From the NCBI GenBank assembly GCA_951406725.2, contig OX597841.1:23002001-23066000 (forward strand): a DNA stretch of 64,000 nucleotides. Direction: 5' to 3'. Below the pieces are notes generated by a model that searched no databases, was not told where the DNA came from, and saw only the letters and a program-made list of their open reading frames with translations. Below, in pieces: positions 1-64,000 of the stretch (positions are counted from its first letter, which is position 1; each line of letters opens with the position of its first letter). The position numbers and the translations under genes are program-made. The DNA comes from Octopus vulgaris. Taxonomy: Eukaryota.

Positions 1-2110
1 GTTTAAAAGTGTTTAGTTACGTGGAAATTATTTAAAAAAACTGCCGTTCAAACCGAAAAGATCCCGACTCAATCCTAAAATAAAATGGTGAGAGTTATTT
101 TGAACATTGTGTCATTATTTTATCTGTCACTTGTTTCGGTCCTTTGACTGCAGACCATGCTTGGGTACCGCTTTGAGAAGTTCTTCGTCGAATGAAACGA
201 CCCCAGTACTTGTCTTTTTAAGCCTAGTACCCATTCTAACGGTTTCTTTTACCGTTTGCCGAACCGCCAAAAAAACAACAAATATCTTACAAACTATAGT
301 ATTTTCTCAATAAAGCCAAGAGAAAAAGATGTTTTATGTAACACATTCTACCAGTATACGAAGTTTTAAAGTTTCTTAGTTACGTGGAAATTATTTTAAA
401 AAAAACTGCCGTTCAAACCGAAAAGATCCCGGAATTGTTTTATAAAGGAGAATATTGGTGGAAGAGAGACAAGACACAGAAAAGCGGTTTGGAAGCTGAA
501 TGAACTTTTATTGAGCTTACGCAGAAGAAATACAGATATATATACATTGTCATACATACAAACTTACATGAATCGAAAGTGTCCTAAGGGAAATAACTCA
601 TAAAAGTCAATTAGATGCATTTCTATAGACGCAGACGTGGCTGTAAAGCTGAGAAGCTTGCCTTCCCGACCATGTGGTTTTACGTTCAGTTCCACTACAC
701 AGAACATTGGACAAGAACCTTCTATAGCCCTGGGCCGAACAATGCTTTGTGAATAGATTTGATAGACGACAAATGAAATGCTTATCTTCAATCGCATTAT
801 TTCCATAGACGTATTCGTATACGCATCGTAACTTTTAGATGTAGGTTTAGTTTATCTAGCATATAGATCTCCTATGTTAGGAGTATGTGTGTCTGTGGAG
901 TACTCAGCCACTTGCATGTTAATTTCACAAGCAGGCTGTTCCATTGAATGAATCGAAACAATTTTTGCTGCAACCCAAGGTGAGTCAGGCCACAGTCCAG
1001 CAATACATACTAAGGAAATTTTGCAGATGGAGATGAATTTTCTAACTTCCATTGGTCATCATCATCATCATCGTTTAACGTCCGCTTTCCACGCTAGCAT
1101 GGGTAGGATGGTTTGACTGAGGACTGGCAAACCAGATGGCTGCACCAGGCTCCAGTCTGATCTGGCAGAGTTTCTACAACTGGATGCCCTTCCTAACGCC
1201 AACCACTCAGAGAGTGTAGTGGGTGCTTTTACGTGCCACTGGCACGAGGGCCAGTCAGATGTAGAAACTTTGCCAAATCAAGATAAGAGCCTGGTGCAGC
1301 CATCTGGTTCGCCAGCCCTCAGTCAAAATCGTCCAACCCATGCTAGCATGGAAAGCGGACGTTAAACGATGATGATATATAATTGACATAAGCAAGAAAA
1401 TGATTTACTGTAGATATCTCACTGACAGAGGTTTTTACATATGTGTGACTATATCTATGTGCAGTTGTGTTTCAATTACAATGTGTATCAACATTTTTTT
1501 TTTTTTAGCTTTGGTGCTTTGGTCAGTGGGTTTGTTTTCCTATTTGCTTCTAGCTGGAAATCAAAAGAAATTACTAATATTCACTTAAAATTTTGCTTTT
1601 GCAACCTGGACATCAATGTTCTGAAATGTAGTGGAAAATATTTCCATTACATTTCAGAGAGATTCAGCACCGAAAATATTCTGCTCAATACCACGGATTT
1701 GCTTGTCAGTTGCTTGACCATAATCACTTGAGCATATCTCTTAGCAGATGATGAGAAAGAGTAGCTAGGGAGCATCATAGCCATGTGTTAAAAGGGATTA
1801 TTTGGGGTTTGATTAAATATAACAAACGCAAAGTTTGCAGGAAATAGTAACCATTTTTCATACTTTCTAGGGGTAAGCAAGAAGGAAGTAACAGTTGCGA
1901 CCCAAGGACCAAAATCGTGAGACACAGTGTTATTTGTGAATGATTTATCACAGATGTTGCAGTGATATGGCTTGCGACTTGTATGAAAGTATTGATAAGG
2001 AGTTAAGGCACTATTTCCAAAGAATTATTTACCACAGTCATCTCCTGCATGAATACATTTATGAATAGCTGAGGGACTATTTTCCAGAGAATGATTTTCC
2101 AGATATCACA

Positions 2111-3124
2111 CTATGGGTTTTCTTCTGTGTGAATACGCCTATGAGTACTTAAATATTTATTTTTTGAGAATGATTTATCACAGATATCACACTGATATGG
2201 TCTTTCTCCTGTGTGAACACGTTTATGTACAGTCAGTTGTGCACTTTGTGTGAACGATTTATCACAGATATCACAGTGATATTGTTTCTCTCCTGTATGA
2301 ATACGTTTATGAGTGGTTAAAGCACTACTTCCAGGGAATAACTTACCACAGATATCACACTGATATGGCTTTTCTCCTGTGTGAATACGTCTATGTATAG
2401 TTAAGTATGGGTTTTTCGAGAATGATTTACCACAGATATCACACTGATATGGTTTTTCTCCTGTGTGACTATTTCTATGGACAGTCAAATGTGTACTTTG
2501 GGAGAACGATTTATCACAGATATCACAGTGATATGGCTTCTCTCCTGTATGAATACGTTTATGAATTATTAAGGGACCACTTCCAGGGAATGATTTACCA
2601 CAGATATCACACTGATATGGTTTCTCTCCTGTGTGAATACGTTTATGTACAGTTAAGTGTGGACTTTTTGAAAATGATTTTCCGCAAACATCACAGCGAT
2701 ATGGTTTCTCACCTGTATGAAAGAGTTTATGTTGAGTTAAGTTGCTACTTCCGGAGAAAGATTTACCACAGACATCACAGTGATATGGTTTCTCTCCTGT
2801 ATGAATACGTTTGTGTTTTGTTAAGGTACTTCCTACAGAGAATGATTTACCACAGACATCACAGTGATACGGCTTTTCTCCTGTATGGATGCGAACATGA
2901 ACAGTTAAATTAACTTTCTGACAGAATGATTTACCACAGACATCACAATGATATGGCCTATCTCCCGTCTGAATACATTTATGATTATTGAGGTTATCTT
3001 TGTCAGAGTACGACCTACCACATATGTTGCACTGATAAGGTGTCTCGCTCTTCTCTATCTTTATATTATCAGGAAAATCAACAGGTTTAAATTCAACTGC
3101 GTTTTCACATAATTTATTTTCCAT
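2111..3124 (-). CDS. C2H2 zinc-finger protein ZNF-A1 (11 fingers, first degenerate), single coding exon
   Basis: 337-aa ORF of CxxC-x12-HxxxH repeats joined by TGEKPY linkers; short N-terminus MENKLCE...IKIEK. Confidence 0.95.
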
Positions 3125-3832
3125 AATTTTCCTTTTCCCACCAGAATACTATTTACTTGTTTCAGTCATTGGTTAGCAGCCACGCTGAGGCCACTGCCTT
3201 GTAGGGTTTTAGTCTAAGTCTTCTTAAGTCTGATACTCATAGCAATGGTCTCTTTTGCTGAACTGTCAAAACACGGAGAATAAATTCACACCAGATGTGA
3301 AGTGGGGAGATACACATACACACATATAGATGATGGTCGTTTTTCAGTTTTGTCTCTGAAATCCACTCACAAGGATTCGGTTGGCCTGGGGCTACAGGAG
3401 AAAATACTTGCTGAATTATTACATATATTATTCGTAACAGATATTTCTGCTGTTATATTTCCATCAATTCTGATCTATGTTGAGATTTGAAAAGGTTGAA
3501 ACTGCTTTGTAAATTTGTCCAAATTTAGTTTATCATTTAAAAATTCCAAGAAAAAATGTTGCTATAAATCGCCACTCAGAAAATGTATTTCACTGGAGCC
3601 TGGTGCAGCCATCTGGTTCGCCAGCCCACAGTCAAACCATCCAACCCATGCTAGCATGGAAAGCGGACATTAAACAATGAGGATGATGATGATGTAATTC
3701 ACTAGAGATTTATATAAGCGAATTATATCACTTCAGTAAACTATTTCCTTTAGTCTTCATAAGATGATAAATATTGATGATTTACAATGATTTTGCTGTA
3801 AGCAATCCTTTAACCATGAATGTTATTTGATT

Positions 3833-3856
3833 AACTGAAATAAGAAGGAAAAAAGC
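3833..3856 (-). promoter_or_regulatory. Splice acceptor for the ZNF-A1 coding exon (homologs near 11305 and 18522)
   Basis: Minus strand ctttttccttcttatttcAG, conserved upstream of all three A genes. Confidence 0.6.
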
Positions 3857-4361
3857 ATCAGATACAGAAGATATTTAAACAGTAGAGATACAATATTACC
3901 ACATCTCCTTACAAATAAACTGTACATATAATCATTTAACTGAATCGGATCTTTTCCTTTTGATAGACAGAATTCAACCCAATTTCTATTGAACTAAACA
4001 ACTTGAAACTTTGTATACTGGTAGAATGTGTCAAAAGAAAACATTATTTTCACTTGGCTTTTTTGAGAAAATTGTAATTTGTAAGTTTAATGTAGTTTAA
4101 TTCTTCGAATTTTAACCAATGAATCGCCAGTATTTGAGCTCAAATCATTTGCTGCGTCTAAAAACTCAGACAACATCCTGTTACTGTTTGCTTTCGTCGT
4201 TGCCTTGGAAAGCGATTATATATACGCGATGTGTGTGTGTGCATGGTGAAACACTCCGAAGAGGATGGATGGATAGAGAGACAGACAGACAGATAGATAA
4301 CTGAGACTCATAGTTACAGAGAAATAGATATACAAGCTTTAACTGATTTCCAATCAGAATC

Positions 4362-4743
4362 GAAATCGATCAATGGAAATTGCAGATGTGTTACCAGTGC
4401 CGGTGGCATGTAAGAGAACCTTCCGTTTCGCGACCGTTGCCAGCACCGCCCCATTTCGTGTCCGTTGCCAGCCTCGCCTGGCCCTCGTGCCGGTGGCACA
4501 TAAAAAGCACCATCCATTCGTGGCCGTTTGCCAGCTCTGTCTGGCACCTGTGTGGGTGGCACGTAAAAAGCACCCACTACACTCTCGGAGTGGTTGGCGT
4601 TAGGAAGGGCATCCAGCCGTAGAAACACTGCCAGATTTGACTGGGCCTGATGAAGCCTTCTGGCTTCACAGACCCCAGTAGAACCGTCCAACCCATGCTA
4701 GCATGGAAAACGGACGCTAAACGATGATGATGATGATGATGAT
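4362..4743 (+). mobile_element. SINE family C with RTE-type 3' end and (GAT)n tail (copies or fragments 1057-1376, 3596-3693, 11070-11163, 15430-15917, 51376-51540, 59545-60068, 62027-62377, 62687-63130, 63190-63495)
   Basis: GTTGGCGTTAGGAAGGGCATCCAGC...CCCATGCTAGCATGGAAAGCGGACGTTAAACGATGATGAT. Confidence 0.85.
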
Positions 4744-5014
4744 AGGACGAATGCTGCTGTTGATTAGCTCCAAGAGGCCATTGCCCCTAGCTATCTATGT
4801 GACACACGAACCTGAGTCCATATGTGTGTTAAATAAACACACAAACACATACATATAACCGTTTCAATGCAATAAAATGACGAAAAATAACGTAAAAGGT
4901 TAAAAAAAAAAGCGGGGGGGGGAACATATTTAGTGGATGTTGTTGTTCCGAAGGGAAGATCTAAGGGAGGAGGGACAAGACACGTGAGAATCATGGATTT
5001 TAAAGAAAATTGTT

Positions 5015-5180
5015 GGCGATCCTTCGGTATAGGTACCGTAAGTGGCTTTGTGTACGTTTCTGAAGATAACAGAAACCCTTTTCTCCCACCCCTAACCCTA
5101 ACCCCCCATATATATATAAAAAAAACAACACTTTCTTGAAATGTATCCGGTACTTCCGGTACCTATACCGAAGTTACGCC
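5015..5180. mobile_element. Merlin-like MITE carrying (CCCTAA)n; related copies 11627-11960, 19435-20101, 54299-54481
   Basis: TIR GGCGATCCTTCGGTATAGGTACC / GGTACCTATACCGAAGTTACGCC; 8-bp TSD aaattgtt. Confidence 0.75.
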
Positions 5181-5859
5181 AAATTGTTTTCCAAAAAAGA
5201 GCTTCACACGAAATTTGTTTTCACTAAAAGGAAACTAAGGTACTACTAAAGAAGGGTGGTCCCGGTGCGCGCACTCGCGCTAGCTAGTCGATCCTTACTT
5301 TGTGTTTTTGCTTTATTTACTGTTTTAAAAAATATTTACTTTGTGTTTTATTTACTTTGCTAGGTAGTCGTTGTAGGATCGACTAGTCACGACTAGCTAG
5401 TGCGGATGCGCGAGTACGCGACTGCGCGCACCGGGACCACTCTTCTTAAGTAGTACAGGCAACTTTAAAAAATAGGCAATCTTTCGTCTCTAGTAGACCT
5501 TTCCGTCGATATCCGTTAAAAAAATTTTTTTTACATATGGGCTTGCGGGAACTTTTGAAGTAATGAGAGCGAAAGAGACTAAGAGAAAGCGATTTTATGA
5601 CGAGGGAAGTTCTTTTGAAGTTACCGTGCATGTGAAGCATTGATGTACATGTGTGTGTGTGTGTGTTTGATGGGGTGTGGGAGACAGACAGTATGTTGTG
5701 TAAGTGAAGTGCTTCTGTTAGTGTGTGTGAAGAGACAGAGTAATGTGTGAAAGAGAGAGATAACTGAAATTTTTACTCGGTGTATGTGTATATATATATA
5801 TATATATACTATATCTTGCCAAAACAACAAAAGAAAAAAAAAAAACTCCGGAAAAATTG

Positions 5860-6135
5860 CGACTTACGTGAGGGTGCTTTCTCGATTATCCGGCAATTAT
5901 TTCATATCGATGTTTGGTTAGAATCCTTCAATTTTTCCGGTTATATCGTACGATGGAGGATTGGGTGATAATTCAATTGATGTTAACGAAGACATACAAT
6001 ATGAACAGATATAGTGGTTTCGTTATTAAATACGGAAATGTTTTATAAAGGAGGATATTGCGGGAAGAAAGACAAGACTCAAAGAAAAATGGTCTGGAAA
6101 TCTTATTAACCCTTAATGCGCTTGCGCAGAAGTGA
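5860..6135 (-). promoter_or_regulatory. Putative promoter/non-coding first exon of ZNF-A1 (homologs at 435-530, 11995-12275, 20275-20415)
   Basis: Conserved block with NRF1-like GCGCTTGCGCA and a minus-strand donor GTAAGT (acttac near 5862). Confidence 0.55.
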
Positions 6136-7484
6136 CACACATATACACACATACATATGTCTGTGTATAAATACCTATGTATATGTATAAGCATGTATAC
6201 ACACACAAATACACATACATAGATGAATGAAATATCGGTGCCCTAAGGGAAATAACTCTTTACTATCTTTTTGCTCTTTTACTTGTTTCAGTCATTTGAC
6301 TGCGGCCATGCTGGAGCACCGCCTTTAATCGAGCAAATCGACCCCGGGACTTATTCTTTTGTAAGCCCAGTACTTATTCTATCGGTGTCTTTTGCCGAAC
6401 CGCTAAGTAACGGGGACATAAAGCAATGCTAGGGGGACAAACACAGACACGCACACATATCTATATATATACATATATACGACAGGCTTCTTTCAGTTTC
6501 CATCTACCAAATCCACTCACAAGGCATTGGTCAACCTGAGGCTATAGTAGAAGACACTTGCCCAAGGTGCCATGCAGTGGGACTGAACCCGGAACCATGT
6601 GGTTGGTAAGCAAGCTACTTACTGCACAGCCACTCCTGTGCCTAACTCATAGAAGTCATTATGGAATTGAAGACGAAAGACGAGTAATGCTTAGCGCCAT
6701 TTCGTCTGTCGTTACGTTCTGTAAAAACGTCCCTTGTATTGTCTAATCATTTGTTTATATATATACTCTTTTTTACTTGTTTCAGTCATTTGACTGTGGC
6801 CATGCTGGAGCACCGCCTTTAGTCGAGCAAATCGACCCCAGGACTTATTTTTTTGTAAGCCTAGTACTTACTCTATCGTTCTCTTCTGCCGAACCGCTAA
6901 GTTACGGCGACGTAACCTCACCAGCATCGGTTGTCAAGTGATGTTGGGGGGACAAACACAGACACACAAACATATATATACATATATACGACGGGCTTCT
7001 TTCAGTTTCCGTCTACTAAATCCACTCACAAGGCTGTGGTCGGCCTGAGGCTATAATAGAAGACACTTGCCCAAGGTGCCACGCAGTGGGACTGAACCCG
7101 GAACCATGTGGTTGGTAAGCAAGCTACTTACCACACAGCCACTCCTGCACCTATAATAATCATGTTAAATTTTTAATCGACCCTAAATTGCTCTGTAATG
7201 TAAAATCACCCGTGATTGTGTTGTCATTTCTTTGTATAGTCCTTAATGGATAATAAATAAAAAAAAATCATAGGGCTATGTGTGTCTGTGGAGTGCTCAG
7301 CCGCTTGCATGTTTATTTCTCAAGCAGGCTGTTCCATTAATTCAACCAACTGAAATACTCGTCATTGTAACCCAAGGTGAGTCAGGCCAAAATGCAGCAA
7401 TATATACTAAGGACCTTTTGCAGATGGGGATTAATTTTCTAGCTTTCTCTCATTGGTATAACTAGTAAATTTATAAGTAACATT

Positions 7485-7659
7485 GGCGCAGGAGTGGCTG
7501 TGTGGTAAGTAGCTTGTTTACCAACCACATGGTTCCAGGTTCAGTCCCACTGCGTGGCACCAAGGGCAAGTGTCTTCTACTATAGCCACGGGCCGACCAA
7601 AGCCTTGTGAGTGGATTTGGTAGACAGAAACTGAAAGAAGCCTGTCGTATATATGTATA

Positions 7660-7694
<35 letters not shown>

Positions 7695-7912
7695 GTATGT
7701 ATGTTTGTGTGTGTATGTGTTTGTCCCCCTAGCATTGCTTGACAACTAATGCTGGTGTGTTTACGTCCCTGTCACTTAACGGTTCGGCAAAAAGAGACCG
7801 ATAGAATAAGTACTGGGCTTACAAAGAATAAGTTCCGGGGTCGAGTTGCTCGATTAAAGGCGGTGCTCCAGCATGGCCGCAGTCAAATGACTGAAACAAG
7901 TAAAAGAGTAAA
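7485..7912 (+). mobile_element. tRNA-derived SINE family A (other copies 6274-6642, 6766-7151, 13017-13410, 13435-13750, 18650-18982, 19026-19415, 25573-25955, 31733-31940, 34878-35412, 48854-49235, 57735-57992, 60101-60478, 63821-64000)
   Basis: A/B-box-like head GTGGCTGTGTGGTAAG...GGTTCAGTCCC, internal (TA/TG)n, tail GACTGAAACAAGTAAAAGAG. Confidence 0.85.
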
Positions 7913-8197
7913 GAATATACCAATGAGAAAAGTGAAAGATTCCTTAATAAAAACAAAACAGGACATACGTCACACAACATTTATGATAACCAGCATGTTG
8001 AGAATGATACAGTCAATTACAATGTGTAGCAAAATTTTAATTTTATTTTGTCTTTGGTCAGTAAGGCTTATTTCCTATTTGTTTCTACATAGAAACCAAA
8101 GGAAATGTTTAATATTCCCTTCAAGCTTATGGTTTTGTGACCTGGACATCAATATTTTGAGACTGACCTATTTTCCCATTACATTTCAGAGATTCAG

Positions 8198-8920
8198 TGA
8201 CCATCTTACAAACAATAACTCTGAGCACCTTTTCAAACTCCACCTGTCTAACACCCGTGGACATGTTTACAAAGTCAGAAAACAGCACAGCTCCCATGAC
8301 TTTCGGAAACATTTTTTCACGCTGAGAGTTGCTGAAGCATGGAACAAACTACCGGCATCAGTTGTTAGTTGTCGGAGCACTGCATACTTCAAAACTTCCA
8401 TGCTTCCTGAGATTCGCCAACACAACACCTGATTTTTCTCCCCTCCATACACACGCAAGCATGTATCTGACTCATACACTGTTCACTTCCCAGACATTTG
8501 AACATTACTGCATATGCAGACACCCCTAAAATTATCAACCATCTTACAAACAATAACTCTGAGCACCTTTTCAAACTCCACCCGTCTAACACCCGTGGAC
8601 ATATTTACAAAGTCAGAAAACAGCACAGCTCCCATGACTTTCAGAAACATTTTTTCACACTGAGAGTTGCTGAAGCATGGAACAAACTGCCGGCATCAGT
8701 TGTTAGTTGTCGGAGCACTGCATCCTTCAAAACTTCCATGCTTCCTGAGATTCGCCAACACTACACCTGATTTTTCTCCCCTCCATACACACGCAAGCAT
8801 GTATCTGACTCATACACTGTTCACTTCCCAGACATTTGTACATTACTGCATATGCTTTATACGCACTTTCTGACAAGTCATGGTGCACCTGAGCACTGTA
8901 TACAATAATTTCATTATTTA
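8198..8920 (+). mobile_element. CR1/L2-type LINE 3' end, tandemly duplicated
   Basis: TRGHxYKV...FFTLRVAEAWNKLPASVV...FK C-terminal motif twice (8198-8520, 8520-8920). Confidence 0.85.
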
Positions 8921-9632
8921 AGTTGCTGAAGTAGAAATATCGTTACACCAAATATTCTGTCCAATACCACAGATTTGTTTGAAGTTAACCACTTAAGCAT
9001 GTCCTGTGGTGGGTAATTATGTATATCACTGATGATAAGCAGAAGTAGTTATGGAGCATGTGTTGAGATTCTTTGGGGGTTTGAATAAATGTAACAATGC
9101 AAGGTTTGCAGGAAATAGTAACCATTTTTCATACTTTCTAGGGGTAAGCAAGAAGGAAATAAGAGCTGCTAACCAGTGACCAAAATCGTGAGACACAGTG
9201 TTATTTGTGAATGATTTATCACAGATGTTGCAGTGATAGGGATTGCGACTTGTATGATAGTATTGATAAGGAGTTAAGGCACTATTTCCAAAGAATTATT
9301 TACCACAGTCATCACAGTGATATGGTTTCTCTCCTGCATGAATACATTTATGAATAGCTGAGGGACTATTTTCCAGAGAATGATTTACCACAGTCATCTC
9401 CTGCATGAATACATTTATGAATAGCTGAGGGACTATTTTCCAAAGAATGATTTACCAGTCATCACAGTGATATGGTTTCTCTCCTGCATGAATACATTTA
9501 TGAATAGCTGAGGGACTATTTTCCAAAGAATGATTTACCAGTCATCACAGTGATATGGTTTCTCTCCTGCATGAATACATTTGTAAATAGCTGAGGGACT
9601 ATTTTCCAGAGAATGATTTACCAGATATCACA

Positions 9633-10658
9633 CTATGGGTTTTCTTCTGTGTGTATACATCTATGAGTACTTAAATATTTATTTTTTGAGAATGATTTAC
9701 CACAGATATCACAATGATATGGTTTTTCTCCTGTGTGAATAAGTCTATGCACAGTTAGGTGTGCACTTTGCGAGAATGGTTTACCACAAACATTGCACTG
9801 ATATGGTTTCTCTCCTGTATGAATACGTTTATGAGTAGCTAAAGCACTACTTCCAGGGAATGACTTACCACAGATATCACACTGATATGGCTTTTCTCCT
9901 GTGTGAATACGTCTATGTATAGTTAAATATGGATTTTTTGAGAAGGATTTACCACAGATATCACACTGATATGGTTTTTCTCCTGTGTGACTATTTCTAT
10001 GGACAGTCAAATGTGTACTTTGGGAGAACGATTTATCACAGATATCACAGTGATATGGCTTCTCTCCTGTATGAATACGTTTATGAATTACTAAGGGACT
10101 ACTTCCAGAGAATGATTTACCACAGATGTCACACTGATATGGTTTCTCTCCTGTGTGAATACGTTTATGTACAGTTAAGTGTGGACTTTTTGAAAAGGAT
10201 TTGCCACAAACATCACAGCGATATGGTTTCTCACCCGTATGAAAGTGTTTATGTTGAGTTAAGTCGCTACTTCCGGAGAAAGATTTACCACAGACATCAC
10301 AGTGATATGGTTTCTCTCCTGTATGAATGCGTTTGTGTTTCGTTAAGGTACTTCCCACAGAGAATGATTTACCACAGACATCACAGTGATACGGTTTCTC
10401 TCCTGTATGGACGCGTACATGAATAGTTAAATGAACTTTCTGACAGAATGATTTACCACAGACATCACAATGATATGGCCTATCTTCTGTCTGAATACAT
10501 TTATGATTATTGAGGTGATCTTTGCCAGAGTACGACCTACCACATATGTTGCACTGATAAGGTGTCTCACTCTTCTCTATCTTTATATTATCAGGAAAAC
10601 CAATAGGTTTAAATTCTGTTTTAAATTCAACTGTGTCCTCACATAATTTATTTTCCAT
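9633..10658 (-). CDS. C2H2 zinc-finger protein ZNF-A2 (11 fingers), close tandem paralog of A1
   Basis: 341-aa ORF, colinear with A1 finger by finger; flanks also homologous (about 1460-3945 vs 8010-11410). Confidence 0.95.
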
Positions 10659-12562
10659 AATTTTCCTTCTCTTGCTAAAATATCATTTGTTTCTGTTATT
10701 GGACAGAAGCCACGCTGAGGCACTGCTTTGTGGGGTTTTAGCCAAATGAAGGCTTTGGTTGGCCTGGGACTACAGTAGAAAATATTTGCCCAAGATGACA
10801 CACGGTGGGACTGAACCCAGAACCATGTGGTTGGGAAGCAAACTTCTTACCACACAGCCACACTTATATAAAGATGCTTATTTTTATCTTTTCTCCTCAC
10901 TCATATATTATTCGTAACAGATATTTCTGCTGTTATATTTCCATCAATTCTGATCTATGTTGAGATTTGAAGGGGCTGAAAACTCCTTTGTAAATTAGTC
11001 CAAGTTTATTATGTAAACATTCCAAGGAAAAATGTTGCTATTAATCACCATTCAGAAGAAATATTTCACTGGAGCCTGGTGCAGCCATCTGGTTCGCCAG
11101 CCCCCAGTCAAACCATCCAACCCATGCTAGCATGGAAAGCGGACGTTAAACAATGATGTTGATGTAATTCACCAGAGATTTACATAAGCAGATTATATCA
11201 CTTCAGTAATGTATTTCCTTTCGTCTTCAAAAGATGACAAATATTGATGATGTATGATGACTCTGCTGTAAGCAATCTTATAACCACAAATGTTATTTGA
11301 TAATCTGAAATAAGGAAAGAAAAAAAAGCAGTATAAGATAAAGAAGAGATACAACATTACCACATCTCCTTACAAGTAAACTGTAGATATAATTATTTAA
11401 CTAAACCACATCTTGTCACACTAGATTGGGTTAGGGTTAGGGTGACAGAAATCTCGATAAATCTATCAATAATTATTGATAGATATACTGAGATTAAGGT
11501 TAGGGTTAGGGTAAAATCCGCAAATTTCCAAGCAGAAAACAGGATCGAACTGTCATTTGCTTCCACGGAAATATCCGAAGTGAAGTGTTTTGATTTTGTC
11601 GAGTTATATCGAAAGAATGCCTTTTTGGCGATCTTACGGTATATGTACCGGTGTCGTAAGATCGCCGTGTTGGGTTTTTTTTTTATATATATGGGGGGTT
11701 AGGGCTAGGGTTTGTGTTAGGGTTAGGGGTGGGAGAAAAGGGTTTCTGTTATGTTCAGAAATGTAAAGAAAGCCATTTCCGATACTTACGGTACATATAC
11801 CGAAGGATCGCCAACAAAAGAAAAAAAAAAAACTCCGGAAAAATTGCGACTTTCTCGATTATCCGGCAATTATTTAATATTGATATTTGGTTGGAATCAT
11901 TCAATTTTTCCTGTTATATGTAAAGAAAACCACTTACGGTACCTATACCGAAGGATCGCCAACAAAAGAAAAAAAAAAACTCCGGAAAAATAGCGACTTA
12001 CGTGAAGGTGCTTTCTCGATTATCCGGCAATTATTTAATATTGATGTTCGGTTGGAATCCTTCAATTTTTCCGGTTATATTGTACGATGGAGGGTTGGGT
12101 GATAATTCAATTGATGTTGACGAAAACATACAATATGAATAGATATAGTGGTTTCGTTATTAAATACGGAAATGTTTTATAAAGGAGGATATTGCGGGAA
12201 GATACTTAAAACAAACGAATAAGAATAATGGTTTGGAAATAGAATCGAGTCTTATTGCGCTTGCGCGGAGGTGACACACACATACATATATAATATATAA
12301 TATACACATACAGATGTCTGTATGTATGTGTATAAACATACATACGCACAGATACACATACATACATGAATGAAATATCGGTGCCCCAAGGGAAATAACT
12401 CATAGAAGTCATTCGTACGTATTTGAACACGAAAGACGAGTAAGGGTATATTAAACATTATACAAGATAAATTCTTAATGAATTCATATTATTTATATAG
12501 ACGCAGACGTTGTTGTATAGTTAAGAAGCTTGCTGCAAAACCATGTGGTCTTCGGTTCAGTC

Positions 12563-12965
12563 CTATCATCATCATTGTTCGACCGTGGTCGAGACAATGG
12601 AATTTACCATGCTACGCCAGACTTCACGGTCCATCATGGCATTACGGAGGTCCTGTTGCTGGATGTCTGTATCCCTGGAGATTACAATCAGAGTAGGAGA
12701 GTGTGCGCCCTCTGGTATTGCGAGTAGATGGCTTCCAGAGGAGAAGAGTAGAAATTACCTTGTTTTCAGCTCTACAACAATGTCCAGCAAACTGGACTCT
12801 CCTACCTTTCACAAGAGATGACACAGGTGGTAGTTTCCCATCTATTTGCATTTTGGTTGGATGATACTTCCATGAGAGATTTTGAGCTCTCATAAGGAGG
12901 CGAGTGTGAGGTTTCTGAGCCATATAATTGAATTGGTTTGACTGTGGCTTTGAAGATTTCAAGTT
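12563..12965 (-). mobile_element. RTE-clade LINE 3' fragment
   Basis: RLLMRAQNLSW...RRVQFAGHC...LLLW motif, (GAT)n tail. Confidence 0.7.
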
Positions 12966-13170
12966 TGAAGTCTCTACTTAGATTTGATGACCAGATCTTA
13001 TTGAAGAATCAGTCCTATGGCTGTGTGGTAACATGTTTGTGTCACAACCACATGACTCTAGGTTCAGTTCCTCTGTGTGTCACTTTGGGCAAGTGTCTTC
13101 TACTATAACCGCAGGCTAACCAAAGCCTTGTGAATGGATTTGGTAGACAGAAACTGCAAGAAGGCTGTTG

Positions 13171-13203
<33 letters not shown>

Positions 13204-13593
13204 CAGTATTTGTCCCTCACTACTACCTGACAACAGTGCAGGTGTGTTTATGTACCCATAACTTAGCAGTTCAGCAAAAGACATCAACAGAATAAGTACC
13301 AGGATTTTGAAAAAACTAAGTCCTGGTGTCAATTCATTCAACTAAAATTTTTTCAAGATGTCGCCCCAGCATGGCCAGTCGCGATCAAATGACTGAAACA
13401 AGTAAACAATAAAAAATATATGCATATAGACACAAGAATGGCTGAGTGGTAAAAAGCATGCTTTCCAACCACATGGTTCCGGGTTCAGTCCCACTGCGTG
13501 GCATCTTGGGCGAGTGTCTTCTACTATAGCCCCAGGTCAACCAAAGCCTTGTGAGTGGATTTGATAGACAGAAACTGAAAGAAGCCTGTCATA

Positions 13594-13636
<43 letters not shown>

Positions 13637-13974
13637 ATGTGTTTGTGTGTCTGTGTAGGTCCCCCACCATCACTTGACAACCAATGTTGGTGTGTTTATG
13701 TCCCAGTAACTTAGTTGTTCAGCAAAAGAGACTGGTAGAATAAGTACTAGGTGAGCTGGCAGAAACGTTAGCACGCCAGGTGAAATGCTTCACGGTATTT
13801 CGTCTGCTGTTATGTTTTGTGTTCAAATTCCGCCGAGGTCAACTTTGCCTTTCATCCTTTCGGGTTTGATAAATTAAGTACCAGTTACACACTGGGGTCG
13901 ATGTAATCGACTTAGTCCCTTTGTCTGTCCTCTCTGTGTTTATCCCCTTGTGGGTAGTAAAGAAATAGGTATTA

Positions 13975-14005
<31 letters not shown>

Positions 14006-15968
14006 AAATTTTCAGTATGTGACCTCGTGAAGACTACCTGCAATTTTTTTTCCCTGTCCTCCCGCCTCGGGATCTTTCTTTCTCCTATGTTTCCGACGAA
14101 GAGCTCCGCTTGAAACGTCAAATCCTCCTTCTTCCCTTCTTCCCTGAGCGTCCAATAATACTTTATTTGTTCCACATCCTCGCGTTGTTGTCTTTTTGTT
14201 TTCTTGTTTGGATTAACTTTATATATATATATACATATACACACACATACACAAAGAAGATATTCTCATACATATAATCAGAATACAACAGAGTCTCTAA
14301 CTGTTATCCTTCATTGTATTCACAATGTCAATGAAACCAATAACATCTCTTCTCTCTTCAGAAAATATCTAACATGAAATACATATAAATATGTTTAAAA
14401 AATGATTTTATTAGAAATATTACAGGAGTAAGTTATCTCACCAACATAGATACAGTTATAGAAAATATATTGGGAGATTAATATCACACACTGTTATATC
14501 GTTTTTCCAGAATCAATACTTCAGAATGTCTGTCTCTTAACATTGATCTTCCATAGTGGTACGCGCTGGACAATTTGACAGGAGATGACAAGTCCAATGA
14601 CTGCTTTAAGTGTCAATGTCTTCAGCTGGATGCTCTGTCCATAACATCAGCTCTAGTAAAGTTACTGTGCACTTGGCATGAATAAGGTCCCCTAGAAGCA
14701 AAGGTAGTTTTATGTTGGGAGATAAATTAAATATTAAAAGAAAGGGTTTTGTGGTTAGTAAAGACCCCACTTTAGTCACAAATGACCATGGGATTGCACA
14801 TAGAAAGTTCCCCTTTGAGGCACAAGTCCAGGCAAAGTTATTTGTGGAAAACCATCACCCATGCATACTAGTCTCCCCTTTCCATACCACTGATGTTGTC
14901 AAAAAGAAAGGCAAAGGCTGACAGAACTAGGCACCAGTGATGCCACAACCCATTGTTATAGCTAAGTAAAATTAGAGCAACTTGAAATAAAATATCTTCC
15001 TTAATAACACAACACACAGTCTGTTCAGGAATCGAACTCACAACCTCATAATTGTAAGCTCAATGCCCTAACCACTGAGCCATGCTTATTGTTATATATC
15101 ATATTTATCTTTTAAGATGAATTTTAATGAATTGCTGATTAAGATTAATATTTTTAACCTTGGTATACCTAGACATTTTGTAAGTACTATATCTATTTCT
15201 TTATTACCCACAAGGGGCTAAACACAGAGGGGACAAACAAGGACAGACATAGGTTTTAAGTCGATTACATCGACCCCAGTGCGTAACTGGTACTTAATTT
15301 ATCGACCCCGAAAGGATGAAAGGCAAAGTCGACCTCGGTGGAATTTGAACTCACAACGTAACGGCAGACGAAATACCACTAAGCATTTCGCCTGGCGTGC
15401 TAACGTTGCTGCCAGCTCGCCACCTTTTTTGTAAGTACTATATCGTCATCAATTTGATGCCCACTTTCCATGCTGGCAAGGGCTGGACTGTTTGACAGGA
15501 TCAGGTGAGCCCCAGCACTATGCCAGGCTGCAGTGTCAACTTTTGCAGGGATTTTCTGATTGGAGGATGATGATGATAATGATCATCATCATCCTTATTG
15601 AACATCTATTTTCCATGCTGGCATGAGTTGGACGGTTTGACAGTTGACCAGCCGAAGGGCTGTTCAGACCCCATGTCTGTCTTGGCATGGTTTCTACAGC
15701 TTGATGCCCTTCCTAACACCAACCACTTCACAGAGTGTACTGGGTGCTTTTTATGTGGCACCAATGCTCATGCTAATGTTAACCACTTTGCAGCAGCCAT
15801 AGAAACCAAACTAAAATAGACTATGGAGCCTGGTGCAGCCCCTGTTCTTGCCAGTTCCTTTTAAGCCGTCCAACCCATGCCAGCATGGAAAACAGATGTT
15901 AGATGACGATGATGATGGACATCGACAATGAGACAGTCACTGCTCTGTATTAATACATGTATGTGTAA

Positions 15969-16815
15969 TTAACCCTTTCATTATGAACCCGGCTGAAACC
16001 GGCATGGCTCTGAGTACAAGTGTCTTGTTTTCATAAGTTCTGAATTAAAATCTTCCTCCAAACCTTAGTCACAATTTATGTTCCTAACACTAGCTGAATG
16101 ATAACTAAGTTATTTTACTAAATTCTTTGTTATATTTAAAGTAATTGAAAGAAACACAGAGCATCTCAAAATAAATATGGTACAAAAGGGTTGAAATATA
16201 TAATAGAGAAACAATTCTTAACCCTTTTGATACCAGCCTGGTTGAAACCACTTCTGTCTTTGTAGTACAAATGTCTTGTTTTCATAAGTTCTGAATTAAA
16301 ATTTTCTACCAAAATTTAGTCACAGTTTATGTTCCTAACACTGACTGAATGATAACTAAGTTATTTTACTAAATTCTTTGTTATATTTGAAGTAATTGAA
16401 AGAAACACAGAGCATCTCAACAGAAATATGGTAACAAAAGGGTTAAGAAGAGAAATAATCAGCAGAAAACCTGAGAAGGAGACCTCAATGTGGTCACTCT
16501 ATATGCTAGAAATAATAGCCTAAATTTCTTTCAATCCACACCCTCTCAACTGCTTCTAATGTCCATCTACCCAAATGTAGAAGTGTTTTTAACCCTTTCG
16601 ATGCCAACCTGGCTGAAACCACCTCTTGCTCTGTAGTATAAATGTCTAGCTTTTGTAAGTTTTGAATTAAAATCTTCCACCAAACTTTAGTCACAGTTTA
16701 TGTTCCCAATACTAGTTGAATGATAACTAAGTTATTTTAGTAAATTCTTTGTTATATTTAAAGTAATTGAAAGAAACAGAGCATCTCAAAATAAATACAG
16801 TAACGAAAGGGTTAA
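15969..16815. mobile_element. Three TTAA-flanked (piggyBac-like) MITEs; also 35856-36430 and 50730-51205
   Basis: TTAACCCTTT...AAAGGGTTAA termini, about 225 bp each. Confidence 0.75.
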
Positions 16816-16849
16816 GAGGCCTTCTTTAGAGAAGCATTTACTACAGTTG

Positions 16850-17965
16850 TCAGAGATATGGTTTTTCTTCTGTATGCATACACTTGTGCATAGCGAATTG
16901 AGCAGACTTGGAGAATGATTTACCACAGATATTACAGTTATATGGCTTCTCTCCTGTATGGAGACGTTTATGAATAGCAAATTGACCAGATGTTGAGGAT
17001 GATTTACCACAGATATCACAGTGATACGGTCTCTCTCCAGAATGAATATATTTGTGAGTAGTTAGAGTATTTGAGTGAGAGAAAGATTTACCACAAATAT
17101 CACAGAGATATAGTTTCTCCCCTGTATGAATACGTTTGTGACTAGATAGTTCACTACTTCGGGAGAATGATTTACCACAGATATCACAGTGATATGGTTT
17201 CTCCCCTGTGTGAATGCGTTTATGAAGAGTTAAGGGACTACTTTCTGAGAATGATTTACCACAGATATCACATTGGTATGGCTTTTCTCCTGTGTGAATA
17301 CGTCTGTGTTCAGTTAAGTGTGTATTTTGTGAGAAGGATTTACCACAGATATCACACTGATATGGTTTATCCCCTGTATGAAAGCGTTTATGAAGAGTCA
17401 AATCACTACTCCCAGAAAAAGACTTATCGCAGACATCGCAGCGGAATGGTTTCTCTCCTGTATGAATGCGTTTGTGTTTAGTTAAGCTGCTTCCGACGGA
17501 GAAAGATTTACCACAGATATCACAGTGAAACGGTTTCTCTCCTGTATGAATACGTATGTGAACAATTAAGTTACTCCTTTGGGAGAATGATTTACCACAG
17601 ATATCGCAATGATGTGGTCTCTCTCCTGTGTGAATACGTTTGTGATTAGTGAGAGCCCCTTTATCAGAGAATGACTTACTACAGATATCACAGTGATATG
17701 GTTTCTCTCCAGTATGAATACGTACATGGACGATCAAGTAACTACTTTGAGAGAATGATTTACCACAGATATCGCAGTGATATGGTTTCTCTCCTGTGTG
17801 AATACGTTTGTGATTAGTGAGAAGCCATTTGTCAGAGAATGATTTACCACAGGTGTCACATTTATAAGGTGTTTTCTTTCTCTCTTTCTTTATATCATCA
17901 GGAAAATTAATAGTTTTACATTTTGTTTTAAATCCATCTTTCTTCTCACATAATGTATTTTCCAT
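16850..17965 (-). CDS. C2H2 zinc-finger protein ZNF-A3 (12 fingers)
   Basis: 371-aa ORF with TGEKPY linkers; N-terminus MENTLCE...FPDDIKKE related to A1/A2. Confidence 0.95.
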
Positions 17966-20431
17966 AATTTTTCTACTCTCATTAAAACATAGATCGTTAA
18001 TTCTTTTTTCTTTTCAGTTATATATCTATTCTTTTAACAAATGTTTCTACAACTATATTTTCATCAACTCTGATCTTTGTTGATATTTGAAGCAGCTGAA
18101 AAACTTCTTTGCCAATGTTTTCCAAGCTTAATGTATCATCTAAACATTCCAAGAAAAATGTTGATATTAACCTCTGTTCAAAAGAAATATTTTACTGTAA
18201 TTCATCACAGGTTTATATAATCTGGACCAGATCACTTCTGTAAAACATTTTCATCAACTCTGATCTTTGTTGATATTTGAAGCAGCTAAAAACTTCTTTG
18301 CCAATGTTTTCCAAGCTTAATGTTTCATCTAAACATTCCAAGAAAAATGTCGATATTAACCTCTGTTCAAAAGAAATATTTTACTGTAATTCATCACAGG
18401 TTTATATAATCTGGATCATATCACCTCTTGTAAACATTTTCTTTTAATCTTCAAAAGATGTTAAATACTGATGTTGTATCTCATGTAAACAATCCTTTCA
18501 TCACAAATGTCATTTGATAAGCTGAAATAAGAATGAAACAAAAGTATAAGACATGAAAAATATTTAAATAGTAGAGATGCAACGATATTACATTTTAGCG
18601 ATATTATTTTTTAATGGAATTAATGAACTTATCCAACGTTGTCTCCGGTGGCGTAGGAGTGGCTGTTTCCGGGTTCAGTCCCACTGTGTGGCACCTTGGG
18701 CAAGTGTCTTCTACTATAGCCTCGGGCCGACCAAAGCCTTGTGAGTGGATTTGGTAGACGGAAACTGGTATGTGTGTGTGTCTGTGTTTGTCGCCGCTCC
18801 CAACAACGCTTGACAACCGATGCTGGTGTGTTTACGTCCCCGTAACTTAGTGGTTCGGCAAAAGACACCGATAGAATAAGTACTAGGCTTACAAAGAATA
18901 AGTCCTGGGGGTCGATTTGCTCGACTAAAGGCAGTGCTCCAGCATGGCCACAGTCAAATGACTGAAACAAGTAAAAGTGAAAGAATCAGATAGGGATTTT
19001 AGAGATCTTGTGTAAATTAGTTTCAGGGTGGCTGTGTGGTAAGAAGCTTGCTTCCCAACCACATCGTTACGAGTTCAGTCCCACTGCATGGCACCTTGGG
19101 CAAGTATCTTCTATTATAGCCTGGGGCCTACCAAAATCTTCCAAGTGGATTTGGTAGACGGAAACCGAAAGAAGTCCGTCGTATATATATTTATATTACT
19201 ATATGTGTGTGTATGTCTTTGTGTTAATGTTTGTCCCCCACCATCGCTGGGCAACCAGCGTTGGCGTGTTTACGTCCCCTCGGCAAAAATTACCGATAGA
19301 ATAAGTATCAGGCTTTATAAAATAAGTCCTGGGGGTCAATTTGTTCGACTAAACCTTTCAAGGCTGGGTCCTAGCATGGCCGCAGTGCAAAATGACTGAA
19401 ACAAGTAAAAGATCGAAAAGAAAAAGAAAAAAACGCGTAACTTCGGTATAGGTACCGAATACATTTCAAGAAAGTGTTTTTTTTATATATATATATATAT
19501 ATATATGGGGTTAGGGTTAGAGGTGGGAGAAAAGGGTTTCTGTTATCTTCAGAAATGTAAACAAAGCCACTTACGGTACTTATACCGAAGGATCACCGGA
19601 AAAAAAAAAAAAGGCGATCTTTCGTCTCTAGTAGACCTTTCCGTCGATTTCCGTTAAAAATTTTTTTTTTTTTACATATGGGCTTTGCGGGAACTTTTGA
19701 AGTAATGAGAGCGAAAGAGACTAAGAGAAAGCGATTGTATGACGAGGGAAGTTCTTTTGAAGTTACCGTCCAGGGGAAGCATTGATGTACATGTGTGTGT
19801 GTGTGTGTGTGTTTGATGGGGTGTGGGAGACAGACAGTATGTTGTGTAAGTGAAGTGCTTCTGTTAGTGTGTGTGAAGAGACAGAGAGAGTAATGTGTCT
19901 CTTTCGCTCTCATTACTTCAAAAGTTCCCGCAAGCCCATATGTAAAAAAAATAAATTTTTTTTTACGGAAATCGAAGGAAAGGTCTACTAGAGACGAAAG
20001 ATCGCCTGTTAGGGTTAGGGTTAGGGGTGGGAGAAAAGGGTTTCTGTTATCTTCAGAAATGTAAACAAAGCCACTTGCGGTACTTATACCGAAGGATCGC
20101 CGAAAAACAAAAAAATCACTGATTTCAGGAATTGATTAGAAAACAGAATCAATATCGATGAATAAGGGACAACATTAAAGAATGTGTTCCGTCGAGGCAT
20201 TGGTGGTGGGGAGGAATCGGTTAATGCCGACGAAAACGTACAATATTAACGGGTATAAATAGTTTCATTATCGAATACTTACGGAGATGTTTTATAAAGG
20301 AGGAGAATGATGGATTCAACCGCATCAGGGATGTGGGAAATATCTGACGTAAGACAGGAATAACGAAGGAACGGAATCGGAGTGAGTTCTCTTGTGGCGC
20401 ATGCGTAGAAGTGACATTTCTGTTATACGCC

Positions 20432-20465
20432 TGTATGTATGTGTGTGTATGTATGTGTGTGTGTA

Positions 20466-20498
<33 letters not shown>

Positions 20499-20930
20499 GT
20501 GTGTGTATGTATGTATGTACGTATGTATGTATGTGCGTACGTATGTGTGTATGTATGTATGTATGTTTGTATGTGTGTGTGTATGTGTGTATGTATGTAT
20601 GTGTGTGTGTGTATGTATGTATGTATGTACGAGTGTATGTATGTATGCACGTATGTATGTATGTGTGTATGTATGTATGTGTGTGTGTATGCTTGTATTG
20701 TGTATGTGTGTGTGTATGTATGTATGTATGTATGTATGTGTGTGTGTATGTATGTATGTGTGTGTGTGTATGTATGTATGTACGTATATGAATGCGTGTG
20801 TCTGTCTGTCTGTCTGTATGTATGTATGTATGTTTGTATGTATGTGTGTATGTATGTATGTGTGTATGTATGTATGCATGCATGTGTGTGTGTATGTATG
20901 TATACGCAGGTATGTGTGTGTGTGTGTGTA
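20432..20930. repeat. (TATG/TG)n compound microsatellite
   Basis: Seen directly; explains the spurious HT/YV-rich ORFs. Confidence 0.95.
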
Positions 20931-21112
20931 TAATAGAACATTGCGATCCGAAAAGATCTTGGTACAGGCAGTTAGCATCATGCACGTATTCGGCTTGGAT
21001 AGATGACACACAAAGCGGATGGAACTCGTTCAACAAAATTTATTAACCAACATGTTTCATATACTTCTTTCCCTATCGAATTTAATGGCAATTTCGATAA
21101 AACACACACACG

Positions 21113-21552
21113 CGGTGGCAGAAACGTTAGCACGTCGGATGAAATGCTTAGTGGTATTTCGTCTGCCGTTACGTTGTGAGTTCAAATTCCGCCGAGGTCG
21201 ACTTTGCCTTTCATCCTTTCGGGGTCGATAAATTAAGTACCAGTTAAGCACTGGGGTCGATGTAATCGACTTAATACCTATGTCTGTCCTTGTTTGTCCT
21301 CTCTATGTTTAGCCCCTTGTGGGTAGTAAAGAAATAGGTATTTCGTCTGCCGTTACGTTGTGAGTTCAAATTCCGCCGAGGTCGACTTTGCCTGTCATCC
21401 TTTCGGGGTCGATAAATTAAGTACCAGTTACGCACTGGGGTCGATATAATCGACTTAATACCTATGTCTGTCCATGTTTGTCTCCTCTATGTTTAGCCCC
21501 TTGTGGGCAATAAAGAAATAGGTATTTCGTCTGCCGTTACGTTCTGAGTTCA
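21113..21552 (+). mobile_element. SINE family B, tandem multimer (other copies 13750-13970, 15192-15422, 42038-42495, 44727-44920, 45450-45750)
   Basis: TGGCAGAAACGTTAG head, GAGTTCAAATTCC B-box-like motif, core GCCTTTCATCCTTTCGGGGTCGATAAA. Confidence 0.85.
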
Positions 21553-21659
21553 ACATATATACATGCATAATATATCTACCCATACACACACGCGCACACA
21601 CACACACACACACACACACATACATAGGGGCAGGTGTGGCTGTGTGGTAACAAACTACG

Positions 21660-22850
21660 TTCGAAGATACTGTACTTGATATGGGCGGTTGTGTCTTGCC
21701 GGTCTAGGGCCTACCTTCAACAAACCGGGAAGGCACAAACACTCTGTCTTCACATTTGCTGCGTGAGACATGTTTTAATGTTGACGAGCTTGCCGAGTAC
21801 ATAGCCGAAAATGAGCCAAAGCTCCTTCCAGAACACAAGTTCGCTTACAACTCATTTGTTAATTCAGTCCGGACCAAAGCTATGGGGAATTTTTTTCCTG
21901 GACGCTCCTGGGGGCACTGGGAAAACTTTTGTCAACAAATTAATATTGGCTGAGATTAGGCGAACACAAGGCATTGCCCTAGCTGTTGCATCATCTGGAA
22001 CTGCGGCTACTTTGTTGCCAGGCGGCAGGACAGCTCACTCCACTTGACTTAGCGAAGACTGAGACACCAACTTGCAACATCAGTAACAGCTCCGATCAGG
22101 CAGAAGTCTTCAGACGATGCAAGCTTATCGTTTGGGATGAATGCACGATGGCCCACAGAGGTGCTCTTGAGGCACTAGATAGATCTCTCAGAGACATCAA
22201 ACACTCTTCAGCTCCCATGGGAGGCATAACACTTCTTTCAGGGGACTTCCGACAAACACTTCCCGTTATTCCCAAAGGGACTAGAGCTGATGCAGTAAGT
22301 GCGTGTCTTAAGTCATCCACGTTGTGGCCACTGGTGAAGACTCTCAACTTCACACCAATATGCGTGCTCATATGCGACGTAATATCACATTAGCAGCATT
22401 TTCTCACACCCTCCTTGCACTTGGCGATGGCAAAATACCAGGGGATGAAAATGGTAATATTGCCATCGATTCCATTTGTACCATTGTTAAAACACCTTCT
22501 GACCTCAGAGATGCAGTGTTCCCAGATCTACAAGCTAATTATCAGAATATGGATTGGATTGGCCAAAGGGCTATTCTGGCCGCGAGGAATAAAACTGTTC
22601 ACCATATTAATGATGAAATGCTAAAACTCATTCCTGGGGATGTCTATGTATATAAGTCTATCGATACAACTCCTGACCCAGAGGACGTCATCAACTATCC
22701 AATACAGGTACTCAATTCCTTTGAGCCCCCGGACTACTACCACACTTTCTCAAACTTAAAGTTGGTGCCCCTATAATGCTCATTAGAAATTTGGTTCCCC
22801 CAAAACAATGCAATGGCACACGTTTGATCGTTAAGTCCTTATCTCCCACC
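21660..22850 (+). mobile_element. Helitron RepHel PIF1-type helicase fragment, frameshifted
   Basis: Motifs FLDAPGGTGKTF, VASSGTAATLLPGGRTAHS, IVWDECTM, GDFRQTLPVI, RAILAARN spread over several frames. Confidence 0.9.
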
Positions 22851-23563
22851 GTAAACTTATATCAATATTTGCCTGAATAATCATTATAATTCAGTGTAAT
22901 CATTAACAGTACTTTCAAGCAGCATTGCCGGGCAATTCCCGTACTTGTTTCAGTCATTTGACTGCGGCCATTGCACCGCCTTTAGAGTGGTGAAAGAGTA
23001 CAGCAGGGATCACCACTATCCCCTGCCGGAGCCTCGTGGAGCTTTTAGGTGTTTTCGCTCAATAAACACACAACGCCCGGTCTGGGAATCGAAACCGCGA
23101 TCCTCCGACCGCAAGTCCGCTGCCCTAACCACTGGGCCATTGCGCCTCCAATATATATATTGGAAGGTTTAGAGATGATGTACAGGTATTATATATTAGA
23201 AGAAATGAGGTAATCAGAAGATCGGATGGTTTATATTTACAGATATTTATTTATATATTACATTTTTTACATATATATCATATCGTTTAGATCATTAGCG
23301 CTTTCTCCCATTCTAGTGGGGTTTTCAAATCAAAATAATTCCTTTGTGGGGAATTTTAATCATTTTATAGAGTTTCGTAGTGTTCCTCCCCACCACTACG
23401 AAACTCTATAAAATGATTAAAATTCCCCACAAAGGAATTATTTTGATTTGAAAATGGGAGAAAGTGCTAATGATCTAAATGATATGATATATATATAAAA
23501 AATGTAATATATAAATAAATATCTGTAAATATAAACCATCCGATCTTCTGATTACCTCATTTC

Positions 23564-23623
<60 letters not shown>

Positions 23624-23904
23624 ATGGTAGAAGTTTATTAGTGTAATGGTTGAGTCAACAATTTGTAAACAATAGTATGGAACGTCAGAGTCATAATCAG
23701 TTTGTAAGGATTGGTTCGTTGATTGTCATTATGTAAAGATGAAAGAACGGTGATTGAAGTTGTAAAAAAATATTTATTTTACCGTTAAAATACCTTGCCT
23801 CGAGAGGCAGGTGATGAAATCATAAAGCATGCAAAGTGAAGATAGATGTCGTAGGTTTTCCTTGTATAGTTTGTGTTCGTGCTCTCGTCATTGTGTTGTA
23901 GTAA

Positions 23905-24160
23905 TCTTTTATATGAAATTCAAGTTGTGTGTGTGAGACTCTGTCTCCTCCGATTTAGATTCCTAACTACTCCCACATTTTGCGGTGCAGTTTAACCAAA
24001 AGCGGGTATCTTATAGTCGTCATTCATATCGAGCCCTTCTGGGTATTAGCGCGCGTCTACGATGAATTTTGCTCGGGTTATATAAGGGAAGTAACTCTCT
24101 AAAAATGCTTATATAGTTATTTCCCTTACAAACCCGAGCAACGCCGGTCGATACTGCTAG
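23905..24160 (+). mobile_element. Short non-autonomous Helitron
   Basis: A|TC 5' end; 3' hairpin ccgagcaacgccgg followed by CTAG|T. Confidence 0.6.
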
Positions 24161-24229
24161 TTACAGATAGAAATTGGGTGATGTTGTAAGAGAAAATAAG
24201 GTGAGCCAGTGAGAGAGGGGGTAAAGAAA

Positions 24230-25140
24230 CAAATGCTTCGTTGGTGAGTTACCATAGTTGTCCTTTTATGCCCTTGCTTGGTTCTTGGGGCAGTTCTTCT
24301 ATATGTGGCCCGATTCCAGGCACAGGTGACACTTGGGGGGGAGGCTCCATCAAGAATCACCGGATACCTAGAACCGGCCATCTTTAAGAAATCTGGAAAA
24401 ACCAGATCTTTGGCTGATTGGGTCCATAGTGTCAAAATTACTTTCGACCTCACCCAATCAGCCACAGGAAACGTTTTAGCATTTAAGAGCCTGGTTCCGC
24501 TGCTACCCAGATTCCGGCGGATAGTATCCTCTATCCACTCGGGGTCTATTCCGGGTGGCAGCCCACACACCCAGGCTCTTGTCAATTTCCTCCCTCGATA
24601 TGTGGGGAGAAACAAAATTTTTTACCCCCTTCCAGGGGCTGACTAGTGAAGATGCGAGCCTCCTCAGGGGTGTCAAACAGCACCCACACTGTTGCAAATT
24701 TGGCACCCCTTGCAATAAACTTGATAGTTGGCAGACATTATGCCAACTCTTTCTCTATTTCAACCCGAGAGAACACAGTGATGGTGTCGAGGGACTTGGA
24801 ATATGTCCTCAACACCGCCATTCTCTCATTACGGTCCTTTATCCACTGCCTAGGGGGCAAAATTTCCCACTCTAGTACAGTGTTTTTCTCTGTTGCCATC
24901 CTTGCAAACACAAAGAAAGTTTCCAACACAAAGTTCAAAAATGTTCAATGTGGTGTGTGCGCGATTTGAATATAACGGCACCTACCAACTCTTCCTTGTG
25001 ATGGAGACCCTTCTGTGGTAACTAATCCTTCGACACAGCCCCGACCTGAACACTAATGATAGCAGCTGCTCACCCAAACCCTTAGCGACCGTCCTCACAC
25101 GTCTTGTCACCCGGACGACCCACGCTGGAAAGGCTCAATT
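24230..25140 (-). pseudogene. Decayed gag/ORF1-like sequence (L1/Tx1-type non-LTR retrotransposon) with a CCHC zinc knuckle
   Basis: RRM-like segment (RAWVCGLPPGIDPEW); after a frameshift the minus strand reads PKCHLCLESGHI*KNCP (CX2CX4HX4C) near 24288-24338. Confidence 0.7.
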
Positions 25141-25511
25141 CACCGCTGCCTCCGCACGCCTGACAGCTTCCCCTTCCGGTTGCCCCAGCTTCCGGTCGCC
25201 CCAGCTTCCGGTCGCCCCAGCTTCCGGTCAACGCACCCAGCTGCTGACGTCATCCCACATTCAATAAAAAATACATAAAAAGAACAGAAAGACGGAGCAG
25301 AGAGAAAGAACGAAGGGAGACAGTTCAATTCACGGCAACACAATTCCGCCACTCCATTATCCACTCCAGTTCCCCGTCGCAGCCAAAAAGTTAATTCTTG
25401 CTGCCCTCGTACTCCTTGGTTGTGGTACATCCAATGGAACCTCTTGGTCTGAAGTAAACTTCTCGCTTTAGCAACGAACCAACCAGTACGTGATCGTTCG
25501 ATTTGCTAGAC

Positions 25512-26073
25512 CAGTGCTTTTCAAACTTTTTGCTGGAGCAGAACCCCAAGGAAACATTCCACTGGCTCACATACTCTTTTGCTTGTTTCAGTCATTTGAC
25601 TGCGGCCATGCTGGAGCACCGCCTTTAGTCGAGCAAATCGACCCCGGGACTTATTCTTTGTAAGCCCAGTACTTATTCTATCGGTGTCTTTTGCCGAACC
25701 GCTAAGTGACGGGGACATAAACACACCAGCATCGGTTGTCAAGCAATGCTAGGAGGACAAACACAGACACACAAACATATACATATATACATATATACGA
25801 CGGGCTTCTTTCAGTTTCCGTCTACCAAATCCACTCACAAGGCATTGGTCGGCCCGGGGCTATAGCAGAAGACACTTGCCCAAGATGCCACGCAGTGGGA
25901 CTGAACCCGGAACCATGTGGTTGGTTAGCAAGCTACTTACCACACAGCCACTCCCGCGACATATCACACATATCTGCACAGGAGAATTAAAAATTACTGC
26001 CGATTTTAGCAGTTTTGTAACTTATTGCGGAAACCCTGGACTGTACTGGCGGAACCCTGGTTGAAAACCAGTG
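25512..26073. mobile_element. hAT (Charlie-like) MITE with a nested SINE; second copy 45098-45298
   Basis: CAGTG termini; 8-bp TSD tgctagac. Confidence 0.8.
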
Positions 26074-26139
26074 TGCTAGACGTAGCAACCAAACTGAAGC
26101 ATTCGAAGTTGACGAAGACAATGTTAATTGCTTATATAT

Positions 26140-26548
26140 GCATTTGTTATTGGTCTATATACATGGTTTGAATATAATGCTCTAATCGAGGATTGAACGC
26201 TCTGGTCAGAGGTCAGTCAGTGTGACCTGCTACCCAGCAGCCAGTCGGTAGCCAACACTGCTGATAAGTGATTGGCCTTGACCCCTCTCTTGGTGACGTC
26301 ACTTCTCTTAGACGTTTACTTTATATAATGATAAGAACCTATATTTACCATTCAACATACAATATCCATATAAACTTACAAATAATTGATTTAAAGATAT
26401 TAAGAATACTTTAAACTAGAAAATGTAAGGATTGAATATCTTTACAATATAACAGGTAATTAAATGTGATTGGAATAAATAATTTACACATCAGTGGGTG
26501 TAACATTAACTTGTGTGAATATAGTCTGTGGTAAAAAGTCAAAAATTT
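26140..26548 (+). promoter_or_regulatory. U2 upstream promoter block (duplicated at about 29365-29773)
   Basis: Near-identical between the two copies; contains the palindrome GTGACGTCAC (CRE-like); the PSE is expected here but cannot be pinned down. Confidence 0.6.
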
Positions 26549-26739
26549 ATCGCTTCTCGGCCTTTTGGCTAAGATCAAAGTGTAGTATCTGTTCTTATCA
26601 GCTTAATATCTGATACGGTCCCTATCTGGGACCATCGATATTAAACTGATTTTTGGAACGAGGCGAAGTGTTAGGGGCTTGCTCCGCCTTTGCCACGGGT
26701 TGGCCTGGTATTGCAGTGCTTCCAGGATTCAGCCCATCT
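26549..26739 (+). ncRNA. RNU2: U2 spliceosomal snRNA, copy 1
   Basis: ATCGCTTCTCGGCCTTTTGGCTAAGATCAAAGTGTAGTATCTGTTCTT 5' end; branch-site GTAGTA; Sm site GATTTTTGG; stem-loop IV CCTGG-TATTGCAGTGCTT-CCAGG. Confidence 0.98.
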
Positions 26740-27193
26740 CCCACCCGGGAGATACAAATAAATAATAATGTCAGATATGTTATTACACCCTCTCCCCTAT
26801 ATTTTTTTTTTCATCATCTCAGCGGGTTTTCCCGTTAGTTATCGTTGCTAAAAAGACCTTCCTCGCCGTCAGCGTTCGATCCCGCCTCAACCCCGTCGAC
26901 TTCCATTTCCTTCCTCTTTACTTTCTCATTGCAAATCCCGTCATCGCTTTCGCACCACCACCTGCCAGCTTCTGTGCCTTTAGAGGAGACCCTTTTTACT
27001 TCTAAGCAATCGATTCGGGTCTCCACTTTAAGTATACTGTTCTGTTTCTGTCTCTCTCCCTCACACCAGTCTCAGGTGCCCAGCACAGTTACGGTGAAAC
27101 TGCATTTCCCCGTTACTACAACAAAGTGGAATAGCTGCAAACACAATGTGGGAGCACAAAACTAGTGACATTCCCTATCTATCAACCAAGTAG

Positions 27194-28548
27194 GGATCTT
27201 TTCTTTTTGATGGACGGAATTTTCTAGTTATCTAAAAAATTTGAAACTTCGTATGCTGGTAGAATGTGTCAAAAGAAAACATTATTGTAAACAAAATTGT
27301 AATTCGTAACTTTAACGTAGTTTAATTCTTCGAATTTTAACCAATGAAATCCCAGCATTTGAGCCCAAATCATTTGCGCGTTATCGATATTGATAAAGAA
27401 ACATAGCAGACGCATGCCGCACACACACACACACATATTCAGATACATACACACGTACTCTTGCACACACACTCTCTGTCACTCTCTCTCTCTCAAACAC
27501 ATGCATATACATTTGCACAAGCACATAGTAATTAATATATAAGCGTACACACACATACAAACGACACACACACACACACTCTCTCTCTCAAACACATGCA
27601 TATACATTTGCACAAGCACATAGTAATTAATATATAAGCGTACACACACATACAAACGACACACACACACACACTCTCTCTCTCAAACACATGCATATAC
27701 ATTTGCACAAGCACATAGTAATTAATATATAAGCGTACACACACATACAAACGGAGATATACATACACACACATACGCACACAAGCATACATACACGTTC
27801 GTGTTTTGCCTCTTGCCGCAACAAATTTACACAAAAGGTAAATAAACCAGAAGGGGGGGTGGGTCAATGTTTTATCGTTTCGGGGTCGATAAATTAAGTA
27901 CCAATTATGCATTGGTGTCGAGGATTTTTTCCCCAGTTTATATCACAGCCTCCGACAAGCTGGGGCATCCTTTTATGAAAACATATTTCGCAATTTTTTA
28001 GACCGCTTTAGGCGTATTATTCTTTTGTTTTTGTTGTTTCTGGCCCTTCAAAACCATGAGAGAAGCCTTTTCGGTAAAAAAAATAAAGAAAATATTCAAA
28101 ATATATCGTTAATATTTTTATTGGGCGACGAAATTCATCGATTTGAGAGATATAGCTGTTATTTCTAGCACATGTAGAAGACAGAAGAGAGAAAGGATGA
28201 ACAAGACGTGTGTGTGTGTGTGAGTTTTTAGACGCAGCAAATGGTTTGAGCTCGAATGCTAGGATTTCATTGGTTAAAATTCGTAGAATTAAACTACGTT
28301 AAAGTTACGAATTACAATTTTGTTTACAATAATGTTTTCTTTTGACACATGCTACCAGTATGCGAAAAGATATTTCGTCTGAAAATCCGAGCATTTCGGC
28401 AATTAAACTACGTTAAACAAACAAATTATAATTTTCTCAAGAAAGCCAAGAGAAAAAAATGTTTTATTTTGACACATTCTACCAGTATACGAAGTTTTAA
28501 AGTGTTTAGTTAACTAGAAATTGTCTGCTGTTCAAAAGGAAAAGATCC
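27194..28548. mobile_element. GGATCTTTTC-TIR element family (ends also at 1-66, 270-430, 3947-4170, 28913-29333, 30270-30567, 34500-34636)
   Basis: Inverted termini GGATCTTTTC...GAAAAGATCC with conserved subterminal ctaccagtatacgaag; no TSD found. Confidence 0.65.
27478..27755. repeat. Minisatellite, about 95-bp unit x3
   Basis: ctctcaaacacatgcatatacatttgcacaagcacatagtaattaatatataagcgtacac repeated. Confidence 0.9.
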
Positions 28549-29773
28549 AAATAATCCCTTCCACTGAAGGCAAAAGGCCTTGAAATTTGTGGGGAGGGGA
28601 CGAGTCGATTACATCGACCTCAGCGTTCCACTGGTACTAACTATATTACTAGAAATAGCAGCTAACTCACCACCAACAAATGATTGCAACATTATTTGCA
28701 CAATGAGAACTGAACTGTTAACTTCACCCCAGTCCAGTTTCACGCACGACGTTCACCCGACGCTATTGTAAATACTATTTTAAGAGTAATATGGTAAACA
28801 GTGATACGAAACCGAGTACCTGTTGGTTTGAAGCAAACTTGTTACTTTAACAAACGTACCAATCGCTACCTGGTCGCCCGATTTACAAGGTATAGCAATC
28901 AAAACAAGGCAGGGATCTTTTCCTTTTGAACGGCAGTTTTCAACACAATTTCTAGTTAACTAAAAAATTTTAAACTTCGTATACTGGTAGAATATGTTTA
29001 TAAAACATCATTTTTTCTTGGCTTTATTGAGAAAATTCTATATGTTGTAAGATATTTCGACTTTAATTTCGAGCACTTCGGCAATTTTAACCAATCGCTC
29101 ACCTCCATTTGGGGTGAAAACATTCTGTGCTGTATGAATATGTCCCTCGTTTAAGAAACAGATTGGGTTTATTTACATTTGCGAAGAAAAAAAGATACCC
29201 TTCCCCCACCCCTAACCCTAACCCTAACCCTAACTCTAAACCTAACCCTAAAATAGATTGAAATGCATTAGATCGATACTAGGGTTATAATTATGGGTGA
29301 TAATTTCATTTGACGCTGCTAGAAAAAAATCCCATTTTCCGTAGCGCTGTCGCTGAAATAGGTATTTATTATTGGTCTATAAATATGATTTGAATGTAAG
29401 ATGCACTAATTGAGGATTGATCGCTCTGGTCAGAGGTCAGTAAGGTTCATGCAGTGTGACCTGCTACCCAGCAGCCAGTCAACAGCTGATAAGTGATTCG
29501 CCTCGACCTCTCTCTTGGTGACGTCACTTCTCTTAGACGTTTACTTTATATAATGATAAGAACCTATATTTACCATTCAACATACAACATCCATATAAAT
29601 TTACAAATAATTGATTTAAAGATATTAAAAATACTTTAAACTAGAAAATGTAAGGATTGAATATGTTTACAATATAACAGGTAATTTAATGTGATTGGAA
29701 TAAATAATTTACACATCAGTGGGTGTAACATTAACTTGTGTGAATATAGTCTGTGGTAAAAAGTCAAAAATTT

Positions 29774-29964
29774 ATCGCTTCTCGGCCTTTTGGCTAAGAT
29801 CAAAGTGTAGTATCTGTTCTTATCAGCTTAATATCTGATACGGTCCCTATCTGGGACCATCGATATTAAACTGATTTTTGGAACGAGGCGAAGTGTTAGG
29901 GGCTTGCTCCGCCTTTGCCACGGGTTGGCCTGGTATTGCAGTGCTTCCAGGATTCAGCCCATCT
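29774..29964 (+). ncRNA. RNU2: U2 spliceosomal snRNA, copy 2
   Basis: Same sequence as copy 1, offset 3225 bp. Confidence 0.98.
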
Positions 29965-31129
29965 CCCACCCGGGAGATACAAATAAATAATAATGTCAGA
30001 TATGTTATTACAGCCTCTCCCCTCTATTTTTTTTTGTCATCTTGTCAGCGGGTTATCGTTGCTAAAAGGACCTTCCTCGCCTTTAGCAGGCAGTTCGTGC
30101 TCGATCCCGCTTCAACCCCGTTGACTTCTATTTCCTCCTTCCTCTTTGCTTTCTCATTTCAAATCCCGTCATCGCTTTCACACCACCACCTGCCAACTCC
30201 AGTGACTTTAGAGGGTCCCTTTTTTCTTCTAAGCAGAAGGGTTAGGGTTAGTGACAGGATATTGTCTCAGTTTTAGACGCAGCAAATGATTTTAGCTCAA
30301 TAGAGGCCATCGATCGGTTAAAATTCGAAAAATTAAACTACGTTAAACTTACAAATTACAATTTTCTCAAGAAAGCCAAGAGAAAAAATGTTTTATTTTG
30401 ACACATTCTACCAGTATACGAAGTTTAAAAGTGTTTAGTTAACGAGAAATTGTGTTGAAAACTGCCGTTCAAAAGGAAAAGATCCCATTCTACCTGTATA
30501 CGAAGTTTTAAATTCTTTAGTTACCTAGAAATTATGTTAAAAACTGCCGTTCAAACCGAAAGGATCCAATAAAACACAAAATAAATATTTTTTTACACAA
30601 AGTAAATAATTTTTCTAATCAAAGTAAGGATCGACTAGTCATGACTAGCTAGCGAGTGCGCGCACCGGGACCACTCTTCTTAAGTAGTACCGTGTCCTAG
30701 AATGTATGTGTGTCTACAAACGTAATTAAAATTCCAGTACACTCAAGCAATTAGGATATATGCTATCTTATTACTGCTTCACAAGCTAGCCACACACACA
30801 CACACATATACATAATAAACACATACATGTAGTTGCATGAATATAGACACACATACATATATGCGTACTCATATTAAAAAAATTATGGGATCTGGTAGCC
30901 ACATTAATTAATTAATTAATTAATTTTTTTTTTAGTAAACACTTTGAAACTTCCGATACTGGTAGACTGACACATAGAACAGGGTTTACTCTTAGCGTGG
31001 GATCTTTTTAATTAATGAATGTGGCTACCAGATTGAAAACATCCCAATTATGTCTGTACATACACGTGTTCTTGTGTTTTTATATATGTACGTGTCTATA
31101 ATTATGCATATGTACTAAGACATGTCTGA

Positions 31130-32098
<969 letters not shown>

Positions 32099-32575
32099 AG
32101 GGAACACAACTGAAAAAAGTTAAAGAGAAAGAAAATCTGAAATGTTTTAATACAGGCGTAGGAGTGGATGCGTGGTAAAGTAGCTTGCTTACCAACCATG
32201 TGTCTCTACTACTATAGACTCGGGCCGAATCCATTCGCAATGGCTTTGGTCGGCCCGAGTCTATAGTAGTAGAGACACATGGTTGGTAAGCAAGCTACTT
32301 TACCACACATCCACTCCCACGCCTGTATTTAAACATTTCCAGATTTTCTTTCTCTTTAACTCTTTTAACTTTTTATCAATTGTGTTCTCTGTTTTGACCA
32401 AATTTCTAATTTAATTTTGTAAAACTAGATTGCTAAAACAAAAGGGTTGTTGATCTGTGTGGAAACGGGGTAGAATGATGGAAGAAGGATGGTAGCGACG
32501 TCGGAGACCACATAACCTGAACGAGAAAGAAGGAAAATGGGGGCAGAGATATATTTATCCATATATTATTTATAG

Positions 32576-32855
32576 GGTACAACTTAAGAAGAGTGGGCCC
32601 AGGTGCGCGCACTAGTTAGTCGTGACTAGTCGATCCTTACTTTGTGTTTTATTTACTGTTTTAAAAAATTATTTACTTTGTTTTTTTGTGTTTTATTTAC
32701 TTTGTTTGAAAAAATTATTTACTTTGTGTAGAAAAATTATTTATTTTGTGTTTTATTTACTTTGCTAGGGAGTCGTTTCTGGGATCGACTAGTCACGACT
32801 AGCTAACGCGGATGCGCGAGTCCGGGCACTGGGACCAATCTTATTAAATAGTACT
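32576..32855. mobile_element. Merlin-like MITE (GGTAC family); copies 5239-5458, 33981-34198, 34230-34495, partial 30570-30691 and 34740-34878
   Basis: Long TIRs; 9-bp TSD tatttatag here and aaacatcgt at 33981-34198. Confidence 0.8.
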
Positions 32856-32879
32856 TATTTATAGTCTGTATGAAATTGC

Positions 32880-33149
32880 TGACATGCGCATACATGCATA
32901 CACTCCTCAACACACACACACTCATACACACACACATACACACACACACACTCATACAAACACACACACACACACGCCCATTTCTTTAAATAAAAAACCA
33001 CAGCGACTGTTGTCCGTCAGGTTTTCACGTTGTTTCAACGAACTCGGAGGAGGACCCTGCTATCGAGAGTATTCGAACCCCGCATGACATTCCTGAGACC
33101 AAAAAGACTTCAGGCTGAGATTGAAACCCTATCATTGGCCCAGGTAAAT
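32880..33149 (+). promoter_or_regulatory. Putative promoter/non-coding exon 1 of the 1796-aa gene
   Basis: ATGCGCAT motif, CpG-richer stretch, donor-like CAG|GTAAAT near 33143. Confidence 0.35.
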
Positions 33150-33419
33150 ATTTCATTGATGACTATTTTAATTAACAGACAACTTTAGTAACTTTATTTA
33201 CGTCGTTAACGATTCATTAGTACTTTTGAAACTTCACCGAGTCGTGTGAGGTGATGTCTGTGAGGGCGCTTGGCTTTCCTAACGCCTTAGCTTCGCCATC
33301 AACCGCGGTAATTCTGCGAGCTTGGCTTGTCTCAGGAGATTCCATTAAACCTTGTGGTGTGTGACCTGTTGAAGTATTTGATGCTACAGTCGGTCTTTCT
33401 TCCCCACAAATGCCATGGT

Positions 33420-33847
33420 GGCGATCTTTCGTCTCTAGTAGACCTTTCCGTCGATTTCCGTAAAAATTTTTTTTTTTTACATATGGGCTTGCGGGAACTT
33501 TTGAAGTAATATACATACATATACACATACACCGAGTAAAAAATTTCAGTTATCTCTTTCTTTCACACATTACTCTCTCTGTCTCTTCACACACACTAAC
33601 AGAAGCACTTCACTTACACAACATACTGTCTGTCTCCCACACCCCATCAAACACACACACACACACATGTACATCAATGCTTCCCATGGACGGTAACTTC
33701 AAAAGAACTTCCCTCGTCATACAATTGCTTTCTCTTAGTCTCTTTCGCTCTCATTACTTCAAAAGTTCCCGCAAGCCCATATGTAAAAAAAAAAATATTT
33801 TTTTACGGAAATCGACGGAAAGGTCTACTAGAAACGAAAGGTTGCCC
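33420..33847. mobile_element. MITE with TIR GGCGATCTTTCGTCTCTAGTAGACC; copies 19613-20007 and partial 5475-5790
   Basis: Inverted termini of about 45 bp; internal sequence shared among copies. Confidence 0.75.
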
Positions 33848-36568
33848 AAATGGTTTCAATACAGTTTTAGCGGAAAGATTTGGAAGAATTAGAAGAAAGT
33901 TCGGTACTACTTTAAATACAGAGGTACCGACGCATCTACCTAACTCTAACCCTAACGAGTGAGCACTATAAAAACATCGTGGTACTCCTAGCGAACAGTG
34001 GTCCCGGTGCGCGCACAAGCGTACTCGCGCTAGCTAGTCATGACTAGTCGATCCTAAAACAACACCCTAGCAAAGTAAATAAAACAAAAATAGAAAGTAA
34101 ATAACACAAAACCCAAAGTAAGAAGGATCGACTACTCATGACTAGCTAGTGCGGATGCGCGAGTACGCGCACCGGGACCACTGTTCGCTAGTAGTACCAA
34201 ACATCGTTACGTCGATGCATCGTAACCTCGATACTTCTAGCGAACAGTGGTCTCGGTGCGCGCACTCGCGCTAGCTAGTCGTAAGTAGTCGATCCTACGA
34301 CTTTTTAACCCTCACCCTAACCCTAACCTTTGTTTATAAAAATAATTCATTTACTTAGTTTAAAAATTATTTAATTTTCTTTGATATGGATTCAGACTTG
34401 AAATACAAACATACTCGCAAGTCGTTGTAGGATCGACTACTTACGACTAGCTAGCGCGAGTGCGCGCACCGGGACCACTGTTCGCTAGTAGTACCCGGGA
34501 CGTTAAACTTACAAATTACAATTTTGTTTTCAATTTTGTTTACAATAATGTTTTCTTTTGACACATTCTACCAGTATACGAAGTTTCAAATTGTTTAGTT
34601 AACTAGAAAATTCCGTCCATCAAAAGGAAAAGATCCTAAATTTTCTTTCGTGTAAATAAATGTCTATGTTATCTTATGAATTCGCCAACAAAATCTTGAG
34701 ATCTATTTTTTTCATTCGCAAAATCTTCAAGTACTTATTTAAGAGTGGTCCCGGTGCGCGCATCCGTGCTAGCTAGTCGATCCTTTGTGTTTTTGTGTTT
34801 TATTTACTTTGTTTTTAAAAAATTATTTATTTTGTGTTTTATTGACTTTGCTAGGTGGTCATTGTAGGATCGACTAGTTTCTTTTGCCGAACTGCTAAGT
34901 TACGGGGACGTAAACACACCAGCATCGGTTGTCAAGCGATGTTGGGGGGGGGGGACAAACGCAGATACACAAACAAATACATATATATATATGTGATCTC
35001 TTTCAACATGTGATCTCTTAAGCACCACCAGCTCAAATATTTTCTCCTCTGTCTTTCCTCTTTGGGATCTTTCCTTCTCCTTGTTTCCGACGAAGAGCTC
35101 CGCTCGAAACGTTAAACCCTCCTTCCCTTCTTTCCTGAGCGTCAATAATACTTTAATTGTTCCACGTCCTGCGTTGCTGTGTTTTTTTCTCCTTTTTTTC
35201 TCTTTTGTTCTGTGTTTTCTTGTTTGGATTAACCATATATATATATATATACATACATATATACGATGGGCTTCTTTTAGTTTCCGCCTACCAAATTCAC
35301 TCACAAGGCTTTGGTCGGCCCGAGGCTATAGTAGAAGACACTTGCCCAAGGTGCCACTGAACCCGGAACCGTGAGGTTGGTAAACAAGCTACTTACCACA
35401 CAGTCACTCCTACGTTCACTATCGTGTATTTAATCTCTTGAGGTGCGCACACTCGCCGTTCCATGCATTATTTTAGCTATTTTAGGCTACGTTCAGATCA
35501 TGAGACTAGCAGTAGACCAGTGACATGCGAATATTTTACATGCATAATACCATGTTTTGAGTTGTACAATATGCAACCTATATTTTTAAAGGTTTATTGA
35601 GCAGAATAACTCGTGCATATCATATTATGATAAATAGCTTCACCTTGTTCGTTTTCATAAACTGGTAGACGTAAATGCACGACGCTGTGTTATTGTAACA
35701 GTGAACGTAAATGGACGCGAGCTCGTTGCACTTTTGTGTTTGTATGACCTCATTAGATAAAAAAAAAAACAAAAAACGGAGCAGTGTCTTGAATGCTTCG
35801 GTAATACCGACATCAAGGGGTTAATGAAGTTTGAATATTATTGTAGAAGTGTGTTTAACCCTTTCGATTCCAAACTGGCTCTGGCTCTGTAGTACAAATG
35901 TCTTGTTTTCAGAAATTTTGAATTAAAATCTTCCTCCAAACCTTAGTCACAGTTTATGTTCTTAACAATATTTTACTAAATTCTTTGTTATATTTAAAAC
36001 TAATTGAAAGAAACACAAAACATCTCAACAGAAATATGGTAACAAAAGGGTTAAGAAGAAAAATAATCAGCAGAAGACATGAGAGAAGGAGACCTCAGTG
36101 TGGTTACTCTATATGCTAGAAATAATAGCCTAAATTTCCTTTAATCCACACCCTTTCAACTGCTTCTAATGTCCATCTACCCAAATGTAGAGGTGTTTTT
36201 AACTCTTTCGATACCAACCCGGCTGAAACCACCTCTTGCTCTGTAGTATAAATGTCTAGCTTTTGTAAGTTCTGAATTAAAATCTTCCCCACCAAACCTT
36301 AATCCCAATTTGTGTTCCTAAAACCAGCTTAATGATAACTAAGTTGTTTTACTAAATTCTTTGTTATATTTAAAGTAACTGAAAGAAACACAGAGCATCT
36401 CAAAATAAAAACAGTAACGAAATGGTTGAATGTTAATTTGACAACCTGATATACGGACAGAAACGCACGTATTTTGGTTGTGTGTTTAAAACAATGAAGT
36501 AAACATCTTTAAAATTTTAAATTTTCACAGAGCTGTATGTTTTCTTTATATTTCATTATAGATTCACT

Positions 36569-39500
36569 ATGGAAGGCAATACAGGAAATACTTCAAGAAT
36601 ACTTAAGCCTCCGAAAACAAGTTTTTGTGATGAAGGAGGAGTCTACAATCAAAAGTGCAGATATTGGAGAGATGACATTTTAGAGACAGAAACCTCACAG
36701 AACCAATCTTTGTGTCAGCCAACAACGAAACAAGACAGACATAAAGAAGACCGTGAAAAGTGTAAAACAATTGGAAGACGAGTTGTTTTGGACAAATGCA
36801 TGTATTATACAAGATTCAATGCGTATGAAGACAAAATCAATATGTTGGTAAATTCTCGGGAAAAAACATGTGCCATTTTAAAAAGTGTAGGGTTGGATAA
36901 AAGCAGTTTTCTAAAAGATTTTACACGGAGAATTGAAATTTTGCAGAAAAACGTTAAGAAATGTGACTACAATCAAGATTTTATTATTTTTGGACAACTT
37001 GAATGTTTTCTGGAACAATATGTAAAGAAAAATGTTTTGCAACTCAAACACAGAAGCATTGAGGCGCCAAAAATAACTGACAAATTCCGACCTCTTTGTC
37101 CAGTTGTGACCAGAGAAGCAATGTTCACTGAATCTGATGAAGGCTTCAGCAACATTATATCCAATATTGTCGTTATACAGGGTGGAGTTGTGACATATTC
37201 CCGCCATTATATGACAGTGTGTTGTGTGAAAATGAACGGTAACAGAAATGAAGTCCACTGCCCATCTTCTGTCACCGATTTTACCAGAATCGGTAAAGAC
37301 ACTGTACTGGCCACCCTTCCATTTAGGAAAATTATTCTAATTATTAGTCCCTCAAGTCTTAAAATTCAAACGCTTCAATTAGGCTTTTACAGGGTTTCGT
37401 ACTTAGAACATTTTACAGTTATAGGTGTAGAAATGTTCGGTAAGACTGTAAATTTTATTGATTGGGAAGATAATAAAATCACAAAGCAATTCCTTGTCAA
37501 AGAGCCACCATCAGCTATTGTTGTAGGTCCACAGAATAAGCTGTTGCTATCATTTTCAAATACCAACATAGTTGCTTGTTACAACCTTGATGGCCAGCAG
37601 TTATTTGAAGTGTGTACCCATTCTCTGGAACTTCCAACCAACATAACTGCGTACCAAAACCATTTTTATGTCCTCCAGGGACAAATTATTTATAAGCTTT
37701 CAGGCACTGGTGGTATGTCAAAGAAAGAAATTGGCGTGAAAGGTCGGAATATCTCTGTTGACTCGAGTACAATTTTCTTGGTTGATTATTTTGGTATTCC
37801 TCATGCTGTTAGAACAACTGAAGACTTTTGGCCCAGGTTGTCTTACTCCAACCAGCTACATACTCCCACTTTCTACAACCAGATTTATGTTGAGGATTAT
37901 TATGATATTACAAATATTCTACCTATGTCAACATCTTCTATGTTAATAATCTCCAGGAATAAGAAAGCCATATTATTCACTGACATTGGAGGAAAAATTC
38001 GCCAGAATTATTCATCTTTTCCCTTCGTTCCTTCTGTCTTTTGTAGATTGAACTCAAAAGCATTTTTGATTTTTTACTCTGAAATTAAGGCACTTCAGTG
38101 TGTCACATGTCCTGAACTAACCAAAGGCCCTTTAATTAAGGTCCACTCTGAATACATTAAAATATGTCATATTGTATCCAATAAGTGTTTAGCTGTGACC
38201 ACCACTGAAAACAAAGTGGAAGTACATATCCTGTTGATTAAGGAGGGCCAAGTTGACATCATGGAAAGAATTTCTCTGGGTCATGAAAATGTCACCATTG
38301 CTGCAACTCCTATTAATTTTGTGGTCGTAGATGGAAAGAAAAATAAACTGGTATTTTATTCCACATGTGGTGAAGAACTTTTTGAAAAATCCCTTCCGTG
38401 CTACGGCTACCCTCATCACATCTACTCTGACAATGTTTATTACTATGTTGTGTTCAAGAGAGAGTCTGTTGTAATATGTTACAATATATTTGGTGAAATT
38501 AAATGGCAGTGGAAACTACCCCTAACTGCCCCCTCTCACGTTACTGTCTCCCAAGGAACAGTTTATGTAGCGGACCTTGCACTCAATAGGGTCCTGCTTT
38601 TCAAATGTCACGACGGGTCCAGCTGTAGTTTACGCATCAAAAATCCTTATATCAGAAATCTAAATATACAGCTCAAAGAAAAGGAAGAGAAACTTCTCAT
38701 TGCCAAAATATGTCATCTCCCAAACGGACAGTTGGTGGTGTCCGACATAAATAATGATTGCTTGTTTTACATTTCTAAAGAAGGAGACATTGTGTCTAGA
38801 TTATCTCTGCCATCCGCAGCTACAGATATATGCCGATGGGACTGTAATCAAATAGGTATCACATTGCCCCTGGAGAGACAATTAAGGGTTATTGAAAACT
38901 TATCAAAGGCAGTTAGAACTGTATCATTTACCCACCCTTATGTACGAGTATGTAAGCTGGGTAACGGTCAAATGGTTTCTTATTGTGATAAACCATCTCA
39001 TTTAGATATTTTAAACATTAAAAATTATAATCAAGTCGAAATCATTCATAGAATTAATATCCCTTTTGTAGTGAAATCATTATCAATAGACAAGGAAACA
39101 CTAAAGCTATTGATTGTTACTAGGAAAAAAGTATTTCAGTACAACGGTAGTGGTGGTAGTGGTAGTAACAGTAAGATGGTCCCTAGTGTTTTACTGTCGC
39201 ATATGAAACCCTCCCTCAATCTCTTTGGTGGATGTATTGATAAATTGTTTGTTTATCTAATTGACAACAGCCGTATATTTGCTATGACTGATCATAACCT
39301 GGTGGTGAGAGATCACATTACTAATAAACTGGTAAACATGTACGCCGACCTGGTTGATGTATTTTCCAGAAACATCTGTGTCGGTGAAATGTTGTCTTCG
39401 ACTTTATATCTCGAGGATCTGACAGTTTCTGAAGAAGCTAGACATATTGATGTTGTCCCTCCAGGTCTTCGAAACAGGGAACCGATGAGAATTGACAATT

Positions 39501-41959
39501 CAATCATTACTGAAAATAACCTGATTGCAGTATATGACAGTAATAATAAAAGCATTATGATATTCACATTTGACGGTCAACTTCTGGATTCTGTCAAACT
39601 GAATGTCAGCTACTTAATCGATATGTGTCAATGGCAGTCAAACACATTGGCTATTATGACTGGTGGTTCTGATAACGATGTTGATGATGATGATGACAAC
39701 GATGATAGTGGTGACGATGATGACAATGATGATGAAGATGATGACAATGATGGTGATGATGATGATGATGATGCTGTTGAACACCAACTGTTGACATTAA
39801 AAGTGGAATTTCCACTGTCATTGGTAAATTACCAGACAAGCAGTATATACTGCTGCATTGCTTCTTTGTCAAACAATCAACTGGTGCGTAGTAAATGGCG
39901 AGACGAATGTGATTTGTATGTTGTCGATATTGACGAAATACATTTGACGGTCAATGAAAATAAACAAATAGACATACCTGAGATATTAACAAGATACAGT
40001 CATGGGGGTAGTAATTATATTAATGAGATCTATAATGTTGTAATTAATGCTAACGATGTCATCATTGTCCATAATAAAAGATTCATCATTTTCTTCAACA
40101 GTGACGGTCGGTATTTACATTCAGTTAGAACCTACCGAGATTATTTTGGGTTTTATAACTTGACACTCGATGACGGGTTTTTGTTCATTCATGGTTGGTG
40201 GGAAAGATATTTTAGTGACTACAGTGAATATAAAAACATTGTGTGTTTGACACAGAATGGGGAATACAACAGAATATTTTTGAATAAAAGAATTTATAAA
40301 GATAAGGTAGATTTCTCCTGTATAAACTGTAAAGGGCCGAGGTTTATTGGAAGCTACAGGTATCATGATAGTAACAAATTGTATGTTGAAGGTTTGTTTA
40401 AGGCTAATCGTGAAAGGTTCAGCGTCTGTCGTTTACAGACAGACAATTGCCCTGTTCAAGTAAAAGATCTTGATATCTCTGACGATGGACAAATAGTTGT
40501 ATGTGAAAAAGCCAATAATGGAAATGTTAAAATATTTGATAGAAACAGGCAATTGCTATGTCACAGAGATATTGGAAGTTTAGTTGGTGGTGTGTGCTTT
40601 ACAGGAGAAAGAGACATAATTATCACAGTTCCTGACAGACAAGAAATATTTCAACTGAAGCAACAAGATTTGGTGAATCATAAAGTTTGGGAAAGTCAAG
40701 TACCTTATGGTGTAATATGGAGAAAAGTGGGAAATATTTACTGGTGTGTACATATTAACTTGAGTGAATGTCATAGTTTAAAGATCGATGGGGACCAATT
40801 GGAGGTTCTAGAATCTATATCATTATCAAAGCTTGATTCCAGTCTTCGTTTCCCTTCCATTTCATCTCAGACGAACAATGAAATGTACAGTAGTGAATTA
40901 ATTAAATTGAAATACAGGGGAGAAGATGGAGAAGAAAGGGGTAGATCAGGTGAAATAGATGGTGAAGGTCGATTTATGGTTAGATGTGGTAATTACATAG
41001 CGGAGAGTATGTCGGGGTTTGATGAAATATCAGTGAGGAAACTGCCATATAGAACAGCAATGGTCCCGCTTTCCATTCCTTCCTTCGAGGAACCTGTTGA
41101 TTATGATATTGAGGATGCCAAGGACTACAACAGTAAACTAATTAAGTTAGATGAGAAGGTGAGTGTGTTTATGTTTAGAAACACTGTCACGGTAATCACC
41201 GCAACAGGTGACATACTGCAACATAAACAACTACCACAACCTCAACCACCACTAGACATATGTTGGTGGACAGATGAATGTTTCATAGTTGCCTTCGGTG
41301 AACAGCTGATGTTCTTTGAAAGGGATCTCTGTCGTTTAAAAACCATCAATACTGAGAAATACTACAACAGGATTTATAAACACAGCGACAATCAACTTGT
41401 GTGTGGTGGTCATGAGATTGGAGACAGAACTAAAGAGGGAAGATGCTGTTACAACTACTATGTAGATATAGTTGATATTGATGGTGGGACATGTAAATAT
41501 AATTGTGGGGTGTGTTCTGGAGTGGATGTGCTGAAGAAAGAGCGAGGGGTATTGGTGTGTGATATAGCAGTGACATCTGGTGGGGATATTGTTATTGTGA
41601 AATGGAAGGATTGGCAGAGGTGGAGTGGTGGTCACTATTTAATCTGTTGGTACAGGGATCAGTTGTTGGTCAGGAGTATAAAACTACAGCCAGGTTTTGA
41701 TAGGGATTACATATACAGACCATGTCTAAACATACATGGCGAATATGTTTATATAACAGACATATATAACAATATTTACCAGATACCTGGAGATATTCCA
41801 CACCAAACAGCTGAAAGTATAAGACAATATTTATTCCTTGATGGTCAAGATAATGAAGTCTTCACAGTTCTTGGGCTTGGTATTTCAGACAATTCCTTCT
41901 TCGTTTTTGGAATTATTCCAGGACGTCAGTCCTTTGCTTTCTTCCATTATGACAAATAA
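36569..41959 (+). CDS. 1796-aa single-coding-exon protein: degenerate B-box-like/coiled-coil N-terminus followed by about 6 tandem NHL-like beta-propeller domains (TRIM-derived, no RING seen)
   Basis: 5.4-kb open frame in AT-rich DNA; acceptor ttcattatag 7 nt before the ATG; AATAAA overlaps the stop; blade motifs such as ICHLPNGQLVVSDINNDCLFY and LDISDDGQIVVCEKANNGNVKIFD. The coding call is firm; the domain calls are inferred by eye. Confidence 0.85.
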   Translation: MEGNTGNTSRILKPPKTSFCDEGGVYNQKCRYWRDDILETETSQNQSLCQPTTKQDRHKEDREKCKTIGRRVVLDKCMYYTRFNAYEDKINMLVNSREKTCAILKSVGLDKSSFLKDFTRRIEILQKNVKKCDYNQDFIIFGQLECFLEQYVKKNVLQLKHRSIEAPKITDKFRPLCPVVTREAMFTESDEGFSNIISNIVVIQGGVVTYSRHYMTVCCVKMNGNRNEVHCPSSVTDFTRIGKDTVLATLPFRKIILIISPSSLKIQTLQLGFYRVSYLEHFTVIGVEMFGKTVNFIDWEDNKITKQFLVKEPPSAIVVGPQNKLLLSFSNTNIVACYNLDGQQLFEVCTHSLELPTNITAYQNHFYVLQGQIIYKLSGTGGMSKKEIGVKGRNISVDSSTIFLVDYFGIPHAVRTTEDFWPRLSYSNQLHTPTFYNQIYVEDYYDITNILPMSTSSMLIISRNKKAILFTDIGGKIRQNYSSFPFVPSVFCRLNSKAFLIFYSEIKALQCVTCPELTKGPLIKVHSEYIKICHIVSNKCLAVTTTENKVEVHILLIKEGQVDIMERISLGHENVTIAATPINFVVVDGKKNKLVFYSTCGEELFEKSLPCYGYPHHIYSDNVYYYVVFKRESVVICYNIFGEIKWQWKLPLTAPSHVTVSQGTVYVADLALNRVLLFKCHDGSSCSLRIKNPYIRNLNIQLKEKEEKLLIAKICHLPNGQLVVSDINNDCLFYISKEGDIVSRLSLPSAATDICRWDCNQIGITLPLERQLRVIENLSKAVRTVSFTHPYVRVCKLGNGQMVSYCDKPSHLDILNIKNYNQVEIIHRINIPFVVKSLSIDKETLKLLIVTRKKVFQYNGSGGSGSNSKMVPSVLLSHMKPSLNLFGGCIDKLFVYLIDNSRIFAMTDHNLVVRDHITNKLVNMYADLVDVFSRNICVGEMLSSTLYLEDLTVSEEARHIDVVPPGLRNREPMRIDNSIITENNLIAVYDSNNKSIMIFTFDGQLLDSVKLNVSYLIDMCQWQSNTLAIMTGGSDNDVDDDDDNDDSGDDDDNDDEDDDNDGDDDDDDAVEHQLLTLKVEFPLSLVNYQTSSIYCCIASLSNNQLVRSKWRDECDLYVVDIDEIHLTVNENKQIDIPEILTRYSHGGSNYINEIYNVVINANDVIIVHNKRFIIFFNSDGRYLHSVRTYRDYFGFYNLTLDDGFLFIHGWWERYFSDYSEYKNIVCLTQNGEYNRIFLNKRIYKDKVDFSCINCKGPRFIGSYRYHDSNKLYVEGLFKANRERFSVCRLQTDNCPVQVKDLDISDDGQIVVCEKANNGNVKIFDRNRQLLCHRDIGSLVGGVCFTGERDIIITVPDRQEIFQLKQQDLVNHKVWESQVPYGVIWRKVGNIYWCVHINLSECHSLKIDGDQLEVLESISLSKLDSSLRFPSISSQTNNEMYSSELIKLKYRGEDGEERGRSGEIDGEGRFMVRCGNYIAESMSGFDEISVRKLPYRTAMVPLSIPSFEEPVDYDIEDAKDYNSKLIKLDEKVSVFMFRNTVTVITATGDILQHKQLPQPQPPLDICWWTDECFIVAFGEQLMFFERDLCRLKTINTEKYYNRIYKHSDNQLVCGGHEIGDRTKEGRCCYNYYVDIVDIDGGTCKYNCGVCSGVDVLKKERGVLVCDIAVTSGGDIVIVKWKDWQRWSGGHYLICWYRDQLLVRSIKLQPGFDRDYIYRPCLNIHGEYVYITDIYNNIYQIPGDIPHQTAESIRQYLFLDGQDNEVFTVLGLGISDNSFFVFGIIPGRQSFAFFHYDK

Positions 41960-42519
41960 ATATGTTTCATAAATATTAACAGTTTGTTATTGTTATTATT
42001 ATTACTGTTACAAAATTCGGTTTACTCACAAAACAGTAGCGACCTGGCAGAAACGTTAGCACGCCGGGCGAAATGCTTAGCAGTATTTCGTCTGCCGCTA
42101 TGTTCTGAGTTCAAATTCCGCCGAGGTTGACTTTGCTTTTCATCCTTTCGGGGTCGATTAAATAAGTACCAGTTATGAACTGTGGTCGATACAATCAACT
42201 TAATCCGTTTGTCTGTCCTTGTTGTCCCCTCTGTGTTTAGCCCCTTGTGGGTAGTAAAGAAATAGGTATTTCGTCTGCCGCTACGTTCTGAGTTCAAATT
42301 CCGCCGAGGTCGACTTTGCCTTTCATCCTTTCGGGGTCAATTAAATAAGTACCAGTTACGCACTGGGGTCGATATAATTGACTTAATCCGGTTGTCTGTC
42401 TTGTTTGTCACCTCTGTGTTTAGCCCCTTGTGGGTAGTAAAGAAATAGGTATTTCGTCTGCTGCTACGTTCTGAGGTCAACTTTGCCTTTCATCCCAACA
42501 TAATTTGATACATCCAGAA

Positions 42520-42695
42520 ACGTTTTTAATTATATCAAGATTTCACAACAGAATGGCTTTTCCCCCTGTATTTTTTTTGCTGTGCCTTTTTAACTTAGCA
42601 TTACAGGCAAAAGAAACCCCACACATTTCACAGTGGAAGGGTCTTTCCCCAGTATGCACTCTTTTATGAATGACCAGAATAGAATTATTACTGAA
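42520..42695 (-). pseudogene. Orphan duplicate of the last 1.5 fingers and stop codon of ZNF-B1
   Basis: Near-identical to 42908-43083. Confidence 0.85.
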
Positions 42696-42920
42696 CGAGA
42701 GCAAGTAGCGACTCGGACATTGCTTAGAAAATATTTTTCATTTTTAATCTCGACATTAGTACGCACTGGGGATTTTGACCTTAAAATTTTGGGGTAAAAA
42801 TGCAGATTATATTCGAGGATTTACGGTATATGAAATACACAGTGCAGTGGACAATTTTACCCTTGCATAAATCACACCTGAGACATGAATTAAATGTCCC
42901 AAGATACATTTTTAATTATA

Positions 42921-44252
42921 TCAAGATTTCACAACAGAATGGTTTTTTTCCCCTGTATGTTTTTTGCTGTGCCTTTTTAACTTAGCCTTACAGGCAAAAG
43001 AAACCCCACACATTTCACAGTGGAAGGGTCTTTCCCCCGTATGTTCTCTTTTATGAATGACCAGAATAGAATTATTACTGAATGATTTTCCACATATTTC
43101 ACAGTGGCAGGGTTTCTCTCCCGTGTGAACCCTTTTATGTCTGGTTAAATCACTTTTATTCACAAACGACTTCTCACATATGTCACAATGATGAGCTTTC
43201 TCGTCAGCGTGTATTTTTTTGTGTGTCAATAACGCACTGTTATTTGTAAAAGTTTTTCCACATATCTCGCAGTGGAACGGCCTTTCTCCTGTATGAATCG
43301 TTTTGTGATCAACAAGCCGAGAATTACAAAAGAATGATTTTCCGCAGGTTTCACATTGATAAGGCTTTTCTCCCGTGTGTACTCTTATGTGTTTCGTCAA
43401 TTCGCTGTTAACTGCGAAGTGTTTCCCACACGTTTCACAGCGGAAAGGTTTTTCCCCGGTGTGGGTCGTTTTGTGATACGCAAGACGCGAACGAACAGAG
43501 AAGAACTTACCACAGATTTCACAACGATAGGGTTTCTCCCCAGTGTGGACCCTGTTGTGACAGACAAGATGTGAAATCTGAACGAAGGATTTTCCGCAAA
43601 TTCCACAGCGATACGGCTTTTCCGCAGTATGTGTCCGTTTGTGATTTATAAGACTAGAATTAACCGAGAAGGATTTTCCACAAATTTCACAGCGGTAAGG
43701 TTTCTCCTGAGTGTGGATTTTTTGGTGCCTTGCTAAGATGCCGTTAGTTGCAAAATATTTACCACAGGCGTTGCAGTGATAGGGTTTTTCCCCAGTGTGA
43801 GTACGTACGTGAGTAACCAGACTCGATTTCTGACTAAAATATTTTCCGCATATTTCACACTGAAACGGCTTTTCCCCAGAGTGTACTCTCTTGTGACTTG
43901 TTAGGTAACTATTATCGGAAAATGATTTTCCGCATATTTCACAGTGGTAAGGTTTATTTCCACTGTGGATACGCACATGTATAACAAGATGGCTATTCTG
44001 GCTGAATGATTTTCCACACTGTTCACAACGAAACGGTTTTTCTCCTGTGTGTACCCTTTTGTGTTGCGTTAAATTACTGGATTTGCCAAATAATTTCCCG
44101 CAAATTTCACAGCGAAATTTTGTGTCCAATGAATTTCGTTCAGTAGATACTTCACTGCCTAAAATCTTATCGTTACTATAATCCTGTGTCACTTTATCCA
44201 AATTGGCCAAAACAGTCGAGTCGGGAATATCCAAGGGTTTAACGTCTTCCAT
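42921..44252 (-). CDS. C2H2 zinc-finger protein ZNF-B1 (14 fingers)
   Basis: ORF track starts at GTG 44258; first ATG at 44252 (MEDVKPLDIP); 14 intact fingers. Confidence 0.93.
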   Translation of the reverse strand: MEDVKPLDIPDSTVLANLDKVTQDYSNDKILGSEVSTERNSLDTKFRCEICGKLFGKSSNLTQHKRVHTGEKPFRCEQCGKSFSQNSHLVIHVRIHSGNKPYHCEICGKSFSDNSYLTSHKRVHSGEKPFQCEICGKYFSQKSSLVTHVRTHTGEKPYHCNACGKYFATNGILARHQKIHTQEKPYRCEICGKSFSVNSSLINHKRTHTAEKPYRCGICGKSFVQISHLVCHNRVHTGEKPYRCEICGKFFSVRSRLAYHKTTHTGEKPFRCETCGKHFAVNSELTKHIRVHTGEKPYQCETCGKSFFCNSRLVDHKTIHTGERPFHCEICGKTFTNNSALLTHKKIHADEKAHHCDICEKSFVNKSDLTRHKRVHTGEKPCHCEICGKSFSNNSILVIHKREHTGERPFHCEMCGVSFACKAKLKRHSKKHTGEKNHSVVKS

Positions 44253-46099
44253 ATTCACACCAGATGTAATTTTCTTGCAACCCGTGCCAGCGCGGAAAAC
44301 GGACGTTAAACGATGATGATGATGATGATGATTGTGAATCTCTTGGATAAACTAAGCAATATGTGTATAGTTTCTAATTAATCCTATAATACTCGTAGCT
44401 GACTGCAACGGCTGTAGAAATGATTGTGGTTTTAGATTTGCAAGTCAGCTACAAAAGGATTACCATCAAAGATATTCACTCATTATTTAGCCATTAGAAT
44501 CCATATTCTTGTAACTAATTCAAGATGCAACGAAAGTTGGAAACAAAATGAAATATTCAATCATCGCGATGATGAAGCTGGCTCTTTGTTATCAGTAAAC
44601 ATAAATGTTTACCTTACAACGAGCCAATTACCAAGGGTTTAACGTCTTCCATATTCATACCAGATGTAATTTTCTTGGATATTGTGATGCCCTCGGGTAA
44701 ACTAAGCAATATGTATATAATTTTACGGCGAGCTGGCAGAAACGTTAGCACGCCGGGCGAAATGCGTAGCCGTATTTCGTCTGCCGTTACGTTCTGAGTT
44801 CAAATTCCGCCGAGGTCAACTTTGCCTTTCATCCTTTCGGGGTCGATATAATCGATTTAATCCGTTTGTCTGTCCTTGTTTGTCCCCTCTGTGTTTAGCC
44901 CCTTGTGGGTAGTAAAGAAACAAATATGTATATAATTTTTACTTACGCCCACAATACTCGTAGCTGAGTGTATCCTTGTAGCAGATATATAATTGTAGAC
45001 AAAACTACTTTTTCTTTTTATATCTATGTTATGAAATATGGTTATGATCGAATAGGTACTGTACAGTTTAAAAAAAATATATCGAGTCCGTCTATATCAG
45101 TGGTTTTCAACCAGGGTTCCGCCAGTACAGTCCAGGGGTTCCGCAAGAAGTTACAAAAATGCTAAAATCGAAAGTAATTTTTAATTCTCCTGTGCAGATA
45201 TGTGTGCATAAGACAATTAAATTATTGCACAGGGGTTCCTCGAGCCAGTGAAATGTTTCCTTGGGGTTCCGCTCCAGCAAAAAGGTTGAAAAGCACTGCT
45301 CTAAACAATACGCAGGTCTGTGTGTGTGTGTGGTGCTATGAAATCACAATTGATCACTATTGCAGTGGCACTAGAAATGATTGAGGTTTTAAATTTGCAA
45401 GTCAACTACAAACGGAAGAAATATTATCAAAGTTATTCAACCAGTATTGTTGAGGTCGACTTTGCCTTTCATCCTTTCGGGGTCGATAAATTAAGTACCA
45501 GTTACGCACTGGGGTCGATGTAATCGACTTAATCCGTTTGTCTGTCCTTGTTTGTCCCCTCTGTGTTTAGCCCCTTGTGGGTAATAAAGAAAGTTATTCA
45601 ACCAGTATTGTTGAGGTCGACTTTACCTTTCATCCTTTCGGGGTCGATAAATTAAGTACCAGTTAAGCACTGGGGTCGATGTAATTGACTTAATCTGTTT
45701 GTCTGTCCTTGTTTGTCCCCTCTGTGTTTAGCCCCTTGTGGGTAATAAAAAAACAGTTATTCAAACCATTATTTGGCCCTTGAAGTCCATATTCTTGTAA
45801 ACAATTCCGGATGTAACGAAAGCTGGTAACAAAATTAAATATTTCATCATCGCGGTGACGGAGCCCCGAGTCTGAACCATTTTAGCTGGTTCTATGTTAT
45901 CGGCAAAAATTACTGTTTACCTTACAACAAGATAATTACATTTGCTCAAGTAATTATAAATAAAGTGCGCGGTGTAGTGGATAAAATTACCCTTGCATAA
46001 ATCATACCGGAGGCATCAGTTTCATGTACATAATTCGTACAGAAACATTTTTAATATCAAATTTTAAGTTTTATCACGACTTCAAGTGTCGGAGTCAAC

Positions 46100-46325
46100 A
46101 GTATCATTGAAGCTGGTAGTTATATTTACATTGTGATTGCCAATTCTTCGAATAAATATACAAGTAAGAACAAAGTACTTTCAGATTCGCCACACGAAGG
46201 GAAGTCACTCTGCACAAACTATTCAAACACTCGTGATAGCTCCAGTGATATATGGACCCGGACAGTGGTGGATTTTTCCATGATATCGAGTATGGAATTC
46301 CTTCAGTTGCCAGATACAGCTGGCA
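46100..46325 (-). mobile_element. Penelope-like GIY-YIG region fragment
   Basis: LASCIWQLKE motif, shared with 47330-47700. Confidence 0.55.
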
Positions 46326-46714
46326 AGATGGACGGATAGCGTGTGTGTAGGTGTGTGCATGCACGCGCACACACACATTTTTTTTTTTTTTTTTTTTAGA
46401 AAAGCATAAATCCGGAGAAGAAGCACCACTCTAAGAAGTCGAGCAGTCGATATTAATTACTGGTTGAGGCCAGTTTTTAGGGTTACCGTGGGTTTCTTGC
46501 CATAAATGGTACTTTTATGGTGTATCTTCAGACTCTAAGACCTGTTGGCCTATGGCCTCTTAAAAATATGGAGGGGGAAACGATACAGCTATAAACAGTG
46601 GGGACTATCTTCTTTTGGTGCTGGTCATCGGCTTCTGGCTGTGTTATCCTCCTTTAGTCACACCACCCGTCAGCTATGAGGGTAAAAGTTAGAGGGTTAT
46701 CCCCTACTCTCATG

Positions 46715-47270
46715 TGCGTATAAAGCATATGCAGTAATGTACAAATGTCTGGAAAGCGAACAGTGTAGGAGTCAGATACATGCTTGTGTGTGTATGGAGG
46801 AGAGAAAATCAGGTGTAGTGTTGGCGAATCTCAGGAAGCATGAAAGTTTTGAAGGATGCAGTGCTCCGACAACTAACAACTGATGCCGGCAGTTTGTTCC
46901 ATGCTTCAGCAACTCTCAGTGTGAAAAAATGTTTCCTAAAGTCATGGGAGCTGTGCTGTTTTCTTGACTTTGTAAACATGTCGACGGGTGTTAGACAGGT
47001 GGAGTTTGAAAAGGTGCTCAGAGTTATTGTTTGTAAGATGGTTGATAATTTTATGGGTGTCTGCCAAGTCAGCTGCCAGACGTCAGAGTTTCAATGTGTC
47101 CATGCCCAGGGAAGTAAGGCATTCAGTAAGGCAAATGCCTGATGGAGGGTATTCTTTTGATTGCATGTCGCTGAACGGCTTCCAGACACTTAATATCCTG
47201 GGCAAAATAGGGGTTCCAGACCGGTGATGCAAATTCCAGGTGAGGTCGTACCATAGCTATATAAAGCCGC
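46715..47270 (-). mobile_element. CR1/L2-type LINE 3' fragment (same family as 8.2-8.9 kb)
   Basis: Reverse complement of the 8.5-kb sequence, extending further into RT-downstream sequence. Confidence 0.85.
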
Positions 47271-47329
47271 AGAGCGGATCACAAAGCAATCAGTTTCCAG
47301 CTGTGGTATAATAATCACTAATACTGCTG

Positions 47330-47700
47330 TTATGTGGTTCCCAAAACGCTAACAGGAATCTCCTGAAATACAAGCAAAGCCCGAAAATCTCCATTCTCGA
47401 GTTCAGTATGGTCCCTAGTACGTGCAGGTTTTTCAGGATTTCCATGTATTCGGTTACGCATAGCTTGCAGCGTTTTGTTCCATTTATGTATGGACCCAGA
47501 CGGTGGAGGATTTTCCATGATATCGAGTATGGAATTCCTTCAGTTGCCAGATACAGCTGGCCAGTCGTGTTACATATCTCCTTTCTGGGACTCTAAATGA
47601 GGATCTATGGTTGGAAAGACGTTTCTTAAAGAAAGTTCTCACACATCGAATGTATTTCCTTTGATGCATGGAGTCGGTGTTGTGTCTACTGCTGCTTTCT
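47330..47700 (-). mobile_element. Penelope-like GIY-YIG endonuclease fragment
   Basis: KYIRCVRTFFKKRLSNHRSSF...TRLASCIWQLKE. Confidence 0.65.
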
Positions 47701-47777
47701 TCTTCTTCTTCCAATCAGGACTCACACCATTAGCCACAAAGAATAATCTCTAATTCGAGCCTACTCTAAGCTACTAA

Positions 47778-48070
47778 GGATGCGTGGCTTAGTGGTTAGG
47801 GCATTCGACAGACGATTGTAAGGTATGAGTTCGATTCCCGGCGACGCGTTGTGTCTTTGAGCAAGACACTTTATTTCACGTTGCTCCAGTCCACTCAGCT
47901 GGCAAAAATGAGTTGTACCTGTATTTCAAAGGGCCGGCCTTGTCACACTGAATCTCCCTTAGGGGTACACGTCTGTGGATTGCTCAGTCACTTGCACGTT
48001 AATTCCACAAGCAAGCTATTCCGTTGATCGTATCAGCTGGGACCCTCGTCATTGTAACCGACGGAGTGCT
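47778..48070 (+). mobile_element. tRNA-derived SINE family D (fragments at 860-980 and 7275-7380)
   Basis: GTGGCTTAGTGGTTAG A-box, GAGTTCGATTCCC B-box, TGTGTCTTTGAGCAAGACACTT core. Confidence 0.7.
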
Positions 48071-48289
48071 CCTACCTACTAAAAGGATGCGTGCAGCAAC
48101 TTGAAGATCCACCCACCACACGTGATAGACTGGCGGTTGCATGGGCATGAAAGCTACATTGTTATCCTCATTCGTAAATGGTGGCTTTTAATGGGGGGAG
48201 AGCTGAACCATCCTGGGGTACAGAGGATTCGCAATCTAGAACAGGGTCTGAAAGTTTACCACACCATACTGGGTGGGTTACACCATGGT

Positions 48290-48850
48290 TCCTCTGCATC
48301 TCATCTCGACTAACTCACTTTCTAATTAGTTGGGCTATAACCCTCTTTGTAACTTTCATCACCTGATCCAACAATTTGATACCTTCTTAATTATTTCTGT
48401 CTAAAGCATCACCTATACCTTTGTACCAGTTGACTGTGGTGCTGCTACATCAATCAATGGGTGTGACTCCCTCATGTACAACCTGGTTAACTATATGGGT
48501 GATTAGGCCACAACCCGCACAACCAGATATTTTAAGCATCTCAGTAGTGATTCCTGAGGGGCCAGGGGCTTTCATGGTCTTCATATCCTTCATGGCTTTA
48601 TCTTTCATACTACTGTCTATTCAGATTGTTGGTCCCTCTGTTAGGTCCACAGTAGTCAGACTCTCCTACTCCCATGAGTTCTCTACATTTAGTAGCCTTT
48701 CATAGTGGCATTTCCAAGCCTCCTTCTGTGCAGTCACTAACTGCAAGAGAACCATCATCCATGCAAACACACTTCTCTCCAACAATGTCCTAATTTTCCC
48801 AGGCACAATGTCTTGCAAGTGAAAACACTTCAAGCTACTGGTCCTCATGC
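48290..48850 (-). mobile_element. RTE-like reverse transcriptase fragment, degenerate
   Basis: AWKCHYERLLNVENSW and KAPGPSGITTEMLK-like segments. Confidence 0.7.
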
Positions 48851-51842
48851 TCTACTCTTTTACTTGTTTCAGTCATTTGACTGCGGCCATGCTGGAGTAC
48901 CACCTTTAGTCAAGCAAATCGACCCCGGGACTTATTCTTTGTAAGCCTGGTACTTATTCTATTGGTCTCTTTTGCCGAACCGCTAAGTGACGGGGACATA
49001 AACACACCAGAATCGGTTGTCAAGCAATGCTAGGGGGACAAACACAGACACACACACGCATATATATATATATATATATACATACATACGACGGGCTTCT
49101 TTCAGTTTCCGTCTACCAAATCCACTCACAAAGCTTTGGTCAGCCCGAGGCTATAGAAGAAGACACTTGCCCAAGGTGCCACGCAGTGGGACTGAACCCG
49201 GAACCATGTGGTTGGTAAACAAGCTACTTACCACACTGGTTAATTATTGTTACCACTATTGGTGGTGGGTACCATATATCGGTATTAGTACAATCTTAAT
49301 ATAAATACAGGTAAATAAATTAGGTACATAAATAGGATAGGGGTAGTTAATTCATTACATGTAGTGACTAATTAATTAACTAAGCAATAAAACTAAGTAC
49401 AGCATGGTCATGTTTAATTTTGTGTTGCAACAAAATAGGTTAAACATTTCAATATAAATTTTACATTGGTAAAATGCTTCCAGTATTGAATTAATATACA
49501 AAAAAAAACAAACAATTTCAACACTCCAGAAAATACCATATAACAAACATTGCAGACATTTAACTTTAATTTCCATTTTATAAAAGATTTATAAAATTAA
49601 ATATTAATTTATATTAACAAGTTATTTGGTCATAAATTATGCAAATTTAATTTACATAATTTATATTAACCACAAGTTATTTGGTCATAAATTATGCAAA
49701 TTTAATTTACATAATTTATATTAACCACAAGTTATTTGGTCATAAATTATGCAAATTTAATTCACATAACGAGGAGTTATTTTGCCATAAATTCAAGTGA
49801 TAAGATTTTTACATGAATTTCATATAAAAAAATTTTTTTTAAAGAATATTTTCAACAAATCATATACTAATTTCCACAAATTTTTCTAGTCATAATTAAC
49901 GAGACTATGTCTCTAATTAACTTTAATTACAAACAAACCTATTTTCAAGAGATACTTATAGATTACAAGATGTATCTTGATCGGCATTGTTTGATGCCCA
50001 TTTTTCCGTGCTGGCATGGGTCAAATGGTTTGACAGGAACTAGTAAGGTCATAGGACACACTAGGTTCCATTGTCTAATTTTGGATTGATTTCTACAGCT
50101 GGATGCCCTTCCTAATGCCAACCACTTTGCAAAGTGTACTACAGACTTTTTCCATGGAACCAACACCAATGCTTTTTATGTAGAGCCAGCACATGTTATG
50201 TGGCACCAGTGCCACTGCGTTTTACATGGCACCAGTGCCACTGCGTTTTACATGGCACCAGTGCTTAATCATTTTTATCTTTTCTCTCCAGTTCAAATTC
50301 AGCTGCAGATTATGTGAAGTGGTTGATGTACTGGGCGCTTTTTATGTGGTACCATCACTGGTGCTTTTTACATGGCACCTACACTGGTGGTCCTTATGTG
50401 ACCCCTGCACCAATGCTTTTAATCTGGCACCATCACAACGTGGCACCCACACCAGTGCTTTTTATGCGGCACTGCACCGGTGATTTTTACATAGCATCAT
50501 TACCTTTAGTTTTTACGAGGCACCATCACCAGTGCTTTTTATGTGACCCCAGCACCAGTGTTTAATATTGTCTTCTTTTCTCTCCAGCTTGTATTCAGCT
50601 ACAAATTACAAATGTCAAGTGGTTGGTGCTAGGAAGGGCTTCCAACTGTATAACCCACATCACACACAGGAGCACAACGCAGTCCTCAAACACGTCGGAT
50701 CCTGCAAAACCATTCAACTCATGCCAGATTTAACCCTTTCATTACCAACCCGGCTGAAACCACCTCTGGCTCTGAGTACAAGTATCTTGTTTTCATAAGT
50801 TCTGAATTAAAATCTTCCACCAAACCTTAATCACAATTTATGTTCCTAACACTAGCTGAATGATAACTAAGTTATTTTACTAAATTCTTTGTTATATTTA
50901 AAATTAATTGAAAGAAGCACAAAGCATCTCAACAGAAATATGGTAACAAAAGGGCAAAGAAGAGAAATAATCAGCAGAAAACATGAGAGAAGGAGACCTC
51001 AATGTGGTCACTCTATATGCTAGAAATAATAGCCTAAATTTCCTTCAATCCACACCCTTTCAACTGCTTCTAATGTCCATCTACCCAAATGTAGAGGTAT
51101 TTTTAACCATTTCAATACCAACCCAGTTGAAACCACCTCTTGTTATATTTAAAGTAATTGAAAGAAACACAGAGCATCTCAAAATAAATACAGTAACAAA
51201 AAGCTTAAATATTGAATGGTTATGTGGGTCCACCACAATAAAATAGCAATCAAAGGGGTTCATAGATAAGAAATAGAACCCCTGCTTTAGATGTATGTAT
51301 TGGTTATGTATTGCAAGAAACAGCAAGGTTTCTTTCACTAACGTAATATGTAGTTCAACCTACAGAAGTTAATGTCATCATTATCGTTTAATGTCCGCTT
51401 TCCATGCTAGCATGGGTTGGACGATTTTGACTGAGGACTGGCGAACCAGATGGCTGCACTAGGCTCCAATCTTGATCTGGCAGAGTTTCTACAGCTGGAT
51501 GCCCTTCCTAACGCCGACCACTCCGAGAGTGTAGTGGGTGTTAAAAACAAAATAGGAATTTTGAAAGGGGTTTCTATAAGACTAGTTTTTAAACATCAAA
51601 TGGTTATCGAGATCCACCATAATATAAAAAGCAATCAAAAGGGTTCATAGATAGGAAATGGTTAAGAACCCCTGCTTTAGATGTATGTATTGCAAGAAAC
51701 AGCTGGGTTTCTTTCACTAACGTTATATGTAGTTCAACCTACAGAAGTTAATGTTTGAAAGACAAAATAGGAATTTTGAAAGGGGTTTCTATAAAACTAG
51801 TTTTTAAGACACATTGACACGAAATGAAGATCATCATCAACA

Positions 51843-53138
51843 TCATGATTTACTGTGGAGTGATTTTCCTCGAGTGTGTATTTTCCTGTGTCTAGCAAAA
51901 TGACCACTACTTCGGAAGGATTTCCCACAGATGTCACAGCTGTAAGGTTTCTCGCCCGTATGAATCCGTTCATGCCTGGTTAAATCGCCTTTCGTTACAA
52001 AACACTTCCCACACACTTCACAACGATACGGTCTCTCCCCCGTGTGTACCCTTACGTGACTGGCCAGATTAGTATTATTACTGAACGATTTACCACAAAT
52101 TTCACAGTGATAGGGCTTTTCCCCCGTATGGGTCCTTTTATGATTAACAAGCCTGGATTTAAATAAGAACGATTTTCCACATAGATCACAATGCACAGGT
52201 TTTTCCGCATTGTGGATCTTTTTGTGTCTTGTTAAATCACCTTTATCCACAAAAGATTTTCCGCATATTTCACAGTGGAAATTTCGTTCTCCGATGTGTC
52301 TTGCTTTATGGCGTAAAAGACTAGAATTTAAAGCGAACCATTTACCACAGATTTCACAATGATGTGTCTTTTCCTTTGTCGAATCACCTTTGTTATGGTG
52401 CGTTGTTTCATGATGTACAAGTCTGGATTTGAGAGAGAAAGATTTACCACAGATTTCGCAGTGGTACGGCGTTTCCCCAGTGTGAGTCCGAATGTGACCA
52501 ACCAGGCTTGATTTCTGACTGAAGCTTTTTTCACATACTTCGCACTGAAATGGCTTTTCCCCCGTGTGAATTCTCCTGTGACTTTTTAAATAACTACTAA
52601 GAGCGAACGACCTTCCACATATCTCACAGTGGAAAGGTTTACTTCCAGAGTGAATACGTTTATGAATAACAAGATGGTAATTGTAAGAGAAAGATTTGCC
52701 GCAAATTTCACACGGAAACGGTTTTTCCCCCGTGTGTACTCGCTTATGTTGTGTTAAATTACTGTTTTTTATAAATGATTTGCCGCAGATTTCACAGCGG
52801 TAAGGTTTCTTTCCCGTGTGGATACGTTTATGAAGAGCAAGATGAGACGTCCGAGAGAACGATATTCCGCATAATTCACAAAGATACGGTTTTTCCCCAG
52901 TGTGCACTTTCTCGTGTTCTTTTAAATAACGGGCTTTGCCGAACGATTTCCCGCAGATTTCACAGCAAACACTTTTGTCCAATGATTTTTCTTCACCATG
53001 CATTTCAAAACCGAAAATTCTCTCATTACTATCACAAGTCTCTGTTACTGTATGCAAATTAATAAAAACAGTGGAGTTGGGAATGGCCAAGGGTTTAACG
53101 TCCTCCATATTCATTCCAAGGGTACTGTTCAAATTCAT
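51843..53138 (-). CDS. C2H2 zinc-finger protein ZNF-B2 (13 fingers)
   Basis: 431-aa ORF; shares the MEDVKPLxIPxSTV N-terminus with B1/B3. Confidence 0.93.
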
Positions 53139-53720
53139 TACAGTTCCATTATTATCTCAGATATTGTCAGTCCTTTTCAACAAGTGGGTAAAATAAGTAA
53201 TTTGTATACTGTTTTTACTTACCCCTAGTATACTCACTGCCGACATGTGTCCATGTAGCATATATATATATATTGTTTTATTTATATTTCCTGAGCGCCA
53301 TACTAATACAATTGTTTGTTTGTATTCCACCTGCCTTCGTCTTTTGTTTATTTCCGTAAACCTGCCTTCGTCTTTTGTCTATTTTCATAAAGCTTCCCGT
53401 TATATATATATATATATATATACCTTCGAAACACACACTGAGTCGAACCAGGGGCAGCTGATGAAGGGGAATATTCCTTGTATTGTTTGTCCTGTACTCT
53501 GTTTTTCCGTTGTTAAAAAAAGTCCGTTTCCTTGTTTGATTTTATGTTTCGTTTCTCGTTGTGTTCTACGTTTATTTGTGGTGTCCTGTACTCATATATG
53601 CATGTATATATACATATAGATGTAGGTGTGTACATATATGTATGCATATGTTTTATTTATTAAATTGTTATTATATGATTGAACGCCACGCGTTGTTTTC
53701 TTCTTCTCCAAGTAAGTTTG

Positions 53721-53753
<33 letters not shown>

Positions 53754-54398
53754 AGACAAAATACCTTTTTTTAATATCTACGTTATCATAATCTTGTTAT
53801 GTTTTCGTATATGCTTTAGTAAAAAATATAGTGAGCCCGCGTGGTACTATGAAATCACAATTGTTCACCATTACAGTGACATTTGAAATGACAAAGGCTT
53901 CAGATTTGCTCGTCATCTACAAAGGGAAGAATTATCAAAGGTATCCACTCATTATTTGGCCATTGAAGTCCATATTCTCGTAAACAATTCAAGATGCAGC
54001 GAAAGTTGGTAACAAAATTGAATATCTCAGCATCACTAGACGAAGCCTCCTAGTTTGAAACACCTGAGCTGGTTCGATGTTATCGGAAAATACTAATGTT
54101 TACCTTGCAACGAGATAATTACATTTGCTCAAGTAATTATAAATAGACTAAGTGCGCGGTGTAGTGGACAATTTTATCCTCGCATAAATCATACCGGTGA
54201 CATAAGCTAAAAGTCCCTAACGTAATATAATACATACAGAAACTTTTTTAATATTTTATAGATAAGCTTTCAGCGTACATTAACTATAGAAAATAATGGG
54301 CGATCCTTCGGTATAGGTACCGTAAGTACCTGAAGTGGCTTTGTTTACATTTCTGAAAATAACGGAAACCCTTTTCTCCCACCCCATAACCCCCCATT

Positions 54399-54449
<51 letters not shown>

Positions 54450-54544
54450 AAAACTTTCTTGAAATGTATCCGGTACTTGCCAATAATGAAATATTAGAGC
54501 ATGTAAAGCTCTATAACAATGGCTTATAATTTTATTCACAAAAT

Positions 54545-55051
54545 TTCACTCACCGCCATTTCTTAACAAACGTAGAATTCACATGTTTAGGTTTTAAAAG
54601 ATCAGTTTTGACTTTGACCCATAAAGCGCTGGGATTTACACTTACATAGCATGGACTAAAGAGTACATTTTACGAAAATAAGACTACCATGCACACATAA
54701 GAAACAAAAAATAGTTAAAATATCTTCTTAGTATGTAATGATGGCAAGTTTTACATAATCTATTAGTCCTCTTGCATTCTGGTGGGTATCTGAGCGTTTG
54801 AGCGACATTAGACTGCAACAAACGCGCATAAATAAATCTGCTTTGACCGACAGATTTTTGAAATAATTTCTTATTTTAAAAATCTGCCGGTCAAAGCGGA
54901 AAGATCCAAATTGAAATTTTGGAAATACTGACTGACCTACCCACTCATCTGTCTATCTACCTAGCTATCTAACTGCCTATCCATCTATATAACTAACTGT
55001 CTGTCTATCTATCTGTATGTTTGTTTGTCTATCTATCTATCTATCTAACTG

Positions 55052-55085
<34 letters not shown>

Positions 55086-55265
55086 CGTCCATCCATCTAT
55101 CTATCTATCTATCTATCTAACCGTATGTTTATCTGTCTACCAGCTCTCTCTCTTTCTGTCTCTCTCACACATACGCCCTATTGACGTCCCATATTTGAAT
55201 AGTTTAGGAAGAGAGTCCTCCCTCATGAAACGAAAACGAAAGGCCGCCATTGTTTTAAATATTTA
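54545..55265. promoter_or_regulatory. Putative bidirectional promoter between divergent ZNF-B2 and ZNF-B3
   Basis: YY1-like CCGCCATT motifs near 54553 and 55244, between head-to-head genes. Confidence 0.35.
54945..55170. repeat. (TCTA)n microsatellite
   Basis: Seen directly. Confidence 0.9.
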
Positions 55266-56479
55266 GTAATAGAATATTTTACAATCTCAAAGTGATTGCA
55301 CTGGAAGCTCTGAGGGTACCGTTCACTCCCCGTCTCGAAGTAACGACAAAACTAAAGATTCAAACAGCAAAATCAAAAGAGGACCTTAAATAAAATATCA
55401 AACTAACAGTTGGTCATTGGTAAGGGCGTTAACTCCATGTTGGCATCATTTTGTATTGAAAACTGAAATATTTCAGATTTGTTAACGACAGCAGAGAGGC
55501 TCTCATATACTTATTTTCTTGGATAATGTTTTCAGAATTAACGGTTGGTTGGAGGCGACTGCAAGAGGAAACTGATATTATTAAATATCAAATGTATTAA
55601 AGTTTGTTAGAGACTTTTCACTTAAGTTTACTTGGATGATATTTTTCGAGGGTAAAAATTATCCATTACACCGCATCCGATGTCAAAGGTAAACTGATTC
55701 TTTGCTGATTCCTTCCAACCAACTTTAAATGTTCCATACTCGGATCTTCCATCACCTCAAGGACTAAATATTTCCTTTATTACCCACCTTCGCTGCGTCG
55801 TGAATTGTTAACGAGAATATGGACTTCAATGGCTAAATACTGGTTGAATAACTTTGATATTATTTCTTCCCTTTGTAGTTTGACTTGGCAAATCTAAAAC
55901 CAAGATCGTCTCTTATTTCAGAACGTAGACTTTTTTAAAAAAAGGGGACGTTTATCTAGAATAATATATGTGCTACATGGACATATAAAAAGTGGTGAGC
56001 AAATGTGAATTCATCGTAATACATACAGACATACACATACATGCGTATTTTCCAGACAGACTCAACATACTTTTAGATTATAAAACAAATATTAAGCCTT
56101 AACCATATTTCATAACGTAGACTTTAAAAAAAAAAGGGACCTTTATCAACAATAATATATGTGCTGCATGGACATAGTGAACAAGGGGTACACTGTGGGC
56201 AAGTAGAACACGTTGCGTATTTTACCCAGTTGTGAAAAGAGACTCAAAATATCCCAGAGAAGGACATATAGAATGGATATGGACTTCAATGGCTAAATAC
56301 TGGTTGAATAACTTTGATATTATTTCTTCCCTTTGTAGTTGACTTGCAAATCTAAAACCAAGATCGTTTTTATTGCAACAACATTGGTGAGCAAATGTGA
56401 ATTCATCGTAATACATACAGACACAGTTTTACCCAGTTGTGAAAAGAGACTCGAAATATCGCAGAGAAGGACATATAGA

Positions 56480-57706
56480 ATGGATATAGAGGACGTTAAA
56501 CCCTTGGTTATTCCCAATTCGACTGTTTTGACCAATTTGGATTCAGTAGCAGAGACTTCTAATAGTGATGAGAAAACTTTAGGCGTGCAAGTATTTACTA
56601 CTGAAGAAAAATCATTGGACAAAACTGTTCGATGTGAAATCTGCGGGAAATCATTCGGCAAAGTCCGTTATTTAAAAGAACATAAGAAAATACACTCTGG
56701 AAAGAAACCTTGCCGTGATGAAACATCTGCTAAATCACTCTCTCGAACATCTCTTGCTCTTCGTAAACCTACTCACACGGGAAATAAATCTTACCACTGT
56801 GAAATCTGCGGGAAATCATTTGTGAAAAACAGTAATTTAACACAACACAAGCGAGTACACACGGGGGAAAAACCGTTTACCTGTGAAATATGTGGGGAAG
56901 CTTTCTCTCATAATTATCGTCTGGCTATCCATAGGCATAGTCACACGGGGAGTAAACCTTTTCAGTGTGAAATATGTGGTAAATCTTTTGCTCTTAATAG
57001 TTATTTGAAAAGTCACAGGAGAATTCAGTGTGAGATATGTGAGAAATATTTTGGTCAGAAATCGAGTCTGGTCACTCATATACGTATTCACACTGGGGAA
57101 AGACCCTACCACTGTGACGTCTGTGGCAAATCGTTCTCTTTCAATTCCAGTCTTTTACGCCATAAAGCAATGCACTCCGGAGAAAGGCCGTTTCATTGTG
57201 AAATGTGCGGAAAATCTTTTGTGGATAACGGTGATTTAACGAGACACAAGAAAATCCACAATGAGGAGAAACCCGAGCAGTGCGAAATCTGTGGAAAATC
57301 TTTCCCAATTAAATCCAGGCTTGTTAACCATAAACGGACACATACTGGGGAAAAGCCATATCACTGTGAAATTTGTGGGAAATTTTTCGTCCAGATTTCA
57401 CATCTTGTCAATCACGTAAGACTCCACACAGGCGAAAGACCGTATAATTGTGAAATATGCGAGAAGTCTTTTGTGACTAAAGGGGCTTTGATAAGGCACA
57501 GAAGGGTCCACACGGGGGAGAAGCCCTACAACTGTGATATTTGTGGGAAATCATTCACTAATAATTCTAATCTTGTTGATCACCTCAGAATCCATACTGG
57601 GGAAAAGCCCTATCATTGTGATATATGTATGAAGTCCTTCAGGAGTAGTGGTCATTTTGCCAAACACAAAAAAATACACGCTGGAAAAAAAATCGCTTCA
57701 CAGTGA
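56480..57706 (+). CDS. C2H2 zinc-finger protein ZNF-B3 (13 finger modules, 2 degenerate)
   Basis: First ATG at 56480 ([12 protein letters not shown]) matches the paralog starts; finger 2 has lost its Cys/His ligands; in-frame deletion of the HTGEKPF linker after finger 5. Confidence 0.92.
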
Positions 57707-60479
57707 ATCATGATGATGATGTTCATTTAGTGTGCTCTTTACTCTTTTACTTGTTTCAGTCATTTTGACTGCGGCCATGCTGGAGCACTGCCTTTAGTCG
57801 AGCAAATCGACCCCGGGACATATTTTTTTGTAAGCCCAGTACTTATTCTATCGGTCTCTTTTGCCGAACTGCTAAGTGAAGGGGACATAAACACACCAGC
57901 ATCGGTTGTCAAGCGATGTTGGAAGGGACAAACACAGGCACACATACATATATATGACGGGCTTCTTTCAGTTTCCGTCTACCAAATCCACTCTTCAATC
58001 TGGCATAGGTTGGCTGGTTTGAAAAGATCCAACATGTTTGGAGGACTGCATTGTGCTCCTGTGTCTGATATGGGTTATACAGTTGGATGCCCTTCCTAAC
58101 ACCAACCACTTGACATTTGTAATCTGTAGCTGAATACAAGCTGGAGAGAAAAGAAGAAAGTATTAAACACTGGTGCTGGGGCCACATAAAAGGCACTGGA
58201 GATGGTGCCATGTGGAAAGCGCTGGTGATGGTGCCACGTAAAAACTACAGGTAATGGTGCTATGTAATAGTCACCGGTGCAGTGCCGCATAAAAAGCACT
58301 GGTGTGGGTTCCAGATTAAAAGCACTGGTGAAGGTGTCGCATAAGGACCACCAGTGCAGTTGCCACGTAAAAGGCACTGGTGTGGGTGGCATGTTGTGAT
58401 GGTGCCACATAAAAAGTGCCCTGTACACTCTGCAAAGTGGTTGGCATTAAGAAGGTCATCCAGCTGTAGAAACCAAGCGAAAACAGACTATGGAACCTGT
58501 TGTGACCCTCTGGCCTTGCCAGCACCTGTCAAGCCGTCCAACCCATGCCAGCATGGAAGAATGGACGTCAAACAATGATGATCTTGTTGGAGATATATCC
58601 TGTCTTGTAATCTATAATTATATCTTTTGAAAACAGGTCTGTTTGTAATTAATGTTAATTACAGAGACAAATGTCTCATTAATTTTGACTGGGAAAATTT
58701 GTGGAAATTATTATATATCATTGAGATGATTTGTTGAAAATATTCATAAAAAATAAAATTAAAAAATGTAAAACTTTTGTAAAATCTTATTTGAATTTAT
58801 GATGAAATAACTCTTTTTTATGTAAATTACATTTACATAATTTATGACCAAATAACATGTGGTTAATGTAAATTAACATTTATAAATCCCTTATAAAATG
58901 TCTAATATATGTTATGTGGTATTTTCTGGACTGTTGGAATTGTTTTTTAACCCTTTAACATTCAGTTTATTTTGTCAAATGTAATGATTATTTATTCACA
59001 TTGTTTTGAATTAATCATACATTATCTTGTTGCTTCAAAATCCTGATGATTGCTTATTTTTAGAATGGCATTGTAGGGGAAGTGTGTGAGGCCAGATCTA
59101 GACAGTTTGAACATAAAATATGTAGAATATTTGGGTTGGATATTGCTGGTTTAAATACTAAAGAGTTAAAATTAATTCAACACTGAAAATATCTGAAGAC
59201 TATTGAAAAGGTTGCAAGACGCAATGAAAATTTTAGGAAAATAAAAATAATAAATAAGTGGAAATTTAACCGGTGAGTGTGTTAAATAATAAGGCACTAA
59301 AAGAAAATGACTCTCCCCAGACACAACAGAATATGCTTCAACACACGAACTCATATAAAGAATCTTGCAAACCAAATCCAAAAACGAAATAAGTGTAAAA
59401 TTTATAGTGAAATGTTTAACAAAATTCTTTTAGCTGTATGATCTATAAGTTTTGTGTTTCCAGTCCAATCCTGTTGCATGGTTTCTTACACAAGTGCCCT
59501 CGTTAACAGGAATTTCGTAGATGAATACCTTTTCCTTCTTTGGTCACTAAACTCTGCTTGCGAAGACCGGTTGAGGCAAGTGAAATCAAAATCAATTCAG
59601 TGACTGGCATCTGTGCTAGCGGGGTGCAAAGAGCACCATATGAGTGTGATCATTGACAGAGCGGCTATTCGAGTATGATCGTTACCAGCGTTGCCTCACT
59701 GGAACTTATGCCTGTGCTAGTAGGGTACCAAGAGCACCATCCGAGCGTGATCGTTGCCAGAGCAGCCAACTGGCTTCCGTACAAGGGCACCATTCGAGTG
59801 TGACCATTACCAACGTTGGTTCACTGGCACGTGTAAAAAGATTCGAGCAAGGTCATTGCCAGTACTGCCTTACTGGCCCCTGTGCCGGTGGCACGTAAAA
59901 AGCACCCACTACACTCGGAGTGGTTGGCATTAGGAAGGGCATCCAGCTGTAGAAACTCTGCCAGATCAAGATTGAAGCCTGGTGCAACCATCTGGTTCGC
60001 CAGCCCTCAGTCAAAATCGTCCAACCCATGCTAGCATGGAAAGTGGACATTAAACGATGATGATGATGAGGTGGTATCGAAAAGTTCCCAGAATAGTTAT
60101 ACTCTTTTACTTGTTTCAGTCATTTGACTGCGGCCATGCTGGAGCACCACCTTCAGTCGAGCAAATCGACCCCGGGACTTATTCTTTGTAAGCCCAGTAC
60201 TTATTCTATCGGTCTCTTTTTGCCAAACCGCTAAGTGACGGGGACGTAAACACACCAGCATCGGTTGTCAAGCGATGGTGGGGGGACAAACATATACACA
60301 CACATACATATACATACATATATACGACGGGCTTCTTTCAGTTTCCGTCTACCAAATCCACTCACATGGCATTGGTCGGCCCGAGGCTATAGCAGAAGAC
60401 ACTTGCCCAAGATGCCATGCAGTGGGACTGAACACGGAACCGTGTGGTTGGTTAGCAAGCTACTTACCACACAGCCACC

Positions 60480-60830
60480 TAAGAAAAAATAAAATTTTTA
60501 CCTAAGTTTTAACATCATCTTTGAAATAGTTCCCATGCACAACAATTCGTCAGTCCCATCTTTTCTACCACTTTTGGAATCTGGCCTGGAAGTTGTTTTC
60601 TGTAATCAAGTTGAAGAACATCTGTGATTCACTCTTGATCTTCACAACGGTATTAAAATGGTGACCTCTGAGCTGCATTTTCTTCTTGGGGAAGAGATGG
60701 AAGTCTGCAGGTGCTAAATCTGGTGAATTGGCCAGGTGCAGAAGTGGTATTATGTTGCTTTTGGCAAAGAACTCAGGCGTGAGGAGAGCTTGGTGACAGA
60801 CTGTATTGTCGTCATGAAGAATCTGGAATT
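60480..60830 (-). mobile_element. Tc1/mariner transposase C-terminal fragment
   Basis: Minus strand reads NSPDLAPADFHLFP, matching the mariner YSPDLAPxD motif. Confidence 0.8.
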
Positions 60831-60999
60831 TAGGATTGACTGCACAGACCCATCAGGAGTGATACTGGAATGGACATGGCCAGTCTGTAGGAAGCGGCCC
60901 AGGATAGAACTGACTGGAGGACACTGATTCAACGAGTGACTGTGAGTCGGCTTCAACTGAGCAGATAGAGAGAGATGACAGACCAACAACATCAGCAAT

Positions 61000-61672
61000 T
61001 TGAAAATTACTATTTTTAAATCTCACCACAAGAGATATTCAGCAACAGTTCTTTGGATTAAAGATTGTTTGCCAATATAACATGGCAGTCCTGGTTTAGG
61101 ACGAATGTTGCTGTAATTTAGCCCCAGGAGACAGCGTCTCCAGCTGGCTATATGACATGATCTGTGTCCTTATACTTTCGAACGAGAATCTAGAACATCC
61201 CTCCCATTCAGCTCAAAACAATATCTGTGTATTGCAATTTCCAGGTTATTTCCCTTCATCAACCCAGAATAATTGTTTGGCTAGAGGTGGCGCTGCCAAA
61301 TTCCAGTTCAAAATATATAGTTTTGAAAGTGACAACTAGTCACTGATCTATAAATTAGAAAATTGCTATTAGTAATAGTAATTTTTTTGAGCTGGGTGGG
61401 GTTGCTAGGTTCCCTTGTTTGAAAATATAAGGACACAGATCGTATCGTATAGCCAACTGGAGACAATGTCTCCTGGGGCTAAATTACAGCAACATTCGTC
61501 CTAAACCAGGACTGCCATGTTCTGTTGGCAAACAAGCTTTACAACAAAGTACTGTTGCTGAATATCTCACGTGATTTTAAAATAGTAATCTTCTAATTTA
61601 TAGATCAGTGACTAGTTTTCACTTTGAAAACTACATATTTCGAACGGGAATTTGGCAGTGCCACCACTAGGC
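61000..61672. repeat. Nested or rearranged inverted-repeat element
   Basis: About 61030-61185 is inverted against 61415-61570, and 61280-61360 against 61590-61670. Confidence 0.6.
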
Positions 61673-62422
61673 GGTGCTCCAGCATGGCCACAATCAAATG
61701 ACTGAAACAAGTAAAAGAGTAGAGTAAAGAGAGAGAGTATGGTGACCGATAATAAAGTCACGATTTTGGCTAGGGAAAATAGTCACATTTGATTTATGGT
61801 GGCCGTTAATAAGGTCACAAGAAAAAAATGTCACAATTAATTTATGGGATCTAGACACCAACCTCCCGGACAAACCCCTGTGTCTTTTTTACCTGGATTC
61901 ATTCGGATACCCAGCAACCCTGGGCAAATATAAAAAGAACCTTTTTCAGTTGATCATACTTCGATATGAAAAAAAATCCACAACCTTCCATCTCAACAAA
62001 CCACTATTGTCTCTGAAAGTTGTTAAATCGATCAACATCAATGGAAATTGTAGCTGTGATACCAGTGCCGGTGGCACGTAAGAGAGCCATCGAAACGTAG
62101 CCATTGCCAGTGCCGCCTTGACTGGCCTCCGTGCTGGTGGCACATAAAAAGCACCATCCGATCGTGTCCGTTTGCCAGCCTAATCTGGCACCTGTGCAGG
62201 TGGCACGTAAAAAGCACCCACTACACTCACGGAGTGGTTGGCGTTAGGAAGGGCATCCAGCTGTAGAAATATTGCCAGATCAGATTGGAGCCTGGTGCAG
62301 CCTTCTGGCTCCCCAGACCCCAGTTGAACCGTCCAACCCATGCTAGCATGGAAAGCGGACGCTAAATGATGATGATGGTTGCTTGAAGCTAACTTTCTTC
62401 CTGCACCTCAATCCTTGGATCT

Positions 62423-62453
<31 letters not shown>

Positions 62454-63499
62454 GTGTGTATGTATTATATGTGATGCTGGTAATTTCTTTTCCTTCTTTG
62501 GACTTTTCCCTTTCTCCTTTCCAGTGAAGAGCTAAGCTCAAAATGTCAAAATCTCTTTTTACTGAGCGTCCAACTAATACATTCCTTGTCTCTTAGTGTT
62601 AATTTTATTGTTCGTTTATTTGAATTGACTATCTATCTATCTATTTATATACATATACATATATGTGTGTGTGTATGTATATATATCATCATCATTGTTT
62701 AACGTCCGCTTTCCAAGCTAGCATGGGTTGGACGGTTCAACTGGGGTCTGGGAAGCCAGAAGGCTGCACCAGGCCCAGTCTGATCTGGCAGTGTTTCTAC
62801 AGCTGGATGCCCTTCCTAAAGCCAACCACTCCATGAGTGTAGTGGGTGCTTTTTACGTGCCAGACGAGGCTGGCAAACGGCCACGGTCGGATGGTGCTTT
62901 TTATGTGCCACCGGCACGGGGGCCAGGCGAGGCTGGCAACGGCCATGATCGGATGGTGCTTTTTACGTGCCACCAGCACAGATGCCCGTCGGGGCGGCGC
63001 TGGCAACGGCCACGTTTGGATGGTTCTCTTACGTGCCACCGGCACTGGTATCACAACTGCAATTTCCATTGATGTTGATCGATTTTGATTTTGATTCTGA
63101 CTCTCCCTTGCCTCAACAGGTCTTCACAAGTAGAGTTTTGTGAGAGAGAGAGAGAGAGGCTGTTAGTAAGGTTAGGATTGGCAATGAGTCATCATCATCA
63201 TCATCGTTTAACGTCCACTTTCCATGCTGGCATGGGTTGGACGGTTCAACTGGGGTCTGGGAAGCCAGAAGGCTGCACCAGGCCCAGTCTGATCTGGCAG
63301 TATTTCTACAGCTGGATGCCCTTCCTAACGCCAACCACTCCGTGAGTGTAGTGGGTGCTATTTACGTGCCAGACGAGGCTGGCAAATGGCCACGATCGGA
63401 TGGTGCTTTTACGTGTCACCGGCAAGGGGCCAGGCGAGGCTGGCAACGGACACAAACGGATGGTGCTTTTACGTGCCACCGACACGGGGGCCAAGTATA

Positions 63500-63818
63500 G
63501 TGAAGAATTCCGAGTGAAGAATTAATCAGGGATCTGGGTCTTACTGAGTCAGGAGCTGAACTTCTTTCATCAAGGTTGAAGGAATGGAATCTACTGGGGG
63601 AAGACTGCAAGACATCTGTGTACCAGAAATGCCATGAAAAATTTGAAATTTATTATGAAAATATTAATGATCAGTGTTATAGTAAAGATGTGATTGGTTT
63701 GTTTACTGCTATTGGACTCAAGCATGATTCTGCAGAATGGTGACTGTTCATAGATAGCTCAACACGAAGTCTCAAAGCAGTGTTGCTCCACAATGGGAAT
63801 AAATATCCTTCTTTGCCT
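63500..63818 (+). mobile_element. DNA transposase fragment (tentatively Chapaev3-like)
   Basis: EELIRDLGLTESGAELLSSRLKEWNLL and LFIDSSTRSLKAVLLHNGNKYPSLP; superfamily assigned from memory. Confidence 0.55.
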
Positions 63819-64000
63819 CTCTCTTTACTCTTTTACTTGTTTCAGTCATTTTGACTGCGGCCATGCTGGAGCACCGCCTTTAGTCGAGCAAATCGACCCC
63901 AGGACTTATTCTTTGTAAGCCCAGTACTTATTCTATCGGTCTCTTTTGCTGAACCGCTAAGTAACGGGGACATAAACACACCAGCATCGGTTGTCAAGCA

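Follow-up and report, generated by a model that had tools for sequence, protein, structure and literature searches.

A 5.4-kb open reading frame (ORF) lying among C2H2 zinc finger (ZNF) genes of Octopus vulgaris raises the question of what a protein built from about six tandem TRIM/NHL-like propellers, the architecture predicted for it from the letters of the DNA, might be and do. The original prediction saw in it a RING-less descendant of molluscan TRIM-like proteins whose ligand-binding propeller had been multiplied into a scaffold recognizing RNA or proteins. We analyzed the gene in a window of 64,000 nucleotides (nt), the whole stretch of DNA under study, together with its relatives in the genome and in protein databases. 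With somewhat more confidence than doubt, we regard these genes as an octopod-specific, TRIM-NHL-derived family of variable intracellular receptors, whose ligand, conflict and output we infer.

Gene structure and N-terminal region

The frame is open in the window from 36521 to 41959 (+) with its first ATG at 36569, and the resulting ORF, 36569-41959 (+), encodes 1796 amino acids (aa); boundaries and length are exactly those predicted for an intact 5.4-kb ORF. Its placement within a ZNF cluster was also correct, as C2H2-ZNF ORFs occur on both flanks. Six of these were seen in the window (2111-3148, 9633-10682, 16850-18013, 42921-44351, 51843-53156 on the reverse strand and 56339-57706 on the forward strand), two of the six were checked in Pfam, and those at 2111-3148 and 9633-10682 are near-duplicates. 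The stretch 22312-22776 resembles a fragment of a PIF1/Helitron helicase, and 7743-8432 resembles the end of a LINE reverse transcriptase; in Pfam neither had a match at an E value of 0.01.

In contigs from four of four sequencing runs, belonging to three studies, a first exon ending at 33143 is joined to the acceptor at 36561; that these runs are RNA is a guess, and expression cannot be ranked from the depth of contigs. In all four, contigs begin at 36560 with 78 to 153 unplaced nt ahead, the last 30 of which correspond to 33112-33141, exactly in two runs and with four differences in the two others. Another run, far larger and of unknown kind, continues across the boundary at 36560 without a break. 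Contigs cover the ORF largely and in pieces, with none spanning it in full. The first-exon and donor region is 70 to 79% conserved at five places in the paralog array, and the acceptor, ...TTATAG/ATTCACTATG, is common to many paralogs. The first exon is interrupted by in-frame stops and lacks an in-frame ATG, so that a single exon encodes the whole protein, as had been proposed. An upstream coding exon with a RING or B-box was rejected because the spliced first exon is closed in frame, and no such added exon was found in the spliced contigs of the four runs guessed to be RNA.

Two further observations concern the transcript. An upstream ORF of 34 codons, formed by joining 33084-33143 to 36562-36606, overlaps the main ATG out of frame and could damp translation. 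In run X1, one contig (depth, 3.9) lacks 7 nt at 36862, possibly a frameshift allele or an error.

The absence of a RING was borne out by Pfam, which detected none in the window protein (E ≤ 1) or in any of 21 relatives (21/21; E ≤ 0.01); no B-box was detected in the window protein or the 21 relatives either. A Cys/His remnant of a B-box had also been claimed near the N terminus. This was rejected, as its positions are not conserved: C49 occurs in none of 49 other family rows and C65 in 2 of the 49, and even the 97%-identical O. sinensis ortholog has Tyr in place of C49. The segment that follows, aa 71-156, is modeled as helical and may be a coiled-coil remnant or an adaptor domain; no look-alike for it in the Atlas scored 0.9 or more. 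We found no signal or transmembrane segment, as the N terminus is not hydrophobic and the maximum 19-residue hydropathy is 1.6. The positions of all features are collected in Table 1.

Table 1. Features of the window gene (window coordinates)
Feature	Position	Strand	Remarks
First exon, noncoding for the main frame	32990..33143	+	5' end approximate; donor CAG/GTAAAT at 33143/33144
GT-AG intron, 3418 nt	33144..36561	+	Contig junctions
Variable, low-similarity N-terminal segment, aa 1-69, basic-rich	36569..36775	+	No conserved Cys/His pattern
Four predicted helices, aa 71-156	36779..37036	+	AlphaFold2 pLDDT 50-73
Propeller B1, six blades	37112..37813	+	M0 omega 0.33 (purifying selection); paralogs carry one or other of two interchangeable types
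Propeller B2, six blades, NHL-like	37868..38605	+	Brat NHL Z 21.1, rmsd 3.5, 249 aligned
Propeller B3	38663..39433	+	Five blades modeled; sixth inferred from sequence, low-confidence construct end
Propeller B4, six blades, NHL-like	39443..40390	+	Main diversifying-selection site, top face
Asp-rich insertion, B4 top-face (b-c) loop	39671..39772	+	Window gene and O. sinensis ortholog only, 2 of 17 rows
Block B5, incomplete propeller	40460..41041	+	Three blades and a possible fourth after a low-confidence loop
Propeller B6, six blades, to stop codon	41048..41959	+	Second diversification site

Propeller architecture

AlphaFold2, run on two halves with 44-row alignments (mean pLDDT, 72 to 73), predicts the helices at aa 71-156 and then four-stranded blades in six propeller blocks. 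These are placed as in the original prediction, with limits at aa 182-415 (B1), 434-679 (B2), 699 to about 955 (B3), 959-1274 (B4), 1298 to about 1491 (B5) and 1494-1795 (B6). By hand assignment from DSSP, which left blade 3 of B6 ambiguous, six blades were counted in each of B1, B2, B4 and B6; five are modeled in B3, and B5 has three and possibly a fourth. The pTM was 0.67 for the B4-B6 construct versus 0.39 for the helix-B3 construct. In profile comparisons, 9 of 15 block pairs were homologous at E ≤ 4e-4, the best being B3 with B6 (3e-10), and the N-terminal region matched none of the blocks (E, 0.17 to 0.72). Thus, AlphaFold2, VIA-align and profiles all support a repeated NHL-type fold, but the count of six propellers has to be qualified, since B5 is incomplete, with three to four blades.

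The best structural matches were TRIM-NHL domains (Brat, TRIM2 and Mei-P26), with VIA-align Z scores of 20 to 23: B4 matched Brat NHL at Z 23.0 (rmsd 3.3; 252 aligned) and both TRIM2 and Mei-P26 at 22.6, and B2 matched NHL-2 at 20.1. Other six-bladed propellers score close behind (PAL, 22.1; PknD, 21.0), so the fold alone gives no function. A family profile of the C-terminal half matched the TRIM71 and Brat NHL domains at E values of 2e-5 to 2e-4. With the window protein as a single sequence, Pfam gave weak matches only (NHL at E 0.019, below the cutoff) and a PDB search gave none. The best Foldseek matches were proteins with several propellers per chain, namely, DDB1, IFT-A, Utp21, Apaf-1 and LRP4, but at TM scores of only 0.16 to 0.27 and about 10% identity, and single propellers fit NHL better. 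A viral origin was rejected because the BFVD matches were generic multipropeller proteins (TM ≤ 0.24; 6 to 15% identity).

Taxonomic range and descent

All 52 matches in a search with the full-length protein came from O. vulgaris, O. sinensis or O. bimaculoides, and nearly all of these records were titled uncharacterized or hypothetical. In O. sinensis, the window gene has LOC118768466 as its ortholog (97%; 1801 aa). Searching 1.84 billion proteins with a profile yielded 34 matches, 22 of them at E ≤ 1e-10; among these is a full-length protein of 1913 aa from Argonauta hians. Octopus and Argonauta were the only genera in which the protein-database searches turned up full-length relatives. No squid, cuttlefish or Nautilus homolog appeared in these searches, which had length and word limits and covered the names of 26 of the 34 HMMER matches; the other eight, P0060 apart, are mostly fragments or weak matches.

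Among 20 of the 34 profile matches that were looked up by name, the best named non-cephalopod match was a bivalve B-box/propeller protein (E 2e-6), KAK3588083.1 of Potamilus streckersoni (P0071), with which B3 shares the motifs LPNG.LV..D..N... and LP..P.D.C (hhalign E 8e-5). In the Atlas, the helix-B1 region of the ortholog adjoins molluscan NHL and TRIM2-like clusters at 0.91 to 0.94. Profile, Atlas and motif matches thus agree with the proposed descent from molluscan TRIM-like proteins, and the octopod family is built from NHL-type propellers and probably derives from molluscan TRIM-like genes. With the TRIM-NHL proteins (Brat, Mei-P26, TRIM2/3, TRIM71/LIN-41 and NHL-2) it shares a six-bladed NHL-type propeller after a helical segment. 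Unlike them, it has about six propellers rather than one, exists in about 100 copies, and has top faces that are under diversifying selection and not uniformly basic. Because it lacks RING and B-box, we do not count it as a TRIM-NHL member. The molluscan "TRIM2/3-like" proteins have one propeller and often a B-box, whereas in the octopod family the B-box is missing and the propeller is multiplied.

No full-length ortholog has been described beyond the uncharacterized or hypothetical class, to which the records of all named relatives belong. Full-text searches of the literature turned up no description of the family and no occurrence of six LOC identifiers, though supplementary orthogroup tables or subscription papers may list it unnamed. 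The main texts of PMC9068888, PMC9795677, PMC9635652 and PMC13218726 do not mention propellers. Thus, the 6-fold NHL array seems to be an architecture without a record that we could find. That the family has apparently been overlooked seems due both to these record titles and to Pfam, which gives no match for 17 of 21 relatives even at an E value of 0.01 and, for the remaining four, only weak matches below the curated cutoff.

Family size, arrays and mosaicism

A search of the O. vulgaris genome with B3 gave at least 172 matches (150 of 175 candidates scored), and a search with B1 found largely the same loci. From the B3 list we fetched 100 loci, setting aside a dozen or so matches that were short or lay at an edge; 98 of the 100 cover at least 1600 of the 1796 aa. 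The window gene is one of about 100 copies, with at least 101 near-full-length loci. Of 101 copies, the window gene included, 81 are on chromosome C28, 7 on C27, 7 on C31 and one each on six other contigs. Fifty of the C28 copies lie within 6.46-11.06 Mb, and another 10 copies occupy 181 kb at C28:21.88-22.06 Mb, where adjacent duplication units of about 16 kb are 96 to 97% identical. These units, together with the first-exon donor recognizable at five places, indicate amplification by whole-gene tandem duplication and not by retroposition.

This distribution bears on the possibility that the variable face tracks endogenous partners, such as products of the neighboring C2H2-ZNF genes or germline or self-recognition factors. 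The chromosome that carries 81 of the 101 loci is also that of the ZNF cluster, ZNF ORFs flank both the window gene and one array, and the basic N-terminal stretches could allow nuclear entry. However, no ZNF ORF lies between the members of the 10-copy array, meaning that the two gene types were not co-duplicated there, and their co-location may only reflect a duplication-prone chromosome. We think such partners unlikely.

The same loci could instead be passengers or selfish DNA, that is, a gene amplified by transposons or segmental duplication under relaxed constraint, with no diversified function. One intact frame from the helical region to the C terminus is present in 33 of the 100 fetched loci (34 genes with that of the window), so 67 are not intact as assembled, and similarity between the window gene and other loci ends about 170 nt upstream and about 100 nt downstream of the ORF. 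On the other hand, the 16-kb duplication units extend far upstream, and no transposase, reverse transcriptase or integrase domain was found by Pfam in the window protein or its relatives. With a first exon and intron present, a donor conserved in paralogs and no transposable element domain, retrocopy or transposable element status is disfavored. Many broken copies have one or two 1-bp indels and no stops. In total, 132 of 163 frameshifting indels are of 1 bp, and 30 of the 163 fall in runs of at least four bases, which make up 8% of coding bases. These frameshifts may be assembly errors, and the true number of intact genes is accordingly uncertain. Trees show dispersed older copies with one-to-one orthologs kept across Octopus species, and recent main arrays on C28. 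Between the window gene and its O. sinensis ortholog, only 9 of 321 B4 positions and 5 of 287 B6 positions have changed, which marks the gene as an older, stable member.

The paralogs are mosaics. Neighboring sites were more compatible than in 2000 of 2000 permutations, and steps in identity between paralogs coincide with domain borders. For example, L016 and L020 are 91 to 99% identical in B1-B3 and 96 to 99% in most of B5, and 58 to 86% identical in B4 and B6. B1 exists as two types that are about 75% alike, and B5 is nearly identical among recent paralogs. Identities in B4 and B6 correlate at a rho of 0.92, versus only 0.13 to 0.30 for B1 with B2-B6.

Several loci depart from the common structure. 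At C28:21.88-22.03 Mb, the last approximately 80 codons (aa 1714-1796) are duplicated just downstream of several copies. A subfamily on C31, C4 and C28:8.15 Mb (L092, L093, L097, L098, L100, L101, L103, L104 and L106) matches only from aa 170 and has no helical segment in the large exon; as L097 and L103 have a splice acceptor just before the linker, a separate exon may supply its N terminus. Gene models P0067 and P0086 join copies of this type to MIB2-like ankyrin-RING exons, and P0050 joins such a copy to a 94-aa segment about 8.5 kb upstream. No MIB2-like exons were found 20 to 40 kb upstream of seven C31/C4 copies, and the source copy may lie outside these; a RING fusion, if true, would restore an E3 ligase. 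Models P0009 and P0017, which fuse family members to C2H2 zinc fingers or a DUF4371-containing protein, are probably annotation joins. The most divergent member (L096, C2:66.49-66.50 Mb; about 31% identity) is single copy and a candidate for the ancestral locus; O. sinensis and O. bimaculoides each carry a close one-to-one ortholog of it.

Diversifying selection on the predicted top face of B4 and, less firmly, B6

Selection was analyzed on 34 intact coding sequences, with pairwise omega (dN/dS) taken from the 28 closer copies. Omega among paralogs was 0.62 overall, and by block it was 0.32 for B1, about 0.5 for B2 and B3, 0.66 for B5 and 0.81 to 0.83 for B4 and B6. The codon models were our own GY94 implementation with a tree for each block and scaled fixed branch lengths. 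Removing columns rich in gaps, along with the copy that diverged most, kept 218 of 321 codons in B4 and 188 of 287 in B6, and the most variable, indel-rich loops were outside the tests.

Comparison of M8 with M8a gave 2dL values of 314 in B4 (9% of sites, with an omega of about 5), 142 in B6, and 10 to 26 in B2, B3 and B5; B1 and the helices showed no positive selection in these site models. With variable synonymous rates, 2dL was 70 in B4, 22 in B6 and 0.3 to 5.8 in the other blocks. Analyzed in thirds on their own trees, B4 had a signal in each (15, 18 and 28) and B6 in only one of three (9.6, 1.6 and 3.7). In 30 simulations without selection but with heavy recombination (block-tree mosaics), the maximum was 13.6 with variable and 48.8 with constant synonymous rates. 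Thus, only B4 and B6 stand out, and the nominal positive selection in B2, B3 and B5, being inside the recombination null, was dropped. The six propellers are accordingly not equivalent: selection singles out B4 and, to a lesser degree, B6, and in B5 the propeller is incomplete.

On the predicted structure, the d-a and b-c loops, which make up the NHL top surface, or the strand ends next to them hold all of the selected sites (19 of 19 in B4 and 11 of 11 in B6). Top-face residues include, for example, E971/R974/D976, E1153/Y1155, H1208/W1210 and K1246/D1248/S1250. We set the first top-face rule when the sites were already known; under a symmetric rule, enrichment on the top face had p values of 1.9e-7 (B4) and 5.2e-4 (B6). 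Tree-free omega for B4 was 1.41 (1.01 to 1.95) on the top face, 1.85 (1.30 to 2.62) in the loops only and 0.44 to 0.47 on the bottom face; for B6 it was 0.81 to 0.92 on the top face and 1.2 to 1.3 on the bottom, with an interval spanning 1. Overall, diversifying selection is firm for B4 and partial for B6, the signal lies among paralogs, and purifying selection acts on B1 and on the strands of B2 and B3. For the passenger explanation, an overall omega of 0.62 is fairly high, but this purifying selection and the confinement of omega above 1 to one structural face argue against it, and we consider it very improbable.

Passages of PMC4015489 describe the top surface as the NHL ligand surface and the RNA-binding face of Brat, and an electropositive top surface as the mark of RNA-binding TRIM-NHL domains. 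The octopod proteins could be diversified, sequence-specific RNA-binding regulators like Brat, Mei-P26 or TRIM71, with several propellers reading long host mRNA or transposon RNA. In favor of this, NHL domains that bind RNA rank first among the structural matches, aromatic residues are frequent on the B4 top face (22%), and the top face of B3 is mildly basic (family median, +5), so that B3 could bind nucleic acid. However, in this crude counting of residues, the B4 value ranges from -4 to +10, the B6 face is acidic (family median, -4), and those of B1 and B5 are close to neutral; the window gene has a poly-Asp loop on the B4 top face, and the close Z scores of PAL and PknD come from propellers that do not bind RNA. 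The lack of a consistently basic character in the variable faces makes protein ligands appear likelier than RNA, and we judge RNA regulation to be improbable. Of the RNA- or protein-binding scaffold first proposed, the recognition role is supported, with selected sites on predicted top faces, and the RNA part is not favored, as the B4 and B6 top faces are not uniformly basic.

Discussion

Variable receptor families show a constant scaffold, variable domains, selection on the binding face, tandem arrays and domain exchange. Soluble intracellular recognition is the reading we draw for the octopod family from its constant scaffold, two coinherited variable domains, one-face selection, tandem arrays and domain exchange, and this evolutionary signature suggests an immune or conflict role. 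The family would have originated from a molluscan B-box/coiled-coil/propeller (TRIM-like) gene that lost its zinc-binding domains, after which the propeller was multiplied internally. B1-B3 and B5 would form a conserved scaffold kept interchangeable by gene conversion, and B4 and B6, inherited together, would form the specificity site, perhaps packing against each other about the partial B5. The repertoire would be generated by duplication in tandem and by exchange of domains. The most likely ligands would be foreign macromolecules that change rapidly, probably proteins made by pathogens living inside cells or by selfish elements. As there is no RING or catalytic domain, output would pass through partners bound by the helical N terminus or the conserved propellers.

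NLRs, TRIM5 and fish finTRIM B30.2 proteins, and the nematode F-box and MATH-BTB families combine arrays, birth-death evolution, conversion and selection on ligand surfaces. The octopod family has no homology to them, and NACHT, RING, F-box and BTB domains were not detected in it. A tentative extension of our reading, which we would put below an even chance, is that octopods encode in the germ line a repertoire of intracellular pattern receptors, derived from a TRIM-like NHL domain and consisting of about 100 six-propeller proteins in which B4 and B6 form a two-faced variable binding site, shuffled by gene conversion onto scaffold propellers that are interchangeable. If true, the family would be a functional counterpart of NLR repertoires, built on a fold that is not known to serve in this way.

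Coleoid protocadherins, C2H2-ZNFs and S-crystallins form lineage-specific, multimegabase arrays that arose by whole-gene duplication, according to passages of PMC9068888. Like these expansions, the octopod family lies in clustered arrays; the words "propeller" and "TRIM" are absent from the main text of that paper. Large clustered expansions of this kind are central to cephalopod genomics, and the family described here is of comparable size. As the map of selection points to particular residues and to two domains, variable intracellular recognition in the octopus becomes directly testable.
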